A stretch of 64,000 nucleotides of DNA, taken from assembly GCA_023247795.1 (NCBI GenBank), contig JAHFFT010000002.1, positions 31,760 to 95,759 of the forward strand, read 5' to 3'. Made by a program: the position numbers and the translations under genes. Each line of letters starts with the position of its first letter. The first letter of the stretch is position 1. This document shows, piece by piece, positions 1 through 64,000 of the stretch. The notes beneath the pieces were generated by a model, which was not told where the DNA came from, searched no databases, and worked only from the letters and a program-made list of their open reading frames with translations. The DNA is from Candidatus Omnitrophota bacterium. GTDB lineage: Bacteria; Omnitrophota; Gorgyraeia; Zapsychrales; JANLHA01.

Positions 1-1
1 T

Positions 2-160
2 CTTGAACACCATGCCGCGGAGATGGAAAAGGAATTGGGCCTAAGCGATCATTTCAATTTTTCTAAACCGTTGCAAAAAATTTTGCGCGTTGATGAGAAT
101 AAAGAAATTTTGATGAATGAATTTGCAAAAATCTATCATGGGTTAACAAAACAAAGTTGC
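2..160 (+). CDS. 3' end of an upstream gene running off the window (C-terminal ~52 aa, unknown product)
   Basis: Open frame from the window edge (…LEHHAAEMEKELGLSDHFNFSKPLQKILRVDENKEILMNEFAKIYHGLTKQSC*) ending at TGA 158-160, immediately upstream of the next gene. Confidence 0.35.
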
Positions 161-166
161 TGAGCA

Positions 167-982
167 ATGGACGATTTTTTAAAAAATAAAGTTGTGGTCG
201 TCACGGGAGGAGCCAGGGGGATAGGAAAGAATGTTTCCCGGGCATTTTGTCAAAACGGCGCTGTTGTTGTGATTTGTGATATCCATGAGCCATCCGCTAA
301 GCAAACCTGTTTTGAATTGCAAAAGCAAGGCCTGAAAGCGGATTATTTAAAATTGGATTTGAGTCGGGTGGGCGCCCCGCAAAAGATGTTGAAGACGGTC
401 GTGAAAACAAAAGGGCGGCTGGATGTGTTGGTTAATAATGTTCGATTCAGCGCAAAGCGAATGGCCCTTTTCGCGGAAACTCAAAAATCGTGGGCAACGG
501 AAATGGAAGAGCTGAAGACCGCTTTTTTCGCGTCGCAAGAGGCCATCCGTCATATGACCAGAGTCGGTAAAGGAAGCATTGTGAACATCAGTTCGGTTGC
601 GGCTGTTCTCACGTGTCATCAGTCTCCGGCTTATCATGCCGCGAAAGCGGGGTTGCTGCAACTGACTCGCTATTTAGCGATGGAAGGAGGCCCTTCGGGA
701 GTGCGAGTGAACGCAGTCATGCCGGGATTTATTGTTAAAGATGAAGACCGGCAGCGGTTTGAATCGGCCAATAATAAATCTTATAAAGTGAAGGCTGAAC
801 TCTGTCATCCTTTAAGACGGGTGGGGTTTTCTGATGATGTTGCTCAAGCGGTATTATTTTTAAGTTCTGACCGTGCCGCGTTTATCACGGGGCACTTTTT
901 GACGGTGGATGGCGGATTATCGTTGCAGGAACAAAGTGGTTTGGTTTTCCGTTTGACCGAAAAAAAGAAAAGGAAAGCATAA
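167..982 (+). CDS. short-chain dehydrogenase/reductase (SDR) family oxidoreductase
   Basis: N-terminal Rossmann motif VVVTGGARGIGK. Catalytic Y-x3-K (YHAAKAG). ATG start; stop overlaps the next start. Confidence 0.8.
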   Translation: MDDFLKNKVVVVTGGARGIGKNVSRAFCQNGAVVVICDIHEPSAKQTCFELQKQGLKADYLKLDLSRVGAPQKMLKTVVKTKGRLDVLVNNVRFSAKRMALFAETQKSWATEMEELKTAFFASQEAIRHMTRVGKGSIVNISSVAAVLTCHQSPAYHAAKAGLLQLTRYLAMEGGPSGVRVNAVMPGFIVKDEDRQRFESANNKSYKVKAELCHPLRRVGFSDDVAQAVLFLSSDRAAFITGHFLTVDGGLSLQEQSGLVFRLTEKKKRKA

Positions 983-1785
983 TGGATTTGGGTTTAAAAG
1001 GACAAGTAGCGCTTGTGACCGGAGCCAGTAAGGGAATAGGCAAAAATATTGCCAAGGCCTTAGCCGCGGAAGGTGTCCGCCTTGTGATCTGTTCCCGACG
1101 ACAAGTTAACTTAAAGACCGTGCAAAAGGAGTTGCGAGTCATTGGGGCAAAAGTTGAGGCCATCACGTGTGACGTTACATCGATCTCGGATGTGCGAAAA
1201 GTCATGAAATTCATTGATAAAAAATTTGGCCGTTTGGATATCCTGGTTAATAACGCGGGGGGAGTTGATCAGTTTGGAAATTTTATGGAACTTAACGAAG
1301 ATGCCTGGCTGCAGTCGTTTCAAACCAATGTGATGAGCGTTGTCCATTGTGTTCGATATGCTTTGCCATTGATCAGGAAATCTTCGAGAGGAAAGATCCT
1401 TAACATCTCTTCAATCTCAGGCGTGGAGCCGGGTTACTATAATTCGCACTATACCGCGGCAAAGGCCGCGGTCATCAATTTGACGAAAAGTTTGGCGAAT
1501 CAATTGAGTCAGGAAAACATATTGGTCAATGTCATTTGTGCCGGACCGGTGTTGAGTGATTTGTGGGACCGCAACGTCAAAAATTTGGCGGACAAATTTA
1601 ATATTTCTTTTCAAGAAGCAAAAAAGCGATTTGATCAGGAAGAATGTGCCAAGATTCCTTTGGGGCGCGTTGGTGTAGGCGAAGATATTGCCGGCCTTGC
1701 TGTATTTTTGGTTTCTAAGCAGGCGTCTTGGGTGACTGGCTCGTGTTTTCATGTCAATGGCGGTAAGTTAAGGGCCATGTGTTAG
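982..1785 (+). CDS. SDR family oxidoreductase (second paralog)
   Basis: VTGASKGIGKNIAKALAAEG Rossmann motif, NNAG, YTAAKAA catalytic motif. Start overlaps the previous stop (TAATGG), suggesting translational coupling. Confidence 0.8.
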   Translation: MDLGLKGQVALVTGASKGIGKNIAKALAAEGVRLVICSRRQVNLKTVQKELRVIGAKVEAITCDVTSISDVRKVMKFIDKKFGRLDILVNNAGGVDQFGNFMELNEDAWLQSFQTNVMSVVHCVRYALPLIRKSSRGKILNISSISGVEPGYYNSHYTAAKAAVINLTKSLANQLSQENILVNVICAGPVLSDLWDRNVKNLADKFNISFQEAKKRFDQEECAKIPLGRVGVGEDIAGLAVFLVSKQASWVTGSCFHVNGGKLRAMC

Positions 1786-1810
1786 AGATTTTCTGGGAAA
1801 GAGAAGAACA

Positions 1811-2512
1811 TTGAATTTAAAAAAATCGATCACAGTGGTTGTGCCGGCTTTGAATGAAGAGGACAACATTCAAGCGGCTATCAAGAATGTCATTGAGGCT
1901 GTTTCCGGACATTGGGATGATTATGAAGTATTGGTGATGAACGACGGCAGCACCGACCGAACGGGCGTCTTGGCCGAAGAAATGGCAAAAAATAATCCTA
2001 AGATCCGAGTCGTTCATAATGAAAGGAACTTGGGATACGGCACCTCTTACCGAAAGGCGGTCGGGCTGGCCTCAAAAGAGTATATAAGCATTTTTGCAGG
2101 TGATAATGAAATTTCCGCGATGTTTTTGCGTGATTTTCTTCCCAATCTTGGCGATGTCGATTTTGTGACTTCTTATCCATCAACGACGCATAAGCGCGTT
2201 TGGCTCCGACGGTTCCTGTCCAAAACTTTTATCAATACCATGAATTTCATTTTTAGATTGAAGCTAAGATGCTATACGGGCGCCTTTGTTTATCGGGTTT
2301 CATTGGTTCGCTCCATTCCAATCAAATCAGATGGGCTGATGCTTTTGCCGGAATGTCTTGTGCGTCTGATCAAGGCTGGACACCGTTTCCGTCAGGTCCC
2401 TTTTGAGTACATCGGACGCAAAGGAGGAAAATCAACGGCCTTGAGTTCTAAGAATCTCTTGGGGGGAGTGAGGGTACTTTTAATTCTGATGAAGGATATT
2501 TATTTTCAATAA
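1811..2512 (+). CDS. GT2 family glycosyltransferase, DPM1/GtrB/ArnC-like polyprenyl-phosphate sugar synthase (soluble ~233 aa form)
   Basis: VVVPALNEE…YEVLVMNDGSTDRTG…DGD-like acidic motif typical of GT-A fold GT2. The same architecture recurs at 3776 and 9473. TTG start in the ORF track. Confidence 0.7.
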   Translation: MNLKKSITVVVPALNEEDNIQAAIKNVIEAVSGHWDDYEVLVMNDGSTDRTGVLAEEMAKNNPKIRVVHNERNLGYGTSYRKAVGLASKEYISIFAGDNEISAMFLRDFLPNLGDVDFVTSYPSTTHKRVWLRRFLSKTFINTMNFIFRLKLRCYTGAFVYRVSLVRSIPIKSDGLMLLPECLVRLIKAGHRFRQVPFEYIGRKGGKSTALSSKNLLGGVRVLLILMKDIYFQ

Positions 2513-2524
2513 CAACCGAATGAC

Positions 2525-3751
2525 ATGAAAATAGAACTCGATATAGCGAAATTTAAAAATATCAAGTATGAGCAACGTACTCGATGCGTGATTTGTGATA
2601 CAAAGATGGCGGCTCCGGTGATCCGTCTACCGGATTTTCCCATGACCGAGATTTATTCGAGTCGGCCGATTGCTAAAAAAGTTGGTTTCCTTGATCAAAG
2701 TTTCCATTTTTGCGCCAACTGTGGACATGGGCAATTGGCGCGCGTTATTGATGTCGAGTTGCAATATGGTCAGAATTTTTCATATTTTTTTCGAACATCA
2801 GAGAGTGCCACAGCAAGAGAATCCGGCGACTTTTTTCTTGAATTTTTTAAGGGAGCTGTCGGTGATCGCCATTTTGAACATATCCTGGAGTTGGGTTGCA
2901 ATGACCTGTATGTCTTAAAAACGCTGCAATCCCAAGCTCGTCAATTGACAGGGGTGGATCCTATTCTGAAAGATAAGGAAGTGGAATTTTCGAAGGGTAA
3001 GATCAAGGTCATCGGAGATTTCTTTGAAAATATTGATTTGGACATGTCCAAAGTCGACGGGATCATTTGCAAAGATACTTTAGAACACGTCAGCGATCCT
3101 AAAGGTTTCATCAAGAAATTGGTGGCCGCGGTATCCGATGGCACGCTCTTTTTTTTTCAATTCCCTTGTTTAGAAACTTTATTGGAAGGATGTCGTTTTG
3201 ATCAAATTTTTCATCAGCACCTGAATTATTTTACATTGAAATCAATTTTTCACATGCTTAAAGGATTGGATTGTCAATTATTGGATTGGCAGATCAATCA
3301 AAATCATTGGGGGGATATTCTCATTGCGTTTCAAAAAGGGAAATCCGGGAAAAAAGTGAAGACGATTTTTGGGGATATTAAGGTCGATGAGATCCTGAGG
3401 CGATACGAGCATTTCAAACATTCTATGCGACTGACTTCGGAACGTTTGGAAGATTGGAAGAAAGAGAACATCTATGGGTATGGAGCGGCCCTGATGCTGC
3501 CGGTCTTAAAATATCATTTGGGCGGCGCGTTTTTTTATTTGCAAGGAGTCATTGACGACGATAAACGAAAAGAGGGGTTACATTACCTGAATCTTCCTAT
3601 CCGAATCATGACGTGGGAACACGTAGAAGACGTTCGGAATTCCATCGTTATGATGACCGCCATCGCGTCCATAAATAACATTCGTAATATGCTGCCTAAA
3701 TTATTTCAATTGAACCCCAAACACATTATTTTGCCACTCAATATGATTTAG
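2525..3751 (+). CDS. zinc-ribbon-containing SAM-dependent C-methyltransferase (NDP-hexose C-methyltransferase, TylC3-like)
   Basis: N-terminal CVICDTK…CANCGHGQL zinc ribbon. Class I methyltransferase motif ILELGCNDLY. ~408 aa, the size of sugar 3-C-methyltransferases. Confidence 0.55.
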   Translation: MKIELDIAKFKNIKYEQRTRCVICDTKMAAPVIRLPDFPMTEIYSSRPIAKKVGFLDQSFHFCANCGHGQLARVIDVELQYGQNFSYFFRTSESATARESGDFFLEFFKGAVGDRHFEHILELGCNDLYVLKTLQSQARQLTGVDPILKDKEVEFSKGKIKVIGDFFENIDLDMSKVDGIICKDTLEHVSDPKGFIKKLVAAVSDGTLFFFQFPCLETLLEGCRFDQIFHQHLNYFTLKSIFHMLKGLDCQLLDWQINQNHWGDILIAFQKGKSGKKVKTIFGDIKVDEILRRYEHFKHSMRLTSERLEDWKKENIYGYGAALMLPVLKYHLGGAFFYLQGVIDDDKRKEGLHYLNLPIRIMTWEHVEDVRNSIVMMTAIASINNIRNMLPKLFQLNPKHIILPLNMI

Positions 3752-3775
3752 CGAACAAACAACAGTGAGGGTTTT

Positions 3776-4480
3776 ATGGATAAGTCGGTTAGCATGGTCA
3801 TGGCGGCATTGAATGAAGAAAAGAATGTGCGGGCGGCCGTTGAGTCAGCAATCCAGTTATTAGAAGAGCATTGCCCGGATTATGAATTGTTGGTTTTCAA
3901 TGACGGGAGCACGGACAGGACCGGAGCCATCATTGATCAGTTGGCGAAATCCAATCCTCGGATAAGGGTGACTCAATATTCCGTGAATCGAGGGCTGTCC
4001 GCGAGCACGAAGGACGCAATCAAGATAGCGACAAAGAATTATCTGACGTGGTTCCCAGGAGACCATTCCATTGATAAGGACTCTATGGTTCCTATTCTGA
4101 CAAAGATCGGGCAGGCGGACATCATCGTGTCTTATATGGGCAATCCGGAAAGTCGTCCGTTTTTACGGCAAATTGTTTCCGAGACGTTTGTATGGTTGAT
4201 GAATGCCATTTTTCATTTTCGTTTGAGGTACTATAATGGCCCGACGGTCTATCCTGTTCGATTGCTCAAATCATTAACCTTAAAATCGAATGGCTACGAG
4301 TTTTATTCTGAAATCTTGATCCGCGCCCTTAGGACAGGGGCAACTTATATCGAGGTGCCTTTTACCCATAAGCCTGATCCTCAGAGCAGATCGAAAGCAT
4401 TTACTTTAAAAAATTTTATCAGTGTCGTGAAAACGACGGGCGGTTTGATCAAAGATATTTATTTTTCAAATAAGAAATAA
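3776..4480 (+). CDS. GT2 family glycosyltransferase, DPM1/GtrB-like (paralog 2)
   Basis: SMVMAALNEEKN…YELLVFNDGSTDRTG. Same domain layout as 1811..2512. Confidence 0.7.
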   Translation: MDKSVSMVMAALNEEKNVRAAVESAIQLLEEHCPDYELLVFNDGSTDRTGAIIDQLAKSNPRIRVTQYSVNRGLSASTKDAIKIATKNYLTWFPGDHSIDKDSMVPILTKIGQADIIVSYMGNPESRPFLRQIVSETFVWLMNAIFHFRLRYYNGPTVYPVRLLKSLTLKSNGYEFYSEILIRALRTGATYIEVPFTHKPDPQSRSKAFTLKNFISVVKTTGGLIKDIYFSNKK

Positions 4481-4496
4481 GGACAAAGGATGAGTG

Positions 4497-5153
4497 ATGG
4501 GTGAAATTGATTTATTAAAGAATTACCCCCAAACGAAAAGGAATTTGGAGCAGCGCCAAGAACGCAAGACGGCAGAAGACCATCGGATTGGGCGCGAATT
4601 TGCTAAGGATTATTTCGACGGTGATCGCCGTTATGGTTACGGGGGATATAAGTATCATCCGCGCTTTTGGCAGCCGGTTGTGCCGGATTTTCAAGCGCGC
4701 TACGGACTTTCGAAAGAAAGCTCAATTTTGGATGTTGGTTGTGCCAAGGGGTTTATGTTGCATGATTTTTGTGAATTGATCCCAGGGATCAAGGTTCAAG
4801 GTATTGACATCTCAGAATACGCCATCGGAAACGCGATCGATGACATGAAACCATATTTGCGAGTCGGGAACGCGAAAGAACTCCCCTTTGCCGATAAGAG
4901 TTTTGATCTTGTGATCTCGATCAATACCATACACAATTTGGCCGTTGAGGAATGCCGGTTGGCCCTCAAAGAGATCCAACGGGTTTCAAAAAGGGCCGCG
5001 TTCATTACGGTTGATGCCTATCGAAACGCGGAAGAGAAAAAGCGAATGGATATGTGGAACCTGACGGCATTAACGTATTTTTCTGTTGAAGGTTGGAAGA
5101 AATCATTCAAAGAAACGGGATATCGCGGGGACTACTATTGGTTTATTCCTTAA
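4497..5153 (+). CDS. class I SAM-dependent methyltransferase
   Basis: Motif I ILDVGCAKGFMLHDF and post-I motif DLVISINTIHNL. GTG at 4494 or ATG at 4497 as start. Confidence 0.65.
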   Translation: MGEIDLLKNYPQTKRNLEQRQERKTAEDHRIGREFAKDYFDGDRRYGYGGYKYHPRFWQPVVPDFQARYGLSKESSILDVGCAKGFMLHDFCELIPGIKVQGIDISEYAIGNAIDDMKPYLRVGNAKELPFADKSFDLVISINTIHNLAVEECRLALKEIQRVSKRAAFITVDAYRNAEEKKRMDMWNLTALTYFSVEGWKKSFKETGYRGDYYWFIP

Positions 5154-5199
5154 AGAATCTAGATTTATGATTATTAAGTTTTTTTGATGAGGACGTGGG

Positions 5200-6234
5200 A
5201 TGTTGAAAACAAAAGCAGCCATCTTATATCAGTTAAACCGGCCACTTCGGGTTGAAGAAATCATTGTTCCGGATTTAAAGAATGGGCAGGTGTTGGTCAA
5301 GATGTTGGCCTGCGGACTTTGCCGTAGTCAATTGAATGAAATCAAGGGTTATAAGGGCGAAGATCCTTTTCTTCCGCACTTGCTGGGCCACGAAGGATCA
5401 GGGGAGGTGATCAAGACCGGAGGGGGAGTCACCAAAGTTAGAAAAGGGGATCGGGTTGTTCTATCGTGGATTAAAGGTCAAGGATGCGATATCCCATCAA
5501 CCATCTATCTTCAAGGGCAAAAAAGGATCAATTCGGGGGCCGTGGCTTGTTTGAGTGAGTATACGATCGCGTCAGAAAATCGTGTCGTTAAAGTATCAAA
5601 GAAAATACCGCCGATGGCGGCAGCACTTTTGGGTTGCGCGATCCCCACGGGGGCCGGGATGGTTTTAAACACATTGAAAGTGAAGAACGGCTCATCGCTG
5701 GCGGTCATTGGTGTCGGGGGAATAGGGGCGGCGGTGATCTTAGCAGCGAAGATGGCGGGTGTCCAACGGATCATCGGCATTGATATCTTGAAAAGAAAAT
5801 TGGATTTTGCAAAGTCTTTGGGGGCGACAAATGTTTTGAATGCCAGTGAGAAAACATTTTCAAGTCAACTCAATCGTTTGCGCGAAGAAGGTATTGATTA
5901 CGCGGTTGAATGCTCTGGGGCTGGACAAGCGATGGAACTTGCCTTTGCGGTGGTGAAAGATCGAGGACGGGTCGTGATCGCTGGAAACCTGAAAAAGGGA
6001 AGCAAGATTTCCATCGATCCCTTTGATTTGATCAAAGGAAAACGCATCACGGGAACTTGGGGTGGTGAAACGAATACAGATGTTGATATTCCAAAGTACG
6101 CGCGGGCTTATCTTTCCGGAAAACTTAAGCTGGATCAACTGATCACGCAGCAGTTCTGTTTGAGCGAAGTCAATCGCGCTTTTTCGGTACTTGAGAAAGG
6201 CGGGGTTGGAAGGGTCATGGTTCGTTTTGAATAA
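5200..6234 (+). CDS. zinc-dependent medium-chain alcohol dehydrogenase family oxidoreductase
   Basis: GHEGSGEV zinc-ligand motif, CGLCRSQ, NAD-binding GVGGIGAAVILAAKMAG. Confidence 0.7.
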   Translation: MLKTKAAILYQLNRPLRVEEIIVPDLKNGQVLVKMLACGLCRSQLNEIKGYKGEDPFLPHLLGHEGSGEVIKTGGGVTKVRKGDRVVLSWIKGQGCDIPSTIYLQGQKRINSGAVACLSEYTIASENRVVKVSKKIPPMAAALLGCAIPTGAGMVLNTLKVKNGSSLAVIGVGGIGAAVILAAKMAGVQRIIGIDILKRKLDFAKSLGATNVLNASEKTFSSQLNRLREEGIDYAVECSGAGQAMELAFAVVKDRGRVVIAGNLKKGSKISIDPFDLIKGKRITGTWGGETNTDVDIPKYARAYLSGKLKLDQLITQQFCLSEVNRAFSVLEKGGVGRVMVRFE

Positions 6235-6295
6235 TTGCTTTGTGATGGATGCGTTCAGACATTTTCTCGACTTATAAAAATTATTTTTTGTCACC

Positions 6296-8449
6296 ATGTT
6301 AATATCGAAATCAAAAGGTTTTTCACAAGAAGTTCGGAATATTATTTTGCTTTCCATTATCGTCATTATTGAGAGCATCCAGTTTATGATTGTTGTGGGT
6401 TGCGTATATTCCTATCTACCCAGCCCTACTCCAAAATACGATTTAGTTCTTCCTTACTATCATCAGCATCTTAGATTTGAAAGAAAAATTTTATTTTATC
6501 AGGTTTTTGTCACAGCGACTATTTTCCTGCAAGTTATCGTTCTGATTATTTTCCGAAATGCAATCTCAAGCGAACAGTTGGCTAGAAAATTGTCTAAATT
6601 TTTACTGTCTGAAATTTTTGTATTATTTTTAATTGCAATCATTTTGTTTAGAATGACAACTTTTGGACAATCGACAGTTCATACCTATTTATTTTATAGT
6701 ATCCTTATTTTTAGTGGACTCATGAAGTTTTTTTGGTCTTTCTTTTGGAAAATCATCAAATCGCTTTGGGAGAAGTCTGTATATGCTCGAATGAGGATTT
6801 GGGGCATACATTATTTTGATTTTGTTGTCCCACCAATTATTTTCTTGATGTTATATATTCCTAATACCGTTCAAGCGGCATCTGTTATTTTCCGTCAGGA
6901 GAAATTTCATCATATGGATGATTTTATGTACCCTGCATGGGCGTATCTTAAAGGCGGCCTGCCCAATATTGATGTGTATAGTGAATATGGAATGGGAGTT
7001 TCCATGGTGATAGCCGAATTTTCCAGGATGTTGGGAGGGTTGAATTATGAAAATTTTATTTCCGCGCTTGTTTGGTTGGCGTCTTTTTATTTTATCATTT
7101 ATTATTTTTTTCTGAGGGTGTGGTTTCGAGACGCGTTTTTAGCCACCTTAGGGGTGCTGTTAGCGTTTAAATGCGTTATGTTTGAAAAATTATCGGGAAC
7201 ATATGTTGGTGATGTTTTAATCTGGAGATATCCTTCATCGTCGGTCATTCGATATTTATTTGATGGAGCATTTTTTTTGTTGTTGTTACTTCATAATCGG
7301 TATCATAAGAGATGGCTTCTTATCTTTGCGCTTGTGATCAATGGTATGGCAATATTTTATTTTACAGATACCGGAATTTATCTTTTACTTGCAGCGTATT
7401 CATACATTTTTGTCATGGCATTGGCGTCTTTTCAGTGGGGATTAATAGCTAGAAATCTTGGTAAGACTTTGGTTTGGCTTTTTGGATGTTTATTGCTCCC
7501 TTGGGTCACTTTTATTTCCATATTATGGTTTTTTGTTAAGTCGCAGGTACTGATGAAGCCCTTTTGGTCGAATTTGGTGGAGAGAATAAGTTACATATCT
7601 TCTCTGGGGTTTTCGGAAACGCCCATTTATTATAGTTTAGAGCAAAGGTATTTTGCGGCTTTCTGGATTGCGTTGTTAATTCCATTGAGCTATGTGTTTT
7701 CATTGCTTATTATTGGAAGCTCGTATTTTACAAAAAATCTAAAATTAAAGGATGTTCTTATTATCCCCATCTGTATCTATGGTTTAGCTCTCTATACTCA
7801 TTATGTTAATAATCCCGCCCCTACTGTCTACTTTGGCACTTGTATCCCTTTTGTCTCTATTGTTTGTTATTGGCTTAACAAACTGTTGGCGCGAGAGAAG
7901 TATTGTCGAAGGAAAAAAATCCGTTTAGTTTTGGTTGTTTTGATAGTTGCTTCTTTAGTAACTAATCAAAGGTTTTGGATGTATCCTCATCTTTGGGGGT
8001 ATGCAAAAAGTTTATTTTTAGATGGGACCGTTGCTGCAAAATCGGATTATTCATTGGATGAAGAAGATATCAATCTTATTTCAAAATTGACAGATCCTAA
8101 AGAAAAAGTCTGCATCGTTAGTAGCCGCCCCCTGGCATTCCTTATACCAAGTAACCGAAGTCCGTTTTTTTATTATACATTGTTTTATCCGGATGATTTG
8201 AATGAACTGAATTATGGGGGGCCTAGAATTCTGACCATCAATCAACTTAAAATGACACTACAGCAATTGGAGAATTCAGGGCCCAAATATGTTTTTATTG
8301 AGAAAAGATACTTTATTTATTATTATGAGATGTATCTCAAGCATTATCAAACACCTGTTGAATTAATCGTTTTACTGAGTTATTTTCACAATCACTATAA
8401 AATTTATTCTCAAGGACAGTATTTATTGGCGTTGGAGCGAGTAAATTAA
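6296..8449 (+). CDS. large polytopic integral membrane protein (717 aa), candidate glycan polymerase/GT-C-like transferase
   Basis: More than 12 strongly hydrophobic segments rich in F/I/L/Y. C-terminal ~150 aa soluble domain. Embedded in the sugar-modification cluster. No recognisable catalytic motif. Confidence 0.4.
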   Translation: MLISKSKGFSQEVRNIILLSIIVIIESIQFMIVVGCVYSYLPSPTPKYDLVLPYYHQHLRFERKILFYQVFVTATIFLQVIVLIIFRNAISSEQLARKLSKFLLSEIFVLFLIAIILFRMTTFGQSTVHTYLFYSILIFSGLMKFFWSFFWKIIKSLWEKSVYARMRIWGIHYFDFVVPPIIFLMLYIPNTVQAASVIFRQEKFHHMDDFMYPAWAYLKGGLPNIDVYSEYGMGVSMVIAEFSRMLGGLNYENFISALVWLASFYFIIYYFFLRVWFRDAFLATLGVLLAFKCVMFEKLSGTYVGDVLIWRYPSSSVIRYLFDGAFFLLLLLHNRYHKRWLLIFALVINGMAIFYFTDTGIYLLLAAYSYIFVMALASFQWGLIARNLGKTLVWLFGCLLLPWVTFISILWFFVKSQVLMKPFWSNLVERISYISSLGFSETPIYYSLEQRYFAAFWIALLIPLSYVFSLLIIGSSYFTKNLKLKDVLIIPICIYGLALYTHYVNNPAPTVYFGTCIPFVSIVCYWLNKLLAREKYCRRKKIRLVLVVLIVASLVTNQRFWMYPHLWGYAKSLFLDGTVAAKSDYSLDEEDINLISKLTDPKEKVCIVSSRPLAFLIPSNRSPFFYYTLFYPDDLNELNYGGPRILTINQLKMTLQQLENSGPKYVFIEKRYFIYYYEMYLKHYQTPVELIVLLSYFHNHYKIYSQGQYLLALERVN

Positions 8450-8535
8450 TAAGTTACAGAAGAATTTAGGGTCAGATAGTTAAAATACTGCAAGCGGCTA
8501 ATTTCGAGTGTCAAAAAAGAAATGATGACAAGAAA

Positions 8536-9426
8536 ATGAGTGATGAACGGATCATAGTGATCGGAGCAGATAGTTTGATCGGAAATGCTTTAGCCGAAAC
8601 TTTAAAACGTTCGGGGAGGACGGTCTTAGAAACAACCCGGCGGCGGGAGTTGTTATCAGAAAACAGAATTTTTTTAGATCTTGAACAAGACATTTTTTCG
8701 GTGCGGTTTCCCAGCAACATTTCAGTTGCCTTTCTTTGTGCTGCTTGTGACTCACTGGAGTATTGTCATAAAGAACCTTTGAAGACAGCGAAAATAAACG
8801 TTGAGGCGATGGTTCGATTGGCAGAGAAATTGATTAAGGCAGGTGTGTTTGTGGTCTTTTTTTCTACTAATTTGGTTTATGATGGTGCTGTGCCTTGTGT
8901 TAAAGTTGATGCCCCGGTATCTGCGCAGACCGAACATGGACGTCAGAAGGCAGAAGCGGAAAGGCAAATGTTGCCTTTGGGAAATTTAATGGCAGTTCTT
9001 CGTCTCACAAAAATTTTTGGACCGGAAACACAGTTGTTGCAGGAATGGATTTTAGCGCTGAAAAGTAAAAAAAAGATCCAACCGTTTAGAGATAAAGTCA
9101 TTTCTCCGTTGTTATTATCGACAGCCGTTCAGGTTTCCTGTCTCATGATAGAAAAACGGTTATCGGGCATTGTTCAGATTTCCAGCGATCAAGACGTGAC
9201 TTATGCGCAAATCGCCTATCGTCTTGCTCATCGAATGAGGGTCCGTCAAGATTTGGTGCAACCCGTGTTGGCAAGTGAATCCGGATTGTTTATAGAACAT
9301 CTTCCGCGGAATACAACCTTTGATACAACGCGGTTGGTTAAGGAGCTGGGGATAAGGACCCCGAAGGTTTGGTCGGTCATTGACACGGTCATTGACCAGA
9401 ATTTGGATATTTTTAAAAGAAAATGA
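8536..9426 (+). CDS. NAD(P)-dependent sugar reductase/epimerase, RmlD (dTDP-4-dehydrorhamnose reductase)-like
   Basis: N-terminal IIVIGADSLIGNAL nucleotide-binding motif. ~296 aa, size and layout of the RmlD substrate-binding family. Confidence 0.5.
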   Translation: MSDERIIVIGADSLIGNALAETLKRSGRTVLETTRRRELLSENRIFLDLEQDIFSVRFPSNISVAFLCAACDSLEYCHKEPLKTAKINVEAMVRLAEKLIKAGVFVVFFSTNLVYDGAVPCVKVDAPVSAQTEHGRQKAEAERQMLPLGNLMAVLRLTKIFGPETQLLQEWILALKSKKKIQPFRDKVISPLLLSTAVQVSCLMIEKRLSGIVQISSDQDVTYAQIAYRLAHRMRVRQDLVQPVLASESGLFIEHLPRNTTFDTTRLVKELGIRTPKVWSVIDTVIDQNLDIFKRK

Positions 9427-9472
9427 TGCGCAGAGTTGTTGACGTCTTAGTTTTCAAATTGAGGAGAGATTT

Positions 9473-10237
9473 GTGAATGTATCGTTAGGGGAATTAGAGA
9501 AAAAAAGGCAAGACATTGAAAACCTGATTGACATCACGTTTTTTATTCCATGTCTTAATGAAGAGTATAGCATCATCGCGACCCTGGACAAGCTCGTAGC
9601 GGTCGCTGAGGAGTTGAAATTAACTTTCGAATTGTTGATTTATAATGATGGTTCTACGGACCATACCAAAATGTTGGTGGAGAATTATGCCAAGGAACAT
9701 CAGGGGCTGTTTTTGCGCCTCATCAATAATGAAAAACGCAAAGGATTAGGTTATAACTATATTGACGGTGCCTTTGTAGGATTCGGTAAATATTACATGA
9801 TGGTTTGTGGGGATAATTCAGAAACTGCCGATTCCCTGAGGGAAATCATCCAGCGAAGGGGAACCGCCGATATCGTGATCCCTTATTTTGGTGAGTTGGA
9901 CACGCGTAACGTTTTTCGGAGAAATTTGTCGAAGCTATTCACGTTCATTGTCAATTCCATTGGTGGACATCACATCAAATATTACAATGGCACTGTTTTG
10001 CACGAGCGATTCAATATCATGCGCTGGCATCCATCGAGCAGCGGATTTGCCTATCAAGCGGAGATGCTCGTGATCATGTTGGGTGAACGTAAGACCTATT
10101 GCGAAGTGCAAGTCGCTAACCGTGACCGCGAGAAGGGGATTTCGCGGGCGTTTCATTTGCAGAATATATTTTCAGTGACACATAGTCTATTTCAGATCCT
10201 CTGCCGTCGAATCCGACGGGAAATTTGGCCATTGTAA
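9473..10237 (+). CDS. GT2 family glycosyltransferase, DPM1/GtrB-like (paralog 3)
   Basis: FFIPCLNEE…FELLIYNDGSTDHT. GTG start preceded by a GAGGAGAG Shine-Dalgarno sequence. Confidence 0.65.
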   Translation: MNVSLGELEKKRQDIENLIDITFFIPCLNEEYSIIATLDKLVAVAEELKLTFELLIYNDGSTDHTKMLVENYAKEHQGLFLRLINNEKRKGLGYNYIDGAFVGFGKYYMMVCGDNSETADSLREIIQRRGTADIVIPYFGELDTRNVFRRNLSKLFTFIVNSIGGHHIKYYNGTVLHERFNIMRWHPSSSGFAYQAEMLVIMLGERKTYCEVQVANRDREKGISRAFHLQNIFSVTHSLFQILCRRIRREIWPL

Positions 10238-10243
10238 AATTTT

Positions 10244-10966
10244 ATGGATGCGATCTTAAAAAGTTCCGGGCTCGTTTTGCTCAATGCATCCCATTACAAC
10301 CATTGGCAGTATGAGCAATTCCGGCCTTACATCGGCGAAACGGTCTTGGAGATCGGGTGCGGAATTGGAAATTTGACTCAATATTTGCTGAAAGACGCTC
10401 AATTCCTTTTGTCTGTTGATACACGACCTGAGGCCATTGCTTTCATGCAAAAGCGATGTCTGCCGACCGCTAATTTTAAGGTGGAGTATCTTGATATCTT
10501 TCGTGAAGGGTTAAAAGAGTATTCCAAAAAATCATTTGATACGATTGTATTTTCAAATGTGCTTGAACATATTGAAGATGATGTCCAGGCGATGACAACG
10601 TGCCATGACATTTTGCGGCATACGGGGGGGAAACTTTTATTGCTCGTCCCGGCGCATAAACTTCTATACGGGACATTGGACGCTGAAGCCGGACATTTCC
10701 GTCGCTACTCTAAGCAAAGGATTATCAATCTGGCAAGGATAGCGCATTTTAAAATCCTAGATCTTTATGCTTTCAATATCAGTGGGGCGCTGGGATGGTT
10801 TCTAAATTATTGTGTTTTAAGACGGAAAGGCATCCATGATTCGTTGGACACCTTGCAGATGGATTTTTATGACCGTTATTTAGTTCCCCCCTGTCAATTC
10901 TTGGAAAAAAGAATAAGGCCGATAATAGGGATTTCTTATATTGCCATCTTAGAGGCAGAAAAATGA
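10244..10966 (+). CDS. class I SAM-dependent methyltransferase
   Basis: VLEIGCGIGNLTQYL motif I and DTIVFSNVLEHIED. Confidence 0.65.
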   Translation: MDAILKSSGLVLLNASHYNHWQYEQFRPYIGETVLEIGCGIGNLTQYLLKDAQFLLSVDTRPEAIAFMQKRCLPTANFKVEYLDIFREGLKEYSKKSFDTIVFSNVLEHIEDDVQAMTTCHDILRHTGGKLLLLVPAHKLLYGTLDAEAGHFRRYSKQRIINLARIAHFKILDLYAFNISGALGWFLNYCVLRRKGIHDSLDTLQMDFYDRYLVPPCQFLEKRIRPIIGISYIAILEAEK

Positions 10967-12327
10967 AAAAGATCATTATTGTTGGAGCCGGCTTGACGGG
11001 ATTGGCGTTTGCTTACGAGTGTTTATTGCGTAAATACGACGTTCTCATTGTGGAAAATTCAACGGAAGTGGGAGGGTTGGCCCGTTCGGTTAGCCACAAT
11101 GATTGTCGTCTGGATATTGGGGTCCATGTTCTATATTTGAAGGATAAGCAGGTTAGAGCGAAAGTTGCTGAAGTCATTCCTCAAGAAAAATGGCTGTCGG
11201 TACGCAGAAATGGAAAGCTGTACCTGAAAGGTCGGTATGTGGATTGGCCTCCGACATCACGTTCCTTGTTTCAACTCCCATTGGGGTTCAGTCTTCGGGT
11301 TTTTTTAGATCAGGTTTTAAAGAAAAAGAATGAGGAGAGTAGCCCAAATTTTGAAAGCGCGATTCTTGATCTCTATGGCCCAACGCTTTACCGTTCTTTT
11401 TTTCAGCCTTTGACGAGAAAGTTTTTTCAGACCGATCCAAAAAAATTACACGCGGATTGGGCGTTTTCCAGCTTACGTTCCGCGACTAAAATTGAGGATC
11501 AATCGTTCGCGCAGTCGAATCAATATTTGACCCAGACAACAGACGCCAAGTCCAAAAGGGATTTTAATATTTTTAAGTTTTTGTCGCAATCGCTTAAGAC
11601 CGACCGGGACAACGAGCCTTTTTATTATTTCAGCGATGGATTTGGCGCGTTGGTGGACGCGTACAAGGAGAAAATTTTACAGCTCGGTGGACGGATCATC
11701 TTGAACAAAAGTGTTACGGCGTTAAAAGTGGAGCAAAATAAGATAAAACAAGCCACCATTGATGGGCAGATTTATGAGATCGATGAGTTGGTATGGACTG
11801 GCAATCCTTTTGCTTTGTGCCGCCTTTTGAACATCGTTTGCCCACCGCTGGATTTTTTACATTCAAAATTTGTTTATGCTTTCTTGAAGAGGTGCCGTAA
11901 GGACCACCAAGTTTGCTATTATGCTGATTCTGACATTCCGTTTGTGCGCGCGACGATTCTCTCCAATCATTCCAAGGACATTATCCGCAACAAAAATGTC
12001 AGTGATGTGGTCTGTTTGGAGTACCCGTTTAAATCGCTGGAAGACCTGGCTGCAAATTCTACGGACATCAAACTTCAAGTCATTAAGGAATTGATCAAAT
12101 TAAAAATGATTGATCAAGATTTGGATGTGGAGAGTATTTTTGAAATTAAGGTGCCGTATTCTTATCCGATCTTGACGACGGATTATCGTGAGAAAACAGC
12201 TGAGCTGCAGCAGAGATTGAGTCAGTTTGACCATTTGATTGTGACGGGACGTCAGGCATCGTTCAATTATGAGAATTCCGATATCATCATCAAAAATGTT
12301 TTGCATCATCCCCTGTTTCGTTCATAA
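10963..12327 (+). CDS. FAD-dependent oxidoreductase (amine-oxidase/protoporphyrinogen-oxidase or UDP-galactopyranose-mutase-like fold)
   Basis: N-terminal dinucleotide-binding IIIVGAGLTGLAFAYE…VIVEN. Overlaps the previous gene by 4 nt (ATGA). Confidence 0.55.
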   Translation: MKKIIIVGAGLTGLAFAYECLLRKYDVLIVENSTEVGGLARSVSHNDCRLDIGVHVLYLKDKQVRAKVAEVIPQEKWLSVRRNGKLYLKGRYVDWPPTSRSLFQLPLGFSLRVFLDQVLKKKNEESSPNFESAILDLYGPTLYRSFFQPLTRKFFQTDPKKLHADWAFSSLRSATKIEDQSFAQSNQYLTQTTDAKSKRDFNIFKFLSQSLKTDRDNEPFYYFSDGFGALVDAYKEKILQLGGRIILNKSVTALKVEQNKIKQATIDGQIYEIDELVWTGNPFALCRLLNIVCPPLDFLHSKFVYAFLKRCRKDHQVCYYADSDIPFVRATILSNHSKDIIRNKNVSDVVCLEYPFKSLEDLAANSTDIKLQVIKELIKLKMIDQDLDVESIFEIKVPYSYPILTTDYREKTAELQQRLSQFDHLIVTGRQASFNYENSDIIIKNVLHHPLFRS

Positions 12328-12381
12328 CAATGGAATGCCAAGGTTTAGTTGCATGATTTAATCGGGGGAAGGGCAAGAAAG

Positions 12382-14016
12382 ATGTCAATCCAGGTGGAAA
12401 ATAAATTTAAAATCATTGGGATATTACTTTTTTTATTAGTTTTATTGATTAACCCTTTTGTTGTGCAGCAATTGACGGTGCAGTACTATATTTTTAGCTT
12501 GTTGTTTTTAGTTTTCGGTTTGGGTTGCTATTTTAATTTTTTTGGATTAGGTAAAAAAGTAATAGGTGTCTTTAAATATTTCGAGAGTCATAATGGTTGG
12601 TGGCTGCTGATGACGCAGGCCGCCATTTATATTTTTTATCTACTGTTGAATCAAGACCTCCTATCATATCAACTGCATGCTGGTTCTGGAGATGGGCTGA
12701 GTTACACTGGCTTTGATTTTTCTTCCTGGACTTCAGCCTTGGGTAGCATTCGTACGGTCGGGTTACCGGTGATCCTGAAGATTTATGGTTTAGTATTTCA
12801 AAATTTTCACTTTTGGCCGCATTTTCAGAGATTGTCTTACATTTTATCAGTATTTTTTCTTTATGGGTGTTTCTTGAGATTTGGGTTTAATAGGATATTT
12901 GCGTTGTTGGTTGTTTCTTTGTTACTTTGGGATAATGCGGACAACTACATATTCTGTGATGCTGGGACCGAAGTATTTGCCGCGGTTTTTTTACAATTAA
13001 CTATTGGTAGCATGCTTTTGGCTATTCGGAACTGGAACTGGAAAACCGCGGTATCGCTGGGAGTCAGTACATTTTTCCTTTATCAAATCCGTCCCAATTT
13101 CGCGTTCATACCAATCTTAGTTCCGTTATGGGCGGTTGGTATTTCAGTGATTAAAGAGACTTTTTTGTTGGCCCGGGCTCGCAATATTTTCTTTCGCTTT
13201 TCTCTGGTCACTATCTTGCCGCTCTTTTTGTTTTGTTTGCTTCGTCTTTTGGTTGTGGAGCAATTCGGTGTCGTATCCATGAGCGGTGGATGTCTCGCGG
13301 GGCACGCGGTTCATTATTTGAACGAAGAAAATATTCAGCATTTATCAGGGGACGTGAGAATGTTGGCCGATGAAATATTGGTCCGTAAACGCCAGCTAAC
13401 ACCGCCGAACAATCTTTCCCCATTTGAATGGATTACATTTGTTTCTGAGGAGGAGAAAGTTGAAATGGAGGCGAATGCCTTTGGTCCTAATTTGATGACT
13501 TCGTGGGATGTTGCTATAAGGCATCTTAGAGGAGTTGAACCATTTCCAGATCCAAAACAGAACATTGAACCGTGGAAACACACGTTGACATTATCGGGTT
13601 TTCACACTCAGTATTATAATTTTGAAACAGATCGTCTTTTGATGAGATTTTCAATAGCTGTTTTGACTCGCGAATGGAAAAGATATGTTCATTGGCTGGT
13701 GGGCGGCACTTTTTACGGCATGAGGGAGTATTGTAAATCACGATCATGGCTGCCTTGGTTAGGTTTTCTTGGGATTATTAAATTGACGTATTTTTTGTTG
13801 GCCAATGGTTGGGATGTCGTTCGGCTTAAGTGCTGGCATCGGGATATCGCGATTTTTTTGATGATTGCTGGAAGCATTTTCGTTTTTGGTTTTATTCCAA
13901 TAATCGTTTTTAATTATCCATTCGCGCGTCTTTTTGATTGGATCGGAATTTATTTGTTGCCGGCGGTTCTGTGTTTTACACTACCGCCTTTCTGGTTAAA
14001 GCGGGAAGCCGCGTAA
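12382..14016 (+). CDS. polytopic membrane protein, paralog 1 of a tandem pair (about 545-555 aa)
   Basis: Multiple TM segments. Central ~100 aa soluble loop (…LTPPNNLSPFEWITFVSE…). The ORF track starts at TTG 12349; ATG 12382 with an upstream GGGGAAGG is the likelier start. C-terminus LPPFWLKREAA is identical to the next gene. Confidence 0.5.
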   Translation: MSIQVENKFKIIGILLFLLVLLINPFVVQQLTVQYYIFSLLFLVFGLGCYFNFFGLGKKVIGVFKYFESHNGWWLLMTQAAIYIFYLLLNQDLLSYQLHAGSGDGLSYTGFDFSSWTSALGSIRTVGLPVILKIYGLVFQNFHFWPHFQRLSYILSVFFLYGCFLRFGFNRIFALLVVSLLLWDNADNYIFCDAGTEVFAAVFLQLTIGSMLLAIRNWNWKTAVSLGVSTFFLYQIRPNFAFIPILVPLWAVGISVIKETFLLARARNIFFRFSLVTILPLFLFCLLRLLVVEQFGVVSMSGGCLAGHAVHYLNEENIQHLSGDVRMLADEILVRKRQLTPPNNLSPFEWITFVSEEEKVEMEANAFGPNLMTSWDVAIRHLRGVEPFPDPKQNIEPWKHTLTLSGFHTQYYNFETDRLLMRFSIAVLTREWKRYVHWLVGGTFYGMREYCKSRSWLPWLGFLGIIKLTYFLLANGWDVVRLKCWHRDIAIFLMIAGSIFVFGFIPIIVFNYPFARLFDWIGIYLLPAVLCFTLPPFWLKREAA

Positions 14017-14023
14017 GCGTAAT

Positions 14024-15718
14024 TTGACGCCTTTCTTGTCGACAGACAATAGTTTTATTATACAGAAGGGTAGAGCAGTGGTAGAGCAAATTGAAAAAAG
14101 ATCTAGAATTATTGGGATTGCTTTTTTTTTATTAATTTTATTCATTAACCCTTTTGTTTTGCAACAATTGACACGGTATCCTTTTATTTATAGCCTGGTG
14201 TTTTCATTTTTAGGGATGTGTTATTATTTTCAAATTTTTTGGTTAGGCAAGAAAGTAACAGCCAGCTTCCAATATCTCAACAGCCAAAATTGTCTATGGT
14301 TGCTCGTCGTACAGTCAATCGTTTTTTTAGTCTTTCTCTCGATAAACAACTGTCTTAAGTGGGACCCAAATTATGCTTTTGGGGGAGATGCGCCAAGTTA
14401 TATCGAATTTGATTTTTCTTCTTGGGCTTCTATCTTGGGGAATCTTCGGACTTTCGGATTACCTTTAATTATTAAGAGTTACCAATTGGTATTTAAGGAT
14501 TTTCAACCTTGGCCGTATGTCCAGATGATTTCTTATGTTTTTTCTATTTTTTTTCTTTATTGGTGCCTTTTGAGTTTTGGTTTTAATAAAATATTTGCGT
14601 TGCTTATTGTTTCGTTTTTGCTTTGGGACAAAACGAATTTTCTTGCTTTTCGTTTTATCCGAACGGAATCTCTTTCTGCGACATTTCTACATCTCTCTGT
14701 TGGTAGCATGCTTTTGGCTATTCGGAACTGGAACTGGAAAACCGCGGTATCACTGGGAGTCAGCACATTTTTTCTCTATCAAATCCGTCCCAATCTTTCG
14801 TTCATAGCAATCTTAGTTCCGTTATGGGCGGTCGGCATTTCAGTGATTAAAGAGCATTTTCATTTGGCCCAGGCTCGCAACATTTTTTTTCGTTTTTCTC
14901 AAGTGACCATCTTGCCGCTCTTTTTGTTTTGCTTGCTGCGTCTTCTGGTTGTGGGGCAATTTGGTGTGGTGTCCATGAGTGGCTTATGTCTTGCTGGGCA
15001 TGCGGCACATTATTTAAATGAGAAGAGCATCCAATATTTATCAGGGGACGTGAGAACGTTGGCGGATGAAATATTGGTGCGTAAACGTCAGTTAACCCCT
15101 CCTAACAATCTTTCACCATTTGAATGGATTACATTTGTTTCGGAGGCGCAGAAGGTTGAAATGGAGGCCGACGCATTTGGCGCTGATTTGACGATCGCTT
15201 GGAACGTTGCAATTAAACAGATTAAGGGTGTTGAGCCATTTGATGATCCGAGACTGAAGATTGAAGCGTGGAAAACCAATTTGATGGAATTGGCGATTTT
15301 TCAATTTCATCAACATAATTTTAAAATAGATCGTCTTTTGATGAGATTTTCAATAGCAGTTTTGACTCGGGAATGGAAAAGATATGTTCATTGGCTGTTG
15401 GGTGGCAGTTTCTATGGTATGAGGATATATTTGGAATCGCGGTCGTTTTGGTTGATTTGTTTAGGATATTTAGTGATAGGGAAATTGATTTTTTTGCTGT
15501 TGTGCCAGAGATTGGATGGTGCTGAGCTTAAGCGTTGGAATCAGGATATCAAAATTTTCATGATGATGGCCGGCAGCCTTTACATTTTTGGTCTTATTCC
15601 TGTGGTGGTTTTTAATTATCCATTCCTGCGACTTCTTGATTTGATTGGTATTTATTTGTTGCCAGCGTTCTTGTGTTTTTCGTTGCCGCCTTTTTGGTTA
15701 AAGCGGGAAGCCGCGTAA
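14024..15718 (+). CDS. polytopic membrane protein, paralog 2 of the tandem pair (564 aa from the ORF track; true start uncertain)
   Basis: Collinear with 12382..14016. Stretches of nucleotide-level identity (e.g. LLAIRNWNWKTAVSLGVSTFFLYQIRPN) and the same C-terminus. Confidence 0.5.
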   Translation: MTPFLSTDNSFIIQKGRAVVEQIEKRSRIIGIAFFLLILFINPFVLQQLTRYPFIYSLVFSFLGMCYYFQIFWLGKKVTASFQYLNSQNCLWLLVVQSIVFLVFLSINNCLKWDPNYAFGGDAPSYIEFDFSSWASILGNLRTFGLPLIIKSYQLVFKDFQPWPYVQMISYVFSIFFLYWCLLSFGFNKIFALLIVSFLLWDKTNFLAFRFIRTESLSATFLHLSVGSMLLAIRNWNWKTAVSLGVSTFFLYQIRPNLSFIAILVPLWAVGISVIKEHFHLAQARNIFFRFSQVTILPLFLFCLLRLLVVGQFGVVSMSGLCLAGHAAHYLNEKSIQYLSGDVRTLADEILVRKRQLTPPNNLSPFEWITFVSEAQKVEMEADAFGADLTIAWNVAIKQIKGVEPFDDPRLKIEAWKTNLMELAIFQFHQHNFKIDRLLMRFSIAVLTREWKRYVHWLLGGSFYGMRIYLESRSFWLICLGYLVIGKLIFLLLCQRLDGAELKRWNQDIKIFMMMAGSLYIFGLIPVVVFNYPFLRLLDLIGIYLLPAFLCFSLPPFWLKREAA

Positions 15719-15748
15719 TTTGACGCATTTTCTGTCGGAGAGAAAAAA

Positions 15749-16267
15749 TTGATTTGTATTACGATCAGTTTAGCGTTTTTGATCCTATCAGTTTCATTTC
15801 ATTTGTTTTGGTGTAAATATTCAAAACGCCAGGGGCTGCATCTTACTTCCCTGATGGTCATTTATTTGTTGTTTTCTTCGTTGCTCGTAATCCTCACGGT
15901 GAGTAATATGGGAAAGGCCGTAGAGGAGCATCCATCCGATCTTTGGAACATGCCTTTGGGTTTGACAGCCATTCTTTTTTATCTTTTGCTTTTTTTTGTC
16001 TATTTTGTTTTGTTTACGACCACGGTCATTGATAGCCCATCCAATCACCTTACGGAGATGGTGAGAAATCAGGGGCCACTCACCTATCAACAGATATTGG
16101 ATAAAATGGGAGGGGACCATTTTATGATGTCAAGATTAAAAACTTTGGTGAGTGAGAAATATGTGGAAAATAACGGTTCGCGCTATCAGTTAACGGCAAG
16201 GGGTTGCTGGTTGGCAAGGATTTTGAACGCTTATCAACGGGTTTGCGGTCGGACTTGGGGAGGTTAA
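15749..16267 (+). CDS. small membrane protein with a C-terminal winged-helix-like soluble domain
   Basis: 3-4 TM segments followed by GPLTYQQILDKMG…LKTLVSEKYVENNGSRYQLTARG (helix-turn-wing pattern). TTG start in the track; an internal ATG is possible. Confidence 0.35.
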   Translation: MICITISLAFLILSVSFHLFWCKYSKRQGLHLTSLMVIYLLFSSLLVILTVSNMGKAVEEHPSDLWNMPLGLTAILFYLLLFFVYFVLFTTTVIDSPSNHLTEMVRNQGPLTYQQILDKMGGDHFMMSRLKTLVSEKYVENNGSRYQLTARGCWLARILNAYQRVCGRTWGG

Positions 16268-16272
16268 GGTTA

Positions 16273-16812
16273 ATGACGCTTTATGATAGTGTTGTGATTG
16301 TACCGGTCGGCGCTGCCTTTTTTATTTTTCTCGTGATTCATATTGGTTTTTTTCGATTTTTTCCAAGCCAGGACGTCTTACGAAATCTTATTCAGGTTTT
16401 CTTGATCGGTGGTGCGGCTCATATCGCCGCCTTCATTTATTATGGTGGACAGCAAGGGATCATCGGATCAATGGGTCTTTTGAGTCTGCTTTTTTTATTT
16501 GTCGTCTCATTTCTTTTGTATTCTTGCCTGGCGTACATTTATACGATTTGCGTGTTTGGTCCATACGAATCATCGATCCGCATACGCATTGTTCGTGAAT
16601 TGTATCGACAATATCCTAAGCTGATAAGCTGGAAGGAACTTTCGAATCATTACAATATTGACATGATATTGCGGCGACGGCTGGATCGTCTGGTTCGGTC
16701 CCGGGATTTCATTTTCGATGGCAAGTTTTATACAGCAGTTCGAAAAGTGAACATGTTCTCAATTCTTAAGATCGTTGGGAAGAAGTTGAGTGAATTAAGT
16801 AACAATCAATAA
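16273..16812 (+). CDS. small membrane protein with a C-terminal winged-helix-like soluble domain (second copy)
   Basis: ATG at 16273 (MTLYDSVVIV…). 4 TM segments, then IRIVRELYRQYPKLISWKELSNHY…RLDRLVRSRDFIFDGKFYTAV. Stop overlaps the start of the next gene. Confidence 0.4.
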   Translation: MTLYDSVVIVPVGAAFFIFLVIHIGFFRFFPSQDVLRNLIQVFLIGGAAHIAAFIYYGGQQGIIGSMGLLSLLFLFVVSFLLYSCLAYIYTICVFGPYESSIRIRIVRELYRQYPKLISWKELSNHYNIDMILRRRLDRLVRSRDFIFDGKFYTAVRKVNMFSILKIVGKKLSELSNNQ

Positions 16813-19800
16813 TGATCAAGCTGAACATGGCGTCATTTTTCCGTAACATCCTCTTTCTGATCGTTGGATTAAGCTGTGGATTGACGTTTTTATGGTTGAC
16901 GGTTAATGGACGCATCGGTGGTCATGACTTTTTGGCCATTGCGGTTGATCGATATTTTTTTCTTAATCAAACGATCTCTGGTCATGAATTCCCACAATGG
17001 ATCCCTTATGTAGTCCATGGTGCCCCAACGGCATATGCCAATGGGGCATATGGAGGACGTCTTCAAGATGTTCTGCTTTTGACCTCCTCTTTCCTTCCTA
17101 AAATCAACTTTCTGACCTATCTCAACTTAGGTTTTCTTATCGATGAGTTGCTATTAGCAGTGGGCATGTGGTTGTGGGCGTCAAGATTATTCAAACATAA
17201 GACCACAATGGCTTTTGTATCGGGTACAGTGCTCGCGTCTACGATATGGCTTTATGCGCCCGCTTTTAATCTGCAGATTTATTTTTCCATTCCCTTGGTT
17301 CTTTATTTTTTCCATCAATTTTTAGATCAAGGGAAATGGCGTTATTTTTTATTTGGGATGAATATGTTGGCCATTCAAACCATAGGGGGCGTTCCCTACT
17401 TTTTTCCAGCAACTAGTCTTGTTGTATTTTTATACGCGGTATTTTATTGTTTGTTCAATGTCAAGGACACATTGGTCAAACTGCGTCGAATCACGTTTTC
17501 CGTCCCCGCTGTCATAGTGTGCCTTTTGGTCATATTGTCATTCGTGATCGTTTTTAGCTTTTATCATTTTTCATTTGGCGAAATTTTTTTTAATAGAGGA
17601 GCTGGTCATGGGGAGATCGGACTTGATCAATTTTTGTCGTATGGGGGCTGTTTCGGATTCACGAAATGGACAGAGTTGATTCTGGGTTTTTCTTCGCATG
17701 TGGATACTGTTCTATATTCAGGAATTTCAACCGTCATTTTGGTGATGTTTTATGTATTTACAGGTGTTAAAAAGGAGAGTCTGCCTATTTTTGGCACTTT
17801 TATTTTTATTTTTTTCTTCAGTGCCGGTGGAATATTGGCAAAGATCTGTTATTATGCATGGCCGCTGATGTCATATTTCCGCCACGTTGCCTACATAGCC
17901 ATGATCGCTAAGGTTTTTTTAATTATGCTGGCGGGGTTCGGCTTGGACCGGTTGATCGATATGAAGCGCCAACCCAATGCCGGAACGAGCGCCAAGGCGC
18001 CTTTGACCTTGTGTATTGTCTTCACGATATTAATCGGCCTGTCCCTTTTCTATGCGAGTTCAAATTTTGATTTGATGGCAAAATCAACAGGTGTCATCGG
18101 CAAGTCAATATTAAAGCAATATTTATCATCAGCTAATTTCTATGATTTTGATGTTGATGGCCTGCGCGATGGGCAATTTGATGAAGGGGTGTCGTTTATC
18201 GTTTATCGGCTTATCTATACTTCGCTGATTGCCGTTATCATCGCTGGATTATTGGGCCTTTTATTCATGAAAGATGTCGCAAAGAGGAAAATATTTCTCA
18301 CGGTGTTTGTCCTTTTTCATTTTTATGATGTCTTTGGGTATAAGTATCTCGAGATGGGGTTAAGGACGGTGAAGCTGAAACAGGAAACCTTGGATCTTTT
18401 TAAATTTCAGGACATTCCGTTCAATCGCCAGCGGCGAATGGACTTGGATAAAAATAATCTAAGATTACAAGAGTTTTTTAATGTCCTTTTGACGGATCGA
18501 TTGATGTATGCCATGGATAACACCTTTCTTTTTGCCGACCAGGTAAATGGGGCATTTCGCACCGATTATTGGCCGAAGTCGTTCAATGATTATATCCGCG
18601 CGCATTGGCGGCTGCCTTTGGATGAGCATGATATCCCCAAGAAAAGTAACAATAGGCAAGGGAACGTGGTGTTCCCACTTCAGAAAGAATCGGCTAAGAA
18701 AATCTCCGGAATCACAAAGGAAAAAATACAGTTTTTTTCAAAGGCGTACGCGCTATCGAGTCGAGTGCAGACCGCTGAGGTGTTGGCGGACCCTCAATAT
18801 CAGGGGGACACGATTTTTCTTGATATGGATCAGGACGCTGAAAAGTCTTACCAAGGAGTTGTCGAGAGTTTCAATAAAGATGAATTGAACAGAAATGATC
18901 GGGTGACTTTGGGGTATGAGGTGCTGGAGTTTGACGCGAATAATTTGAAGTTATCGGTGAATAATAACAGCGGGCAAAAGGTGTGGCTGCATTACAGTGA
19001 CAGTTGGCATCCGTTTTGGAAGGTGACGATCAATGGGAAGAAGGGAGAGATCTACAAATCGAACTTGGCTTATAAGGCGGTGCTGTTGGAGCAGGGGGCG
19101 AATGTTGTATGGTTCCGGTTCCACTCATCGTGGATGGTATTTTTGCATTATGTGGTAGGGATCAATTCCTTATTGTGGATCATTGCGTTGTTTGGGTTTA
19201 TATTCTTGATTTTAAGACAAAAGGATGATGCATCTGAATTAAGAGGAAAGGAATGGGGATGTGTGATTTTGATTGTGGGGGCTTTAGTGGGTGCGCATCT
19301 TATGTTGGCAGGGCAGATACCGAAAGTGATGCACAAGGAGGACAAAGACGGGAAGAGCAATATGGATTATTTGGAACGGCTAGCGAAGAAAGAGGAAATG
19401 TTTGATGAAGGGAAGGTCAAAGGGGGAGTGAAAGTGCTGAACCGGTTAGCGCAGGTCAAAAATTATCGATCGATCGCGTTAGAGGATCTGGGATTTTGTT
19501 ATTACGCGAGCCATGATTGGGACAAGGCGTTGGAATATTACGCACGATCGATCAAAGAGGAGTCCTTTTTTTATGCGGCCCATTATGATGCCGCGTTGGT
19601 TTATTTACAACGCAAGGAGTATGGTGCTGCGATGGAACAATTGAAAGCGGGTGTGATGAAATTGCAAACATTTCGTTCCCTTGTGCAAAATCTGGTGGAT
19701 GGCGCGGCAAAGAATGGGGTAGGTGATTTTGTCAATAACGGGAGCGCACTTGTTGAAGAAATGAATCAGGATGAAGAGAAAATGTATTTATTGGTAAATG

Positions 19801-19913
19801 GGCAGCTGCCATCCGTTGAGGACTTGAATCCGCATTTTTTTGGAAAAGATCAACATGAATTCTATAAGCAACTGCTTGATCTTAATGATAAGTATCATTT
19901 TTGGCGATCTTAG
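16812..19913 (+). CDS. giant polytopic membrane protein, paralog A (1033 aa); candidate GT-C-fold glycosyltransferase with a C-terminal TPR-like domain
   Basis: ~13 N-terminal TM segments. First loop NGRIGGHDF…HEFPQW. ~270-aa soluble middle domain. Two further TM segments. C-terminal TPR-like repeats (YYARSIKEE…AAHYDAALVYLQRKEYGAAMEQL). Confidence 0.55.
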   Translation: MIKLNMASFFRNILFLIVGLSCGLTFLWLTVNGRIGGHDFLAIAVDRYFFLNQTISGHEFPQWIPYVVHGAPTAYANGAYGGRLQDVLLLTSSFLPKINFLTYLNLGFLIDELLLAVGMWLWASRLFKHKTTMAFVSGTVLASTIWLYAPAFNLQIYFSIPLVLYFFHQFLDQGKWRYFLFGMNMLAIQTIGGVPYFFPATSLVVFLYAVFYCLFNVKDTLVKLRRITFSVPAVIVCLLVILSFVIVFSFYHFSFGEIFFNRGAGHGEIGLDQFLSYGGCFGFTKWTELILGFSSHVDTVLYSGISTVILVMFYVFTGVKKESLPIFGTFIFIFFFSAGGILAKICYYAWPLMSYFRHVAYIAMIAKVFLIMLAGFGLDRLIDMKRQPNAGTSAKAPLTLCIVFTILIGLSLFYASSNFDLMAKSTGVIGKSILKQYLSSANFYDFDVDGLRDGQFDEGVSFIVYRLIYTSLIAVIIAGLLGLLFMKDVAKRKIFLTVFVLFHFYDVFGYKYLEMGLRTVKLKQETLDLFKFQDIPFNRQRRMDLDKNNLRLQEFFNVLLTDRLMYAMDNTFLFADQVNGAFRTDYWPKSFNDYIRAHWRLPLDEHDIPKKSNNRQGNVVFPLQKESAKKISGITKEKIQFFSKAYALSSRVQTAEVLADPQYQGDTIFLDMDQDAEKSYQGVVESFNKDELNRNDRVTLGYEVLEFDANNLKLSVNNNSGQKVWLHYSDSWHPFWKVTINGKKGEIYKSNLAYKAVLLEQGANVVWFRFHSSWMVFLHYVVGINSLLWIIALFGFIFLILRQKDDASELRGKEWGCVILIVGALVGAHLMLAGQIPKVMHKEDKDGKSNMDYLERLAKKEEMFDEGKVKGGVKVLNRLAQVKNYRSIALEDLGFCYYASHDWDKALEYYARSIKEESFFYAAHYDAALVYLQRKEYGAAMEQLKAGVMKLQTFRSLVQNLVDGAAKNGVGDFVNNGSALVEEMNQDEEKMYLLVNGQLPSVEDLNPHFFGKDQHEFYKQLLDLNDKYHFWRS

Positions 19914-20008
19914 TCCCTAGAAAGTAACAAGTCCGAGGCTACAAGTCTCAAGTTGCCAATTACTTGAGTCCTGAAACATGAGACCCTAGTTATGGGGTCG
20001 TCACCTTC
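19911..20008. repeat. ~98-nt conserved 3' repeat with nested hairpins (ctcaagt-N8-acttgag; gaccc-N7-gggtc). Copy 1, directly after paralog A.
   Basis: About 90% identical to 23179..23276. Contains a CAAGTCTCAAG-family palindrome. Confidence 0.6.
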
Positions 20009-20067
20009 ATTGGCGGTTTGGTTTTAAATAATTTAGGGAACAATGCGATAGATAGGCTTTCATAGAT

Positions 20068-23000
20068 ATGAAGAATAGCCGTTTAAGCAATTTCAAATCA
20101 TCATTTTTTCGCAATATCCTTTTTTTGGTCATTGGATTAAGCTGTGGATGCACGTTTTTATGGTTGACGGTAAATGGACGCATTGGTGGTCATGATTTTT
20201 TGGACGTTGCGATTCATCGATATTTTTTTCTTAATCAAGCGATTTCTGCTCATGAATTCCCACAATGGATCCCTTATGTAGTCCATGGTGCCCCAACGGC
20301 ATATTCCAATGCGACGTATGATGGGCGACTTCAAGATGTTTTGCTCTTGATCTCCTCTTTCCTTCCTAAAATCAACTTTTTGACCTATCTCAACTTAGGC
20401 TTTCTTATCGATGAGTTGCTATTAGCAGTGGGCATGTGGTTATGGGCATCACGGGTGTTTCAGCATAAATTAACAATGGCCTTTGTATCGGGGACAGTGC
20501 TTGCGTCTTCGGTATGGGTTTATGCGCCCGGCTTTGATCTGCAGATTTATTGCGCCATTCCTTTGGTTCTTTATTTTTTTCATCAATTTTTAGATCAAGG
20601 GAAATGGCGATATTTTTTATTTGGGATGAATCTGTTGGCCATCCAAGCCATAGGGGAGCCTCCCTATTTTTTCCCGGCAACCACACTAGCGGTATTTTTA
20701 TATTTGGTATTTTACTGTTTGTTCAATATCAAGGACACATTGGTCAAACTGCGTCGAATCACGTTTCCCGTCTCTGCGGTCATAGCGTGTCTTCTGGTTA
20801 TATTGTCATTCGTGGTCGTTTATGGTTTTTTTCATTTCTCATTTGATCAAATTACGATCAATCGAGGAAGCAACCCTGAAGGGAAGATTGGCATTGAGCA
20901 ATTTTTATCGTATGAGGTCTCTTTCGGATTCACTAAATGGACAGAGTTGATTCTGGGCTTTTCTTCGCAGGTGGATATTATGCTTTATTCAGGAATTTCA
21001 ACCGTCATTTTGGTTATGTTCTATGTATTCACAGGTATTAAAAAGGAGAGTCTGCCAGTTTTGGGCACTTTTATTTTCCTCTTTTTCTTAAGTACCGGCG
21101 GCGGAATATTGGCAAAGATCTGTTATTATGTGTGGCCGTTGATGTCATATTTTCGCCAACTTGCGTACATAGCCATGATCGCTAAGGTTTTTTTGATTAT
21201 GTTAGCGGGGTTTGGCTTGGACCGGTTGATCGATGTGAAGCGTCAACCCAATGCCGGAATAAAGGTTAAGGGACCTTTGACCTTGTGTATTGTCTTCACG
21301 ATATTAATCGGCCTGTTCCTTTTCTTTGCGAGTTCCAATTTTGATTTGATGGTGCAATCAATGCGGCTCATCGGCAGGGAAATGTTAAAACCATATCTAC
21401 TGTCGGTTAATTTTTATGATTCTATCGTTGCTAGTGCGCGAGACGGTCAGTTTGAAGAAGGGGTCCCGTTGATAGCTTATCGGTTTATCGGTACTTCGCT
21501 GATTGCCGTTATCATCGCTGGATTGATGTGCGCTTTATTCATAAAAGATGTCGCGAAAAGGAAATTTTTTCTGACGGTGTTTGTCCTTTTTCATTTTTAT
21601 GATGTCTTTGGGTACAAGTATCTCGAGATGGGGTCAAGGTCGGTGAAGCTGAGGCAGCAGACCTTGGATTTTTTTAAGTTTCAAGATATGCCGTTCAATC
21701 GTCAGCGGCGAATGGATTTTGATAAAGATAATCCCAGATTCAATAACCTTTTTCCATATCGAGTGATGTATGCCATGGTGACCACCTTTTTTTTTACCGA
21801 TCAGGTGAATGGGGTATTTCGTACTGATTACTGGCCGAAGCCGTTCAATGATTACATTCGCGCGCATTGGCGGCTGCCTTTGGATGAGCATGATATCCCG
21901 AAATATGGATATGTCGATGACGAACGGCTTATTGTCCAGTATCCGCTGGATAAGGAATCGGCCCAAAAGATCTCCGGAATCACGAAAGAGAAAATACAGT
22001 TTTTTTCAAAGGCGTACGCGTTATCAAGTCGAGATCAGACCGCTGAGGTGTTGGCGGACCCTCAATATCAGGGGGACACGATTTTTCTTGATATGAATCA
22101 GGGCGCTGAAAAGTCTTACCAAGGAGTTGTCGAGGGTTTCAATAAAGATGAATTGAGCAGGAATGATCGGGTGACTTTGGGGTATGAGGTGCTGGAGTTT
22201 GACGCGAATAATTTGAAGTTATCGGTGAATAATGACAGCGGGCATCAGGTCTGGCTGCATTACAGTGACAGTTGGCATCCGCTTTGGAAGGTGACGATCA
22301 ATGGGAAAAAGGGGGATATCTACAAGTCGAATTTAGCATATAAGGCGGTGCTGTTAGAGCAGGGAGCTAATGTCGTATGGTTTCGGTTCCACTCATCGTG
22401 GATGGTATTTTTGCATTATGTGGTAGGGATCAACTCGTTGTTGTGGATCATCGCGTTGTTTGTGTTTATCGTCATGATTTTAAAACAAAAGCAAAAGAAT
22501 AATGCTTTTGAGTTGACCGGGCGGGAATGGGGGAAGACTTTTCTTATAGTGAGTATTTTAGTGGTCACGCATCTTATGTTAGCTAGACCCATTTCCAGAA
22601 TGGTGTATCCTACAAAAGACGGTAAGAACAATATGGATTATTTGGAACGATTGGCGAAGAGCGAGGATGTGTATGATGAACGAAAGGTTAAAGGGGGCAT
22701 CAAGGCGTTGACCCAACTAGCGCATGTGAAACCCTATCGAACCATCGCGTGGGAGGACCTAGGATTTTGTTATTACGCGAGCCATGATTGGGACAAGGCG
22801 TTGGAATATTACGCGCGATCGATCAAAGAGGAGCCGTTTTTCTACGCGGCGCATTACGACGCCGCATTGGTTTATTTACAACGCAAGGAGTATGGTGCTG
22901 CGATGGAACAATTGAAAGCGAGTGTGATGAAATTACAAAAATTCCGTTCCTTTGTGCAGAATCTGGTGGATAACGCGGCAAAGAATGGGACGGGTGATTT

Positions 23001-23181
23001 TGTATCGAGCGGGACCTCCCTTGTTGAAGAGATGAATCGTGATGAAGAGAAAATGTATTTATTGGTCAAGGGACAGTTGCCATCTGAGGATTTGAAGCCG
23101 CACTTCTTTGGAAAAGATCGACATGAATACTATAAACTGCTGATCGATCTCAATGACAAGTTTCATTTTTGGCAATCTTAG
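20068..23181 (+). CDS. giant polytopic membrane protein, paralog B (1037 aa)
   Basis: Collinear with A. Long tracts of more than 90% nucleotide identity with A, interrupted by diverged blocks (aa ~395-470 and ~540-620). Confidence 0.55.
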   Translation: MKNSRLSNFKSSFFRNILFLVIGLSCGCTFLWLTVNGRIGGHDFLDVAIHRYFFLNQAISAHEFPQWIPYVVHGAPTAYSNATYDGRLQDVLLLISSFLPKINFLTYLNLGFLIDELLLAVGMWLWASRVFQHKLTMAFVSGTVLASSVWVYAPGFDLQIYCAIPLVLYFFHQFLDQGKWRYFLFGMNLLAIQAIGEPPYFFPATTLAVFLYLVFYCLFNIKDTLVKLRRITFPVSAVIACLLVILSFVVVYGFFHFSFDQITINRGSNPEGKIGIEQFLSYEVSFGFTKWTELILGFSSQVDIMLYSGISTVILVMFYVFTGIKKESLPVLGTFIFLFFLSTGGGILAKICYYVWPLMSYFRQLAYIAMIAKVFLIMLAGFGLDRLIDVKRQPNAGIKVKGPLTLCIVFTILIGLFLFFASSNFDLMVQSMRLIGREMLKPYLLSVNFYDSIVASARDGQFEEGVPLIAYRFIGTSLIAVIIAGLMCALFIKDVAKRKFFLTVFVLFHFYDVFGYKYLEMGSRSVKLRQQTLDFFKFQDMPFNRQRRMDFDKDNPRFNNLFPYRVMYAMVTTFFFTDQVNGVFRTDYWPKPFNDYIRAHWRLPLDEHDIPKYGYVDDERLIVQYPLDKESAQKISGITKEKIQFFSKAYALSSRDQTAEVLADPQYQGDTIFLDMNQGAEKSYQGVVEGFNKDELSRNDRVTLGYEVLEFDANNLKLSVNNDSGHQVWLHYSDSWHPLWKVTINGKKGDIYKSNLAYKAVLLEQGANVVWFRFHSSWMVFLHYVVGINSLLWIIALFVFIVMILKQKQKNNAFELTGREWGKTFLIVSILVVTHLMLARPISRMVYPTKDGKNNMDYLERLAKSEDVYDERKVKGGIKALTQLAHVKPYRTIAWEDLGFCYYASHDWDKALEYYARSIKEEPFFYAAHYDAALVYLQRKEYGAAMEQLKASVMKLQKFRSFVQNLVDNAAKNGTGDFVSSGTSLVEEMNRDEEKMYLLVKGQLPSEDLKPHFFGKDRHEYYKLLIDLNDKFHFWQS

Positions 23182-23276
23182 TCCCTGGAAAGTAACAAGT
23201 CCGAGGCTAGAAGTTTCAACTAGCAAATTACTTGAGACCTGAAACATGAGACCCTAGTTATGGGGTCGTCACCTTC
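23179..23276. repeat. ~98-nt conserved 3' repeat, copy 2, directly after paralog B
   Basis: tagtccctggaaagtaacaagtccgaggcta… matches 19911..20008 closely. Confidence 0.6.
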
Positions 23277-23332
23277 TTTTGTGGTTAGGTGTTCAATGAT
23301 TTATGAATATGTGATAGATTGAATTTATAGAT

Positions 23333-26300
23333 ATGAAGAATAAGCGTTTAGGCAATCCCCAACCAGCATTCCCTTACAATATTCTTTTTTTGCTCGTTGC
23401 ATTAAGTTGTGGATTGACGTTTTTATGGTTGACGCTTGATGGACGGATAGGGTGTCGTGATTTTTTGGACCTTGCGATTCATCGATATTTCTTCCTGAAT
23501 CAAGCGATCACGGGTCATGAATTCCCACAGTGGGTCCCTTATGTAGTTCATGGTGCCCCAACGGCATATTCCAATGGGGAATTTGGTGGCCGTCTTCAAG
23601 ATGTTTTGCTTTTGATCTCCTCTTTCCTTCCTAAAATCAACTTTCTGACTTATCTCAACCTAGGTTTTCTTATCGATGAGTTGTTATTAGCGGTGGGCAT
23701 GTGGTTGTGGGCGTCACGATTGTTTCAGCATAAATTAACAATGGCCTTTGTATCGGGGACAGTGCTTGCGTCTTCAGTATGGGTTTATGCGCCCGGTTTT
23801 AACCTGCAGATTTATTGCGCCATTCCTTTGGTTCTTTACTTTTTCCATCAATTTTTAGATCAAGGGAGATGGCGTTATTTTTTATTTGGGATGAATCTGT
23901 TGGCCATCCAAGCCATTGGGGGCGCCCCTTACTTTTTCCCGGTAAGTAGTCTTGTGGTATTTTTATACACGGTATTTTATTGTTTGTTTAATGCGCGGGA
24001 TACCCAGGTCAAACTCCGTCGAATCAAGTTTTCCGTCCCTGCTGTCATATCGTGCCTTTTGGTCATATTGTCATTCATGATTGTTTTTAGCTTTTATCAT
24101 TTTTCATTTGATCAAATTACGATCAATCGAGAAGCCGACCCTGAAGGGAAGATTGGCATTGTGCAATTTCTGTCTTATGGCGGAAGTGCTGGTTTTGCTA
24201 AATGGAGCGCTTTGTTATTAGGCTTTTCTTCGCATTTGGACATAATGCTTTATTCAGGAATCCTGACAGTGCTGTTAGTTATTTTTTATCTGCTGACAGG
24301 TTTGAAAAGAGAAGGTGTGCCCATTTTGGTGACATTTATTTTCCTACTTTTTTTCAGCGCTGGAGGAGTCTTAACAAAGATTTGTTATTATGTGTGGCCA
24401 CTCATGTCTTATTACCGACATGTTACCTATACAGCGATGATCGCGAAAGTTTTTATGATCATGTTAGCTGGGTTTGGTTTGGACCGCCTAATGCACTGGA
24501 AATTTCAAGTCTCTGAGGAAAAACACGGTAAGCGGTCTTTGGTTTTTATGATCGTCCTCGCGCTATTGATGGGGATTTCCTTCATTTATGTGTGTTCAAG
24601 TGGGCAGGCCGTTTATGATTTGATGGTAAAATTGAAGGCCATGACTGATGTATTTCTTCTTAGGCAATATCATCTTTCCAATGAGAGTTTTTATGATTTT
24701 ATCCTCAATGGCCTGGGGGAGGGAAGGGGGCAATTTGATGAAGGAATCTCGCTGATTGTTTGTCAACTCACTCGCGCGGCGATTGCGGCTTTAATGATTG
24801 GAGGTTTGCTTTGTGTTTTGTTAGTTAAGGATAAGATTAAAAAGGGTCTGTTGATCACCGTTTTGGTCCTTTTTCATTTCTCCGACGTGTTTGGTTATAA
24901 ATGTTTGGAAATGAATTTAAGAACGGTGAAATTAGATCGGCAAATGACCGATCTCTTTAATTTTCATGACATGTCATTTAATCGTCAGCGACGGACAGAT
25001 TTAGATTGGATGAATCCCAGAGTTTTTTCCTTTTTTAAAGATGAGGCCCTTTTAAAGGTTTTACTATCAAGTCGATGGCTGTATTCATCGGATAATACCT
25101 TGCTCTTCACCGACCAGGTGAATGGGGCATTTCGTACCGATTATTGGCCGAAGTCGTTCAATGATTACATTCGCGCGCATTGGCGGCTGCCTTTGGATGA
25201 GTATGCTATCCCCAAAGAAAAGAACAAGAGTCAAAGTCTCATAGTGTTTCCATTTGAGAAAGAATCGGCCAAGAAGATATCAGGAATCACGAAAGAGAAA
25301 ATCCAGTTTTTTTCAAAGGCGTACGCGCTATCGAGTCGAGATCAGACCGCCGAGGTGTTGGCGGACCCTCAATATCAGGGGGATGCGATCTTTCTTGATA
25401 TGGATCAGGATGCTGAAAAGTCTTACCAAGGAGTTGTTGAGGGTTTCAATAAGGATGAATTGAGCAGGAATGATCGGGTGATTTTGAGGTATGAGGTGCT
25501 GGAGTTTGACGCGAATAATTTGAAGTTATCGGTGAATAATGACAGCGGGCAAAAGGTCTGGCTGCATTACAGTGACAGTTGGCATCCGCTTGGGAAGGTG
25601 ACGATCAATGGGAAGAAGGGGGAGATCTACAAGTCGAATTTAGCTTATAAGGCGGTGCTGTTGGAACAGGGTGCTAATGTCGTATGGTTCCGGTTCCACT
25701 CATCGTGGATGGTGTTTTTGCATTATGTGGTAGGGATCAACTCGCTGTTGTGGATCATCGCGTTATTTGTGTTTATCGTCATGATTTTAAGAGAAAAGGA
25801 TACGACATCGGAATTGGGAGGGAAAGATTGGGGGTTTGTTTTTCTGCTAGCATCAATCTTGGTGATTGGGCATCTGATTTTAGCCAACACCATTCCCAGA
25901 GTGATGTACCGAACAGATAAGGACGGGAAGAGCAATATGGATTATTTGGAACGATTGGCGAAGCACGAGGAAGTCTATGATGAAGGGAAGGTCAAAGGGG
26001 GAGTGAGGGTGTTGAACCGGCTCGCACAGGTCAAATCCTATCGAGCCATCGCGTGGGAGGACCTAGGATTTTGTTATTACGCGAGCCATGATGGGGACAA
26101 GGCGTTGGAATATTACGCGCGATCGATCAAAGAGGAACCGTTTTTTTATGCGGCGCATTATGATGCCGCGTTGGTTTATTTACAACGCAAGGAGTATGGG
26201 GCTGCGATGGAACAATTGAAAGCGGGTGTGATCAAATTACAAACATTTCGCTCTCTTGTGCAGAATCTGGTGAATGACGCGGCAAAGAATGGGATGGGTG

Positions 26301-26485
26301 ATTTTGTCAATAACGGGATCGCGTTAGTTGAAGAGATGAATCAGGATGAAGAGAAAATGTATTTATTGGTAAAGGGACAGTTGTCATCGGAGGACTTGAA
26401 TCCGCATTTCTTTGGAAAAGAAAAACATGATTTTTATAAGACCCTTGTTGATTTCAACAATTGGAATCATTTTTGGAACAATTAA
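23333..26485 (+). CDS. giant polytopic membrane protein, paralog C (1050 aa)
   Basis: Same architecture. Loop-1 motif DGRIGCRDF. Most divergent middle segment of the three. No 3' repeat after it. Confidence 0.55.
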   Translation: MKNKRLGNPQPAFPYNILFLLVALSCGLTFLWLTLDGRIGCRDFLDLAIHRYFFLNQAITGHEFPQWVPYVVHGAPTAYSNGEFGGRLQDVLLLISSFLPKINFLTYLNLGFLIDELLLAVGMWLWASRLFQHKLTMAFVSGTVLASSVWVYAPGFNLQIYCAIPLVLYFFHQFLDQGRWRYFLFGMNLLAIQAIGGAPYFFPVSSLVVFLYTVFYCLFNARDTQVKLRRIKFSVPAVISCLLVILSFMIVFSFYHFSFDQITINREADPEGKIGIVQFLSYGGSAGFAKWSALLLGFSSHLDIMLYSGILTVLLVIFYLLTGLKREGVPILVTFIFLLFFSAGGVLTKICYYVWPLMSYYRHVTYTAMIAKVFMIMLAGFGLDRLMHWKFQVSEEKHGKRSLVFMIVLALLMGISFIYVCSSGQAVYDLMVKLKAMTDVFLLRQYHLSNESFYDFILNGLGEGRGQFDEGISLIVCQLTRAAIAALMIGGLLCVLLVKDKIKKGLLITVLVLFHFSDVFGYKCLEMNLRTVKLDRQMTDLFNFHDMSFNRQRRTDLDWMNPRVFSFFKDEALLKVLLSSRWLYSSDNTLLFTDQVNGAFRTDYWPKSFNDYIRAHWRLPLDEYAIPKEKNKSQSLIVFPFEKESAKKISGITKEKIQFFSKAYALSSRDQTAEVLADPQYQGDAIFLDMDQDAEKSYQGVVEGFNKDELSRNDRVILRYEVLEFDANNLKLSVNNDSGQKVWLHYSDSWHPLGKVTINGKKGEIYKSNLAYKAVLLEQGANVVWFRFHSSWMVFLHYVVGINSLLWIIALFVFIVMILREKDTTSELGGKDWGFVFLLASILVIGHLILANTIPRVMYRTDKDGKSNMDYLERLAKHEEVYDEGKVKGGVRVLNRLAQVKSYRAIAWEDLGFCYYASHDGDKALEYYARSIKEEPFFYAAHYDAALVYLQRKEYGAAMEQLKAGVIKLQTFRSLVQNLVNDAAKNGMGDFVNNGIALVEEMNQDEEKMYLLVKGQLSSEDLNPHFFGKEKHDFYKTLVDFNNWNHFWNN

Positions 26486-26582
26486 ATTGTGAATCGGTGG
26501 ATTGAGAGGTGTGGGATGGGAAGAAAAATCTTTACAAAGCGAATTTTCAGTATTAAGATAACCCGCTTATAGGTCAAATTTT

Positions 26583-26659
26583 GGGCCCGTGGTGTAGTTT
26601 GGTTAACATATCTGATTGTCGATCAGAAGATCGCGAGTTCAAATCTCGTCGGGCCCGCC
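26583..26659 (+). tRNA. tRNA-Asp (anticodon GTC)
   Basis: GGGCCCG…CGGGCCC acceptor stem. Anticodon loop TTGTCGA. T-arm GAGTTCAAATCTC. Encoded CCA. Confidence 0.8.
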
Positions 26660-26744
26660 ATCTCAACGACCCTTCAAGTGAAGTTTTTTTTATTTGCTGA
26701 GAACCATCCGATTGGGGCCCGATTTTTAAGAGCCTTGCTATTTC

Positions 26745-26771
26745 AAGAGCCGGAACATGGCTCTTTTTTTG
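26745..26771 (+). terminator. rho-independent terminator downstream of tRNA-Asp
   Basis: Stem aagagcc / ggctctt with loop ggaacat, followed by TTTTTTT. Confidence 0.55.
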
Positions 26772-26784
26772 TGCTTATGCTACA

Positions 26785-28071
26785 ATGCACACTATGTTTC
26801 CCGCAGAATATTCACAAGGGAGCGTCCCTCAGCAGGCGTTGGATTTGTTGGAAAAGACCGAGGAACACCTCTTCGTGACTGGCAAGGCCGGGACCGGTAA
26901 GACTACCCTTCTACGCTATCTTAAAGAAAAAAGCAAAAAAAATATCGTGATCGTTGCCCCGACGGGCGTCTCCGCCATTCATATCAAAGGACAGACGATC
27001 CATTCTTTTTTTCGTTTCCCACCGAAATTCATCCGTAAAGAAAACCTTCATCGCCTGAACAATAGTCCTCTCATGCGCAAGATGGACACGCTTATGATTG
27101 ATGAGGTGTCGATGCTCAGAGCAGATCTACTTGACGGGATTGATTATTCGCTGCGTCTCAACCGGGATGAGATGAAGAAGCCTTTCGGCGGGGTGCAGGT
27201 GTTTTTTTTTGGTGATCTTTATCAACTGCCGCCGGTGGTCGACCGGGAGATGAAAGAAGTCTTTGATTTGGATTATCAGAGCCCGTATTTTTTTAGCGCC
27301 AGAGTTTTTCAGGAATTGAAGTTGAAAAAACTCGAATTGACAGAAGTCCATCGGCAGAAAGACGATGAGTTCCTTTCGCTGCTTGAGAAAATCCGGACCA
27401 AGACCATGACGAAAATGGACTTAAGCCAGATCAATCGCCTGACGGAAAACGAATTCGATGAAGAATCTTCGGTGATCTTAACGACGACCAATCAAAGGGC
27501 CGGGGCCATCAATAAAACGAGGTTGGCCAGACTCACCGGCCAAGAATTTGTTTACAAGGCTAGCGTGAGCGGCCAATTTGAAGACGGGAGCTTCCCGACG
27601 GACGATCATTTGTCTTTGAAAAAGGGGGCGCAGATCATGCTCATCCGCAATGATGACCAGAAACGCTGGGTCAATGGTACCTTGGCAAAGATCCATGATT
27701 TGGACCAGGATTTCATTCGCGTTGAAATCAACGGCTGCGTTCATGACGTCACTCCTTTCATTTGGGAGAAGATCAGTTACACCTACAATGATGTTGAAGA
27801 CAAGATTGATGAAAAGGTCATGGGTCGATTCGAACAATATCCGATCAAGTTGGCCTGGGCAGTCACCATCCATAAAAGTCAGGGCCAGACGTTTGATAAA
27901 ATTGTCGTCGACTTTGACGCCGGGGCCTTTTCGCACGGGCAAGTCTATGTGGCTTTAAGCCGGTGCACGTCAATGGCAGGGATCACGCTAAGGCGGCCGT
28001 TATTGCACAGCGACGTGATTTTGGATGAACGGATCCATCGTTTTAAGGAAGACTGCTTGAGCATTGGTTAG
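26785..28071 (+). CDS. PIF1/RecD-like superfamily-1 DNA helicase (AAA_30 + UvrD_C_2-type)
   Basis: Walker A GKAGTGKTTLL. Walker B LMIDEVSML. C-terminal AWAVTIHKSQGQTFD motif. Possible extended -10 (tgctacaat) overlapping the annotated start; an alternative ATG lies at 26794. Confidence 0.7.
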   Translation: MHTMFPAEYSQGSVPQQALDLLEKTEEHLFVTGKAGTGKTTLLRYLKEKSKKNIVIVAPTGVSAIHIKGQTIHSFFRFPPKFIRKENLHRLNNSPLMRKMDTLMIDEVSMLRADLLDGIDYSLRLNRDEMKKPFGGVQVFFFGDLYQLPPVVDREMKEVFDLDYQSPYFFSARVFQELKLKKLELTEVHRQKDDEFLSLLEKIRTKTMTKMDLSQINRLTENEFDEESSVILTTTNQRAGAINKTRLARLTGQEFVYKASVSGQFEDGSFPTDDHLSLKKGAQIMLIRNDDQKRWVNGTLAKIHDLDQDFIRVEINGCVHDVTPFIWEKISYTYNDVEDKIDEKVMGRFEQYPIKLAWAVTIHKSQGQTFDKIVVDFDAGAFSHGQVYVALSRCTSMAGITLRRPLLHSDVILDERIHRFKEDCLSIG

Positions 28072-28105
28072 GCCGCAACCGTTAACGAGAAGGAGAATTC
28101 AATCG

Positions 28106-28456
28106 ATGAAAAAATGTCCCTTTTGCGCGAAAGAGTTGGAAGCTGGCGCGACCAAATGTTTGAGTTGTGGAGGGTCTTTAGATCAGGGGCTGACCCCGGC
28201 AGCAGCGCAAGCATCGGAAGAGAAATTAAAATGGTATTTTCGCACGCACACGTTGGTGATTATTTTTTTGTCCATCGGTCCATTGGTTTTGCCGCTCATT
28301 TGGCTGCGGCCGGCCTGGAGTATCAAGACAAAAATCATTTGGACGCTGATCATTGGTATTTTAAGCTGGTGGATGGGGATGGCGACGGTCAAAGCGTTTA
28401 AGGCGATCTGGGATTATTATCAGGTCATCTTTGGCAATATACCAGCGGGTCTTTAA
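28106..28456 (+). CDS. zinc-ribbon membrane protein (hypothetical)
   Basis: MKKCPFCAKELEAGATKCLSCGG (C-x2-C…C-x2-C), then two TM segments. AGGAGA Shine-Dalgarno sequence upstream of ATG 28106. Confidence 0.45.
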   Translation: MKKCPFCAKELEAGATKCLSCGGSLDQGLTPAAAQASEEKLKWYFRTHTLVIIFLSIGPLVLPLIWLRPAWSIKTKIIWTLIIGILSWWMGMATVKAFKAIWDYYQVIFGNIPAGL

Positions 28457-28484
28457 AAAATAATTATTTTTGAAAGGATTTTTT

Positions 28485-28706
28485 ATGCCAAAAATCAATG
28501 AGCTGATCGAATGGGATTATTTAGGCGCGCATTACAGCCTTTACGTTAAGCGTTTTGTCGACGAGGACGGTCGTAGGGGGATGACGATGATTTTTGAAGA
28601 CGTCACGCACGAAAAAGTCACGGAAATGGTGATCCCTTCCCGGAAAATGCCTTCCTTCTTACGGGTCGTGAATGACGGGGCCCCGCGCTACGGCGGGATC
28701 ATTTGA
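28485..28706 (+). CDS. small hypothetical protein (73 aa)
   Basis: Fills a tightly packed gap between flanking genes. GAAAGGA Shine-Dalgarno sequence. No recognisable motif. Confidence 0.3.
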   Translation: MPKINELIEWDYLGAHYSLYVKRFVDEDGRRGMTMIFEDVTHEKVTEMVIPSRKMPSFLRVVNDGAPRYGGII

Positions 28707-28727
28707 GATTTGCTGAGGGTTGTTTGT

Positions 28728-28991
28728 ATGTGGCACGTTTATATTTTACAGACCCAATCCGGCCCTTTGTACACGGGGATCACCAATGATCTTGTGCGCC
28801 GGATGAAAGAACATCAAGAAGGGAAGGGGTCACATTTTACGAGGGCGTTCAAATTTTCAAAATTGCTCTACCAAAGAGCTTGCCGTACGCGGTCCACGGC
28901 GCTTAAACGCGAAGCCGCCATCAAAAATTTGACGAGGGAAGAGAAACTCAAACTCATTTCTACTTACCATAACAAGGAGTCAGTCCTATGA
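28728..28991 (+). CDS. GIY-YIG nuclease family protein (small stand-alone form)
   Basis: HVYILQTQSGPLYTGITNDLVRRMKEH…G is the canonical GIY-(x10)-YIG…R…E signature. Confidence 0.7.
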   Translation: MWHVYILQTQSGPLYTGITNDLVRRMKEHQEGKGSHFTRAFKFSKLLYQRACRTRSTALKREAAIKNLTREEKLKLISTYHNKESVL

Positions 28992-29308
28992 TCAGCATCA
29001 ATCAATTCAAGGAACTCGAAATCATCGTCGCTCAAATCAAGGAAGTTAAAGTGCACCCGAACGCCGACAAACTGTATGTGATTAAAGTTGATACGGGAAC
29101 CGCTGAAAAGCAGCTCATCGCCGGGATTCGGCCGGTTTACACCAAAGAGGAGCTCATTGGCAGACAGGTCATCATGATCAATAATCTCGAACCGGCGGTG
29201 ATCCGCGGAGAGGAATCGCAAGGGATGATCTTAGCCGCTGGTGGTCCAGAAAATATCACCTTGTTAAAGCCGGAAAAAGATGTCGCGTTGGGTAGCCGCG
29301 TTAAGTAA
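28988..29308 (+). CDS. tRNA-binding domain protein (CsaA/Trbp111/EMAP-II-like OB fold)
   Basis: VAQIKEVKVHPNADKLYVIKVDTG…IRGEESQGMILAA. Overlaps the previous gene (ATGA). Confidence 0.65.
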   Translation: MISINQFKELEIIVAQIKEVKVHPNADKLYVIKVDTGTAEKQLIAGIRPVYTKEELIGRQVIMINNLEPAVIRGEESQGMILAAGGPENITLLKPEKDVALGSRVK

Positions 29309-29372
29309 ACAAATCTCGTGAAGACCTCTTTTAGGGCTGCCCCCTTAAGGGGCAGCCCCCACCATCAAATTC

Positions 29373-31610
29373 ATGCGCAAAGAATTCTTAATTTTGGAAT
29401 CCCTTAAATTCAAGGGCGATTGTTTTAAGCTGTTTCGACGCTTGCGGCATCATCCCCACGCTTTTCTTTTAGAAAGCAGTTTGCGCCATAAAGATTACGG
29501 CCGCTATTCTTTCATGGGGTGCGATCCTTTTTTTGTCTTCAAGGGCGATGGCCGTAGTCTCCTTCCCAATCTTCGTAAACATTTTGAACCGTTTCATTTT
29601 CAGAAATTGAAATGCCCAACACCGTTTCCCGCCGGGATCTTGGGATATTTGAGTTATGATTATGGTTTAAGCCTTGAACACGTCGGGTCTGTCCGACGTG
29701 CTAAAGGGATCTTCGACGGATGGTTTGGTTTTTATGATACGGTTATCACGATTGATCATCAGCAGAGCAAGATTTTTATCTGCTCGTCTGGCTGGCCGGA
29801 AAGGAAATTAGCGGCGCGAAAAATAAGGGCGCAGAAACGCCTTCAGGAGATCATATCTTGCTTAGAGAAAGAAGAGTTGCCCGAGATTTCCATTCCTCTT
29901 CGCCCAAGCGTTTTTCGTTTGCAAAGCAATTTCAGTAAGGGGCAGTATGTGCAGGCCGTTCAGAAGGCCAAAGAGTATATCCGTGCCGGTGACATTTATC
30001 AGGTGAACTTGTCACAAAGATTTCATTGCGATCTGCCGTCGTCTCAAGGTAAGGAAGATTCATTAAAACTTTACGAGGTGTTGAAATCCCTTTCCCCGGC
30101 GGCCTTTTCTTCTTATCTTGACGTCGGAGGATTTCAGATCATCAGCAGTTCGCCGGAACGGTTTTTGAGTTTGCGAGAGAACTTGATCCAGACCCGCCCT
30201 ATGAAAGGGACTCGACCCCGAGGAGAAAATCAAAGGGATGATTGGGAGCAAAGAGAGAGTTTGCTGCATAGCAGCAAGGAAAAGGCTGAATTGCTGATGA
30301 TCACCGATCTTGAACGCAACGATTTGGGACGGGTGTGCGATTTTGGATCCGTTCAGGTGGAACGCCTGCGGACTTTGGAGCGATACAAAACTGTTCATCA
30401 GGCCACGTCAACCATTTCCGGCCGGTTAAGAAAAGATAAGGATTGTTTTGATTTGCTGGGTGCGGCTTTTCCCGGTGGATCCATCACCGGCTGTCCTAAA
30501 ATTCGCGCGATGCAGATCATTCAAGAATTGGAAAAGACGCCCCGCGGGATTTACACCGGTTGTTTGGGCTATGTTTCATTTGACCGGAATATGGATTTTA
30601 ATATTTTGATCCGTACTTTGCTCCGTCAGGATTCGCAAGTGGCTTTTCAGGTCGGCAGTGGGATTGTGGCGGATTCAAAGCCCAATGCCGAGTATCAGGA
30701 GACGTTGGATAAAGCCAAGGCCTTGAAAGAGTGCTTGTTAAAAATGACTGACCAAACTTCTGACCTGCGGGGTCAGAATGGTGAAAAGAGGGGAGTGTGG
30801 ATTTATTGGGACGGAGAAATGCGGGAGGTCCCAGAGGCGTTTTGTGATTCTTTAACACCCGGCAGATTTTCGGTCGATGGAGTTTTTGAAACCATGCTGT
30901 TTCATCAGGGGAATGTTGTTTTGTTGGAACGGCATCTCAAACGGTTTGTTAAAGGCGCGGTCACGGTCGGAATTCAGAAAATTCCAACTGTTCAGCGGTT
31001 GAAGTGGATTATCAAAGACGTCATCAGAAAAAATGGTTTTCAGTTGGCGCGCGTACGGTTGATGGCTTGGCAACAGTCGAGTAAAGGTGTTTTCTGCGCG
31101 ATGGTTTTGCCGCATCAGCTTTACCCGAAAGCAAAATACGAAAAGGGGTTCCATGTGCAGATGGCTCATCGGAAGATTTGTTCCGACGCAAAACCAAGTC
31201 ATGTGAAGTCGTTGGATTATGGAAACTTTTATCAGGCGTATGTGAAGACGAAAGCGCTGGGGTATGATGAGGTGGTATTTTTAAATGAGCGCGGGGAAGT
31301 GGCGGAGGCCAGCCGCAGCAACATTTTTTTGGTGAAAGATGGGCAGTTGTTAACTCCGCATTTGAAATCCGGAGCTCTCGATGGAATCACCCGTTGGCAA
31401 GTGATCCAAGTGGCAAGAAAATTCAACCTGCGCGTTCAAGAAACATTTTTAACAAAAGTTGACTTATCAGCCGCTGATGAAATGTTTTTAACCAACTCGC
31501 TGTTGGGCGTCATGCCGGTCACACGGCTGAGCGGACAGTCGGTGGCCGACGGTCGGCCCGGCCCGATCACGGAACAGCTTAAAAAAAAATATGACCGGCG
31601 TTTAAATTAA
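29373..31610 (+). CDS. fused aminodeoxychorismate synthase component I (PabB) / class IV aminotransferase-fold aminodeoxychorismate lyase (PabC)
   Basis: Chorismate-binding motifs SSPERFL, PMKGTRPRG, LMITDLERNDLGRV, GGSITGCPKIRAMQII. C-terminal ~270 aa is a branched-chain/ADC-lyase-type fold. Confidence 0.75.
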   Translation: MRKEFLILESLKFKGDCFKLFRRLRHHPHAFLLESSLRHKDYGRYSFMGCDPFFVFKGDGRSLLPNLRKHFEPFHFQKLKCPTPFPAGILGYLSYDYGLSLEHVGSVRRAKGIFDGWFGFYDTVITIDHQQSKIFICSSGWPERKLAARKIRAQKRLQEIISCLEKEELPEISIPLRPSVFRLQSNFSKGQYVQAVQKAKEYIRAGDIYQVNLSQRFHCDLPSSQGKEDSLKLYEVLKSLSPAAFSSYLDVGGFQIISSSPERFLSLRENLIQTRPMKGTRPRGENQRDDWEQRESLLHSSKEKAELLMITDLERNDLGRVCDFGSVQVERLRTLERYKTVHQATSTISGRLRKDKDCFDLLGAAFPGGSITGCPKIRAMQIIQELEKTPRGIYTGCLGYVSFDRNMDFNILIRTLLRQDSQVAFQVGSGIVADSKPNAEYQETLDKAKALKECLLKMTDQTSDLRGQNGEKRGVWIYWDGEMREVPEAFCDSLTPGRFSVDGVFETMLFHQGNVVLLERHLKRFVKGAVTVGIQKIPTVQRLKWIIKDVIRKNGFQLARVRLMAWQQSSKGVFCAMVLPHQLYPKAKYEKGFHVQMAHRKICSDAKPSHVKSLDYGNFYQAYVKTKALGYDEVVFLNERGEVAEASRSNIFLVKDGQLLTPHLKSGALDGITRWQVIQVARKFNLRVQETFLTKVDLSAADEMFLTNSLLGVMPVTRLSGQSVADGRPGPITEQLKKKYDRRLN

Positions 31611-31655
31611 TTATTTCATTTTGGAATTACCTTGGGAATTGGCTAGGAAAACTGT

Positions 31656-33026
31656 GTGAAGAAAATATTTATTTCAAGTTTGATTGTTTCTTTGCTAACA
31701 CTTGTTTCTGCTGATGTATTTGCCGTTAGCAACATAGGTATTAACCAAGAGAGCGTGTTAACTAACGAAGAAAGAGATCGACTGTTAGCCTCCACCAGTG
31801 GGGCAATAGCTTGTTTGACTGTTCAAGAGCAAGGTAGCGATAAGGAGATATTTGCTGGAACAGGTTTTTTTATCCATGAAGCAGGACTTTTATTAACAAA
31901 TTACCATGTCATTTGTAGGACTGAGAAAGTTTTCGCCCAAGCCGGTGGCAGGCATGCCAAAGCTCAGCTGCTTAAAGTCATATTTTGTGATCAGAAGAGA
32001 GATTATTGTGTGCTTCAATTTCCCGTAGAAGTTGCGCAGCCGTTATCTGTGAGAAGCGACTCATTGCCACAGACCGGAGAAAAAGTATACACTTTAGGTT
32101 TTGTGGGTGGGTGTGATAACCTTTTGATTTCCTCTGGAAATTTTATTGGAAGAGATGAAATATTCAAACAAGATTTTCTCACGGCAACAACAGTTACAGT
32201 TATAGGTAATAGTGGTGGTCCGATTGTGGATCATGACGGCCATGCAATCGGTATTGTTGCTGGCTCCTTACCGGATCGTGATCCCGTAGAAACATACGCG
32301 ATACCGCTCATTGACACGCTAAATGTTGATCTTACCCAAGAAATTCCGTTGAGCGAGTTAACAGAGCGATCTCCCATGCTAAGTTTTTCTTTAGGCCTGC
32401 GGCGCTATGAACAAGGAAAATACATCGAAGCGGTTAATGCTTTAACAGAAGCTTTAGAAGCGGGGCCAGATTCTGATATTTATTTTCAACGAGGTCTGGC
32501 TTTTTACAAGTTAGGTCGTTTAAACGAATCATTGTCTGATATGAATGACGCGATAGATATCGTCGTTAGTGATCGAGACCGTTCTAGGATATTAACGCTC
32601 CGTGGGCTTGTTTATAAAGATAAAAAGGTTTTTACTAAGGCGTTGGAAGATTTTAATCGAGCAATTGAATTGGAACCTCAAAATGCTACGGCATATCATG
32701 ACCGCGGCTTATTGTATGATTTGAAAGGTGATCATATAAAAGCTATTGCTGATTATTCTGAAGCAGTGGTTATTAGTCCCCAATTGGCAAACGCTTATTA
32801 TGACCGCGGGTTGACTTATCAGGTAGAAGAAGGAGATATTGATAAAGCAATTACGGATTATTCCAAGGTGATCGAACTAGACCCGAATCACAAGAGTGCT
32901 TATTGGAATAGGGCCGTCGCGTATTATCAAAAGGGCGATATTTCTAGAAGCCGATCAGATGCAATGAGGGCGAAGGAATTGGGTGCAACAGTTGATGAAG
33001 GGTTAATTGAGAAACTTGGTTTGTAA
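31656..33026 (+). CDS. secreted trypsin-like (S1) serine protease fused to C-terminal TPR repeats
   Basis: Signal peptide. Catalytic His (LTNYHV) and Asp, with Ser in GNSGGPIV. About 6 TPR units (AYHDRGLLYDLKGD…). GTG start. Confidence 0.65.
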   Translation: MKKIFISSLIVSLLTLVSADVFAVSNIGINQESVLTNEERDRLLASTSGAIACLTVQEQGSDKEIFAGTGFFIHEAGLLLTNYHVICRTEKVFAQAGGRHAKAQLLKVIFCDQKRDYCVLQFPVEVAQPLSVRSDSLPQTGEKVYTLGFVGGCDNLLISSGNFIGRDEIFKQDFLTATTVTVIGNSGGPIVDHDGHAIGIVAGSLPDRDPVETYAIPLIDTLNVDLTQEIPLSELTERSPMLSFSLGLRRYEQGKYIEAVNALTEALEAGPDSDIYFQRGLAFYKLGRLNESLSDMNDAIDIVVSDRDRSRILTLRGLVYKDKKVFTKALEDFNRAIELEPQNATAYHDRGLLYDLKGDHIKAIADYSEAVVISPQLANAYYDRGLTYQVEEGDIDKAITDYSKVIELDPNHKSAYWNRAVAYYQKGDISRSRSDAMRAKELGATVDEGLIEKLGL

Positions 33027-33106
33027 ATTTGTCTGGAAATATTCGTCTTAAACGTAACCGAGTTTCTTAATTTTTCTATTTGCCCGGAGTCTTAGGAAAA
33101 AGTATA

Positions 33107-34141
33107 ATGTTGTCGATGAGAAAAATTATCGAGAAATTTCTACCAGCAGGCCTTTTATTCTCACTCGTCTTTCTTTCGGTCCATTCCTACGGACAGGAGG
33201 GACTCGTCACGCAAGATCCTCCGCAACAACAACCGGAACAACAATGGGAAATGTCGCTTGAACAGCTTAAATCAAAAGCCCAGTTTTTGTTGCAGGAAAA
33301 TCAAAAATTGCAGTCTGAGTATCAGACTCTTTCAGAAAAAATTAATACGGCGCAAGGATCCATTGAGCAGTTGGATAAGGATATCGACGAGCAAGGGAAG
33401 GTCAACGCTAAGTTGAAGACGATGTATGATGAAAAGATTAAAAGTACGGAGCCAGAAAACAGCGAAGTGACGCGTTTGAAAGCCGAGGTTGCGGACATTG
33501 AAAAGGCCAATGCCAAGCTGAGACAGGATTTGGCAATGGCGGAAAGTGCTGCGGCCGGTTCGGAAAAAGAAATGCAAGCTCTGGAAGCGCAGAAACAAAC
33601 GTTATCGTCGGAAATCCAGCAGAGACAAGAACTGTATCAGGATTTTTTGAACCAAGGGACCGCGGCCTTTAAAGATAAAAAGGGGCAGCTGACGGAATTC
33701 CAGAAAAAAGAAGAGGAATTGCAAGCTGGTATCGAGGGTTTGGAAAAAAAGGCGGCGCTGCTGCCGGGAAAAGTGGATGAGATGGCTAAGCAGAACCATC
33801 AGCTAGAGGATGAAGCGTCCGCGCTCAAGCGGCAAAAGAGCGAGCAGGAGCGTAAAAATGAAGTCCTTCGTCGGGAGAATCAAAAATTGCAGCAGACCGG
33901 CCAGATCGTTTCTTCTCAAATCGTACGAGAGCGATGGCAGTTGGAAAGAGAAGTGAAGCTGCTCACCCAAGAACTGGATTCCGCAAGGAATTCTGTCCAG
34001 CAATCATCGAATATCATTGCTATGAAGCGCGAACTGATGGATAAAATTATGGTTTTGGACGCGGAAAATCAAAAATTGCGCGACCAGGTTTCTCAGTTGA
34101 TGGAAGAAGTCAAATCCAAAAAGCAGGATATGAATCTCTAG
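33107..34141 (+). CDS. exported coiled-coil protein (Q/E/K-rich)
   Basis: Signal-like LLFSLVFLSVHSYG, then ~300 aa of heptad-like charged sequence. ATG 33107 preferred over the TTG at 33080 in the track. Confidence 0.45.
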   Translation: MLSMRKIIEKFLPAGLLFSLVFLSVHSYGQEGLVTQDPPQQQPEQQWEMSLEQLKSKAQFLLQENQKLQSEYQTLSEKINTAQGSIEQLDKDIDEQGKVNAKLKTMYDEKIKSTEPENSEVTRLKAEVADIEKANAKLRQDLAMAESAAAGSEKEMQALEAQKQTLSSEIQQRQELYQDFLNQGTAAFKDKKGQLTEFQKKEEELQAGIEGLEKKAALLPGKVDEMAKQNHQLEDEASALKRQKSEQERKNEVLRRENQKLQQTGQIVSSQIVRERWQLEREVKLLTQELDSARNSVQQSSNIIAMKRELMDKIMVLDAENQKLRDQVSQLMEEVKSKKQDMNL

Positions 34142-34292
34142 TTGGTTCCCTTCTGATCGTCCTTCCCATCCCAATTTCCCTCTAAAAGTGTGGATTTTTT
34201 CATTAGGTTCAAAACTGCTCTTCATGTATAATGGCCATTAATCTCACAACATTTCTTTTTTTGTATCAATATTTATCACGAAAGGAATCGTT

Positions 34293-34778
34293 ATGGACGA
34301 GATCTTAGAAGTCTTGGTGGGTAACGGCCGCGCTACTCCGGAAGAGATCGCCAAATTGACCGGAAAAAATGTGGCGCAAGTTAAAAAGCTGATTAACAAA
34401 TACGAAACCGACGGCACGATCGTCAAATACAAAGCGATCCTGAATACCGAATTGATTCCCGAACGTCGATCCTTGGTCACGGCGTTGATTGAGGTGTGTA
34501 TCGATCCGCAGGAGGATGCCGGGTTTGATCGTGTTGCGGAAAGGATCTACAATTTTCCGGAGGTCACGAGCTGTTATCTGGTTTCCGGGGATCATGATTT
34601 GCTCGTCGTGGTTGAAGGGGACAGCCTGAACACCGTTGCCGATTTTATCGCTTCCAAATTGGCCCCGATGGCCCATGTGCGCAGCACCCGCACGCATTTC
34701 CTTCTGAAGAAGTACAAAGAGGATGGTCAGATCCTCAAGAAGGGTGCTGGGAAAAAACGTCTTAACATTTCTTATTGA
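34293..34778 (+). CDS. Lrp/AsnC family transcriptional regulator
   Basis: N-terminal HTH (MDEILEVLVGNGRATPEEIAKLTG…) plus a C-terminal RAM-like domain. 161 aa. Confidence 0.7.
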   Translation: MDEILEVLVGNGRATPEEIAKLTGKNVAQVKKLINKYETDGTIVKYKAILNTELIPERRSLVTALIEVCIDPQEDAGFDRVAERIYNFPEVTSCYLVSGDHDLLVVVEGDSLNTVADFIASKLAPMAHVRSTRTHFLLKKYKEDGQILKKGAGKKRLNISY

Positions 34779-34786
34779 AAGTTTCT

Positions 34787-35962
34787 ATGACTCCGGTGAC
34801 TCAGGAAAGAATTTCAAAAATAGTAGAAAAATTAGCCCCCTCTGGGATCCGGGCCTTTTTTGATTTGGTCTTGAACATGAAGGACGTCATTTCGCTTGGT
34901 GTCGGTGAACCGGACTTTGTCACTCCCTGGCACATCCGCGAGAAGGCCATCCATTCTTTAGAAAAGGGGTTTACGTCTTACACCTCCAATAAAGGGATGC
35001 CGGAACTTCGCAAAGAAATCGCGCAATTCCTTCAGAAGCGTTATGGATTGAGTTATGATTTCTCGGAAGAGATCTTGATCACCGTCGGGGTCAGTGAAGG
35101 GTTGGATTTAGCGATGCGGGCCCTTCTTAATCCCGGAGATAAAGTTTTGGTTCCGGAGCCAGCGTATGTTTCTTACGGGCCGGTCGTTGAATTGGCCGGC
35201 GGTGAGCCGATTTATTTACAGACCAACATCAAAAATGAGTTCAAATTGACGGCACAGCAGATCGATCAAGCCGCGGTCAAAGGGACCAAGGCCTTGATGA
35301 TCAATTATCCGTCCAATCCAACAGGCACGTCTTATACCAAAGCGGAACTGCTCGCGATCGCCCAGGTGGTGAAAAAGCATGATCTTTTGATCGTCAGCGA
35401 CGAGGTTTATGATGAACTGACTTACGACTTTGATCATACGCCGCTTTCATCCCTCCCGGGGATGAAAGACCGGGTGATTTATCTCAACGGTTTTTCAAAG
35501 GCCTATGCCATGACCGGATTTCGCATTGGTTATGCCTGCGGCCCGCGTGAGATCGTCGCGGCCATGACCAAGATCCATCAATATACGATGTTATGCGCGT
35601 CCATTACCGGGCAGATTGCCGCTCAAGACGCGTTGAAATACGGCCAGCGGGATGTGGCGGAAATGCGTAAAGAATACAATCGTCGTCGTCGATATATGGT
35701 CAGCAGCCTCAATGAATTGGGCCTGGATTGCCATACCCCGCAAGGAGCATTTTATGTCTTCCCATCAATCCAAAAGACTGGAATGAAGTCATTGGATTTC
35801 GCTAAAGATCTTTTAGAGAAAGAAAAAGTCGCCTTGGTTCCGGGGGTGGCCTTTGGCCCGTCGTGTGAAGGGTATATCCGAATTTCCTACGCTTCCAGTT
35901 ACGAGAACTTGCAGGAAGCTGTCAAACGGATAAAAAGATATCTTCAAAAAAGTAAAGAGTGA
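34787..35962 (+). CDS. class I/II PLP-dependent aminotransferase (aspartate/aromatic aminotransferase-like)
   Basis: PLP lysine motif NGFSKAYAMTGFRIGY and NPTG. ATG 34787 (the track TTG at 34775 overlaps the asnC-like stop). Confidence 0.75.
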   Translation: MTPVTQERISKIVEKLAPSGIRAFFDLVLNMKDVISLGVGEPDFVTPWHIREKAIHSLEKGFTSYTSNKGMPELRKEIAQFLQKRYGLSYDFSEEILITVGVSEGLDLAMRALLNPGDKVLVPEPAYVSYGPVVELAGGEPIYLQTNIKNEFKLTAQQIDQAAVKGTKALMINYPSNPTGTSYTKAELLAIAQVVKKHDLLIVSDEVYDELTYDFDHTPLSSLPGMKDRVIYLNGFSKAYAMTGFRIGYACGPREIVAAMTKIHQYTMLCASITGQIAAQDALKYGQRDVAEMRKEYNRRRRYMVSSLNELGLDCHTPQGAFYVFPSIQKTGMKSLDFAKDLLEKEKVALVPGVAFGPSCEGYIRISYASSYENLQEAVKRIKRYLQKSKE

Positions 35963-35973
35963 AAAGTGAAGAG

Positions 35974-36375
35974 ATGAAAGAAACCAACCTCAAATTCGAA
36001 ATTCGTTTTTATGAAGGGATTTTAGAACACAAGCCGGATTTCATCCAGGCCTTGATGGCCTTGGCGGATTGTTACACCAGGGACGGTCAACATGAAAAAG
36101 GTCTGGTCCTTGATAAGCAACTCTCCCAATTACGGCCGGAAGATCCTTACATCCTTTACAATTTGTCGTGCAGTTATTCTTTACTCAACCAGGTCGATAA
36201 GGCCTTTGAGACAATGAAATTGGCGATCGATGGCGGCTATGATGATTTCCGTTTTTTAGCCAAGGACCAGGACTTGGAAAATCTTCGCAACGACCAACGG
36301 TTCCAGGAATATTTGCTGCAGTTCAAAAACAAGCGCGTTTTTGATCAAAACCCTGATTTAAAAACACATCCTTGA
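35974..36375 (+). CDS. small TPR-like protein
   Basis: ALMALADCYTRDGQHEKG…YNLSCSYSLLNQVDKAFETMKLAIDGGY are helical-repeat hallmarks. Confidence 0.4.
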   Translation: MKETNLKFEIRFYEGILEHKPDFIQALMALADCYTRDGQHEKGLVLDKQLSQLRPEDPYILYNLSCSYSLLNQVDKAFETMKLAIDGGYDDFRFLAKDQDLENLRNDQRFQEYLLQFKNKRVFDQNPDLKTHP

Positions 36376-39203
36376 TTGTGAATAAAACTTGGCCGCTCAT
36401 CCTTGTCGCGTGTCTGCTCGGGGGGGTGGCCCCGTCTTTTGTCTTTGCCGCTCAGCCGCCGAGATATGAAATGCAAGTCCGTGTTGACACGGATAAGAAA
36501 TTTTTGACCGCCAACCAAACAACCATGTTCACCAATCCTACCGCGCAGCCGTTGAAAGAAATTTATTTCCATATCTATCCTAACCGTCGATATACCGCGA
36601 AAGAAATTGGTTTTCTATGTCGTTTTGGTGGCTATTTCAAGGTCAATTTTTTTCCGGAAGGGTATCAGCGGACCCGTATGCAGATTGGATCAGTGAGAAC
36701 GGGAGAGCAAAATTTGTCCTATCAAATCGAAGGCGACGACGAGACCCTTTTAAAGATCGCGTTGCCACAACCTTTAGCGCCAGGAGAGACGGTTGCGCTG
36801 ACCATCGATTTCAAGATCGGATTGCCGCATCAGTATGGACGATTTGGCTGGCATAAAAACATCATCCAGCTTTCCCGTTGGTATCCGATCCTAGCGGTGG
36901 TCGATGAGAAGGGATGGAACAAGGCGCCATTCTATCCTTACCAGCGCCCGTTTTACAGCGAGGCCTCCTTTTATGATGTGTCCTTAACGGTCCCAGAGAA
37001 TCAAATTGTCATTCATTCCGGAATCGAAGACGCGAGCAAGCCCATCGCTGAAGGACAGAAGACCGTGCATATCAAAACCGAAAATCCAATAAGGGATTTC
37101 AGCATGGCGATGAGCAAAGACTATTTGCTGTTGAGCCAAAAAGCGCAGGACATCACGTTCAAGGCCTTTTACTTTCCTGGTAACGAACAGCATGCCCGGC
37201 AGGCGCTTGATAGCGCCCAGCAAATGATGGCCGCGTATTCACAGAAGTTTGGGCCGTATCCGTATTCGGAATTCAGCATTGCCCCGGTTTATTTGGGGTA
37301 CGGCGGGGAGCAGATGGCGAACATGATTTTTGTAGATACCCGAGTTTTTGAGATGCCGCAAGTTTTGAATCGGCATTTTGATTTTTTAATTTCGCATGAA
37401 ACCGGGCACCAGTGGTTTTACAATCTGGTCGGTGTTGATGAATACTGCCAGATGTGGCTGGAGGAAGGGGTCCATTCTTTTTTTCTTTCGGAATATTTCC
37501 GGCAAAAATACGGCGCGGACGCGTCCATTTTGGATTTTCCGAAATGGTGCAAGAGTTGGAACTGGGTCTTACCGAAGTTGACTTTTGAGCGGGCGAGTAC
37601 GGTCCGATATCAGATGATGGTTCGCATGGGATATGACCGGCCGATCGTCGATGATCTATCTAGTTTCGCGGAACCGAGCAGCATTTTCGCGTTGACCTAC
37701 GGCAAGGGAGCACAGATTGTAAAGATGTTGCAAACCTTGTTGGGTCGAGAACGGATGGATAAGATTTTTCAAAGGATCTTTCGAGAATACCAATTTAAAA
37801 ATTGGTCGATCGTGGACTTTAAAAAAATTTGTGAACAGGAAAGCGGTTTGTCTTTGGATTGGTTTTTCCAAGAGTGGCTGCATTCGGTAAAAAAGCTCGA
37901 TGTTACCGTTCGCAAGGTACAAGGGAATCGGTTAGTCTTACAAAATCGCGGCAACGCCGTGATGCCGGTCAAGGTGCGGATACGGTTTCGGGATGGGGGA
38001 GAGGAAACTTTTGATTGGCAGCCACGGGGTGCCGGCGAGATCGCGACTTTTGAAAAGAGTCGCAGGATCAAATCGGTGCAAGTTGATCCGGAAAGAACTT
38101 TGCTCGATGTTGATCGCACCAATAATCTCTGGCCACGGGTCGTTGAAATCCATCCGGTGCCAATTTATCTGGGGCTTTACGATCTGCCGGTCCTTTTGCC
38201 AGACGACCGCGTCAATGTCGTGATTGGTCCGGAGACCGCCAATTCCGGTTTAGGCCTCAAGGTTTCGGTCCAAAAGCCGTATGATCAGATTTTTTATGCC
38301 GGTACTGATTATGAATTTCATGAAAGACATCACCATGCTCGTCTGGGCTATCAGTTAAAAAATGTTTTGCAATCACAAACAACGTTAGGGGTGGAGATTG
38401 CCAATCGCAATGATACCAAAGGGGACGAGGAGGATTTGGCCAGCGGGAAAGTGTATCTGCGCAAAGAATTGTCACCGAGCCAATATGGATTGGCTGAGAT
38501 CAATGATCACGCCACGTTGTATGTGATGCGTAACCAGAGTTTGAATGACACGGTTGATTTTATCTCTGGACGGGAAGATGTTCGGAACTTGAATTATTCC
38601 CGGATCGACGAAGCGATTGTGGGGACAACAATGCATCTGGACCGTTCTGGTCCTTATCCGGATCCGGTCAAAGGATACCGTTTGGATACGAGTCTGGAAA
38701 GCGCCGGACATTTTCTGGACGCGACCCAGTTCTTTTACCGTTCGCAGATCGATTTGAGCCTGTATCATCCCGTGACGCCAAAATCGACCTTGGCCTTGCG
38801 CAACAAGTACGATTGGGGATATCCAGATGACAAGGATTTGTTTCATATCGGCGGGATGGACGGCCTGCGGGGTTTTGAACGCAAAACGATCCGCGGGGCC
38901 AACGCTTTTTTAAGCAGTGTGGAGTATCGTTTTCCCATCAAAGAAGACTTGAAAATCCATGCCTTGGATAACATCTTTGGTTTGGAAAAGGTGAGTGGAG
39001 TGATTTTTTTTGATGCTGGCCAGGCCTGGTTTTCTGATTTTTCTGAATCGCGTTTGCGCAAAGACGCGGGATTGGGCCTGCGTTTTCACGTCGATGTTGG
39101 TTCGTTTTTAGAAAAGGTTGTTGTCCGTATGGATGTGGCCAAGGCCATCAACGAACCCGACGATGATGTCGAGTTTTGGTTTGGGGTCAATCATGCTTTT
39201 TAA
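36372..39203 (+). CDS. M1-family zinc metallopeptidase fused to a C-terminal Omp85/bacterial-surface-antigen beta-barrel
   Basis: Signal peptide. Gluzincin HETGHQWFYNLVGVDEY…WLEEG (HExxH-x18-E). C-terminal GGMDGLRGFERKTIRGANAFLSSVEYRFPI and terminal …FWFGVNHAF (a beta-barrel signature with terminal Phe). Confidence 0.6.
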   Translation: MIVNKTWPLILVACLLGGVAPSFVFAAQPPRYEMQVRVDTDKKFLTANQTTMFTNPTAQPLKEIYFHIYPNRRYTAKEIGFLCRFGGYFKVNFFPEGYQRTRMQIGSVRTGEQNLSYQIEGDDETLLKIALPQPLAPGETVALTIDFKIGLPHQYGRFGWHKNIIQLSRWYPILAVVDEKGWNKAPFYPYQRPFYSEASFYDVSLTVPENQIVIHSGIEDASKPIAEGQKTVHIKTENPIRDFSMAMSKDYLLLSQKAQDITFKAFYFPGNEQHARQALDSAQQMMAAYSQKFGPYPYSEFSIAPVYLGYGGEQMANMIFVDTRVFEMPQVLNRHFDFLISHETGHQWFYNLVGVDEYCQMWLEEGVHSFFLSEYFRQKYGADASILDFPKWCKSWNWVLPKLTFERASTVRYQMMVRMGYDRPIVDDLSSFAEPSSIFALTYGKGAQIVKMLQTLLGRERMDKIFQRIFREYQFKNWSIVDFKKICEQESGLSLDWFFQEWLHSVKKLDVTVRKVQGNRLVLQNRGNAVMPVKVRIRFRDGGEETFDWQPRGAGEIATFEKSRRIKSVQVDPERTLLDVDRTNNLWPRVVEIHPVPIYLGLYDLPVLLPDDRVNVVIGPETANSGLGLKVSVQKPYDQIFYAGTDYEFHERHHHARLGYQLKNVLQSQTTLGVEIANRNDTKGDEEDLASGKVYLRKELSPSQYGLAEINDHATLYVMRNQSLNDTVDFISGREDVRNLNYSRIDEAIVGTTMHLDRSGPYPDPVKGYRLDTSLESAGHFLDATQFFYRSQIDLSLYHPVTPKSTLALRNKYDWGYPDDKDLFHIGGMDGLRGFERKTIRGANAFLSSVEYRFPIKEDLKIHALDNIFGLEKVSGVIFFDAGQAWFSDFSESRLRKDAGLGLRFHVDVGSFLEKVVVRMDVAKAINEPDDDVEFWFGVNHAF

Positions 39204-40701
39204 ACATTCTAAACATTCTGCGGAAGTCAAAGCGAGCGGGAAGACGGGGATCCATATCCTGATCCTCATTGTTCTTGGGTTCGCGGTTTATTCAAACGTT
39301 CTCAGCAATGGGTTCATTGGGGATGATCATGTTAAGGTTGAAAAAAATTTGTTTTATCGGAGTTTGGTAAATCTTCCGCACTTGTTTGATAGCTCGTATC
39401 TTGCTTATCAAAATGACTATTTTTATAAGGACCCACCGTATTTTTCTTCGGGAGAGGTTTCTTACCGACCGATGATTTCATTGTTTTACTTCATGGATTA
39501 CCAAATTTGGCATGAGAATCCGTTTGGCTGGCACCTGGACAGTATTTTGCTTCATATCCTCAACGTGGTTTTGGTCTATATCTTTGTCTCGATGATTTTG
39601 CGCAGTGAAAAAATTGGCCTTTTATCGGCGGTGTTGTTTTGCGTTCACCCGATCCAAGCCGAGGTGGTGAACGCGATCAGTTATCGCCACGCTATGTTAG
39701 ACGCCTTTTTTGTCTTATGGGCCTTCATTTTTTATATCAAGGGAAAAGAGGTGTCCCCAAAATGGGGTCGTGCTTTGTATGTGCTGTCAGTCGTTTGCTA
39801 TTTTTTGGGGGTGTTCTCTAGAGAATCTGCGGTTGTTTTTCCCGTCATGCTTTTTTTATACGACTATTTTATCCTGGGGAAAAAAGATGTTTTGCTGCCA
39901 AGGGAATTCTTTCGACGCTACATTTGGTTTTACGTTGTCACGGTATTTTTTTTATTCATTTATTTTTTTGTGTTCCCGAACACGGCCTTGCCGGACAATC
40001 AGCTGTTGGGGGGATCGCTTGGATGGCATGTGTTGTCGATCGCGTTGAATTTTTTTCGTTATCTCTTTTGGCTGATCTTTCCGATGTTTGTCAACGTGAT
40101 CCCGCCTTTGTATGCTCCTGACATCAGTCATACGCCTTTTAAAGAAACCATCATTTGTTGTTTGTCCTTTTTAGCGTTTGTCGTGTTAGCCGTTCAATGT
40201 TTCAGAATCGAGAAGAAAGTACTCCTTTTTTTGTTGTGGTTTATTGTGTTTTTTATTCCGGTATCAAACGTGATCCCCTTAGCTAATCCTGTGGCCCATC
40301 GCTTTATGTATTTGCCATCCATTGGGGTCTGTGTTCTCGGCGGTATTTTTTTTGAAAAAATCCTTTGTGAGTTTAGGAGGTTGGGTTATGTTCTGATCGT
40401 CGCGATGGTCTTAATGAGCTGCAGCATGACGTTCTCGATCAATATGCTGTGGAAGAACGAGTTGAGACTGTTCTTAGCATTGGTCAGGTTGTATCCCGAA
40501 AATAAAAAATCGCACGAGGTTTTGGGCATGGCCTATTTCAATTTGGGTTTGTATCAAGAGGCCAAGACGTATCTGCGTAAGGCCTTGGAAATGGGGTCGA
40601 CTGACCCTCGGATGCAAAAGGAATTGAAGATGATTGCTGATAAGGAAACGGAATCGAAAAATCCCAGTGGTTCTTTGGAACAAGGAGGAGTGGGGCAATG
40701 A
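39193..40701 (+). CDS. TMTC/PMT-like GT-C membrane glycosyltransferase (DUF1736-type) with a short C-terminal TPR
   Basis: [15 protein letters not shown] loop-1 acidic motif. ~11 TM segments. C-terminal [37 protein letters not shown] 39193 overlaps the upstream stop by 11 nt. Confidence 0.6.
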
Positions 40702-41117
40702 AACATCATCGAGAAGAACTTTGGTTCAATACTCAGACCCGCCGGGCTTATATCAATATCAGCGAACAAGTCCAGGACATCGTCGAAAAAAGCGGAATCA
40801 AAGAGGGGTTATGTTTGGTGAATGCCATGCACATCAGCGCCAGTGTTTATATCAACGATGATGAAAGTGGGCTTCTCAAGGACTATGATGTCTGGTTGGA
40901 AAAGTTGGCCCCGCACGATCCGGTCGCCCAGTACCGACATAATGATACCGGTGAGGACAACGCCGATGCTCATTTGAAACGCCAAGTGATGGGGCGGGAG
41001 GTTGTTGTCGCGGTCACAAGGGGGAAGTTGGATTTCGGTCCGTGGGAGCAGATTTTTTACGGTGAGTTCGACGGCCGACGCAAGAAGCGGGTGTTGGTAA
41101 AGATCATTGGGGAATAG
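40698..41117 (+). CDS. yjbQ: YjbQ/UPF0047 family protein (secondary thiamine-phosphate synthase-like)
   Basis: …[26 protein letters not shown]…[16 protein letters not shown] is the family signature. ATGA overlap with the upstream gene. Confidence 0.6.
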
Positions 41118-41205
41118 TTTTCAAGTTTCAGGTCGCAGGTCTCAAGTCACAAGAAAAAAACACTTGGCAACTTGAGACGTGCGATTTACCAATAACCTGC
41201 GAGGT
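41118..41205. repeat. CAAGTCTCAAG-family palindromic intergenic repeat (imperfect long hairpin)
   Basis: caggtctcaagtcacaag-A7-cacttggcaacttgagac, with an outer tcgcaggt / acctgcga pairing. Confidence 0.5.
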
Positions 41206-41238
41206 CAGAACATCAGAAAGGCCTGTTTTTTGTTTATG

Positions 41239-42654
41239 AAGAAATGGGGTCAGATTGTCTTGCTGATTTTGATGGGAGGGGCGGTCTATTATAATTCGCT
41301 CTTTAATGGTTTTGTATCGGATGATCATATCGTCATCGAGAAGAACCTGTTTTATAAAAGCTGGAATAATCTGCCGCGCTTGTTTGATAATTCTTATCTC
41401 GCTCATCAGAACGATTATTTTATTAAAGAGCCGCCTTATGATTCTTCCGGTGCGGTTTCTTATCGTCCGATGATTTCATTATTCTATTTTTTGGATTACC
41501 ATTTTTGGCAAGAAAATCCTTTCGGCTGGCACTTAGACAGCGTTGTCCTTCATCTGATCAACACGCTTTTACTTTATTACCTCGTTTTACTGATGTTAAA
41601 GAATGAGACGACGGCATTTTTGACCGCGGTCTTCTTTTGTGTGCATCCTGTCCAGTCTGAGGCTGTGAACGTGATTAGCTACCGTCACGCTATGTTAGAC
41701 ACCTTTTTTGTTTTGTTGGGTCTCATTTTTTATGTCAAGGCCTCAGCGGCAGCGCAAAAGCGGAATATGGGATGCTATGTGCTTTCGCTCCTTTGCTATT
41801 TTTTTGCTGTATTTTCTCGAGAATCTGCGGTTGTTTTTCCGTTCATCGTGTTTTTATATGATTTTTTTGTTTTGCAGCAAAAGGAGGCGATAAACCCGCG
41901 GCAATTCATACGACGCTATACTCTTTTTTACGTGGTTACATTATTTTTCTTATACATCTACTTCTTCGTTTTTCCTAACACGGCTTTGCCGGAGAATCAT
42001 TTGTTAGGCGGGGCTCTGGGCGTACATGCATTATCGATCGTGATGAATTTCTTTCGTTATCTTTTCTGGTTGCTTTTCCCGATGTTCGTCAACGTGGTCG
42101 CTCCTATGTACGCGCCCGTCGTCAATCAGGAAACGTTGGGGCAAGTCATTGTCAACTGTTTGGCGTTTTTGACATTCATCATGTTGTCGATCAAGTGTGT
42201 GCGAGGAGAAAAGAAGGCATTGTTCTTTTCACTATGGTTTGTCGTGTTTTTTCTTCCGATCTCGAATGTGATTCCTTTGGCCAATCCGGTGGCGCAACGT
42301 TTTATGTATTTGCCTTCCATTGGAATCTGTGCCCTGGCGGCCATTTTTTCCCAACAGTTGCTTTCTGAATTTAAAAGACTGGGGACGGGACTGATCTCCT
42401 TTTTGATTTTGTTGTTGTGCGGGATGACCATCTCGCTCAATATGTTGTGGGCAAATGATCTGAGATTATTCCTGACTTTGACCCGACTATACCCGGAGAA
42501 TCTCAGGTCTCAGGAGTTTTTGGGGATGGTTTATTTTAACATGGGATTGGATAAGGAAGCCGAAGAGCATTTGCAGAAGGCCTTGGAATTGGGATCGCAG
42601 GACCCAAGAATGGAAACAATTTTTAAAATTATGAAGGAAAGGAAAGGGCTGTAA
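41239..42654 (+). CDS. TMTC/PMT-like GT-C membrane glycosyltransferase, second paralog
   Basis: YYNSLFNGFVSDDHI, collinear with 39193..40701. C-terminal QEFLGMVYFNMGLDKEAEEHLQKALELGSQDP TPR. The track's GTG at 41179 lies inside the repeat hairpin and is unlikely. Confidence 0.6.
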   Translation, partial: KKWGQIVLLILMGGAVYYNSLFNGFVSDDHIVIEKNLFYKSWNNLPRLFDNSYLAHQNDYFIKEPPYDSSGAVSYRPMISLFYFLDYHFWQENPFGWHLDSVVLHLINTLLLYYLVLLMLKNETTAFLTAVFFCVHPVQSEAVNVISYRHAMLDTFFVLLGLIFYVKASAAAQKRNMGCYVLSLLCYFFAVFSRESAVVFPFIVFLYDFFVLQQKEAINPRQFIRRYTLFYVVTLFFLYIYFFVFPNTALPENHLLGGALGVHALSIVMNFFRYLFWLLFPMFVNVVAPMYAPVVNQETLGQVIVNCLAFLTFIMLSIKCVRGEKKALFFSLWFVVFFLPISNVIPLANPVAQRFMYLPSIGICALAAIFSQQLLSEFKRLGTGLISFLILLLCGMTISLNMLWANDLRLFLTLTRLYPENLRSQEFLGMVYFNMGLDKEAEEHLQKALELGSQDPRMETIFKIMKERKGL

Positions 42655-42655
42655 T

Positions 42656-43561
42656 ATGAGCTTATTAGTCATCGGAACGGTGGCTTTGGATAACGTCAAA
42701 ACCCACGTTGGAGTTGAGCGGGATCTCTTGGGTGGATCAGCCGCGCATTTCGCGATGAGCGCACGGCTCTTTCAAAAGGTCCATCTCGTTGCCATTGTGG
42801 GGCAGGATTTTCCACAACAGCATATCCATTTACTAAAACAGAAAGGGATTGATTTGACCTCGCTCAAAGTCGGGGATGGGAAATCCTTTCGTTGGGAGGG
42901 CGAATACAAAAAGGAAGATTTGAACAGCGCCTTGACCTTAGCGACGGAACTTGGTGTTCTCATCGGATTTATTCCGGAAGTCGCACTTCATCAAAAAAAA
43001 ATCCCGAATGTGTTTCTGGCCAATATCGATCCCGATATCCAGATGGGGTTGTTGAAGATGATGCACAAACCAAAACTCGTCGGCTTAGATAGCATGAATC
43101 TTTGGATCAACCATAAAAGCAAAGAATTGAAAAAGTTGATGACGCAGGTCAATCTTTTCGTCGCCAACGACGGTGAGGCCCGGAGTTTGACCGGAGAATA
43201 CAATCTGGTTAAGGCCGCGAAGGCGTTGCGGCGGATGGGCCCGGAATTGATTGTGGTTAAAAAAGGTGAACACGGTGTGTTGTTTTTTTGTGATTCTTTC
43301 ACGTTTTCTTTTCCGGCTTATCCGGTTGAAGAGGTGGTTGATCCGACGGGCGCGGGTGATACTTTTGCCGGAGGGTTGATGGGATATTTGAGCCGGGCCG
43401 GGAAAATCAATAAGACCGTTTTAAAAAAGGCGGTTCTTTACGGGACCACCTTGGCTTCTTTCAATGTCGAAGGTTTTGGGATGAGCAAGACCTCTCCCTT
43501 GACTTTGACAAAGGCCAACCAACGCCTGAAAGAATTGTTGGTTCATATTTCATTTTCATGA
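42656..43561 (+). CDS. PfkB family carbohydrate kinase
   Basis: PfkB signature-2 DPTGAGDTFAGGLMGYL. N-terminal GG (LLGGSA) motif. Confidence 0.7.
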   Translation: MSLLVIGTVALDNVKTHVGVERDLLGGSAAHFAMSARLFQKVHLVAIVGQDFPQQHIHLLKQKGIDLTSLKVGDGKSFRWEGEYKKEDLNSALTLATELGVLIGFIPEVALHQKKIPNVFLANIDPDIQMGLLKMMHKPKLVGLDSMNLWINHKSKELKKLMTQVNLFVANDGEARSLTGEYNLVKAAKALRRMGPELIVVKKGEHGVLFFCDSFTFSFPAYPVEEVVDPTGAGDTFAGGLMGYLSRAGKINKTVLKKAVLYGTTLASFNVEGFGMSKTSPLTLTKANQRLKELLVHISFS

Positions 43562-43571
43562 AGGCGGGGAC

Positions 43572-44498
43572 ATGACGAAAACTAAACAAGACAAGAAAAT
43601 ACGCTGCGGCACGGTCGCGATCGTTGGCCGTCCGAATGTTGGCAAATCAACCTTGCTCAATGCCATTGTTAAAGAGAAAGTGGCAATTGTTTCAAAGATT
43701 CCGCAAACCACCCGTCAGCAAATCCGCGGGATTTATAATGATGAGCGAGGTCAGATCATTTTTGTGGATACACCAGGGCTGCACGCCGGGCGGGACAAAC
43801 TAGACCGTTTCATGAGAAAGAGTGCTTATGGCGTGACCCAGCAGGCCGAGTGCATTATCCATTTGGTCGACTCTTCTAGAAGTGTCGGCAGAGAAGAAGA
43901 GCAGATTGTTGAAAATTTAGGCGCGTTGAAGGTCCCTATCGTGCTGGGCCTTAACAAAATTGATTTGAAGGGAGAAAGGGTTGCCCAGTATTTGGAACTG
44001 TGGGAACGTTTGAAGGGAGTGCCTGTTCAAAAAATCAAGAATTTTACCCTCATTGCCCTTTCCGGACTGCAAGGCAAGAATATCGACGAGCTTTTGGATG
44101 TCCTTTTTGGTGTGTTGCCGGAAGGCCCGCGCCTTTATCCTGAAGACGCGTTAACGGATACTCCGCAGCGAATGGCCATTGCCGATATCATTCGAGAGAA
44201 ACTGCTAGGGGTCCTTCGGCAAGAGGTGCCGCATTCCGTTGCCGTCGTGATTGAAAACACCCAACCTCGTCGGAAAAAGACCATTTACATCCAGGCCCTG
44301 ATTTTAGTCGAGCGCGATTCGCAGAAAACCATCGTCATTGGGAAGAACGCCAAACTTTTGAAAGAGATTGGACAGCAGGCCCGGCTGGAACTGGAGAACT
44401 TGTTGGAGAGTAAGGTTTTTCTGGAGCTTCGTGTTAAGACCAAAAAAGATTGGCGTGACAACGATGAACTTTTACTGGAGATGGGTTATCATCAGTGA
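43572..44498 (+). CDS. era: GTPase Era
   Basis: G1 GRPNVGKSTLLN, G3 DTPG, NKID. C-terminal KH domain. ~308 aa. Confidence 0.85.
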   Translation: MTKTKQDKKIRCGTVAIVGRPNVGKSTLLNAIVKEKVAIVSKIPQTTRQQIRGIYNDERGQIIFVDTPGLHAGRDKLDRFMRKSAYGVTQQAECIIHLVDSSRSVGREEEQIVENLGALKVPIVLGLNKIDLKGERVAQYLELWERLKGVPVQKIKNFTLIALSGLQGKNIDELLDVLFGVLPEGPRLYPEDALTDTPQRMAIADIIREKLLGVLRQEVPHSVAVVIENTQPRRKKTIYIQALILVERDSQKTIVIGKNAKLLKEIGQQARLELENLLESKVFLELRVKTKKDWRDNDELLLEMGYHQ

Positions 44499-44511
44499 TG
44501 GCTTTGGCGTT

Positions 44512-44582
44512 TTGAAATCGCAAGTCTCAGGTTTCAAGTCCCAAGTAGTTTTTACTTGAGACATGAGACTTGTATCTTGAAA
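44512..44582. repeat. CAAGTCTCAAG-family palindromic repeat
   Basis: caagtctcaggtttcaag…cttgagacatgagacttg imperfect inverted repeat, right after the era stop. Confidence 0.5.
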
Positions 44583-44601
44583 TTTGGGAGAGGAGACAAG
44601 C

Positions 44602-44997
44602 ATGAAAATCCTGGCTATTTTTTTTAAAATCATCGCGGTGATCACGGGTCTCTTGTTGCTATCGGTGAGTTTGTTTTTTTATTTCAATCCTCAACAGGTG
44701 TTGAATACGCCGCTGGGTGCTTACTTAACGGTCGCAAAGATTCGGATGATGTGCTCGGTGTATATGGCATACGCGCTCTTATTTCTTATTCCCAATGCCG
44801 TTCTTTTGCGCGTCCGCATCGCTTCGATTTCCTACATGATCATTACCTTTCTTGTCGCGGTGTATTTGTCTTTCCAGCTTCTTACCGCCTCCTGGGGGCA
44901 TTTGAAAGGCTATCATCTTCCCTATATTTTCTGTCTTTTATCTGCGGGCCTGTCACACCTATGCATGTATGTCCATGTCGGAAAAAGTGATGAGTGA
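44602..44997 (+). CDS. small membrane protein (4 TM segments, hypothetical)
   Basis: GGAGAGGAG Shine-Dalgarno sequence, then ATG. Hydrophobic throughout. Confidence 0.4.
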   Translation: MKILAIFFKIIAVITGLLLLSVSLFFYFNPQQVLNTPLGAYLTVAKIRMMCSVYMAYALLFLIPNAVLLRVRIASISYMIITFLVAVYLSFQLLTASWGHLKGYHLPYIFCLLSAGLSHLCMYVHVGKSDE

Positions 44998-45230
44998 GAT
45001 GAAAACCGCTAGGAAAAAACTGCATTTTTCGCGTACCTTCTTTCAAACCACATCGCTCCTACCTTAAATAATACAAGTTTTTTTTTGGTTAAAAGATATC
45101 AAGTTTCCTAGAAAGCGCTTTCTTTTGCGAAGCTGAAAGCCTTTTTTCTTAGCGGGCCAGGTGTTACAGTTGATTGGGAGCTAAGATTTTTCCGGTTGCT
45201 GTTAAAAATGAACAGGAAAGGAGTTTTACC

Positions 45231-46370
45231 ATGAAAGCCGAACAAAAAATTTGGTCTTTAGCCGCGGGTTGGCAAACAGAATCTGATCATCAATTGGGAG
45301 AAAAGGCGCAGCTGGTTCTGATATTTGGGGGAGCCGATTACCTCAAAGACCGCAAACGTATTGAAGAAATCAAACATTTTTATCCAAAAGCCCATTTGGT
45401 TGGATGTTCCACCGCTGGAGAAATCTGCGGGACCCATGTCGCCGATGATACGATTGTTTTGACCGCTGTTCAGTTCGAGCACACCACGATCAAGGTGACT
45501 AATATTAAGCTTAAAAGTATTGAAAACAGTTTCATGGCCGGTGAACGATTGATTGCGGCCATGGGTAAGCAGGGGTTGGCGCATGTCATTGTCCTTTCGG
45601 AAGGGATCCACGTCAACGGCAGTGAACTTGTCAAAGGGATGGCAAGCCAGCTTTCGCAAAAGGTGTCTGTCACCGGCGGTCTTTCCGCGGACGGAGATCG
45701 TTTCAAAAAGACTTTTGTTATTTGTGATCAAGAAGCCGAAGAAGACACGATCGCGGCGATTGGTCTTTATGGCGACCACATCAAAGTTAATTTCAGCGCC
45801 ATGGGAGGGTGGGAACCGTTTGGTCCGGAAAGGATGGTCACTCGCTCCGAGAGCAATGTTCTCTATGAACTGGATGGTCAATCGGCGCTTGCTTTGTATA
45901 AAGAATATTTAGGCGAACATGCCCAAAAGCTGCCGTCGGCGGCCTTGTTATTTCCTTTGAGCTTGCAGACTGCTGACCGCAAAGGTTGGGTGGTGCGCAC
46001 GATTTTAGGAATCAATGAAGAGGATCAAAGTATGACCTTTGCCGGGGACATTGCGGAAGGGTCTTTTGTCCGTTTGATGAGCGCGAATTATGACAATTTG
46101 ATCGACGGGGCCATTGGTGCCGCAAAGGCAAGTTATAAAAGCAATGGAAAGCCTGGTCCGGATTTGGCCATCTTGATGAGTTGTGTTGGCCGCAAATTAT
46201 TATTGAAGCAAAGGGTTGAGGAAGAAATCGAAGGCGTTCGTGATGTTTTTGGCGATCAAACGGTTCTAACTGGTTTTTACACCTACGGAGAGATCGCGCC
46301 ATTTCGAGCGAATACCCCTTGTGTCTTGCACAATCAAACAATGACGATCACGACTTTAAGTGAATATTGA
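45231..46370 (+). CDS. FIST domain sensor protein
   Basis: FIST_N-like LVLIFGGADYL…HLVGCSTAGEI and a FIST_C-like second half. AAAGGAG Shine-Dalgarno sequence before ATG 45231. Confidence 0.55.
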   Translation: MKAEQKIWSLAAGWQTESDHQLGEKAQLVLIFGGADYLKDRKRIEEIKHFYPKAHLVGCSTAGEICGTHVADDTIVLTAVQFEHTTIKVTNIKLKSIENSFMAGERLIAAMGKQGLAHVIVLSEGIHVNGSELVKGMASQLSQKVSVTGGLSADGDRFKKTFVICDQEAEEDTIAAIGLYGDHIKVNFSAMGGWEPFGPERMVTRSESNVLYELDGQSALALYKEYLGEHAQKLPSAALLFPLSLQTADRKGWVVRTILGINEEDQSMTFAGDIAEGSFVRLMSANYDNLIDGAIGAAKASYKSNGKPGPDLAILMSCVGRKLLLKQRVEEEIEGVRDVFGDQTVLTGFYTYGEIAPFRANTPCVLHNQTMTITTLSEY

Positions 46371-46372
46371 AG

Positions 46373-46401
46373 ATCCACGGACGTCGGTCCGTGGATTTTT
46401 T
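46373..46401 (+). terminator. rho-independent terminator after the FIST gene
   Basis: atccacggac-gtcg-gtccgtggat followed by TTTTTT. A second perfect 11-bp hairpin lies at 46406..46431. Confidence 0.6.
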
Positions 46402-46448
46402 AATTGGGACTTTCGCTTTAGCGAAAGTCCCGCGAAACGGGAATAACC

Positions 46449-48686
46449 ATGGCCAAGATCTTACATCCGTTATTTAAGAGGCAGTTTCAAAAATATTTAG
46501 GCTCTTCACGGAGTCTTTATCGGCAGTTTCATGATTATTTTTTGGCCGTGAACAGCTGTTACTGGCAGAGCGACGATGATCGCAAGCGGGTAGAAAGAAC
46601 ATTGGTCATCAGTTCTAAGGAATTGTTTGAAAGGAACTCGGAGATCCGCGCGGTGTTTGAGGCCTTTCCAGACTTATTTTTACGCATTGATGATCAGGGA
46701 CGGATTTTATCTTCACAATCGCCGAAAACAAATGATTTTCATTGGCTTCCTAAGGGGTTGATAGGGAAAAGCATTATGCAGCTTTTTGGAGAAGGGGCGG
46801 GGCGGGAATTTGTTCGTGCCATGGAAGCTGTTAAGGAGTCAAAGACCTTGGTCAGCATCGAATTTGAGCAAAAGGTCGATGGGCAAACTTATCATTACGA
46901 ATCGCGATTTTTGCCGCTCATGGATCAGCAGTATATCATCACGATCAGGAATATCACCGAACGTAAAATCGTGACCAAAGCCTTACGCGAAAGCGAGGAG
47001 CGGTATTCCTTGGCCGTCACCGGTGCCAATGACGGGATGTGGGATTGGGATCTGCAAACGAATCAGATCTTTTTTTCCGAGCGCTGGAAAACCATGCTGG
47101 GATTCGCGAATCATGAACTTATGGATACCCCGGATGAATGGCTGAAGCGCGTGCACCCGGATGATATTCAAAGACTCAGATTAAAAATCAACGCGCAGCT
47201 TAAGAATGTCGAGCCGCATTTCGAATTGGAATACCGTATTTTTAATAAAGATCAGCAGGTTTGCTGGGTTCTGACCCGGGGAGTGGCGGTTCGCGATCAA
47301 CTGGGCAAAATCACGCGCATGGTTGGTTCGCAGACCGATATCACAAAAAGAAAACTCGCGGAAGATCAGCTCCGCCACGACGCGCTGCACGATAAATTGA
47401 CCTCGCTGCCCAATCGAGCGCTTTTCATTGACCGTCTGGAGAATTTGATCGAACGCAATAAGCGCAATCCGCAGATTTATTTTGCCGTGCTTTTTATCGA
47501 TTTGGACCGTTTTAAAATGATCAACGACAGTTATGGTCATACGTTGGGGGATCAGCTGCTTATCAAAATCAGCAAACGTTTGAAGGCTTGTATGCGTTCG
47601 GGTGATACGGTCGCCCGACTCGGAGGAGATGAATTCACGATTTTGCTGGAAGATATCCAACATATTCAGGAGGCGACCAGTTTTGCCGAACGCATTCAAG
47701 ATGAGCTCTCTCATCCTTTTGATTTGAACGGGCAGATGATTACGGTAACGGCAAGCATAGGAATTTTGATGAATTCACACGAGCATCAAGGGGCCGAGGA
47801 TTATTTGCGGGACGCCGATAACGCGATGTACAGTGCCAAGATGCGCGGTAAGGCCTGCCACGAGGTTTTTGATAAATCCATGCATCAGGTGATCATGGAC
47901 CGCTTGAATCTGGAAGTGGATTTGCGACGGGCTTTGGAGAAAAAAGAATTTATCATGTATTATCAGCCCGTTGTTTCCTTGATGGATGGAAAGATCAAAC
48001 GGTTCGAGACCTTGATCCGTTGGCGTCATCCCCAGCGCGGCTTATTGGAGCCAAGCGAATTCATAACAATTGCCGAGGAGACCGGTCTCATCGTTGGCCT
48101 TGGACAGTGGATTTTGGAAAACGTTTGCCAGAAATATCAGTTGATTTTAAATGCCGGCTATTCCGACGTGGGAATCGCGGTCAACTTCTCAACCAGGCAG
48201 TTTCAACACCAGCGTTTGTTGGACATGATCCGGACCGTCATGCAAAACACAAAGATGGATTCCCGATTCATTGAAATTGAGATCACCGAATCCATGGCTA
48301 TGCGGGATGTCAATTTTACCGTCAATGTTTTGAATCAGCTAAAAGCCATGGGCTTTACGATCGCGATTGATGATTTCGGAGTCGGGTATTCGTCATTGAG
48401 TTCGCTCAAAATGCTGCCGCTGGATTGTTTGAAGGTCGATCAAAGTTTTATCCGTGACATTGCGGAGAACATCGACAATCAAGCGATCACCCAGGCGATC
48501 GTTGCTATGGCGCATACCTTAGGGATTCGGGTGGTGGCAGAGGGTGTTGAAAAAGAATCGCAGTTGCGGCTTTTACAGAAAAACGGTTGTGATGAAGCTC
48601 AGGGATATTTGTTCAGCCGTCCGGTTCCTTTCCATCAGGCCTTAACACAATTGAAGCAAGACGCCTTTGCCGTAATTCGGCATTGA
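46449..48686 (+). CDS. PAS/PAS-GGDEF-EAL c-di-GMP turnover protein
   Basis: Diguanylate cyclase RLGGDEFTILL. EAL domain with ETLIRW (an EAL variant), IAIDDFGVGYSSL, and Q-rich motifs. Two PAS-like N-terminal modules. Confidence 0.8.
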   Translation: MAKILHPLFKRQFQKYLGSSRSLYRQFHDYFLAVNSCYWQSDDDRKRVERTLVISSKELFERNSEIRAVFEAFPDLFLRIDDQGRILSSQSPKTNDFHWLPKGLIGKSIMQLFGEGAGREFVRAMEAVKESKTLVSIEFEQKVDGQTYHYESRFLPLMDQQYIITIRNITERKIVTKALRESEERYSLAVTGANDGMWDWDLQTNQIFFSERWKTMLGFANHELMDTPDEWLKRVHPDDIQRLRLKINAQLKNVEPHFELEYRIFNKDQQVCWVLTRGVAVRDQLGKITRMVGSQTDITKRKLAEDQLRHDALHDKLTSLPNRALFIDRLENLIERNKRNPQIYFAVLFIDLDRFKMINDSYGHTLGDQLLIKISKRLKACMRSGDTVARLGGDEFTILLEDIQHIQEATSFAERIQDELSHPFDLNGQMITVTASIGILMNSHEHQGAEDYLRDADNAMYSAKMRGKACHEVFDKSMHQVIMDRLNLEVDLRRALEKKEFIMYYQPVVSLMDGKIKRFETLIRWRHPQRGLLEPSEFITIAEETGLIVGLGQWILENVCQKYQLILNAGYSDVGIAVNFSTRQFQHQRLLDMIRTVMQNTKMDSRFIEIEITESMAMRDVNFTVNVLNQLKAMGFTIAIDDFGVGYSSLSSLKMLPLDCLKVDQSFIRDIAENIDNQAITQAIVAMAHTLGIRVVAEGVEKESQLRLLQKNGCDEAQGYLFSRPVPFHQALTQLKQDAFAVIRH

Positions 48687-48784
48687 TTTTCCCGCCGTTT
48701 TCTTTTCCTTACCATTTCGACTTTTCTTTTGATCGGTTTTCACTTATACTATGAAACCGTTGTGACGAGGATTCAGGGAGGCGG

Positions 48785-49450
48785 ATGAAAACGGTTTCGG
48801 TAAAACAAATTCAAAGCTGGGAGCGAAAGGCCATTGAAAAATATGGCGTTCCGTCATTGTTGTTAATGGAAAATGCCGGACGATCGGTAGCACGGGAGGT
48901 CATCTCGTGCCTGAAAGGAAAAAAAAGACCGAGGATTTGCATTTTCTGCGGGGGAGGAAATAATGCCGGGGATGGATTTGTCGTCGGTCGCCATCTGTCG
49001 AACGCCGAGACCAAAGTCGAAATTTTTCTTATTGGAGATCCAAAACGTTTGAAGACAGACGCGTTGAGCAATTATCAGATCTTAGGCCGGTTAAAATTCC
49101 CGATTCATTTAGTCAAGACGATAACACCAAAGATCAAGGCCCAACTGCGTTCCAGCCAGGTGATTGTGGACGCGCTCTTCGGTGTTGGTTTGAATCGGGA
49201 GATCAAAGGGGTTTATAAAGAGGTCATTGATTTGATCAACGCGGCCAAGAAAAAAGTTGTTGCCGTTGATGTCCCGTCGGGGTTGGATGGGACCACCGGC
49301 GATATTTATGGTGTTTGTGTCAAGGCCGATGTCACGGTCACGTTCAGTTTCGCCAAAAAAGGTTTTTTTCTTAAAAAGGGGCCGCGGCAAGTCGGAAGGA
49401 TTATTGTTGCGGACATTGGGATTCCCAGCGGATTGATCCATGGTCGATAA
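48785..49450 (+). CDS. nnrE: NAD(P)H-hydrate epimerase (YjeF N-terminal domain only)
   Basis: CGGGNNAGDGFVVGRHL and VVAVDVPSGLD motifs. 221 aa without the NnrD kinase-like half. Confidence 0.7.
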   Translation: MKTVSVKQIQSWERKAIEKYGVPSLLLMENAGRSVAREVISCLKGKKRPRICIFCGGGNNAGDGFVVGRHLSNAETKVEIFLIGDPKRLKTDALSNYQILGRLKFPIHLVKTITPKIKAQLRSSQVIVDALFGVGLNREIKGVYKEVIDLINAAKKKVVAVDVPSGLDGTTGDIYGVCVKADVTVTFSFAKKGFFLKKGPRQVGRIIVADIGIPSGLIHGR

Positions 49451-50099
49451 CGCCAACATTGATCAAGTCATCGAACGGTTGCGCAAGGCGTTGAAAGGCC
49501 TGCCGGATCCTTCGGTCACCTTGGTTGGTAAACGCTGGCAGAGTCCTTTTTTGGTCTTGATCTCTTGCATCATGAGTTTGCGCACGAAAGATGAAACAAC
49601 ACTACCGGCGGCCGAACGTTTGTTCGCGGTGGCTGATACGCCGGCCGCGATGCTAAAGATATCGACGGAGAAATTGGAAAGATTGATTTATCCAGTGGGT
49701 TTTTATAAAACCAAGGCCAGGACGATCAAAGGGATTTGTCGCGACGTTTTAGAAAAATTTGACGGAAAAATTCCGAATGACTTGGATACTTTGCTTTTGA
49801 TGAAAGGGGTCGGGCGCAAGACCGCGAATTTGGTTTTGACCGAAGGTTTTTGGATTCCGGCGATGTGTGTCGACACGCACGTTCATCGGATCTCTAATCG
49901 TTTTGGTTATGTTAAAACTAAAAATCCGGAAGAAACAGAATTTGCTTTGCGAAATCAGTTGCCTAAAAAATATTGGATGCGGTATAACGCGCAGCTTGTC
50001 ACGTGGGGACAGAATATCTGCCGGCCGATTTCGCCGTTTTGTTCACGCTGCCCCATCACGCGTTTTTGCGGCCGGGTCGGGGTCATGGCGACCCGATAA
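49440..50099 (+). CDS. nth: endonuclease III (base-excision DNA glycosylase/lyase)
   Basis: HhH-GPD LLLMKGVGRKTANLVL…D. C-terminal 4Fe-4S C-x6-C-x2-C-x5-C (CRPISPFCSRCPITRFC). Overlaps nnrE by 11 nt. Confidence 0.85.
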   Translation: MVDNANIDQVIERLRKALKGLPDPSVTLVGKRWQSPFLVLISCIMSLRTKDETTLPAAERLFAVADTPAAMLKISTEKLERLIYPVGFYKTKARTIKGICRDVLEKFDGKIPNDLDTLLLMKGVGRKTANLVLTEGFWIPAMCVDTHVHRISNRFGYVKTKNPEETEFALRNQLPKKYWMRYNAQLVTWGQNICRPISPFCSRCPITRFCGRVGVMATR

Positions 50100-50212
50100 C
50101 AGGAAGTCTTTCATCCATTACTTTTTGAGAGGATGAGCATTTTTTACATTATTTATGATTGTTTTTTTATTTAAATGTGGATAGAATGATCAACAAGGAG
50201 TCAACTTAAGCA

Positions 50213-51244
50213 ATGAAAATCGGATTTACTTATAACAGCAAAACGGACTGGGTGCTTTCTGCAAACGATCCGCTTGACGCTAACGCCGAACTTGATAAGC
50301 CAAAGACCATTGAGTCAATCATCAAGGCCTTTGAATGGGGCGGCCATCAGGTGAAGCGCATCGGCAACGTCGATAATTTATTAGCACAGCTTGATGATCT
50401 TGATGTGGACATTGTTTTCAATATTTGCGAAGGTTTCCGCGGTCGTAATCGTGAGTCGCAAGTCCCGATCCTTTTAGAGATGCGCGGGATCCCTTTTGTT
50501 GGTTCCGATGCCTTGACCTTGGGCATTACTTTGGACAAGGCCGTCGCTAAAAAATGTTTTATCGCCGATGGTTTGCCCACACCCTCCTTTGCCCTGATGC
50601 ATAAACTGAGCGATTGCGACGCGATCGGTCATTTGCGTTTCCCGTTGATTGTTAAAACTTGTCATGAGGGAACATCCAAGGGATTGACCGACCAATCGCG
50701 GGTGGAAACCGCGGAACGGTTGAGGCAGCAAGTTGAATACATCATTCGAACGTATCGTCAACCGGCCTTGGTGGAAGAATTCATTTCAGGGACGGAATTT
50801 ACTGTTCCGGTTTTAGGCAATGATCAGCCGCAGGCCATGCCAGTGGCCCAGGTGTGCATGGATGGTAGCACGGATTTGGGAGATAAATTTTATACCTTCG
50901 CGCGCGTCTGTTCGCCCAATTTGCGATACGTGTGCCCGGCGAAACTTTCGCGAGAAGCGGCCAAAGAAATTCAGAATCTGGCGGTGCGGGCTTACCAGTC
51001 CGTCGGTTGCCGGGATTTTGGCCGGATCGATTTTCGAGTTGACCGTCAGGGCCAACCGTACATTTTAGAAATCAATCCCTTGCCCTCGTTGGATGGCGAG
51101 GATGTTTTTAATATTTTCCCAAAGCTCTTGGGTTCATCATATAACGCAGTGCTTAATCAAATCATCGATTTTGCTTGCCAACGTTATGGTTTAAAATCGT
51201 CAGAAAAAGCAACGGCGATATCCCATCCGCAGGAAAGGAGATAA
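50213..51244 (+). CDS. D-alanine--D-alanine ligase family ATP-grasp enzyme (substrate unknown)
   Basis: Ddl-like N-domain VFNICEG…GIPFVGSDALTLGITLDKAVAKK. ATP-grasp core EEFISGTEFTV…LEINPLPSL. Stop 1 nt before the KamA-like start. Confidence 0.6.
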   Translation: MKIGFTYNSKTDWVLSANDPLDANAELDKPKTIESIIKAFEWGGHQVKRIGNVDNLLAQLDDLDVDIVFNICEGFRGRNRESQVPILLEMRGIPFVGSDALTLGITLDKAVAKKCFIADGLPTPSFALMHKLSDCDAIGHLRFPLIVKTCHEGTSKGLTDQSRVETAERLRQQVEYIIRTYRQPALVEEFISGTEFTVPVLGNDQPQAMPVAQVCMDGSTDLGDKFYTFARVCSPNLRYVCPAKLSREAAKEIQNLAVRAYQSVGCRDFGRIDFRVDRQGQPYILEINPLPSLDGEDVFNIFPKLLGSSYNAVLNQIIDFACQRYGLKSSEKATAISHPQERR

Positions 51245-52435
51245 ATGAATCCCGTCGATACGTTAAGTTTGCCTTTAACTGAGCACAAGATCGTTAAGGC
51301 GAAGCCAAAGATCAAACTTACTCCGTCGGAAAAACGCGTTTTAAAGTATTTTCCTGATGCCACGGAAATCGATTGGGAAGACTGGCGCTGGCAGCTGCGG
51401 CATCGGATTAAGACCAAAGATGTGATCGCGCAGATGATGTCATTGACTCCTCAGGAAGAACGCGGCATCGGCGGAGCAGGCGGGAAACTCACGATGTCCA
51501 TTCCACCGTATTTCGCCAGCCTCATCGATCCTGAGGATCCGCAATGTGTCATTCGTTTGCAATCCGTGCCCCTGGACAATGAGTTGGAAGTGGCTCCCGA
51601 GGAGATGAAAGATCCGTGCGGCGAGGATAAGAACTCACCGGTCCACGGATTGGTTCATCGTTATCCTGACCGGGTATTGTTTCTGGTCAACGAAATGTGT
51701 GCGATGTATTGCCGGTATTGCACACGTTCGCGGATGGTGGGCGATGGGAAGCGAACATTGAGCACCACCACGTATGAAGCGGCTTTTGATTATATCCGTT
51801 CGCATCGGGAAATCCGTGATGTCTTGATTTCGGGCGGCGATCCTTTGACGCTTGCTGACAGTCTTTTGGAATACATCATTAAAAATTTGAAGGCCATCAA
51901 ACATGTCGAGTTTGTTCGGATTGGTTCGCGCATTCCGGTCACGCTCCCGCAGCGGGTCACTTCGGAGTTGGTGGCGATGCTCAAAAAATATTCGCCGATC
52001 TGGATGAGCATCCATTTCAATCATGCCAAAGAAATCACCGAACGGGTGAAATACGCCTGCAATCTCATCGCCGACCACGGCATCCCGATGGGCAGCCAGA
52101 CCGTGCTTTTAAAAGGGATCAATGATGATCCAGCGACGATGAAGCAGCTCATGCACGAACTTTTGAAAATCCGCGTTCGGCCCTATTACATTTATCAGTG
52201 CGATCCGATCCTTGGATCAAGGCATTTTCGCACCCCCATCAGCGTCGGGATTAACATCATGAAAAATTTGCGCGGTTTCACCACTGGTTACGCGGTCCCG
52301 ACGTTTGTGATCGACGCCCCGGGAGGCGGAGGCAAGGTCCCTTTGAGTCCCAATTACATTGTTTCGCAGGATGACGACAAAGTCGTTTTGAAGAATTTCG
52401 CCGGGGACGAGTATACGTATTACAATCCAGACTGA
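51245..52435 (+). CDS. lysine 2,3-aminomutase family radical SAM enzyme (KamA/EpmB-like)
   Basis: Radical SAM CAMYCRYCTRS (C-x3-C-x2-C). SGGDPL and PLP-lysine-region conservation typical of KamA. 396 aa. Confidence 0.75.
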   Translation: MNPVDTLSLPLTEHKIVKAKPKIKLTPSEKRVLKYFPDATEIDWEDWRWQLRHRIKTKDVIAQMMSLTPQEERGIGGAGGKLTMSIPPYFASLIDPEDPQCVIRLQSVPLDNELEVAPEEMKDPCGEDKNSPVHGLVHRYPDRVLFLVNEMCAMYCRYCTRSRMVGDGKRTLSTTTYEAAFDYIRSHREIRDVLISGGDPLTLADSLLEYIIKNLKAIKHVEFVRIGSRIPVTLPQRVTSELVAMLKKYSPIWMSIHFNHAKEITERVKYACNLIADHGIPMGSQTVLLKGINDDPATMKQLMHELLKIRVRPYYIYQCDPILGSRHFRTPISVGINIMKNLRGFTTGYAVPTFVIDAPGGGGKVPLSPNYIVSQDDDKVVLKNFAGDEYTYYNPD

Positions 52436-52487
52436 ATTCCCTTTGATCAGCCCATTTCCGAACGGAATGTGACCGAAATATAGAGTT

Positions 52488-52790
52488 ATGAAGAAGATTG
52501 AAGCCATTGTCCGTAAAGAAAAGTTTGAGGAAGTTTGCCAGGCTTTGGAAAATTCGGGAATTGGCGGCGTGACGGTGACCGAAGCCAAGGGTTTCGGCAA
52601 CCATCGCAACGGGCTCAAACCGAAGATGAAGATCGAGATTTACGTTGATGAATTTCAGATCGAGCGGATTGTCGATGTGATCCGTCGGACCGCGAAGACC
52701 GGGACCACTGGCGATGGAAAGATTGCGGTTTTAGATTTAGAAAAACTTTATAAAATCCGCACGGGGGAAGAAGGGGCCGCGGCGATCTGA
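52488..52790 (+). CDS. PII (GlnB)-like signal transduction protein with a shortened T-loop
   Basis: MKKIEAIVRKEKFEEVCQALE…GVTVTEAKGFG…KIEIYV…TGTTGDGKIAVLDLEKLYKIRTGEEGAAAI. The T-loop is ~12 aa shorter than canonical GlnB. Confidence 0.55.
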   Translation: MKKIEAIVRKEKFEEVCQALENSGIGGVTVTEAKGFGNHRNGLKPKMKIEIYVDEFQIERIVDVIRRTAKTGTTGDGKIAVLDLEKLYKIRTGEEGAAAI

Positions 52791-52853
52791 AATGCGGGTC
52801 GCCTCTTCTCAAACCATTTGGGCCGTGGTTGTCCAAGCGATGCTTTCTCATGC

Positions 52854-52882
52854 TTGACTTACAATGGCGAAGAGCGTAATAT
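52854..52882 (+). promoter_or_regulatory. sigma70-like promoter upstream of rpsU
   Basis: TTGACT - 17 nt - TAATAT, about 50 nt upstream of rpsU ATG 52933. AAGGAAGG Shine-Dalgarno sequence before the ATG. Confidence 0.45.
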
Positions 52883-52932
52883 AGGTTCTCTTAAGCCCCA
52901 TTCAATTTAAGGAAGGTTGGTGAGATCATTCT

Positions 52933-53094
52933 ATGGTAGAAGTCAAAATTACTGATAAACATGGTTTTGAAAAGGCCATGCGCATTTTTAAAAAGCAGTG
53001 TCAGAAAGAGGGCTTTTTAGTTGAATTGAAAGAACGACGTTACTATTCAAAGCCATCCGAGCGCAAACGACGCACCGGCAGCAAAAGAAGCTGA
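52933..53094 (+). CDS. rpsU: 30S ribosomal protein S21
   Basis: MVEVKITDKHGFEKAMRIFKKQCQKEGFLVELKERRYYSKPSERKRRTGSKRS, 53 aa. Not in the ORF track because it is under 60 aa. Confidence 0.85.
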   Translation: MVEVKITDKHGFEKAMRIFKKQCQKEGFLVELKERRYYSKPSERKRRTGSKRS

Positions 53095-53155
53095 TCGTCG
53101 TTTCCAGATTTTCAAATAACACCCTGTTGGATTCCACAAGAACCTAGTATCTTTG

Positions 53156-53680
53156 ATGGAAAAACCTCGTCGAAAGATTGCCATCCTTGTTGAAGACCTT
53201 TATCAGGTCTTGGAGGTGTGGTATCCGCTTTTGCGTCTGCAAGAGGCCGGGATCGAGGTTACGACCATCGGCACCGGCAATAAGAGCACGTATGGCAGCA
53301 AAGAAGGTTACCCCATCACCGTCGATACCTCTATTCAAAAAGCGAAGGTAACGGATTTTGATGGTGTCATCATCCCCGGAGGCTACGCCCCAGATATTTT
53401 GCGGCGCTACGACGAGGTGGTGGCTTTTGTCAAACGACTTTATCTTGACGGACGGGTCGTCGCCGCGATTTGTCACGGCGGCTGGCTTTTGGTTTCCGCC
53501 GGTATCATCAAGGACCAGCAAGTGACTTGCTTTTATGCCATCAAAGATGATTTGATCGCCGCTGGCGGTCATTATGTTGACCGCGAAGTCGTTGTTGATC
53601 AGAACCTCATCACGTCCCGTAAACCTGAGGATTTGCCGCGGTTCGTTCAAGAGATCATCAAACTCATCGAGAGAAGCTGA
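53156..53680 (+). CDS. DJ-1/PfpI family protein (class I glutamine-amidotransferase-like fold)
   Basis: Nucleophile-elbow AAICHGGWLL. KIAILVEDLYQ…PGGYAP is the typical DJ-1/PfpI layout. Confidence 0.7.
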   Translation: MEKPRRKIAILVEDLYQVLEVWYPLLRLQEAGIEVTTIGTGNKSTYGSKEGYPITVDTSIQKAKVTDFDGVIIPGGYAPDILRRYDEVVAFVKRLYLDGRVVAAICHGGWLLVSAGIIKDQQVTCFYAIKDDLIAAGGHYVDREVVVDQNLITSRKPEDLPRFVQEIIKLIERS

Positions 53681-53695
53681 TCAAGATAGGTCTTT

Positions 53696-55255
53696 ATGAT
53701 TAAAGTCAAACGAGCGCTTTTGAGTGTTTCGGACAAAACCGGTTTGGCCGATTTTGCCAAAGGCCTTCATGCCTTAGGGATCGAGATGCTTTCGACCGGA
53801 GGAACCGCCCAGAGTTTGAGGGCGGCCGGACTTTCCGTCAAAGACGTTTCTGAATATACTGGATCGGCCGAAATCCTCGACGGCCGTGTGAAAACTCTGC
53901 ACCCGAAGATTTATGCTGGCCTGTTGGCTCGACGAGATGATGCTGGACATCTTCAGCAATTGGAAGAAGGGAATATCCTGTTGATCGACTTAGTCGTCGT
54001 GAACCTTTATCCGTTCGCGAAGGTGATCCAGAAAAAAAATGTGAGCTTGGATGAGGCGGTGGAGAATATTGACATTGGTGGGCCGTCGCTGCTGCGGGCG
54101 GCCGCGAAGAATTACCGCAGTGTCGCCGCGGTCTGCAATCCGCAAAAATACGCGGACATCCTTAAAGAATTGGAACATAACAGCGGGCTGTTATCCGACG
54201 CGGTGTTATTGAATTTGGCAATGGAGGCCTTTGAACACACGGCACAGTATGATCAAATGATTTTCAGTTATTTCCAATCGTTGATGACTGGGAGCGATGG
54301 GTTTTCTTCTTTGCCAAAGGAGCTATTTCTCAAATACCAAAAAGTCCAAGATTTGCGTTATGGTGAAAATCCCCATCAGGCCGGGGCTTTTTATCGCAAC
54401 CAGGGCCGTGATGGGGGATTGCCGCTGATTCAGCAACGGCATGGAAAAGAGTTGTCTTTCAATAATTTGTTGGATTTGAATGCCGCTTTAGCGGTCGTCA
54501 ATGATTTTGCGCAGCCGGCAGCGGTCGTGATCAAACATAGTAACCCGACGGGTGTCGCGGTGGGGGACACACTCAAATCGGCCTTCAAGGACGCGTTGAG
54601 CTGTGATAAAATTTCCGCCTTTGGCGGGATCATTGGTCTCAATCAAACGGTCGATCGGGAAACGGCGGAAGCGATTTCGGCCAGTGGTTTTATGGAAAGT
54701 GTCGTGGCCCCGGGGTATCAAGAAACCGCCTTCAAAATTTTAGCCAAAAAGAAAAACTTGCGCATTATGCAGATCAAGCTGGACGCGTTTTCTGTCAATA
54801 AGTTTGACTTCAAACTCGTCGAGGGTGGGTTGCTTCTTCAAGAAGCGGACCGAAATCTTTTAAACATGAATGATGTGAAGATTGTCACCTCGCGCAAGCT
54901 AACAAAAATACAGGAAGAAAGCATTCAGTTCGGATGGAAGGTTGTCAGGCATGTCCGGTCCAACGCGGTCATTCTGGTGAAGGGTCGAAAGACCGTTGGG
55001 ATTGGCTGCGGACAGACGAGTCGCATCGAAAGCACACAAGCCGCCCTGCAAAAGGCCGGAAAGCGGGCTGCTGGTGCCCTCATGATTTCCGACGCTTTTT
55101 TGCCCAAGGTCGATAATGTCACTGTCGCGGCAAAGGCTGGGGTCAAAATCATTGTCCAGACCGGCGGGTCGATCGTCGACGAGAAAGTCATCCGCGCTGC
55201 CGAGAAAGCCAAGATCGTCATGATGATGACCGGTGTTCGACATTTCAAGCATTGA
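53696..55255 (+). CDS. purH: bifunctional AICAR transformylase / IMP cyclohydrolase
   Basis: MGS-like N-domain MIKVKRALLSVSDKTGL…LSTGGTA. AICARFT domain downstream. 519 aa. Confidence 0.9.
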   Translation: MIKVKRALLSVSDKTGLADFAKGLHALGIEMLSTGGTAQSLRAAGLSVKDVSEYTGSAEILDGRVKTLHPKIYAGLLARRDDAGHLQQLEEGNILLIDLVVVNLYPFAKVIQKKNVSLDEAVENIDIGGPSLLRAAAKNYRSVAAVCNPQKYADILKELEHNSGLLSDAVLLNLAMEAFEHTAQYDQMIFSYFQSLMTGSDGFSSLPKELFLKYQKVQDLRYGENPHQAGAFYRNQGRDGGLPLIQQRHGKELSFNNLLDLNAALAVVNDFAQPAAVVIKHSNPTGVAVGDTLKSAFKDALSCDKISAFGGIIGLNQTVDRETAEAISASGFMESVVAPGYQETAFKILAKKKNLRIMQIKLDAFSVNKFDFKLVEGGLLLQEADRNLLNMNDVKIVTSRKLTKIQEESIQFGWKVVRHVRSNAVILVKGRKTVGIGCGQTSRIESTQAALQKAGKRAAGALMISDAFLPKVDNVTVAAKAGVKIIVQTGGSIVDEKVIRAAEKAKIVMMMTGVRHFKH

Positions 55256-55263
55256 TTCCGCCG

Positions 55264-56664
55264 ATGTTGTACACTCAAGCCCAATCCTACCTCAATTCTT
55301 TTATCAATTACGAGCGCAATCTTGCTGAGTTAAAGCAGGCGAATATTAAGCTCGACCGGATGCAGCGGCTGATGGAGCAGTTGTCCGATCCTCAGCGAAA
55401 ACTCCGTTGTCTGCACGTGGCTGGCACTAAGGGCAAGGGCTCAACCTGTCACTTCATAGCTTTTCTTTTAAGGGCGGCGGGGTTTCGGGTAGGGCTTTAT
55501 ACCTCTCCGCATTTGCATGATGTCCGAGAACGGATACGGATCCTACAACCGAACAGCAGTCCCGCGGATCCGCATACGGTGGAAGGATGCATTTCATCGG
55601 AGGCGTTTGATCAGTGTCTGCGTCAGGAACTTTATCCTCATTTGGAAAATTGGCGTGAGACCGAATTGGGAACACTGAGTTATTTTGAAGTGTTAACCGC
55701 ATTGGCTTTTTATTATTTTTATCAGCAGCGGGTCGATTTTGCGGTTTTTGAGACGGGGTTGGGTGGACGACTTGACGCGACAAACGTGGTCCACGCCGAG
55801 GTTTGTGGTATTACGCCCATTGGTTTAGAGCACACCGAGCAGCTGGGCGACACCTTGGGCGCGATTGCTCAAGAAAAAGCAGCGATCATCAAGGACTCAA
55901 CACAAAGGGTCGTGATCGCCCCACAAGCTCAAGAAGCGTTGAGTGTCATTCAGGGCCAATGTGATCAAGTGGGGGCAAAATATTGTACTGTGGGAGAAGA
56001 CATTCGGTTTTTGATCAACCCTTCGGCGAAATCAGAAAATTCTTTTTCTTTTTTTCAGGGGGAACAACAATATTTTGATTTGACCATTCCGCTCGCCGGT
56101 GAACATCAGGTCTTGAACGCCGTGACGGCGCTGGGGATGATTCAGGCCTTGAATTTGAATGATCAAGGTCTTCGTTCCGAGAGTATTCAAGAAGGTCTTC
56201 GGCAGACGTTCATTGCCGGACGGTTCGAACAGCTTTTTATCGACGGGCAAGAGGTGGTCCTTGATTGCGCCCACACCCCGGAATCGATACAGATGCTATT
56301 AAAAACTTTTGAAAGTCTTTACGGTCGAACCCCGGGAATTTTTTTGTTAGGGTTTTCCAAAGATAAAAGGATCGAGGCGATGTGTCGGTTGATTGCCCCA
56401 TTTGCAAAAAGGGTCATTTGGACAAAAGCGGCTCATCCCCGCGCCGCGCATTTACCGATGGAACAGCTTAAAAGTTTTTTTCAAGGGAGCATTGTTCAGC
56501 TCGCCGAAAATTCAGAACAGGCCCTTGCCCAGGCTTTTTCAAATTGCGGCAGGGATGATCGGATCGTTGTTACCGGATCCATGTATTTGGTCGGAGAGGT
56601 TCGAGAGAAAATTCTTACAAGTTGCAAGTCTCAAGTCTCAAGTCTCAAGAAAAAAAATGCTTGA
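55264..56664 (+). CDS. folC: folylpolyglutamate synthase / dihydrofolate synthase
   Basis: Mur-ligase P-loop LHVAGTKGKGST. Last ~17 codons (…TSCKSQVSSLKKKNA) are encoded by the CAAGTCTCAAG repeat. ATG 55264 preferred over the track's TTG at 55252. Confidence 0.8.
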   Translation: MLYTQAQSYLNSFINYERNLAELKQANIKLDRMQRLMEQLSDPQRKLRCLHVAGTKGKGSTCHFIAFLLRAAGFRVGLYTSPHLHDVRERIRILQPNSSPADPHTVEGCISSEAFDQCLRQELYPHLENWRETELGTLSYFEVLTALAFYYFYQQRVDFAVFETGLGGRLDATNVVHAEVCGITPIGLEHTEQLGDTLGAIAQEKAAIIKDSTQRVVIAPQAQEALSVIQGQCDQVGAKYCTVGEDIRFLINPSAKSENSFSFFQGEQQYFDLTIPLAGEHQVLNAVTALGMIQALNLNDQGLRSESIQEGLRQTFIAGRFEQLFIDGQEVVLDCAHTPESIQMLLKTFESLYGRTPGIFLLGFSKDKRIEAMCRLIAPFAKRVIWTKAAHPRAAHLPMEQLKSFFQGSIVQLAENSEQALAQAFSNCGRDDRIVVTGSMYLVGEVREKILTSCKSQVSSLKKKNA

Positions 56665-56712
56665 GACTTGCAGCTTGTAACACTTGTGACTTGCAACTTG
56701 AGACTTGCGACT
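56618..56712. repeat. CAAGTCTCAAG-family palindromic repeat with a 3x tandem TCTCAAG core
   Basis: gttgcaagtctcaagtctcaagtctcaag-A8TG-cttgagacttgcag…gacttgcaacttgagacttgcg; nested inverted repeats. Overlaps the 3' end of folC and lies upstream of mnmE. Confidence 0.55.
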
Positions 56713-56716
56713 TACT

Positions 56717-58132
56717 ATGTATCAATACCAAGGAATGGAAGATACAATTGCCGCCATTGCGACGGCCACGGGGCCCAGTGGTATCGGGATCGTGCGGATG
56801 AGCGGGAACAAAGCGCTCGCTATTGCCGACGCGGTTTTTAAACCGGCCCGGGACGCTGCTCCCAAACCCTCGGTCTGCAAAACGCATACTGTCCACTACG
56901 GAAACATTGTTGAGCGGCAGAAGACACGTGTTGGAGAGATCATCGATGAGGTTTTATTGACCGTGCTGCGCGCGCCACGGACCTACACCGGCGAGGATAT
57001 CATCGAAATCAATTGTCACGGCGGACGGGTTGTTTTACAAAATGTTTTGGCACTTCTGTTAAGAAAAGGAGCTCGTCTCGCGGAGCCGGGAGAATTTACC
57101 AAACGCGCGTTTTTAAACGGCCGCATGGATTTGACTCAGGCCGAGGCGGTTTTAGACATGATCCACGCGAAGACGAGTGCTTTGTTGAGAGTGACGGCAC
57201 AGCAATTGAAAGGAGCGTTGGCCTTGGAGTTGGAAAGCATCCGTGAAGATTTGATGAATGTCTATATTGAGTTGGAGGCCGTGGTTAATTTTCCGGAAGA
57301 TGATGTGGACAGTCAAACGCAGAAAAAATTTTTCAAATCAATCAAAGGGGCTTTGGAGCGGGTTAACCATTTGCTGAAATCTAGTCGCAAAGGCCGCCTA
57401 TTAAGGGAAGGGATCCGCATTGTGTTGTGCGGAAAACCCAACGTTGGAAAATCCTCGCTTTTGAATGCCTTGCTCAAACAACCGCGAGCCATTGTCAGTG
57501 ACGTGGCTGGAACGACCCGCGATACCATTGAGGAAACAGCGCAGATCCAAGGGATCCCGATCCAATTGGTCGACACCGCCGGGATCCTCACCCCTCGGGA
57601 TTTCATTGAAGAAGAAGCTGTCAAACGGAGTCGTTTGAGCATGAAGTCGGCGGATTTGGTTTTGTTGATATTGGACAACAGCCAGGAGCTGTCCACGGAA
57701 GATTTTCAGATCATGGAGAACATCAAAGACCAGGCGTTGTTTGTTGTTTTGAATAAATCGGATCTTAAGAAACGGCTGGCCGGGGCAGAATTGAAAAAGC
57801 GGTTGCCGGACAAAAAGTGTTTGAAGGTCTCCGTTTTAAAAGCAAAAGGGATCCAAGAATTGGAAGACGCGATATGTCAGCATGCCCTTCAAGGGGAGGC
57901 CTTTGAGCATGGGGAAGGGTTGCTGCTCACAAATTTGCGGCATATCCAGACCTTAGAGCAGTGCCGGGAAAAATTGCAAAGGGCGTGCGGGCATTTGCAG
58001 AAAAAATTGTCGATTGAGTTTGTTTCCGACGACGTTAAACTGGCTGTGAATGATTTGGACAGTGTCACCGGTCGCAATATCGACCAAGATCTGTTAGACC
58101 GTATTTTTTCTCATTTTTGCATCGGTAAATAG
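56717..58132 (+). CDS. mnmE: tRNA uridine-5-carboxymethylaminomethyl modification GTPase MnmE
   Basis: N-terminal DTIAAIATA…GIGIVR. G-domain CGKPNVGKSSLLN. C-terminal CIGK tetrapeptide. Confidence 0.85.
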   Translation: MYQYQGMEDTIAAIATATGPSGIGIVRMSGNKALAIADAVFKPARDAAPKPSVCKTHTVHYGNIVERQKTRVGEIIDEVLLTVLRAPRTYTGEDIIEINCHGGRVVLQNVLALLLRKGARLAEPGEFTKRAFLNGRMDLTQAEAVLDMIHAKTSALLRVTAQQLKGALALELESIREDLMNVYIELEAVVNFPEDDVDSQTQKKFFKSIKGALERVNHLLKSSRKGRLLREGIRIVLCGKPNVGKSSLLNALLKQPRAIVSDVAGTTRDTIEETAQIQGIPIQLVDTAGILTPRDFIEEEAVKRSRLSMKSADLVLLILDNSQELSTEDFQIMENIKDQALFVVLNKSDLKKRLAGAELKKRLPDKKCLKVSVLKAKGIQELEDAICQHALQGEAFEHGEGLLLTNLRHIQTLEQCREKLQRACGHLQKKLSIEFVSDDVKLAVNDLDSVTGRNIDQDLLDRIFSHFCIGK

Positions 58133-58866
58133 GATGGAGTATGGGGGGAAGAGAATGGATACGGCAATGCCTTTTTTCCCATTTCGGAAACCTCATCAAA
58201 GAAATTTTTGTCGTTCACGAGGTCGATGAGTTTGGGATTGTTGACCAATTCAGAGAGGTCATGACTTTTCAACTGTTGTTGGATTTCGGGATCTTCAAGC
58301 AAGGATTGTAATTTCTTATTAGCAAGAAGAGACTGAAAGCGATTATCTTCAGAATGATCTTCTGATGCTGAAAAGTCTTTGAGGCTGGCTATGTGGTCGA
58401 GGAGATTTTGCGTCAAAGGAAGATGGTTCAAAAGATCATTGTTCATATAAAAAAATGTTTTCGATGCTTTGACGTCTTCCTGCAGGTCCCCAAGACCCAG
58501 CCGTTGCATCGGCAGAAGGGCCATGCACAAGAGGATCAATATCAAGACGCTGCCTTTCCAGGCCAGGCTTATCATGGTTCCCAAAATTCGGCTTCCTATA
58601 AAAAGAAAATTCCGATAATTTTTTTCTACGGAAAATCTTCCCCACAACCAAAGCAGGCGAAGGAGAATGTTGGCAAGCAAGAGAGTTGTTAGACCCAGCG
58701 AGATGCTTTGCAGCAATTTATTTGTTAAATCAAAGGATATTGCTCCGACGAGGATCGCAGCAGCGAGCGAGAATGGGCTAATGAATGAGCGAAAAAATCC
58801 TTTGCGCCAACCGCTTCTCACGAAGATGAGAAGCAACACGCAAACGATGATGTCGGTCGTGCTCAT
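58111..58866 (-). CDS. CvpA-family membrane protein with a C-terminal extension
   Basis: MSTTDIIVCVLLLIFVRSGWRKGFFRSFISPFSLAAAILVGAI resembles the CvpA N-terminus. 4 TM segments. Convergent with mnmE. Confidence 0.45.
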   Translation of the reverse strand: MSTTDIIVCVLLLIFVRSGWRKGFFRSFISPFSLAAAILVGAISFDLTNKLLQSISLGLTTLLLANILLRLLWLWGRFSVEKNYRNFLFIGSRILGTMISLAWKGSVLILILLCMALLPMQRLGLGDLQEDVKASKTFFYMNNDLLNHLPLTQNLLDHIASLKDFSASEDHSEDNRFQSLLANKKLQSLLEDPEIQQQLKSHDLSELVNNPKLIDLVNDKNFFDEVSEMGKKALPYPFSSPHTPSYLPMQK

Positions 58867-59189
58867 TTATTTAGTTTGTCATTAGGAGCTATTTGATCTG
58901 TTTTAGTTTGCACTTGTTGGTTTTTTTTATTGGGTTTAATCGGATGAGCAATTGTTTGGAAGTAGATAAAAGGGATAAAAAATATCCCGAAACAAAAAAT
59001 GATGAGAAACGGTGTCCCCAGGACAAATTGAATATAGGAAGGGAGCTTGAGTTTGAATTTTTTGGCGTTCTTTTTTTGGAGGGCCGTGTATTCGGCGTAA
59101 GATAATTTTTGAAAGCCGCGGTCCTTGTATTTATTTTGAATGCTTTGTTGTTCTTGCGATTGTTGCGGTGGAGTGTTTTCGGTTGTCAT
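58863..59189 (-). CDS. hypothetical membrane protein with a Q-rich N-terminus
   Basis: Precedes the cvpA-like gene on the minus strand, overlapping it by 4 nt. One or two TM segments. Start uncertain (59189 or 59228). Confidence 0.3.
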   Translation of the reverse strand: MTTENTPPQQSQEQQSIQNKYKDRGFQKLSYAEYTALQKKNAKKFKLKLPSYIQFVLGTPFLIIFCFGIFFIPFIYFQTIAHPIKPNKKNQQVQTKTDQIAPNDKLNK

Positions 59190-59379
59190 TGTGTTGGCCC
59201 CTTTACTTTCATTTTTATGAAGATGCATTGTTTCAAAAAAATATTATGCTATTTTCTGGATAAAATCAATTTTTTTTAAAAAAAAGATTTCCAAGATGGA
59301 TTATTGCTAAAATTCATGTTAGAATTGATACAGATCAGGAAATAGTTGTTTTCTATAACCCATTTTTAATAAAAGAGTT

Positions 59380-59703
59380 ATGAAAATTCGACGAGAACAT
59401 CGTAAAAATTCCCGAAAGCCCTGCCAGGTGCCGATTGATGCCAAACGGCAGTCTATTTTTGATCAGTTTTGCAGTGTGGATATCAGCAAAGGTGGAGTTG
59501 GGTTCATTTCTAAAAAGCCGATCGCGTTATCCGCGAAGATTGCCATCGAGTTAGAAGTTGACCCCAATCAAGGTTCGGCCTTGATGATGGGGAAGGTGGT
59601 GTGGGTTAAGCCGGACCAGAAAAGACATCACTACCGAGTTGGTATCAAATTTACAAAAGTCCTGTTCCCAAGTTCCAAATCCCGCTTGAACGTTTTTCAC
59701 TGA
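59380..59703 (+). CDS. PilZ domain protein (c-di-GMP receptor)
   Basis: RREHRK (RxxxR) and DISKGGVGF (D/NxSxxG) motifs. Confidence 0.6.
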   Translation: MKIRREHRKNSRKPCQVPIDAKRQSIFDQFCSVDISKGGVGFISKKPIALSAKIAIELEVDPNQGSALMMGKVVWVKPDQKRHHYRVGIKFTKVLFPSSKSRLNVFH

Positions 59704-59854
59704 ATCAAAGGCCGCGGATTTTGGCTTAAGGGACCACATCGGCAGCAATCGCAATTAGCGGTTTCTTTTAAACTCAAGGTTTGCTATACTATAACGTCAA
59801 TAAAAGCGGCAGGACGTCCCGACCATTTTAGCAGCACTTGCTTAAGGAATTGTC

Positions 59855-60223
59855 ATGGCAGAATACAAAGAACAAGAAAAGCGTAGGACCTTTGAACGGT
59901 TTGTTGCCCGTTTCCCAGTCAAATTCCAACACGGCCGTGGCGATTACGGACAGGATGTTTTTTTGATTGATGCCTCTGCTCAGGGGGTCAAATTCACGAC
60001 GAAGAAACAGATGTATTTGCACGACAGCATCTCTTTGGAAGTCGAACTCCCAGACGGCAAAAAACCATTGGAGTTGAATGGCAAGGTTGTTTGGACCAAA
60101 AAGCGAGCCCCGGATTTATGGGACGTTGGGCTCGAATTTCATAAAATCCAACTGATGCAGATGCAGCGGATGTTTAAGCAGGTTGAACCCACTGATTATC
60201 CGCTCCCAGAGAATTACGAATAA
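59855..60223 (+). CDS. PilZ domain protein (second copy)
   Basis: EKRRTFERF (RxxxR) and DASAQGVKF (DxSxxG) motifs. Possible extended -10 (tgctatact) at 59782-59790. Confidence 0.6.
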   Translation: MAEYKEQEKRRTFERFVARFPVKFQHGRGDYGQDVFLIDASAQGVKFTTKKQMYLHDSISLEVELPDGKKPLELNGKVVWTKKRAPDLWDVGLEFHKIQLMQMQRMFKQVEPTDYPLPENYE

Positions 60224-60409
60224 GACCTGCTAGAGAAGAGTGAATAGAAAAATCCTGCACCAATAATCCGCCATAGATTTCCCAATATTTCCCGCAAAAG
60301 ACCTTGACCGTTTTCTGGGCCTGTGATAAACTCGCTACTTATTGTAAAATTGTAGTAGAAGTTAATCTTTAACGCGGGCAAGCATTTAAATAAAGAGGTT
60401 GCTTTTGTC

Positions 60410-62881
60410 ATGAAGTATGGTTCCTTTTCCGCGGATGGTTCTGAATATATCATAACCACTCCCAATACCCCGCGTCCTTGGATCAATTATCTAACCAACG
60501 AACATTACTGCTCGATCATTTCTCAGTGCGCTGGTGGTTACAGTTTTTACCGGGACTGCCGCACGAACCGGGTCACCCGCTGGGCGCCGGAGAATTGGCA
60601 TTTTGACCGTCCGGGAAAATACCTTTTCGTCCGCGATGGGAAAAAAGCCTGGTCGCTGACGTATCAACCTTTGCGGGTTGAGCCTACCTTTTATCAGTGC
60701 CGTCATGGACTCGGCTACACCACCATCGAATCGATCAATAACGGTGTCCATTCCCAAGTGACCTATTTTGTTCCGGAAAATGAGACCTGCGAAGTCTGGC
60801 TGGTGGAATTGACCAATCGAACGAAGAAAGATAAAGAATTGGAAGTGTATCCGTATGTCGAGTTTCTCATCGGTGATTATCAAGAAGAGCTTCGTTATCG
60901 TAATATCATGAACCTCTACAGTCGGGTTTGGTATGATCAGGATGAACAAGCGATTTTCGCCAAAAAGACCGCCATGTGGCAGGGGATGAATATCCAGCCC
61001 TTTGATACGCTGCTATTCTTTTGGTCTTCGCTTGATGTTAAGGGGGCCTGCACGCAAAAGGATGCTTTTGTCGGACGCTATAATACCGAGGAAAAGCCAG
61101 ACGCGATCTTGAAAGGGGATTTCAAACATTTTCCATTGTGTTCGGGTGAGGACGCGATTGGTTCGTTCAAACATGTGGTCAAGCTCAAGGCCGGACAAAG
61201 CAAAAAATTTACAGTTGTTTTAGGACAGATGCCTGGCCTTTCGGAAATCAAGCAGTTGTTGAAAAAATACCGCAATGTCAAAATCGCAGAGCAGGAGCTG
61301 GAAAACACCAAGTCGTTTTGGCGCAAACGGATTGTGGACAATATCAAGATTGAGACCCCGGATGAGGATTTTAATGTTCTCTATAACATTTGGGTAAAAT
61401 ATCAGGTGATGATTTGTAATCTCTGGTCGCGCTCCCCTAGCTATTATCATGAAGGTTCTGGCGGGCGGGGTTACCGCGATTCTTGCCAAGATTCCGAGGC
61501 GATTGTTTCGATCAATTCTGCGCTCGCCCGTCAGAAGATTTTAAAAATCGCGTCATTGATCCGTCGTGACGGGACATCGGCACCGGGATGGTCAGACACC
61601 ATGGGTCCGTACAAATTCCGTCCGAACAAAGATCATCCGATTTGGTTGACCACGACGGTCGCGGCGTATGTCAAAGAAACTGGAGATAAAGAGTTTCTGC
61701 AGGAATATGTTCCTTATCTGAAAGACCGTTGGATCAAAGGCTGGGACACCGACCCCAATTATCAAGAAGGATCGCAGACCGATGGAGAAGGGACGCTTTT
61801 GGAACATTTGGAGAAAAATTTGGAGTTTTGTTTCAATGATGTGGGCGAAAAAGGTTTTCCCCGCATCGGTCATGCTGACTGGAACGACGCGATCGACGCC
61901 GCTGGGATCAAACATCGCGGTGAAAGCGTTTGGTTGGCGCAGGGGCTGGTGCGTTCTTTAAAGATTTTGGCGGATTTGTGCGAATCTACGGGACAGTTGG
62001 AGAAAAAAGCAACGTATTTGCAAATGGCCAAGACCATGGATGAACGGATCAACACGGTCGGTTGGGACGGATCCTGGTACGCCCGCGGGTTCGATGATCA
62101 GGGGGTCGTCTATGGCAGTCAGCAGGACAAAGAGGGAAAGATATTTTTGAATACCCAGGCCTGGGCGGTGTTATCTGGTGTGGCCCGGGGGGAACGTTTG
62201 CAGAAGATTTTGGCGGCCGTGGATAAGCATCTTAACGGTGAGCATGGTTTGGCACTTTTTCATCCGGCCTATTCTTCCTGGGTCAAGCGGCTGGGCCGGA
62301 TCAGCATGTTTTCCGAGGGGACGAAAGAAAACGCGGCGGTGTTTTGCCATGCCGCAACTTTTATGGCGGTCGGTTATGCCATGAGCGGTTGCGGAGACAA
62401 GGCTTATGAGGCCGCGCGCAAAATTATGCCCAACGCCCAGAAGGATATGGATCTTTATAAGACCGAACCCTACGTCTTTGCCGAGTATTTGGTCGGTCCG
62501 GAAAACCCTTATCGCTACGGTGAAGGGGCGTTCACTTGGATCACTGGCTCTTCAGGGTGGAATTTCTTGCTGGCGACCGAATGGATCCTTGGCGCTCGAC
62601 GGGATTTTGATGGATTAAGGATTGATCCGTGTATCCCGAAGAAATGGAAGAAATGTTCCATCCGCCGGCCGTTTCGCGGGGATATTTATGAGATTGAGAT
62701 CAAGAACCCAGAAGGGGTTGAACAGGGTGTCCGGCGGATTTCAGTGGATGGCCGGGAGATTGAGGGTACCTTGATCATTCCGTTTGGCGATGGCCGGTCA
62801 CATAAAGTGGAAGTGACCATGGGGAGGTCGGCGCAGTCACCTGTACGCCCCCGAATTCTGACCTCGCAGGTTAGAAAATAA
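60410..62881 (+). CDS. GH94-family glycoside phosphorylase (cellobiose/cellodextrin/chitobiose phosphorylase-like)
   Basis: The N-terminus MKYGSFSADGSEYIITTPNTPRPWINYLTN…QCAGGYSFYRDCRTNRVTRW closely matches the conserved cellobiose-phosphorylase N-terminus. ~820 aa. GHADWNDA-type catalytic region. Confidence 0.7.
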   Translation: MKYGSFSADGSEYIITTPNTPRPWINYLTNEHYCSIISQCAGGYSFYRDCRTNRVTRWAPENWHFDRPGKYLFVRDGKKAWSLTYQPLRVEPTFYQCRHGLGYTTIESINNGVHSQVTYFVPENETCEVWLVELTNRTKKDKELEVYPYVEFLIGDYQEELRYRNIMNLYSRVWYDQDEQAIFAKKTAMWQGMNIQPFDTLLFFWSSLDVKGACTQKDAFVGRYNTEEKPDAILKGDFKHFPLCSGEDAIGSFKHVVKLKAGQSKKFTVVLGQMPGLSEIKQLLKKYRNVKIAEQELENTKSFWRKRIVDNIKIETPDEDFNVLYNIWVKYQVMICNLWSRSPSYYHEGSGGRGYRDSCQDSEAIVSINSALARQKILKIASLIRRDGTSAPGWSDTMGPYKFRPNKDHPIWLTTTVAAYVKETGDKEFLQEYVPYLKDRWIKGWDTDPNYQEGSQTDGEGTLLEHLEKNLEFCFNDVGEKGFPRIGHADWNDAIDAAGIKHRGESVWLAQGLVRSLKILADLCESTGQLEKKATYLQMAKTMDERINTVGWDGSWYARGFDDQGVVYGSQQDKEGKIFLNTQAWAVLSGVARGERLQKILAAVDKHLNGEHGLALFHPAYSSWVKRLGRISMFSEGTKENAAVFCHAATFMAVGYAMSGCGDKAYEAARKIMPNAQKDMDLYKTEPYVFAEYLVGPENPYRYGEGAFTWITGSSGWNFLLATEWILGARRDFDGLRIDPCIPKKWKKCSIRRPFRGDIYEIEIKNPEGVEQGVRRISVDGREIEGTLIIPFGDGRSHKVEVTMGRSAQSPVRPRILTSQVRK

Positions 62882-62966
62882 TGAAGGAGTCTTTTTGACA
62901 ACAAAAACAAGTCGTGTTAAACTAAAACTTGTTTGGGGACAAAAAGCAAAGCTTAATTTAAAGACC

Positions 62967-63012
62967 AGAGACTGTGGCTAGGCAATGGGCACTAGTCTCT
63001 TTTTTATTTTTT
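62967..63012 (+). terminator. rho-independent terminator after the GH94 gene
   Basis: agagact…agtctct stem enclosing an inner hairpin, followed by TTTTTATTTTTT. Confidence 0.5.
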
Positions 63013-63042
63013 GGAAAATCAGTCAGCGAGAAAACGAAAATT

Positions 63043-63999
63043 ATGGAAAATAGAAAAATGAAGAAATGTTGTTTAGCCTTGTTGGGTTGTTTGCTTTTTG
63101 TTTGGCTGGGATGCGCAGGAGGCGGTCCGAAATCAGACACCCTGGTGATTTGGCATTGGATGACCGACCGGCATAAAGTTTTTGAGCAGCTCGCGAAGAA
63201 GTACAAGGATGAAACCGGCCAAGAGGTGATATTCGAACTTTACGCCCCGTCAGATGTTTATTCTCAAAAAATCATTGCCTCGGCGCAGGCCCGTATCCTT
63301 CCCGATATTTTCGGTATCCTTGATAAAAAATCCGTGGTCGCTTCTTTCATCGAGAGCGGTTTTGTCGCGGACTTAACATCGGAGTTTGAAAAAGATAATG
63401 AGGCCTGGAAAAAAGACCTGTTCCCCAAGGCCCTGGCAGTCAATCAATTCGAAGAAGGCAATCCTTACAAGATCAAGCCCGGAATTTACGGGGTCCCGTT
63501 GGATGTCACGAATATTCAGATGTTGTACAATAAAAAATTATTGCAGAAGGCCGGTGTGGACCGGGTCCCGCAGACTTTTGCCGAGTTCGTCGACGCCACG
63601 CAGAAATTGAAACGGATTGGTGTCGCGGGTTTGGTTTCCGGTTGGGGAGAAATGTGGATGGTTGATTGTTTCGCTTCCAATTACGCCTTTAACATTTTGG
63701 GTGAAGAAAAGATCATGCAGACCTTTCAAGGAAAGGTCGCTTATACCGATCCCGATTGGGTCGCGGTTTTTCAGATGTTCGCGAAGCTGCGGGATTCCGG
63801 CGTGCTCGTTGAAGGGGTCGTGACGAAGGCCAATAAGTACGCCGAGCAGGATTTCGCGTTGGAGCGGGCGGCCTTCGCGTTCAATGGATCTTGGTGCGTC
63901 AATGTTTATCAAGATATGAATCCAGATTTGGACTATGGGGTCATGTTACCGCCCAAGATGTCGGATCGAAATCCGATGAAAATTTGGGGAGGAGCAGGG
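63043..63999 (+). CDS. ABC transporter sugar-binding lipoprotein (solute-binding family 1), 5' partial (runs off the window)
   Basis: MENRKMKKCCLALLGCLLFVWLGCAGG signal/lipobox. DTLVIWHW…ELYAP…GIYGVPLDVTNIQMLYNKKLL is typical of carbohydrate SBPs. No stop before the window end. Confidence 0.65.
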   Translation, partial: MENRKMKKCCLALLGCLLFVWLGCAGGGPKSDTLVIWHWMTDRHKVFEQLAKKYKDETGQEVIFELYAPSDVYSQKIIASAQARILPDIFGILDKKSVVASFIESGFVADLTSEFEKDNEAWKKDLFPKALAVNQFEEGNPYKIKPGIYGVPLDVTNIQMLYNKKLLQKAGVDRVPQTFAEFVDATQKLKRIGVAGLVSGWGEMWMVDCFASNYAFNILGEEKIMQTFQGKVAYTDPDWVAVFQMFAKLRDSGVLVEGVVTKANKYAEQDFALERAAFAFNGSWCVNVYQDMNPDLDYGVMLPPKMSDRNPMKIWGGAG

Positions 64000-64000
64000 T

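Follow-up and report, generated by a model that had tools for sequence, protein, structure and literature searches.

Tandem paralogs of a putative GT-C-like membrane protein family in an Omnitrophota surface-glycan locus: old duplicates that probably still exchange sequence patches

Within a 64,000-nucleotide stretch of the genome of a Candidatus Omnitrophota bacterium (the window), we suggest that two adjacent genes, paralogs A and B, encode members of a new GT-C-like family that acts in a Gtr-type extracytoplasmic glycosylation module, and that the two genes are old duplicates that still exchange patches of sequence. We give this reading a probability of roughly 0.6. On the basis of structural modelling, the best reading of A and B is that they belong to a so far undescribed family of inner-membrane proteins that are polytopic and have a glycosyltransferase fold of the GT-C type; most likely they are sugar-transferring enzymes that would work on the outer side of the membrane and decorate a glycan of the cell surface. 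The exchange of patches is an ordinary evolutionary process, here acting on an undescribed protein family. The original prediction, made on the same DNA, described tandem membrane paralogs with conversion tracts; it is partly confirmed, and what it saw is real yet overstated.

Both genes lie on the forward strand, as do the upstream partner genes described below. Paralog A (12382–14016) starts with ATG behind the ribosome-binding site GGGGAAGGG and encodes a predicted 12-TM GT-C-like membrane protein of 544 aa, which is 100% identical to the public protein P0001. Paralog B (14078–15718) starts with GTG behind the ribosome-binding site GAAGGG, has the same architecture with 546 aa and corresponds to the public gene call P0004. 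The lengths of 555 and 564 aa given earlier describe only the maximal open reading frames (12349–14016 and 14024–15718), which are indeed in tandem on the same strand, and the earlier coordinates of B were shifted by 1 nt; the ribosome-binding sites and public gene calls give 544 and 546 aa. An alignment of the two genes supports the proposed paralogy from end to end, with 65% identity and 77% similarity at the protein level and 74.6% identity at the DNA level. As predicted, the N-terminal third is strongly diverged, while the C-terminus LPPFWLKREAA is shared and the final 27 nt of the coding sequences match at 26 positions. Homology continues for about 22 nt past the stop codon as TTTGACGC(C/A)TTT..CTGTCG (14017–14041 versus 15713–15737, 88% identity), so that the duplicated unit does reach downstream, by approximately 22–25 nt of 3' flank. 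At the end of A (14011–14041), GCGTAA occurs twice in tandem (14011–14022), the first copy being the last Ala codon and the stop, and is followed by TTTGACGCCTTTCTTGTCG, which is homologous to the flank of B. The corresponding end of B (15713–15737), GCGTAATTTGACGCATTTTCTGTCG, is 88% identical to 14017–14041 and shows where the duplicated unit stops on its 3' side. The string gcgtaatttgacgc, said to follow the stop codon in both genes, does so in A only; in B, the final Ala codon and the stop codon itself are part of it.

Divergence between A and B is strikingly uneven along the gene. In residues 49–208, which in A (12526–13005) comprise core TM1, the first periplasmic loop and TM2–4, nucleotide identity between A and B is 63.1%, lower than that of either to the groundwater ortholog P0002, our reference for segment comparisons (72.5% for A, 71.0% for B). 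The proportion of synonymous differences (pS) between A and B is 0.57–0.73 here, i.e. saturated, as between species, and these comparisons establish A and B as old duplicates. In residues 209–290, by contrast, A and B are 89.4% identical and each is only 67–69% identical to orthologs (67.1% and 67.5% to P0002 for A and B, respectively); over residues 209–268, pS is 0.18–0.28 between A and B versus 0.57–0.79 between either of them and orthologs. The main tract spans 12994–13160 in A and 14690–14856 in B (89.8% identity) and includes the longest exact repeat between the genes, a 52-nt run at 13004–13055. A run test on polymorphic sites found 30 sites without an A–B difference at 13005–13054 (p<1e-4). 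Quartet sites favored the grouping of A with B in 25 of 30 cases in residues 201–289 and in 4 of 30 cases in residues 69–164 (p ~3e-4 each), and the neighbor-joining bootstrap for this grouping was 100% in residues 209–290 versus 1% in residues 49–208. These nucleotide-level patterns show that patches were re-homogenized, most clearly around residues 205–265, by what would be RecA-type non-reciprocal recombination between direct repeats.

The near-identity proposed for 13005–13080 thus holds (72 of 76 positions, 94.7%, against 14701–14776), and conversion is robust for the one tract that contains it. It does not extend to most of the similarity in 13130–13450, where synonymous sites are saturated and orthologs are equally similar; 13130–13300, described as almost identical, is only 83.6% identical. 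In residues 291–388, A and B are 79.6% identical with a pS of 0.54–0.63 and a proportion of nonsynonymous differences (pN) of 0.03–0.09, and P0002 is as close or closer (80.6% to A, 83.0% to B). Because of this saturation and this similarity to the ortholog, the high identity of residues 291–388 is not due to conversion. The conserved loop with LTPPNN is just as similar in orthologs, and the LTPPNNLSPFEW region is, as judged from its synonymous sites, conserved through purifying selection. The same holds for residues 291–388 as a whole. A second candidate tract at 13629–13658 overlaps sequence in which the ortholog is conserved as well.

Could the mosaic have arisen with no conversion at all, from a recent duplication followed by fast evolution of the N-terminal third, or acquisition of a foreign allele there, in B, with selection holding the center? 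The central region is functionally constrained across the whole family, B has the longer branch in residues 49–208, and the Glu of the motif GDEPSY is lost in both copies, a hint that they had a common ancestor after P0002 and P0003 had split off. Moreover, tests limited to synonymous information are marginal (scan permutation p 0.01–0.06), and a test on codons for identical amino acids was not significant. However, this scenario does not account for the contrast in pS between residues 49–208 and 209–268, nor does constraint alone yield nucleotide identity, because residues 291–388 are strongly constrained and nevertheless have saturated pS. Because there are at least three levels of A–B divergence along the gene, several events are needed under either reading. 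Taken together with the paralog-matching patch described next, which is direct evidence of transfer, we consider an origin without conversion quite improbable.

In the near-identical assembly GCA_023247435.1, which differs from the window at 12 positions over 10 kb, four of the 12 mismatches are exactly A states inside B. These bases (14795, 14797, 14798 and 14807) define a patch of 13–56 nt within 14777–14832 that has B-specific bases on both sides and changes the B protein from RPNLSFIAIL to RPNFAFIPIL, next to the invariant R237-P238. On the strength of this A-type patch, conversion between A and B is probably still under way in the natural population; we hold this with moderate confidence. 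The patch lies 64–77 nt from the end of a contig that breaks inside B near the high-identity tract, and the source of the sequence is a metagenome assembly, both of which could be taken as signs that assembly created the tandem pair, or its mosaic, by joining strains into a chimera or by collapsing or duplicating a region. Short-read assemblers are not known to use k-mers smaller than 21. Since the upstream run shared at the patch is only 18 nt, i.e. shorter than this, switching in the assembly graph is argued against. Furthermore, the same A–B arrangement is present in three assemblies (the window, the 26-kb contig of ENA ERZ27297570 and GCA_023247435.1); copies that are 74.6% identical with a longest exact run of 52 nt are unlikely to be collapsed or duplicated in assembly; both reading frames are intact and retain every family-invariant residue; and an independent tandem pair (P0014/P0016) occurs in another lineage. 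An artefact, the outcome that would have undone the original prediction, is therefore highly implausible.

Partial gene conversion between duplicated bacterial genes is known from tufA/tufB and from tandem surface-protein or glycosyltransferase paralogs. As in these cases, A and B are direct repeats in one replicon with patchy tracts of tens to approximately 150 nt, low synonymous divergence within them, phylogenetic discordance between segments and polymorphic patches between near-identical strains. Unlike in these cases, conversion is confined to the middle and 3' part of the genes and the presumed active-site loop stays diverged, which suggests that A and B are kept functionally distinct rather than fully homogenized.

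What kind of protein is evolving in this way? Searches of Pfam and NCBIfam with A and B gave no match, and profile searches against PDB sequences gave no GT-C or other match. The nearest relatives are in metagenome-assembled genomes labelled Omnitrophota and Planctomycetales. The AlphaFold2 (AF2) model of the full-length protein has a pLDDT of 81 and that of a trimmed version a pLDDT of 94.2 and a pTM of 0.93 (65-sequence alignment). In both Foldseek runs, all matches at a probability of at least 0.85 were GT-C enzymes (STT3A/B, yeast Stt3, Pmt2 at a probability of 1.00, ALG3 and Pmt4), with weak E-values of 0.08–2 and TM-scores of approximately 0.3. In the AF2 model, there are 10 core TM helices, with a conserved N-terminal TM module as in polytopic GT-C proteins of 8–13 TM helices, plus two extra N-terminal helices in this subfamily, and hydropathy agrees. 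The long first extracytoplasmic loop after core TM1 (residues 95–144) is predicted to form three short helices, and just past core TM1 is an acidic residue, Asp104 (12691–12693 in A, motif GDGLSY; 14387–14389 in B, motif GDAPSY), which is invariant in 65 sequences and a candidate catalytic base. Several solved GT-C structures have an Asp in this position, for which a catalytic role has been proposed (PMC11127046). Among 139 family members, D104, Y108, R124, R237-P238, R288 and R516 are conserved in at least 90%. Based on positive-inside counts (K+R 12.5 in the putative cytoplasmic short loops versus 3.1 in the periplasmic loops), D104, R237, R516 and a domain of 160 aa are placed in the periplasm. 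This all-helical domain (residues 293–455; 13258–13746 in A), predicted between TM7 and TM8, is the soluble loop that had been put at about 100 aa; its conserved segment stands, as LTPPNNLSPFEWITFVSE is identical in A and B (residues 339–356; 13396–13449 in A).

The GT-C assignment has to be weighed against two others. A and B had been proposed to resemble O-antigen polymerases or ligases, and if they were polymerases of the Wzy type or ligases of the WaaL type, they would act on oligosaccharides linked to polyprenyl diphosphate and not on monosaccharides linked to polyprenyl phosphate, the two copies serving two linkages or acceptors. In favor of this, they are polytopic, their periplasmic loop is large, arginines on the periplasmic side are conserved (R124, R237, R288 and R516), they lie within a glycan biosynthesis locus and their best Foldseek matches include STT3, an enzyme that takes its oligosaccharide from a diphosphate-linked donor; in addition, Wzy polymerases have come to be counted as GT-C-related (PMC12502699). 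Nonetheless, Pfam searches with 55 family members, even at E<=5, gave no match to Wzy_C, O-ag_pol_Wzy or EpsG; the top 50 Foldseek matches include no structure of WaaL, Wzy or SEDS, the high-probability ones being GT-C enzymes of the OST/PMT/ALG type; the invariant Asp right behind the first core TM helix is a feature described for classical GT-C enzymes (PMC11127046); and the conserved partner GT2 (see below) resembles synthases of polyprenyl-phosphate monosaccharides, which neither a polymerase nor a ligase needs. We regard this alternative as unlikely. Still less likely, in our estimation, is that the family is non-enzymatic and transports, flips or scaffolds the lipid-linked sugar that the neighboring GT2 makes, with a GT-C likeness that reflects a generic helical bundle. 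The Foldseek E-values are not significant and the TM-scores are low, the family has no sequence link to any GT family, and no flippase was identified in the module; against this, the high-probability structural matches are all GT-C, with transporters (ClC, pyrophosphatase and SLC15) at a probability of at most 0.16, the invariant Asp/Tyr/Arg cluster is predicted at the periplasmic face as in GT-C active sites, and a conserved 160-aa periplasmic domain is unexpected in a simple flippase.

The conserved gene neighborhood suggests a possible function of the GT-C-like proteins. Upstream of A are genes for an RmlD-like SDR (8536–9426), a GT2 of 254 aa (9473–10237), a SAM-dependent methyltransferase of 240 aa (10244–10966) and, directly before A, a UGM-like flavoprotein of 454 aa (10963–12327). 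The best solved relatives of the GT2 are the polyprenyl-phosphate sugar synthases ArnC (8.6e-20), GtrB (1.2e-14) and Dol-P-Man synthase (DPMS, 4.9e-14) in profile searches against the PDB, and the top 27 solved relatives of the flavoprotein are all UDP-galactopyranose mutases (UGMs; best 2.9e-28). For comparison, we used seven further loci from the close subfamily (L001, L004, L005, L007, L009 and the contigs of P0005 and P0014/P0016). The membrane gene is single-copy in six of the seven, the UGM-like gene is directly upstream of it in all seven (by position only on the P0014/P0016 contig), and the methyltransferase gene precedes the UGM-like gene in five. The GT2 gene is directly before the methyltransferase gene in L001, L004 and L009; in L005, a 260-aa reading frame that aligns with the GT2s is one gene further upstream, with a 367-aa reading frame in between, and the sequence of L007 is too short to show the GT2 position. 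Thus, GT2, methyltransferase and UGM-like genes precede the membrane gene wherever enough upstream sequence is present, and the SDR gene is conserved upstream of GT2 in L001, L004 and L005. The giant paralogs of the window, which had been proposed as partners of A and B, have no homologs in the flanks (up to 10 kb) of any related locus; the conserved partners are instead these upstream genes. L006 (Pseudodesulfovibrio), a distant member of the family, lies outside any glycan locus.

In the model that we propose, the GT2 would attach a sugar to polyprenyl phosphate on the cytoplasmic side of the membrane, and the methyltransferase and SDR may modify the polyprenyl-linked sugar; such a donor is suggested by context, namely the adjoining ArnC/GtrB/DPMS-like GT2. 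A flippase would move the lipid-linked sugar across the membrane, and in the periplasm A and B would each pass it to a glycan of the cell surface via the invariant Asp104. Most speculatively, the sugar would be provided as a nucleotide-furanose made by the UGM-like flavoenzyme; the donor, the acceptor and the role of this enzyme are what we purely infer. A and B differ most in the first periplasmic loop and TM1–4, and plausibly they have different acceptor sites or linkages or act as a heterodimer. Paralogous GT-C heterodimers are known in EmbA-EmbB (mycobacterial embCAB cluster) and Pmt1-Pmt2 (PDB entry 6p25). Similarly, A and B are paralogs of GT-C type with diverged catalytic-loop regions, and they are adjacent on the chromosome as in embCAB; unlike in these pairs, the gene is single-copy in most relatives and the A/B dimer is only a proposal.

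The closest precedents are the Gtr-type systems, with the Und-P-Glc synthase GtrB, the flippase GtrA and a serotype-specific GT-C, and the GT136 pentofuranose systems (Kelly et al. 2024, PMC11127046). As in these systems, a GT2 closest to ArnC, GtrB and DPMS is encoded beside a polytopic GT-C-like protein, in a surface-glycan locus and together with a furanose-related enzyme, and the conserved Asp is followed four residues on by a Tyr after the first core TM helix, as are D31, E34 and Y35 arranged in GT136. However, A and B lack sequence similarity to GtrC-type proteins, GT136 or any CAZy or Pfam GT-C family (PMT, PMT_2, Glyco_transf_22, YfhO, GtrII and others), although one of the 55 family members matched PMT_2 weakly (Pfam, E 3e-4). 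The 254-aa GT2 has no C-terminal TM helices, the module has a UGM-like flavoprotein and a methyltransferase as fixed components, and what forms the predicted periplasmic domain is not a C-terminal CBM but a helical insert of 160 aa between TM7 and TM8. Nor was a GtrA, MATE or other flippase found in a scan that centered on two small membrane proteins downstream (15749–16267 and 16273–16812), neither of which has a GtrA or other significant Pfam match. With classical GT-C enzymes (STT3/PglB, Pmt1-Pmt2/Pmt4, ALG3/9/12, ArnT and AftA), A and B have in common that there are at least 10 TM helices and that the first extracytoplasmic loop starts with an acidic residue and contains short juxtamembrane helices; their predicted active face is periplasmic as it is luminal in these enzymes, whereas neither the C-terminal module of A and B, which is variable, nor their helical periplasmic domain has a counterpart.

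A bolder version of this model, which we find rather doubtful, is that A and B found a new CAZy-type GT-C family with the UGM-like mutase, the ArnC/GtrB-like synthase and the methyltransferase as fixed partners, that a possibly methylated hexofuranose is transferred from polyprenyl phosphate to a surface glycan outside the cytoplasm, and that A and B form a heterodimer or drive variation in decoration by recombination. If true, the module would represent a previously unknown route by which a polyprenyl-phosphate-carried hexofuranose is added to a surface glycan, and the exchange of patches between A and B could make glycan decoration differ among members of a population of this uncultivated bacterium.

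The two ORFs lie on the same strand and extend maximally over window positions 12349-14016 and 14024-15718. Based on public gene calls and ribosome-binding sites, A (12382-14016; P0001) starts at the ATG at 12382 and encodes 544 aa, while B (P0004) starts at the GTG at 14078, after a spacer of 61 nt, and encodes 546 aa. A and B share 65% protein identity along their full length (74.6% at the DNA level), and the window holds no further full or partial copies that might represent silent donor cassettes. Both proteins end in LPPFWLKREAA, with the final 27 nt matching at 26 of 27 positions, and in A the hexamer GCGTAA, i.e. the last Ala codon and the stop codon, is tandemly duplicated (14011-14022). 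The genes share a 3' flank, TTTGACGC(C/A)TTT..CTGTCG, that is 88% identical between 14017-14041 and 15713-15737 and at the end of which homology stops. Because these flanks are homologous, the duplicated unit takes in ~22-25 nt of downstream sequence, in agreement with the original prediction; the string that it quoted overlaps the stop codon in B. The conserved flank opens with TTGACG in both paralogs (window 14024-14053 and 15720-15749), which, together with an A/T-rich hexamer 18 nt downstream, gives a weak sigma-70-like promoter score before B and before the gene after B. In terminator and promoter scans, sites in this region were no more numerous than in shuffled sequence.

A and B were compared by sliding window with orthologs from other metagenomes, i.e. 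P0002 (locus L001), P0003 (L007), P0006 (L004) and P0007 (L005), using the proportions of synonymous (pS) and non-synonymous (pN) differences. At least three divergence regimes were distinguished along the pair. Over residues 49-208, i.e. the first core transmembrane (TM) helix, the first predicted periplasmic loop and TM2-4, nucleotide identity is 63.1% between A and B, and 72.5 and 71.0% between P0002 and A and B, respectively. Here, synonymous sites are saturated as in between-species comparisons (A-B pS 0.57-0.73), and the grouping of A with B has a bootstrap value of 1% and is not favored by informative quartet sites (11 versus 15 versus 22). Over residues 209-290, A and B are 89.4% identical at the nucleotide level and 67.1 and 67.5% identical to P0002; A-B pS is 0.18-0.28 (residues 209-268), while the pS of A or B against the orthologs stays at 0.57-0.79, and the A-B grouping is backed by a bootstrap value of 100% and 25 of 30 quartet sites. 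This region contains an exact A-B run of 52 nt (13004-13055), which is the longest exact repeat. A Sawyer-type run test found a stretch of 30 successive polymorphic sites at which A and B agree (p<1e-4), and quartet sites are clustered (p ~3e-4). Over residues 291-388, nucleotide identity is 79.6% between A and B and 80.6 and 83.0% to P0002, with an A-B pS of 0.54-0.63 and a pN of 0.03-0.09. Finally, the C-terminal third has intermediate A-B affinity (bootstrap 58-71%).

Tests limited to synonymous information were weaker (p 0.01-0.06), and a conversion test on identical-amino-acid codons alone was not significant; the claim of conversion, therefore, rests on the other tests. A second candidate tract at 13629-13658 was given less weight, as A is identical to the ortholog there too. 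In view of the weaker synonymous-only tests and this conservation, we claim a single robust tract, at ~12994-13160 and ~14690-14856, as judged from the run test, quartet sites and bootstrap values. Conversion as originally proposed is, thus, retained for this tract but not for residues 291-388, where similarity, including that of the highlighted LTPPNNLSPFEWITFVSE segment, reflects purifying selection. The 3' half of the genes has probably undergone older homogenization. As read from these alignments, the pair shows an old tandem duplication with patchy re-homogenization, in which both copies are intact and constrained. In both paralogs, the Glu of a GDEPSY motif is replaced (GDGLSY in A, window 12691-12708; GDAPSY in B, 14387-14404); this Glu is kept in 12 of 13 other close relatives, at a position that is variable across the wider family. 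The shared loss hints at duplication within the window's lineage, near its split from P0002/P0003; the star-like signal of the quartet sites over residues 49-208 does not fix the order of duplication and speciation.

A probable conversion patch also distinguishes two near-identical assemblies as a polymorphism. P0165, a copy of A with 99.8% identity, is found on contig JAHFGM010000048.1 of assembly GCA_023247435.1 (L012), which corresponds to window 4874-14871 with 12 mismatches in all and ends inside B. Four of the 12 mismatches (window 14795, 14797, 14798 and 14807) are the A bases at 13099, 13101, 13102 and 13111; B-specific bases are kept on both sides, and B of GCA_023247435.1 equals A over 56 nt (14777-14832). 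The patch alters the B protein from RPNLSFIAIL to the A-type RPNFAFIPIL and, because the Ala of FAF is A-specific among relatives, the transfer would have been from A to B. The patch is near the contig end; the identical A-B run upstream of it is only 18 nt, i.e. below the minimum k-mer (21) with which short-read assemblers normally work, which speaks against graph switching. The original prediction had raised an assembly artefact as the explanation that would undo the duplication. Because the tandem A-B pair is found in three assemblies and no exact repeat exceeds 52 nt, such an artefact is very unlikely. Seven of the 12 mismatches bunch at window 4883-4916 (L012 10-43), within a gene for a 219-aa methyltransferase, and may represent contig-end noise or another recombination patch. 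Conversion is an ordinary evolutionary process, yet the pair cleanly illustrates how the effects of purifying selection and of conversion can be separated inside one gene.

The proteins belong to a sizeable family without annotation in any source. When A, B and 55 relatives were scanned against Pfam and NCBIfam with thresholds as loose as E<=5, no usable match was obtained (a single weak PMT_2 match in Pfam, none in NCBIfam), and profiles from 15- and 55-member alignments had no match among all PDB chains. The family has no name in any source other than "hypothetical protein". A word-indexed search returned 16 relatives, and its repetition with a 65-sequence profile returned the close subfamily only, with no name in any source. 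When 1.84 billion cluster representatives were searched exhaustively by profile, 700 relatives were found at E<=1e-3 and 208 at E<=1e-30, giving a family of ~700 clusters at 50% identity; most of these relatives, with 450-500 aa, do not have helices 1 and 2 of A and B. Eleven residues are at least 90% conserved across 139 members (D104, Y108, R124, P129, P146, R237, P238, P248, P280, R288 and R516), and A and B both retain all of them. An independent tandem pair from a different lineage, P0014 (1365-2804) and P0016 (2783-4267), is located on a 5880-nt contig of JGI metagenome 3300050046; its members are 58% identical and overlap by ~20 nt. Thus, duplication recurs in the family.

AlphaFold2 modeled full-length A with a pLDDT of 81 and residues 60-544, using a 65-sequence alignment, with a pLDDT of 94.2 and a pTM of 0.93. 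The predicted structure comprises ten core TM helices; its first loop (residues 95-144) carries three short helices, and TM7 and TM8 are separated by an all-helical domain of 160 aa. According to positive-inside counts (K+R 12.5 in one set of short loops versus 3.1 in the other), the helical domain and residues D104, R237 and R516 are on the periplasmic side. The catalytic residue proposed for several solved GT-C enzymes and for GT136 is an Asp that immediately follows TM1, and the key residues of GT136 are D31, E34 and Y35 (PMC11127046); the D104-x3-Y108 arrangement of the A/B family is similar to that of GT136. We infer with moderate confidence that the family has a GT-C fold with a periplasmic active site around D104. 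Until a stronger structural comparison or biochemical work is at hand, it is best regarded as a new family within the known GT-C kind. A and B diverge most in the first periplasmic loop and TM1-4, which, by likeness to solved GT-C enzymes, would form the donor/acceptor groove. This pattern fits sub- or neo-functionalization, with conversion tolerated only in those parts of the proteins in which a difference is not required.

Close-subfamily members were found in seven other loci, i.e. L001 (a groundwater metagenome), L004 (a Ca. Omnitrophota MAG), L005 (a MAG labelled Planctomycetales), L007, L009, a short contig with P0005, and the P0014/P0016 contig. As far as the contigs reach, the membrane gene is single-copy in six of the seven, the exception being the tandem pair; the L007 contig ends 356 nt beyond the gene, with a partial downstream ORF. 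In all six single-copy loci, a flavoprotein of 454-488 aa is encoded directly upstream, and P0014 is preceded by a 441-aa product, counted by position only. A 240-aa methyltransferase is encoded upstream of the flavoprotein in five loci. A GT2 gene directly precedes the methyltransferase gene in L001, L004 and L009, while the contigs of P0005 and L007 do not extend far enough to include it; in L005, a 367-aa ORF separates the methyltransferase gene from a 260-aa ORF upstream that aligns with these GT2s. An RmlD-like SDR is encoded further upstream in L001, L004 and L005. The first solved relatives of the GT2 profile, i.e. ArnC (E 8.6e-20, residues 20-241), GtrB (1.2e-14) and an archaeal Dol-P-Man synthase (4.9e-14), are all polyprenyl-phosphate sugar synthases, and the top 27 matches of the flavoprotein profile are UDP-galactopyranose mutases (best 2.9e-28). 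The module has the same genetic signature as Gtr-type "three-component" systems for extracytoplasmic glycosylation (reviewed in PMC11127046); unlike these, it has the mutase-like enzyme and the methyltransferase as fixed extras and no recognizable flippase. The distant members L010 and L011 are in heptose-like NDP-sugar loci with a 240-aa GT2 and an amine-oxidase-type flavoprotein. Extension of the module to the whole family was rejected because the very distant member L006 (Pseudodesulfovibrio) is not in a glycan locus. In L004, 2.4 kb downstream of the family member, a 730-aa protein (14069-16261) matches Pfam YfhO, a GT-C-type family, with its C-terminus.

Three tandem giant paralogs are encoded downstream of B (16812-19913, 20068-23181 and 23333-26485; 1033, 1037 and 1050 aa). 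They are 75-80% identical to each other, i.e. above A-B, have a polytopic N-terminal part and C-terminal TPR repeats, gave no Pfam match besides TPR, and may show their own concerted evolution. A partnership between A/B and these proteins had been suggested. No giant homolog occurs in the flanks of up to 10 kb covered at the related loci, and hhalign of the A/B family against all three detected no relationship; thus, partnership is not supported by conservation. Between B and the giants, two small membrane proteins that combine N-terminal TM helices with a soluble C-terminal part are encoded at 15749-16267, with faint winged-helix matches, and at 16273-16812. They were rejected as paralogs of each other; they are kept as an adjacent pair in L001 (3115-4177; 30-32% identity) and could belong to the same glycan system as the module. 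A 717-aa protein without Pfam match is encoded at 6296-8449, between an ADH-like gene and the RmlD-like SDR gene, and L001 encodes a 665-aa protein, also without Pfam match, between SDR and GT2 (5117-7114); the two are on opposite sides of the SDR gene, and homology between them was rejected. The locus also has several SAM-methyltransferases and three small GT2 genes, at 1811-2512 (233 aa), 3776-4480 (234 aa) and 9473-10237 (254 aa), of which only the last is in the conserved module.

Overall, the tandem duplication is real, and the claim of conversion, an ordinary process, holds in part. The protein family has no annotation and no relative in Pfam, NCBIfam or PDB. With moderate confidence, we suggest that A and B would use a Pren-P-sugar made by the neighboring GT2. 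More speculatively, the transferred sugar might be a (methylated) furanose, and A and B might act on different acceptors, make different linkages or pair as a heterodimer. GT-C families are difficult to recognize from sequence, and their number is still growing (GT136 was founded in 2024). This candidate GT-C family comes from uncultivated bacteria that have hardly been studied. Its confident structural model, its small set of invariant predicted-periplasmic residues and its conserved genetic module together make a specific testable prediction, i.e. polyprenyl-phosphate-sugar-dependent glycosylation, possibly of a furanose.

Follow-up and report, generated by a model that had tools for sequence, protein, structure and literature searches.

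Three tandem genes, hereafter paralogs A, B and C, lie within the 64,000-nt stretch of Candidatus Omnitrophota DNA that was analysed (the window). The triplet comprises the following features:

16812-19913, + strand: paralog A, intact ORF of 1033 aa encoding a YfhO-like GT-C glycosyltransferase
16812-18365, + strand: GT-C membrane module of A (aa 1-518)
18366-19127, + strand: periplasmic domain of A (aa 519-772)
19128-19217, + strand: TM14 of A (aa 773-802)
19245-19331, + strand: TM15 of A (aa 812-840)
19332-19910, + strand: TPR-like tail of A (aa 841-1033)
19914-20067, + strand: A-B spacer
20068-23181, + strand: paralog B, intact ORF of 1037 aa with the architecture of A
23182-23332, + strand: B-C spacer
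23333-26485, + strand: paralog C, intact ORF of 1050 aa with the architecture of A and the most divergent central segment
19982-19999 (A-B) and 23250-23267 (B-C): hairpin GACCCTAGTTATGGGGTC, common to both spacers

The start of A and the stop of the upstream ORF overlap by 1 nt. The A-B and B-C spacers closely resemble each other, so duplication involved a unit that takes in the spacer. Neither spacer folds into a significant RNA structure as a whole (z -0.8 and -1.1). An Rfam scan found a tRNA and nothing else.

Pfam and NCBIfam scans of the three proteins returned TPR matches in the tail and nothing else. With the Pfam model of the YfhO family (PF09586), none of the three gave a match at the permissive limit of E<=1, let alone at the gathering threshold; their nearest relative, P0004, has a weak precomputed PF09586 match. 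A word-indexed protein search gave just 4 non-self matches, a sensitivity artefact as shown by an exhaustive profile search, which recovered 910 clusters at E<=1e-30, mostly of ~800 aa. A profile constructed from the three paralogs together with their relatives retrieved, outside its own clade, PF09586 proteins alone. Furthermore, hhalign comparison of a 124-sequence subclade profile with ten PF09586 proteins returned a probability of 99.96% (E 4.5e-39) over 705 columns, aligning subclade profile positions 14-758 with PF09586 profile positions 5-794; the alignment with these proteins spans the whole of the first ~800 aa of each paralog. Based on this profile-profile evidence and on the fold described below, we assign the paralogs to a divergent subclade within the YfhO family of GT-C glycosyltransferases. 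Their interest lies in how they vary a known kind of enzyme; they are not a new kind of protein. The upstream pair of 555- and 564-aa proteins and a 717-aa ORF were also tested as relatives and proved unrelated.

A search of PDB sequences with A, B and C yielded TPR matches alone, and the subclade and PF09586 profiles matched no PDB sequence; the YfhO family is without a solved structure. The fold is described from AF2 models. With 17 sequences in the alignment the model was of middling quality (pLDDT 63); the 124-sequence alignment fixed the core (overall pLDDT 82.8, pTM 0.80), with a tail of low confidence (pLDDT ~45-75). Secondary structure of the model and hydropathy place 13 TM helices ahead of a soluble domain, followed by TM14, a short loop containing Lys/Arg, and TM15. 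[quoted passage not shown] The core of A, B and C displays the same elements (13-TM bundle, domain at aa 519-772, TM14) and the GT-C membrane fold, to which TM15 and the tail are added. The initial annotation had listed a soluble domain, two later TM helices and a TPR-like tail, all of which are present, and had deemed the architecture unlike described families. The latter view is not supported, as the soluble domain and its following helix are standard for YfhO, which leaves TM15 and the TPR tail as the sole additions.

The TPR matches are located at aa ~886-961 and pass the Pfam cut-off in B only. The tail is probably periplasmic, as TM15 should bring the chain back to that compartment. Among the best 148 family representatives, 8 contain the same extra stretch after TM14, which is followed by ankyrin (7) or HEAT (1) repeats. 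A second TM helix rises above the hydropathy threshold in 7 of these 8, and P0047 has a hydrophobic stretch that stays below it. The presence of an extra helix and a solenoid tail in some members of the clade suggests recognition of a protein or partner.

Ten residues are conserved across the family: R34, H38, D39, H168, D298, R357, H358, D576, W732 and W736 (numbering of A). The motif NGRIGGHDF holds R34, H38 and D39, and the motifs reported initially for the three copies are present as described:

16905-16931, + strand: NGRIGGHDF of A, in the first extracytoplasmic loop
20173-20199, + strand: NGRIGGHDF of B
23438-23464, + strand: DGRIGCRDF of C

D39, the putative catalytic acid, is kept in 97% of 145 family sequences and is present in A, B and C. 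NGRIGGHDF had also been aligned with NGFIGDDH of the two TMTC-like proteins of the window:

39118-40701: TMTC-like protein
41179-42654: TMTC-like protein

Profile comparison revealed no relationship between these proteins and A, B and C (hhalign probability 0.4%), and no PMT-type Pfam match was found in the three paralogs. The likeness of the two motifs is only a positional analogy within the GT-C fold.

Paralogs B and C are substituted at near-invariant positions, hence not all copies need be active. C carries H38R, beside the putative catalytic Asp and at a position 90% conserved in the family, as well as W736G, at a Trp conserved in 99% of the family. In B, the His of the conserved R-H motif, shared by 93% of the family, is replaced (H358Q). 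A keeps all these residues and could be the only working enzyme, with B and C either degenerating or acting as non-catalytic partners (acceptor-binding or scaffold), comparable to PgfM1/PgfM2 and Pmt1/Pmt2. We consider this rather unlikely. D39, R357, D298 and D576 are kept in all three proteins, the full-length ORFs are intact, and pN/pS is well below 1 over most of each gene, showing that all three genes are under purifying selection.

Comparison of the paralogs yielded protein identities of 80% (A-B), 75% (A-C) and 73% (B-C), and nucleotide identities of 84%, 79% and 79%, respectively. Along the genes, nucleotide identity in 30-codon windows ranges from 0.46 to 0.98, refuting uniform divergence and confirming that near-identical and divergent tracts form a mosaic, as the initial annotation had proposed. 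Synonymous differences per site (pS) range from 0.00-0.04 up to 0.7-0.86, that is, from ~0 to saturation. The main tracts are:

A 18717-19187, B 21985-22455, C 25292-25762, + strand: longest homogenised tract, >=90% nucleotide identity in all pairs, pS 0.00-0.27
A 17055-17183, 17265-17390, 18555-18644 and 19473-19676 (TPR), + strand: shorter homogenised tracts
A 17916-18548 (aa 369-579), B 21190-21810, C 24452-25123, + strand: main divergent block, lowest pair <=65% nucleotide identity
A 17547-17711, 18609-18719 and 19209-19370, + strand: further divergent blocks (aa 246-300, 600-636 and 800-853)

The longest homogenised tract encodes TM14 and the portion of the periplasmic domain that forms a beta-sandwich. 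The main divergent block, with pS of 0.5-0.86 between C and A or B, encodes TM11, TM12-13, the cytoplasmic loop between TM10 and TM11, the first part of the periplasmic domain and a long periplasmic loop modelled at low confidence (aa 418-452). For the C-terminal tracts singled out earlier, every pair shows 93-94% identity across some 405-410 nt. Divergent blocks had been placed at aa ~395-470 and ~540-620; both are real, as parts of the larger block at aa 369-579 of A. The pairing of 16990-17037 with 20250-20297 needs correction, as only 12 of 48 positions match in register and identity appears at an offset of 10 nt (16990-17027 = 20260-20297).

The odd copy is C over alignment columns ~306-563 and B at ~624-675, and the closest pair shifts along the gene from B=C to A=B and then to A~C. 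The distribution of the odd copy gave a chi-square of 198, whereas 2000 permutations averaged 40, peaked at 78 and never reached the observed value. Likewise, none of 2000 permutations reached the runs of agreeing polymorphic sites seen in the A-B and B-C pairs. Because synonymous divergence is heterogeneous (pS 0.00-0.86) and the nearest neighbour changes along the gene, our results indicate recurrent gene conversion between the paralogs, and not uneven constraint alone, in agreement with the original claim.

Furthermore, the residues that differ in the copies of a second metagenome all correspond to the state of another paralog: variants H606Y and D607A of A match C, and variant C41G of C matches A and B. 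Tandem mosaic arrays recur in subclade lineages beyond A/B/C, with independent arrays containing a 510-nt exact tract (L015 pair) or a 196-nt exact tract (L006). Conservation of the spacers points the same way. Import of the divergent core of C from another lineage was considered and rejected, the core being closest to A/B (44-50% vs <=30% for other representatives).

Diversifying selection had been proposed together with conversion. With a single exception, pN/pS was below 1 in every 40-codon window, divergent blocks included (pN 0.2-0.39 vs pS 0.5-0.86), in a test that, on three sequences, has no power for positive selection at single sites. The sole exceptional window is A-B at columns 41-80 (pN 0.08 vs pS 0.07). 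The low ratios in the divergent blocks fit relaxed constraint. The triplet could nevertheless be a diversity-generating cassette in which conversion shuffles segments under diversifying selection on exposed loops, varying a surface glycan or evading phage or predators. The mosaic and the conversion are real, the periplasmic loop at aa 418-452 and the first part of the periplasmic domain fall within the most divergent block, residues of donor paralogs occur in population variants, and other lineages have tandem mosaic arrays. However, besides the ratios, which stay under 1 with that single exception and amount to 0.3-0.7 in the divergent blocks, the main divergent block is also the least conserved family-wide, fitting low constraint, and much of it is TM helix and cytoplasmic loop, which are unexposed. 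Moreover, conversion in A, B and C homogenises instead of diversifying. This explanation thus appears quite improbable.

Chimeric joining of near-identical repeats during short-read metagenome assembly could also account for all or part of the mosaic, given that the source is a MAG contig, that the contig of the second sample ends inside copy B, and that between-sample variants in paralog states can be produced by mis-phasing too. In contrast, an independent ENA assembly has A with only 2 and C with only 1 amino acid differences, the three ORFs are intact, exact shared runs are <=72 nt, below ordinary read length, and mis-joins swap segments but cannot make a synonymous gradient from 0 to saturation, making such an artefact very improbable. 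A single old triplication under unequal purifying selection, without recombination, would agree with the family-wide conservation of the blocks best conserved between paralogs, but is already contradicted by synonymous sites that vary about 20-fold along the gene, by the changing closest pair and by a heterogeneity reached by 0 of 2000 permutations, and is hardly credible.

Candidates for the supply of the sugar donor are encoded upstream of the triplet:

1811-2512, + strand: small GT2 glycosyltransferase, 233 aa
3776-4480: small GT2 glycosyltransferase, 234 aa
9473-10237: small GT2 glycosyltransferase, 254 aa
15749-16267, + strand: S172, small multi-TM protein of 172 aa, with S202 directly upstream of A
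16204-16812, + strand: S202, small multi-TM protein of 202 aa as listed

The upstream cluster contains the three GT2 genes, which stand apart from the triplet, as well as SDR and RmlD-like enzymes and methyltransferases. The three GT2 proteins bear a weak likeness, far below curated cut-offs, to the polyprenyl-phosphate sugar synthases PgfS, PpgS, Dol-P-hexose transferase and ArnC, and are candidate makers of lipid-linked donors. Of 54 related loci, 15 have a GT2 gene no more than 10 kb away, and the order GT2, S172, S202, YfhO-like gene is also found in an Omnitrophota MAG locus (L017). S172 and S202 are candidate carrier-lipid flippase or accessory subunits. The Pfam scan detected neither a GtrA-type nor any other recognised flippase family; the 172-aa protein has a weak match to DUF2304 (E 0.033), a domain that we take to be linked to Rv3632. 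In a second assembly, S202 was called as 179 aa, with a calculated start near 16273.

The observed family and fold, topology elements, converted mosaic and gene context are best explained by tandem YfhO-like GT-C paralogs, shaped by gene conversion, that transfer lipid-linked sugar in the periplasm, an account that we consider probable as a whole. By analogy with characterised YfhO enzymes, the paralogs likely move sugar from a polyprenyl-phosphate carrier onto an acceptor in the periplasm or at the surface. Charging of the carrier with a monosaccharide would take place in the cytoplasm, by the small GT2 enzymes of the cluster, and the charged carrier would be flipped across the membrane, perhaps by S172 and S202. 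A, B and C would then take the monosaccharide from the polyprenyl-phosphate and pass it to the acceptor, and the TPR tail may help keep a protein acceptor or partner in place. Duplication of a unit including the ~150-nt spacer gave rise to the triplet, and repeated conversion has since partly homogenised the copies in helices 2-5, in the TPR core and in the beta-sandwich domain together with TM14. Divergence has persisted in the central segment, from TM11 to the start of the periplasmic domain, which may set different donor or acceptor specificity.

More speculatively, and with low probability in our view, the subclade may be an unrecognised class of diderm periplasmic protein or surface glycosyltransferases in which a swappable solenoid delivered by TM15 picks the acceptor and converted arrays vary the glycome. 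If so, arrays partly in register would form an evolvable toolkit for the surface glycome of the ultra-small, possibly host-dependent Omnitrophota. The enzyme kind, the fold and the concerted evolution of tandem genes are already known, and nothing is overturned here. Our analysis brings out a large, mostly unannotated YfhO-like sister clade in outer-membrane-bearing, largely uncultured phyla that the Pfam model mostly misses, provides a well-populated alignment for the structurally unsolved family, and offers concrete candidates for how Omnitrophota build and vary surface glycans.

YfhO of Bacillus subtilis and Staphylococcus aureus is an LTA GlcNAc transferase, Lmo1079 of Listeria monocytogenes acts on WTA, and streptococcal PgtC2 and PgfM1/PgfM2 perform protein O-glycosylation of Ser/Thr-rich regions. 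To our knowledge, YfhO enzymes have been studied in Gram-positive bacteria alone, with teichoic acids or Ser/Thr-rich surface proteins as acceptors, and we know of no YfhO-family acceptor in a diderm. Like these proteins, A, B and C have the GT-C fold, a core homologous over its full length and a conserved Asp after TM1, and GT2 genes are likewise present in their cluster. Unlike them, they share only ~15% profile identity, are missed by the Pfam model, add TM15 and a TPR tail, and are encoded by a tandem, conversion-homogenised triplet. The subclade hosts (Omnitrophota, Desulfobacterota, Planctomycetota, Verrucomicrobiota) are diderm and devoid of teichoic acids; the Omnitrophota host encodes an Omp85-domain protein, consistent with a diderm envelope, and every named match of one of its housekeeping genes is from Omnitrophota.

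As in the CsbB/GtcA/YfhO, GtrA/GtrB/GtrX, ArnC/ArnEF/ArnT and PpgS/Rv3632/Rv3779 three-component systems of periplasmic glycosylation, the locus combines candidate GT2s, two multi-TM proteins and a GT-C transferase, although CsbB and GtrB have C-terminal TM helices that are absent from the GT2s of the window. A, B and C have no sequence or profile relationship with TMTC/PMT O-mannosyltransferases or PMT_2-TPR proteins; the TPR tail of A is unrelated to that of the TMTC-like protein, and the large beta-rich periplasmic domain and extra helices of YfhO-type proteins are absent from PMT/TMTC. As in concerted evolution of tandem surface-structure genes, old divergent segments here are interspersed with near-identical tracts, the duplication extends to the spacer, and a second sample contains donor-paralog variants. 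Finally, in contrast to gene-conversion surface systems, the triplet has no silent-cassette/expression-site organisation or evidence of programmed switching, and all of its copies are full-length.

Three intact ORFs arranged head to tail encode the YfhO-like paralogs:

16812-19913, + strand: paralog A, intact ORF, 1033 aa
20068-23181, + strand: paralog B, intact ORF, 1037 aa
23333-26485, + strand: paralog C, intact ORF, 1050 aa

The ATG of A shares one base with the stop codon of the ORF before it, and a spacer of ~150 nt precedes both B and C. The two spacers are closely similar, indicating that the duplicated unit takes in the spacer. Both contain an identical 18-nt hairpin, GACCCTAGTTATGGGGTC (19982-19999 and 23250-23267); taken whole, they fold no better than shuffled sequence. 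Overall identity is 80% (A-B), 75% (A-C) and 73% (B-C) for the proteins, and 84%, 79% and 79%, respectively, for the nucleotide sequences.

These averages cover nucleotide identities ranging from 0.46 to 0.98 across the paralogs in 30-codon windows. Segments were scored as homogenised when all three pairs were at least 90% identical and as divergent when at least one pair was at most 65% identical (A coordinates):

17055-17183: homogenised tract
17265-17390: homogenised tract
17547-17711: divergent block
17916-18548: divergent block
18555-18644: homogenised tract
18609-18719: divergent block
18717-19187: homogenised tract
19209-19370: divergent block
19473-19676: homogenised tract

The C-terminal near-identity tracts claimed by the initial annotation were recovered at 93-94% identity in every pair; the example given there, 16990-17037 / 20250-20297, needs a 10-nt shift to come into register. 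Synonymous differences per synonymous site were 0.00-0.04 at alignment columns 681-760 and reached 0.7-0.86, i.e. saturation, between C and A or B at columns 280-580. Furthermore, the odd copy switches along the gene: the closest pair is B-C at columns ~121-170 and A-B at columns ~286-560, and at columns ~624-675 it is B that stands apart. This heterogeneity (chi-square 198) was reached in 0 of 2000 permutations (mean 40, maximum 78), and the matching runs of polymorphic sites in A-B and B-C were likewise unmatched in 2000 permutations. Variable synonymous divergence together with a changing odd copy argues for conversion, beyond uneven constraint alone. Therefore, the mosaic among the paralogs is real and arose by recombination, and its reading as gene conversion is supported.

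The divergent core of C is 44-50% identical to A and B and at most 30% identical to other family representatives. Import of this core from another lineage was ruled out, since A and B are still its closest relatives; the divergence is an old one within the lineage. Diversifying selection, which had been proposed along with the mosaic, found no support, as pN/pS (the ratio of non-synonymous to synonymous differences per site) was below 1 in every 40-codon window except A-B columns 41-80 (0.08 vs 0.07). A, B and C are alike under purifying selection.

A second metagenome (ENA ERZ27297570) carries the same gene order on a contig that stops inside B. Its copy of A differs only by two adjacent changes, H606Y and D607A, which are the residues of C, and its copy of C only by C41G, the residue of A and B. 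Assembly mis-phasing is an alternative source of such changes of paralog state between samples; judged from sequence, they fit short, ongoing conversion tracts.

Curated libraries searched with A, B and C matched TPR repeats in the tail and nothing else. A word-indexed search returned four non-self relatives, one of them bearing PF09586 (YfhO), and a profile built from A, B, C and these relatives retrieved only PF09586 proteins outside its own clade. An exhaustive profile search revealed 28,647 representatives at E<=1e-3, of which 4,824 remained at E<=1e-10 and 910 at E<=1e-30, with more than 150 full-length relatives of ~800 aa, showing that the family is large and poorly indexed. Furthermore, hhalign of a 124-sequence alignment of the subclade holding A, B, C and their relatives against ten PF09586-bearing proteins aligned 705 columns at 99.96% probability (E 4.5e-39), a span running from the membrane module through the soluble domain to the last helix. 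The GT-C proteins listed were STT3B (18.4), ALG12 (17.7), AftD (17.6), Pmt2 (16.5), AftA (15.9), PglB (14.8), AglB (14.6) and ArnT (13.4), followed by ALG9, AftB, Pmt1, DPY19 and GPI mannosyltransferase I, and Foldseek was in agreement. A PDB sequence search found no YfhO-type structure. The suspected GT-C nature of A, B and C is thus supported, within a described family. Relatives of A, none more than 35% identical to it, occur in Omnitrophota, Planctomycetota-labelled MAGs, Smithella and other Desulfobacterota, Verrucomicrobiota and Acidobacteriota.

The structure model gave the following anatomy (A numbering):

aa 6-31: TM1
aa 32-99: first periplasmic loop with R34, H38 and D39
up to aa 518: twelve further membrane helices
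aa 519-772: periplasmic domain, with a beta-sandwich at its end (~700-770)
aa 773-802: TM14
aa 803-811: short loop with four Lys/Arg
aa 812-840: TM15
aa 841-1033: helical tail, with TPR matches at ~886-961

Counting helices from the soluble domain, the model would place all short Lys/Arg-rich loops in the cytoplasm and all conserved motifs (H38-D39, Q189/Y196, D298 and W350-P-x-M-x-x-x-R357-H358) in the periplasm; the same count predicts a periplasmic tail. The soluble domain and TM that were first regarded as extra and unlike described families are the YfhO family's own architecture, to which TM15 and the tail are the additions. Eight of the top 148 representatives exceed 1000 aa, and all eight carry a solenoid after a stretch added behind TM14: ankyrin repeats in seven (P0047, P0049, P0081, P0095, P0100, P0112 and P0128) and HEAT repeats in one (P0151). 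A second TM rises above the hydropathy threshold in 7/8, P0047 having a sub-threshold hydrophobic stretch only. These long members indicate that a helix-delivered solenoid is a recurrent design, of which TPR is an uncommon version. Tails with ankyrin or HEAT repeats parallel the TPR tail and imply solenoid domains that probably lie in the periplasm.

Across 145 family sequences, conservation reaches 97% for D39, 90% for H38, 99% for R357, 93% for H358 and 99% for W736. A retains all five residues, B carries H358Q, and C carries H38R and W736G; all three paralogs have Ala in place of the family Q149. By sequence, these differences suggest that B and C have diverged in function or partly decayed.

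Two TMTC/PMT-like membrane proteins with a C-terminal TPR are encoded further downstream:

39118-40701: NGFIGDDH after the first helix
41179-42654: NGFVSDDH after the first helix

These paralogs are 62% identical and have no PMT-type Pfam match. Relatives lie within 10 kb of YfhO-like genes in ~7/54 related loci. A profile comparison of the YfhO-like clade with the TMTC-like genes found no relationship (probability 0.4%), and the TPR tails of A and the TMTC-like protein are unrelated. The shared ancestry read from NGRIGGHDF and NGFIGDDH therefore lacks profile support; the motifs are analogous in position only, both setting an acidic residue in loop 1 of a GT-C fold.

A cluster of glycan-biosynthesis genes is located upstream of the triplet and holds two SDRs, four methyltransferases, a Zn-ADH, an RmlD-like reductase and an FAD oxidoreductase whose match to UDP-galactopyranose mutase (GLF) is faint and below threshold. 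Other features of the region are:

1811-2512, 3776-4480 and 9473-10237: three small GT2 genes of the cluster
15749-16267: small multi-TM protein S172, 172 aa
16204-16812: small multi-TM protein S202, directly before A, 202 aa (179 aa in another assembly)
26583-26660: tRNA-Asp, immediately after C
26785-28071: Pif1-like helicase, after the tRNA-Asp

The GT2 genes show sub-threshold resemblance to polyprenyl-phosphate sugar synthases (PgfS, PpgS, Dol-P-hexose transferase, ArnC). S172 has a weak, nearly full-length DUF2304 match (E 0.033), and its C-terminus may form a winged helix. The order GT2, S172-like, S202-like, YfhO-like is found again in an Omnitrophota MAG locus (L017, small pair at 2786-4041); S172 and S202, both directly before A in the window, are candidate flippase or accessory subunits. 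GC content is 0.36-0.43 in the glycan cluster (~6-26 kb) vs 0.45-0.50 in the flanks, and this step and the tRNA-Asp may mark an island boundary. All named matches of the PabB-PabC fusion in the window are from Omnitrophota (50-57% identity), and an Omp85-domain protein indicates an outer membrane. The ORF at 36372-39203 (943 aa) joins a peptidase M1 (aminopeptidase N-like) domain to a C-terminal Omp85/BamA-type barrel, an unusual fusion.

Tandem multi-TM paralogs of 555 and 564 aa (12349-14016 and 14024-15718) also precede the triplet. They have no Pfam or NCBIfam match, hhalign shows no relationship to the YfhO-like clade, and the 54 related loci contain no homolog. They are 65% identical overall and nearly identical at aa ~220-370, suggesting that this pair is mosaic too. 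A 717-aa ORF within the cluster (6296-8449) showed no Pfam or NCBIfam match and no YfhO-like profile similarity; the one homolog found lies near a YfhO-like gene in another locus (L043).

Elsewhere in the family, two to four adjacent copies were found in eight distinct genomic regions: L001-L004 (four overlapping loci from different samples), L005, L006, L007, L008, L021, L023 and L034. In L015 and L025, a second copy lies ~2.4 kb away. Copies within one genome are 41-79% identical. The pairs in L015 (9953-12322 vs 14726-17122) and L006 (7514-9931 vs 9935-12382) are 54-80% identical outside exact shared tracts, which measure 510 nt and lie at the 3' end in L015, and measure 196 nt and lie at aa ~100-165 in L006, indicating that gene conversion recurs in the family. 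Their block-wise identity profiles correlate with that of the window (rho 0.78-0.80), and the aa 401-440 block is the least similar every time. Tandem mosaic arrays are thus a family habit. The three tandem YfhO-like genes of L001 (JGI 3300038309, 1-22475) lie amid at least seven B12-binding radical SAM genes, a GT2 gene and a polysaccharide deacetylase gene, a different neighbourhood that is unusual for the family.

Family membership, the fold, elements of the topology, gene context and conversion are established here; the donor, acceptor, catalytic residue and tail location are inferred. We propose a mechanism by analogy with characterised YfhO enzymes. A cytoplasmic GT2 would put a sugar on polyprenyl phosphate, and the loaded lipid would then be flipped across the membrane. 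The GT-C module would use D39 of its first loop to pass the sugar to an acceptor in the periplasm or at the surface, and the periplasmic domain would help to bind this acceptor together with the variable loop and the TPR tail. Characterised YfhO enzymes glycosylate LTA and WTA (PMC5836110, PMC8035078), and PgtC2 and PgfM1/M2 carry out protein O-glycosylation (PMC12041528). The enzyme family, YfhO, is known; new are a divergent YfhO subclade of diderm phyla, the added helix and TPR tail, and a tandem triplet homogenised by conversion.

What the first reader, a model, noticed from the sequence alone, without database searches (positions are those of the whole stretch)
36372..39203. M1 aminopeptidase domain fused to an Omp85-type outer-membrane beta-barrel
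A 943-aa protein with a signal peptide combines an M1 gluzincin catalytic module (HETGH…WLEEG) with a C-terminal bacterial-surface-antigen/Omp85-like barrel. The barrel segment reads GGMDGLRGFERKTIRGANAFLSSVEYRFPI and ends in a terminal aromatic …VNHAF. This would present a metallopeptidase on the cell surface via a BamA/TamA-like anchor. It is an unusual domain combination. It is possibly linked to the downstream TMTC-like gene, which overlaps it by 11 nt.
Basis: partly seen in the sequence, partly recalled or inferred. Interest (0 to 1): 0.55.

Follow-up and report, generated by a model that had tools for sequence, protein, structure and literature searches.

The report
Zinc aminopeptidase fused to Omp85 barrel
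This gene really does encode a zinc aminopeptidase fused to a BamA-like outer-membrane barrel, but the fusion is a conserved, uncharacterised protein family of Omnitrophota and some Planctomycetota, and the enzyme most likely sits under the outer membrane in the periplasm, not on the cell surface.

Summary
One uninterrupted ORF (36372/36378-39203, +) encodes a signal peptide, a three-domain M1 zinc aminopeptidase module (aa 28-593) and a 16-stranded Omp85-type barrel (aa 612-941). It is not a merged gene call.

- Catalytic residues are invariant in 36 aligned homologues: H340, E341, H344, E363, E311, Y441.
- The Omp85 signature residues and the terminal Phe are also invariant in that alignment. 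These lie in the L6 loop motif (LRGF in the window) and the beta13 motif (FFDAG in the window).
- AlphaFold2 gives a confident single model (pLDDT 84, pTM 0.87). The barrel alone matches only BamA/TamA barrels.
- There is no POTRA domain and no helical M1 domain IV.

The architecture is not rare. At least 276 species-representative genomes encode it, essentially all Omnitrophota among those listed. A collinear 28%-identical homologue exists in cultured Isosphaeraceae such as Singulisphaera. I found no paper describing it.

Canonical Omp85 loop parity puts the N-terminus of strand 1, and so the peptidase, in the periplasm. The linker and periplasmic turns are more conserved than most surface loops. 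Surface display is therefore not supported. The TMTC-like neighbour is not a conserved partner (12 of 72 loci).

Best reading: a periplasm-facing, outer-membrane-anchored aminopeptidase, a POTRA-less Omp85 variant analogous to PlpD. Its physiological substrate is unknown.

The parts
36372..39203 (+). M1-Omp85 fusion gene. Start is TTG 36372 or, 2 codons later, GTG 36378. Stop is at 39201-39203. Residue numbers in this report count from GTG 36378 (941 aa).
   Evidence: Pfam; homologues
36378..36452 (+). Sec signal peptide, aa 1-25 (MNKTWPLILVACLLGGVAPSFVFA|AQ). Signal peptidase I type, not a conserved lipobox.
   Evidence: comparable leaders in most homologues; Cys not conserved; low conservation
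36459..37181 (+). M1 domain I (N-terminal beta domain), aa 28-268.
   Evidence: AlphaFold2 secondary structure; Foldseek alignment to IRAP/ERAP domains I-III
37182..37883 (+). M1 thermolysin-like catalytic domain, aa 269-502. It carries GGEQ (310-313, in place of GAMEN), HETGH (340-344), zinc-ligand E363 in WLEEG, and the catalytic Tyr441 in TYGKG.
   Evidence: Pfam PF01433; invariant residues; motif alignment to glutamyl aminopeptidase; block alignment
37884..38156 (+). Beta-sandwich, aa 503-593, equivalent to M1 domain III. It is the least conserved folded part (38% identity).
38157..38210 (+). Conserved 18-residue linker, aa 594-611, between the peptidase module and barrel strand 1. There is no POTRA domain here.
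   Evidence: no POTRA hit, no beta-alpha-alpha-beta-beta unit; conservation 0.78
38211..39200 (+). 16-stranded Omp85-type beta-barrel, aa 612-941, ending in the beta-signal-like FWFGVNHAF.
   Evidence: Pfam PF01103; 16 strands; Foldseek to BamA/TamA barrels
38865..38876 (+). L6 loop tip motif LRGF (aa 830-833), the Omp85 (V/I)RG(Y/F) signature. R831 and G832 are invariant.
   Evidence: motif definition from the abstract of PMC4490367
39006..39020 (+). Strand 13 inner-wall motif FFDAG (aa 877-881), the Omp85 (F/G)xDxG signature. F877 and G881 are invariant and D879 is at least 90% conserved.
35959..36375 (+). Small cytoplasmic TPR protein (138 aa, no signal peptide). Its stop overlaps the M1-Omp85 start. 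It is the most frequently retained upstream neighbour.
   Evidence: Pfam; NCBIfam TPR_END_plus; synteny
39193..40701 (+). It overlaps the fusion gene by 11 nt. It is a lineage-specific insertion, not a conserved partner.

Best explanation
The gene encodes an outer-membrane-anchored, periplasm-facing M1 zinc aminopeptidase.

Proposed sequence of events:
1. The precursor is exported by Sec and its signal peptide is removed.
2. [quoted passage not shown] This step is inferred.
3. The N-terminal 570-residue peptidase module stays in the periplasm. It comprises M1 domains I-III. The usual helical domain IV is missing, and the barrel follows in its place in the chain.
4. The module is held rigidly under the barrel by a short conserved linker and conserved periplasmic turns.
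5. The module is catalytically competent. It has the zinc ligands H340, H344 and E363, the general base E341, the N-terminus-anchoring E311 and the transition-state Tyr441. It therefore removes N-terminal residues from peptides or unfolded polypeptides at the inner face of the outer membrane.

Shown here: the architecture, the motif invariance, the barrel fold, the absence of POTRA, the phyletic spread and the conserved synteny.

Inferred: the periplasmic orientation, the rigid docking and the enzyme activity.

The physiological role is not established. My preferred guess is trimming of peptides for amino-acid supply. The gene sits in an overlapping, co-directional string behind an Lrp/AsnC-type regulator and a class I aminotransferase.
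For: - Architecture and significance.
- Catalytic residues invariant in the 36 aligned sequences. E311 aligns with the Glu of GAMEN, and Y441 with the Tyr of the YxKG motif, in human glutamyl aminopeptidase 4kx7.
- M1 domains I-III match IRAP/ERAP over about 590 columns, with nothing matching domain IV.
- Full-length AlphaFold2 pTM is 0.87, against 0.75 for the barrel alone. This indicates a confidently fixed inter-domain arrangement.
- The barrel matches only BamA/TamA barrels.
- Loop parity (long L4 and L6 after strands 7 and 11, FxDxG on strand 13) is the canonical Omp85 topology, so strand 1 starts in the periplasm.
- The linker (0.78) and periplasmic turns T1 (0.94), T3 (0.78), T4 (0.77) and T7 (0.88) are more conserved than surface loops L1, L4, L7 and L8 (0.46-0.55).
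- Precedent: the enzyme domain of PlpD, another Omp85 fusion, is periplasmic: PMC11116518.
- Operon-like 4-nt overlaps run AsnC - aminotransferase - TPR - M1-Omp85. AsnC and the aminotransferase are retained upstream in 44-45 of 83 loci.
Against: - No coordinates or PAE of the models were available, so I could not see which face of the barrel the peptidase occupies or where its active site points.
- Orientation rests on homology to solved Omp85 barrels. No topology experiment exists for this family.
- A soluble periplasmic enzyme would suffice for nutrition. The barrel is as conserved as the catalytic domain (58% against 56% identity), and the lid-lock motifs are retained. Both suggest the barrel does more than anchor.
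- The GAMEN motif is a variant (GGEQ), so strict aminopeptidase specificity is not proven.
- The Lrp/aminotransferase neighbourhood is part of a larger housekeeping syntenic block (PabB, YjbQ, PfkB, Era). It is lost in the more divergent Omnitrophota lineages, so it is weak functional evidence.
Confidence: 0.6

Rival explanations
1. Envelope-protein processing or quality control. The barrel keeps an Omp85-type interaction with unfolded polypeptides, by beta-signal or strand pairing at the seam. The attached peptidase trims or degrades outer-membrane or secreted proteins as they arrive at the membrane. This would resemble the M48 protease BepA working at BAM.
For: - The barrel is as conserved as the catalytic domain, and both Omp85 lid-lock residue sets are invariant in the alignment.
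- The nearest relatives of the barrel are almost all fused to MA-clan zinc peptidases. These are M1 fusions in Omnitrophota and Planctomycetota, then Peptidase_MA_2 + PD40 + Omp85 proteins. This points to an old functional coupling of peptidase and barrel.
- The gene is conserved in a housekeeping syntenic block across the sampled Omnitrophota.
- An inner-membrane M48 peptidase is an upstream neighbour in 23 of 83 loci.
- Heinz and Lithgow proposed periplasmic quality control for another enzyme-Omp85 subfamily (PMC4104836).
Against: - There are no POTRA domains, which bind substrates in BamA, TamA and TpsB.
- An exopeptidase with an N-terminus anchor (E311) is an odd tool for degrading folded or aggregated proteins.
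- No chaperone, BAM lipoprotein or TamB gene is in the conserved neighbourhood.
- M48 is absent from this window.
Confidence: 0.2
2. One reading: surface display. The Omp85 barrel acts as a type Vd-like autotransporter and exports the M1 module, which then works as a cell-surface peptidase on external proteins.
For: - The layout of N-terminal enzyme and C-terminal 16-stranded Omp85 barrel formally resembles the original type Vd model for PlpD (PMC4104836).
- Omnitrophota are thought to be host-dependent or predatory (my own background knowledge, not checked here). A surface peptidase would make biological sense for such a lifestyle.
Against: - Canonical loop parity puts the N-terminus of strand 1 in the periplasm.
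- There is no POTRA and no long or helical pore-spanning linker. The linker is only 18 residues and is predicted with high confidence.
- The L6 lid-lock that plugs Omp85 barrels is intact.
- The passenger would be a 570-residue, multi-domain zinc enzyme, unlike the beta-helical passengers that fold outside the cell.
- The type Vd model itself has been overturned for PlpD, whose enzyme domain is periplasmic (PMC11116518).
- Periplasmic turns are more conserved than surface loops.
Confidence: 0.08
3. Coupled import and trimming. The barrel is a peptide-conducting channel whose periplasmic mouth is capped by the M1 active site. The barrel takes the structural place of M1 domain IV. Incoming peptides are captured by their N-terminus and trimmed, which makes uptake irreversible.
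For: - In chain order the barrel replaces domain IV, which in IRAP, ERAP and APN closes over the active-site cavity.
- The predicted inter-domain geometry is rigid (pTM 0.87).
- The linker and periplasmic turns are conserved.
- The gene neighbourhood is amino-acid related.
Against: - Solved BamA and TamA barrels are closed to the outside by L4, L6 and L7. The corresponding L6 lock is conserved here.
- No coordinates were available to test whether the active site faces the lumen.
- No Omp85 protein is known to import peptides.
Confidence: 0.1
4. Annotation artefact: two separate genes, a peptidase and an outer-membrane protein, merged by a sequencing or ORF-calling error.
Against: - There is a single frame without a stop.
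- The same full-length architecture occurs in all 120 listed homologue clusters and in the best 80 genomic loci from independent assemblies.
- The window protein aligns collinearly over aa 28-941 with a protein of the finished Singulisphaera acidiphila genome.
- The single-chain model is confident.
Confidence: 0.01

Closest known systems
PlpD / FplA, the patatin-like Omp85 proteins originally called 'type Vd autotransporters'
   Same: - An N-terminal hydrolytic enzyme domain is fused to a C-terminal 16-stranded Omp85-type barrel.
- The enzyme domain of PlpD is periplasmic and packs under the barrel (PMC11116518).
- Both show the Omp85 scaffold reused for a non-insertase function.
   Different: - The enzyme is a 570-residue M1 zinc aminopeptidase, not a patatin-like phospholipase.
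- There is no POTRA domain between enzyme and barrel.
- Dimerisation and a lid-swapping segment were not examined here.
- The substrate is presumably peptide, not lipid.
WD40-Omp85, 'Metallo'-Omp85 and noNterm subfamilies of Heinz and Lithgow 2014 (PMC4104836)
   Same: - All are POTRA-less Omp85 barrels with alternative N-terminal domains or none.
- After the M1 fusions, the nearest barrel relatives found here are Peptidase_MA_2 + PD40 propeller + Omp85 proteins. By their PD40/WD40-like propeller these look like the published WD40-Omp85 class (my inference).
- That class therefore also carries an HExxH-type peptidase domain.
   Different: - The N-terminal module here is a complete M1 aminopeptidase (domains I-III) without a propeller.
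- The M1 combination is not among the ten published architectures.
- The published 'Metallo' class carries PF00149 (a metallophosphoesterase), not a peptidase.
BamA / TamA
   Same: - The barrel fold is the same: Foldseek E down to 4.6e-10, and TamA barrel TMt 0.65.
- The L6 (V/I)RG(Y/F) and strand 13 FxDxG motifs and the C-terminal aromatic are shared.
   Different: - There are no POTRA domains.
- NCBIfam BamA scores 43.6 bits against a cutoff of 297.
- The barrel has no significant sequence match to any solved structure by phmmer.
- It is not shown to assemble other proteins.
M1 aminopeptidases: PepN/APN, ERAP1/2, IRAP, glutamyl aminopeptidase, tricorn factor F3
   Same: - The domain I-II-III fold is shared.
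- HExxH-x18-E, the catalytic Tyr and the N-terminus-binding Glu are all conserved.
   Different: - The helical domain IV that caps the active site is absent, and a membrane barrel follows in its place.
- GAMEN is replaced by GGEQ.
- The protein is anchored in a bacterial outer membrane.
BepA, the M48 metalloprotease with TPR that acts at the BAM complex
   Same: It is a zinc metalloprotease operating at the periplasmic face of an Omp85 barrel. This is the functional analogue for the quality-control rival.
   Different: - BepA is a separate soluble protein of clan MA family M48 and is an endoprotease/chaperone.
- It is not covalently fused to the barrel.
- No homology to it was tested here beyond the presence of an M48 gene as a neighbour in 23 of 83 loci.

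Membership tests
Peptidase family M1 (MEROPS clan MA, gluzincins) | Pfam PF01433 match above the gathering score | tested here: met
   77.5 bits against a cutoff of 27.7, aa 276-500
Peptidase family M1 (MEROPS clan MA, gluzincins) | HExxH-x18-E zinc-binding and catalytic motif | tested here: met
   H340 E341 T G H344 ... E363 in WLEEG. H340, E341, H344 and E363 are invariant in the 36 aligned sequences.
Peptidase family M1 (MEROPS clan MA, gluzincins) | GxMEN exopeptidase motif (its Glu binds the substrate N-terminus) | tested here: inconclusive
   The motif reads GGEQ(M). E311 is invariant and aligns with the Glu of GAMEN in 4kx7, but Met and Asn are not in register.
Peptidase family M1 (MEROPS clan MA, gluzincins) | Catalytic Tyr stabilising the transition state (YxKG region) | tested here: met
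   Y441 in TYGKG is invariant and aligns with the Tyr of 'iSYSKGs' in 4kx7.
Peptidase family M1 (MEROPS clan MA, gluzincins) | Four-domain fold including the C-terminal helical domain IV (the long M1 enzymes) | tested here: not met
   Domains I-III match IRAP/ERAP over about 590 columns. After aa 593 only beta strands are predicted. Domain IV is replaced by the barrel.
Omp85 superfamily | Pfam PF01103 match above the gathering score | tested here: met
   67 bits against a cutoff of 24, covering profile positions 15-325 of 325
Omp85 superfamily | C-terminal 16-stranded transmembrane beta-barrel | tested here: met
   16 strands in two AlphaFold2 models. The top 50 Foldseek PDB hits are all BamA/TamA. 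This is a prediction, not an experiment.
Omp85 superfamily | (V/I)RG(Y/F) motif at the tip of loop L6 | tested here: met
   LRGF at 830-833, between strands 11 and 12. R831 and G832 are invariant and L6 conservation is 0.81.
Omp85 superfamily | (F/G)xDxG motif on the inner wall of strand 13 | tested here: met
   F877-F-D879-A-G881 on predicted strand 13 (867-884). F877 and G881 are invariant.
Omp85 superfamily | [quoted passage not shown] | tested here: not met
   No PF07244 hit even at E<=1. No beta-alpha-alpha-beta-beta unit is predicted; aa 503-593 is an all-beta sandwich and the linker is 18 residues. POTRA-less Omp85 subfamilies are already recognised (PMC4104836).
BamA / TamA (insertase equivalogs) | Equivalog-level sequence score plus 5 (BamA) or 3 (TamA) POTRA domains | tested here: not met
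   TIGR03303 scores 43.6 bits against a cutoff of 297. NF047779 Omp85_fam scores 45.3 against 200. There is no POTRA.
Type Vd / patatin-like Omp85 (PlpD, FplA) | N-terminal patatin-like domain and a single POTRA before a 16-stranded barrel | tested here: not met
   The N-terminal module is M1, not patatin, and there is no POTRA. Only the barrel feature is shared.
Type Vd / patatin-like Omp85 (PlpD, FplA) | Location of the enzyme domain (secreted or periplasmic) | not testable with these tools
   This needs protease-accessibility or labelling experiments. For PlpD itself the domain is periplasmic (PMC11116518).
Classical (type Va) autotransporter | 12-stranded barrel with an alpha-helical linker in the pore | tested here: not met
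   The barrel has 16 strands. Only a 4-residue helix (599-602) precedes strand 1.
TpsB (FhaC/ShlB) transporters | PF03865 match and two POTRA domains | tested here: not met
   ShlB E 0.13, 12.1 bits against a cutoff of 22.7
TMTC-type O-mannosyltransferase (the neighbouring gene 39193-40701) | DUF1736 / PMT-type GT-C domain plus TPR repeats | tested here: not met
   Only single TPR hits even at E<=1, and no NCBIfam hit. About 10 hydrophobic segments are present. The resemblance is architectural only.

The most novel reading that the evidence does not exclude
The Omp85 barrel has taken the structural place of M1 domain IV. The aminopeptidase active site would then sit directly under the periplasmic mouth of the barrel. 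The protein would be a one-polypeptide 'import-and-trim' (or 'thread-and-trim') machine. A peptide or unfolded polypeptide passing the outer membrane through, or along the seam of, an Omp85 barrel would be captured by its N-terminus and shortened processively. This would be the first Omp85 protein coupled to proteolysis. Together with the Peptidase_MA_2-PD40-Omp85 proteins, it would define a clade of peptidase-coupled Omp85 barrels.
Probability: 0.12. Interest if true: 0.8.

Novelty: new variant of a known kind. Interest (0 to 1): 0.5.

Why it matters
Omp85 proteins were long thought to do only two things: insert barrel proteins or translocate polypeptides, always with POTRA domains. PlpD showed in 2024 that the scaffold can instead hold a periplasmic enzyme. 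The family described here extends that idea.

- It is POTRA-less, and the fused enzyme is a complete, apparently active M1 aminopeptidase.
- It is conserved across the sampled Omnitrophota, a phylum without pure cultures, and is also present in cultured Isosphaeraceae such as Singulisphaera acidiphila. It can therefore be tested experimentally.
- Its barrel is as conserved as its catalytic domain.
- Its closest barrel relatives are also fused to zinc peptidases, which hints at a recurrent peptidase-barrel partnership that has not been studied.
- Databases name these proteins either 'M1 family aminopeptidase' or 'BamA/TamA family outer membrane protein'. Either name alone is misleading.

Tried and rejected
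- Model coordinates are not exposed. The position of the active site relative to the barrel could not be measured.
- An exact look-up of P0001, the 100%-identical database protein, found no contig.
- phmmer of the barrel against PDB sequences found nothing significant. Only profile and fold methods detect the Omp85 relationship.
- I considered a Rosetta-stone link between the upstream TPR gene and the fusion, because P0020 (1088 aa) joins them. I rejected it. The TPR protein has no signal peptide, and P0020 contains an internal Met plus signal peptide at the junction, so the join is a read-through or gene-call artefact.
- I looked for a second Omp85 or M1 paralogue in the window with family HMMs. 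There is none.
- I looked for M48 and the PilZ-coiled-coil-glycosidase-like gene, which lie upstream in many relatives. Both are absent from this window.
- Cross-phylum synteny is not convincing. Isosphaeraceae also have a class I aminotransferase two genes away, but on the other strand and only 37% identical.
- The promoter/terminator scan of 33.9-43.7 kb gave no more sites than shuffles.
- Six literature searches looked for this fusion or for Omp85, BamA or aminopeptidases in Omnitrophota and Planctomycetes. None found a description of an M1-Omp85 protein.
- I could not test whether Omnitrophota also encode a canonical BamA.

Full report

Yes. The ORF listing and translation show one open frame on the + strand. 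It runs from TTG 36372 (or GTG 36378, two codons later) to the stop at 39201-39203.

Pfam gives two strong, non-overlapping matches:
- Peptidase_M1, aa 276-500, E 1.4e-21.
- Omp85 PF01103, aa 647-941, nearly the whole profile, E 2.8e-18.

NCBIfam agrees at superfamily level only. Aminopeptidase N and BamA/Omp85_fam hits all fall far below their equivalog cutoffs.

The N-terminus is a signal-peptidase-I-type leader. Most full-length homologues have a comparable leader and its Cys is not conserved, so the protein is not a lipoprotein. The identical database entry P0001 (910 aa) starts at Met32 and probably has a miscalled start.

The downstream gene starts at ATG 39193 and does overlap by 11 nt.

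**2. Is it one protein, and is the C-terminus a barrel?**

A search of 5.8 billion protein clusters found 421 relatives. The best 120 are all 910-1088 aa and carry the same PF01433 + PF01103 pair at 49-57% identity.

A scan of one genome per GTDB species found 276 genomes encoding a relative. Most of the best 80 loci cover nearly the full length of the protein (38-95% identity); a few are cut by contig ends. Nearly all are labelled Candidatus Omnitrophota. Generic ENA labels such as 'uncultured Planctomycetales' belong to the same family.

AlphaFold2 with a 36-sequence alignment gave pLDDT 84.3 and pTM 0.87. The model contains:
- an M1 N-terminal beta domain (29-265);
- a helical catalytic domain (270-501);
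- a beta-sandwich (509-593);
- an 18-residue linker;
- 16 long beta strands (612-939).

Foldseek places the first ~590 residues on IRAP/ERAP/APN domains I-III. A separate model of aa 575-941 (pLDDT 80, pTM 0.75) hits only BamA and TamA in its top 50 PDB matches. E ranges from 4.6e-10 to 5e-8, and the isolated TamA barrel 4n74 gives TMt 0.65 and rmsd 5.1 A.

**3. Anatomy and conservation**

In the 36-sequence alignment the following are invariant:
- the M1 catalytic set: H340, E341, H344, E363 (HExxH-x18-E) and Y441 (TYGKG);
- E311 and Q312 of a GGEQ motif.

A profile alignment to human glutamyl aminopeptidase puts E311 on the Glu of GAMEN. The N-terminus-anchoring residue of exopeptidases is therefore retained, although the motif is a variant.

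On the barrel side the two Omp85 signature motifs are present. One is the L6 tip LRGF (830-833; R831 and G832 invariant). The other is FFDAG on strand 13 (F877 and G881 invariant, D879 at least 90% conserved). Their role as Omp85 signatures is stated in PMC4490367 (abstract seen). The terminal F941 is also invariant.

Two expected parts are missing:
- No POTRA domain. There is no Pfam hit at E<=1 and no beta-alpha-alpha-beta-beta element.
- No helical M1 domain IV. The barrel follows domain III where domain IV would be.

Segment-wise conservation:

| Segment | Value |
|---|---|
| Barrel, identity to the window | 58% |
| Catalytic domain, identity | 56% |
| Beta-sandwich, identity | 38% |
| Linker, identity | 65% |
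| Periplasmic turns T1 / T3 / T4 / T7, majority frequency | 0.94 / 0.78 / 0.77 / 0.88 |
| Surface loops L1, L4, L7, L8, majority frequency | 0.46-0.55 |
| L5 and the lumen-inserted L6, majority frequency | 0.84 and 0.81 |

L5 and L6 are the exceptions among the surface loops.

**4. Which side of the membrane?**

The long loops follow odd-numbered strands. L4 (719-745) has a short helix, and L6 (816-841) carries the RGF motif. Strand 13 carries FxDxG. This is the register of solved Omp85 barrels, in which those loops are extracellular and strand 1 begins in the periplasm.

By that homology the M1 module is periplasmic. Supporting points:
- The linker is short, conserved and confidently modelled.
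- pTM is higher for the whole chain (0.87) than for the barrel alone (0.75), which argues for a fixed docking.
- The conserved, unusually long periplasmic turns T3 and T4 are the natural docking surface.

These steps are inferences. I had no access to the coordinates.

The best experimental precedent points the same way. PlpD was long called a type Vd autotransporter. It keeps its patatin domain in the periplasm, packed under the barrel (PMC11116518).

**5. Context**

In the window the gene is part of a co-directional string with 4-nt or 11-nt overlaps:

| Coordinates | Gene |
|---|---|
| 34293-34778 | Lrp/AsnC regulator |
| 34775-35962 | class I aminotransferase |
| 35959-36375 | small TPR protein |
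| 36372-39203 | M1-Omp85 |
| 39193-40701 | multi-pass TPR membrane protein |
| 40698-41117 | YjbQ |

Across 83 loci the gene lies in a conserved block: PabB/ADCL, a coiled-coil protein, AsnC, aminotransferase, small TPR, an optional Ste24-like M48 peptidase, an optional PilZ-TM-coiled-coil-glycosidase-like protein, M1-Omp85, YjbQ, PfkB and Era.

Immediate neighbours:
- Upstream: small TPR in 25 of 70 evaluable loci, the PilZ protein in 12 of 70, M48 in 10 of 70.
- Downstream: YjbQ in 24 of 72, the 'TMTC-like' protein in 12 of 72.

The TMTC-like gene is thus a lineage-specific insertion. Here it is duplicated, with a second copy at 41179-42654 that is 62% identical. It shows only TPR hits in Pfam. 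The proposed functional link is not supported.

The TPR-M1-Omp85 'fusion' P0020 contains an internal Met and signal peptide, so it is a read-through artefact.

The regulator and aminotransferase neighbours are a weak hint towards amino-acid supply.

**6. Wider family**

A sensitive search with the barrel alone against 1.84 billion representatives gave 549 hits.

I ran Pfam on 28 of the more distant hits.
- Of the first 18, 16 carry Peptidase_M1. This includes 980-1060-aa proteins in which Pfam no longer detects the barrel.
- That longer group is from Planctomycetota, family Isosphaeraceae: Singulisphaera acidiphila, Paludisphaera borealis and Tundrisphaera.
- The Singulisphaera protein aligns collinearly with the window protein over aa 28-941 (28% identity, E 1e-120). 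It keeps HExxH, the zinc Glu, FxDxG and a C-terminal Phe, but has LRAL instead of LRGF in L6.
- The next tier of barrel relatives are Peptidase_MA_2 + PD40 propeller + Omp85 proteins. By their propeller these look like the 'WD40-Omp85' class of Heinz and Lithgow.

The barrel's nearest relatives are therefore almost all fused to HExxH zinc peptidases.

A deep-branching 914-aa member (P0142) still groups with Omnitrophota.

**7. Comparison with what is known, and novelty**

The published Omp85 classification has ten architectures: BamA, TamA, BamA-like, patatin, WD40, Metallo (PF00149), Lipo, noNterm, FhaC and Hmw1B. None contains M1 (PMC4104836).

Six literature searches found no paper describing an M1-Omp85 protein. 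Databases annotate members as either 'M1 family aminopeptidase' or 'BamA/TamA family outer membrane protein'.

By the membership tests, the protein belongs to the M1 family in a three-domain form with a variant GAMEN motif. It also belongs to the Omp85 superfamily as a POTRA-less form. It is not a BamA, TamA, TpsB, PlpD-type or classical autotransporter protein.

I rate it a new variant of a known kind: an enzyme-Omp85 fusion. It is widespread in two PVC-related phyla but uncharacterised.

**8. Mechanism and verdict**

Best-supported reading (confidence about 0.6): a Sec-exported, BAM-inserted, periplasm-facing outer-membrane-anchored aminopeptidase that acts on free N-termini at the inner face of the outer membrane.

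What it is for remains open. Rival readings and my estimates:
- Peptide trimming for nutrition. This is my preferred role within the best reading; it is hinted at by the Lrp/aminotransferase context and was not scored separately.
- Envelope-protein processing or quality control (about 0.2). This is supported by the strong barrel conservation and the recurrent peptidase-barrel coupling.
- A coupled import-and-trim channel in which the barrel replaces domain IV (about 0.1).
- Surface display (about 0.08).
- A gene-merging artefact, which is excluded.

Interest is moderate (0.5). The finding is solid and undescribed, and it is experimentally tractable through the cultured Isosphaeraceae homologues. 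It extends an already recognised theme rather than opening a new one.

Noticed in passing
window 16812-19913, 20068-23181, 23333-26485: Three tandem paralogues of about 1035 aa, 72-80% identical to each other. Each has about 10 hydrophobic segments and a weak C-terminal TPR, with no other Pfam family. They may be GT-C-like membrane glycosyltransferases. The local AT skew is strongly negative.
   Followed up: partly
window 12349-14016 and 14024-15718; also 6296-8449: Two adjacent multi-pass membrane proteins of about 560 aa, 65% identical, with no Pfam hit at all. Another multi-pass protein of 717 aa also has no Pfam hit.
   Followed up: partly
window 39193-40701 and 41179-42654: The 'TMTC-like' gene is duplicated around yjbQ, and the copies are 62% identical. 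In the 95%-identical relative L004, hits to both copies fall in one place between the M1-Omp85 gene and yjbQ, which suggests a single copy there and a recent second copy here.
   Followed up: partly
L001:5996-7996 and homologues in 34 of 83 loci: A 666-870-aa protein lies directly upstream of M1-Omp85 in the more divergent Omnitrophota lineages. It has a weak N-terminal PilZ match, a TM segment, a coiled coil and a weakly GH76-like domain. It is often preceded by a Ste24-like M48 peptidase. Both genes are absent from this window. A functional link to the fusion protein is possible but untested.
   Followed up: partly
window 36372-36474 (database protein P0001): The identical database protein is annotated from Met32 (910 aa), which removes the signal peptide. 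The homologues support the upstream GTG/TTG start.
   Followed up: yes
L003:8001-11267 (P0020): A 1088-aa gene call joins the small TPR protein to M1-Omp85. An internal Met and signal peptide at the junction indicate a read-through or assembly artefact, not a real fusion.
   Followed up: yes
proteins P0187, P0194-P0258 (not in the window): A large group of 900-1030-aa proteins combines Peptidase_MA_2, PD40 propeller repeats and an Omp85 barrel. The published 'WD40-Omp85' class therefore seems also to carry an HExxH peptidase domain, which the 2014 paper does not mention in the passages I read.
   Followed up: partly
window 29373-31610 and 31656-33026: A fused aminodeoxychorismate synthase / class IV aminotransferase (PabB-PabC-like, 745 aa). 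It is split into two genes in relatives L002 and L003. It is followed by a trypsin-like serine protease with a long TPR tail.
   Followed up: no
window, whole: All but two ORFs of at least 200 aa are on the + strand. Of those two, 45258-45881 lies inside the + strand ORF 45174-46370. GC skew is positive throughout, consistent with a single replichore leading strand.
   Followed up: no
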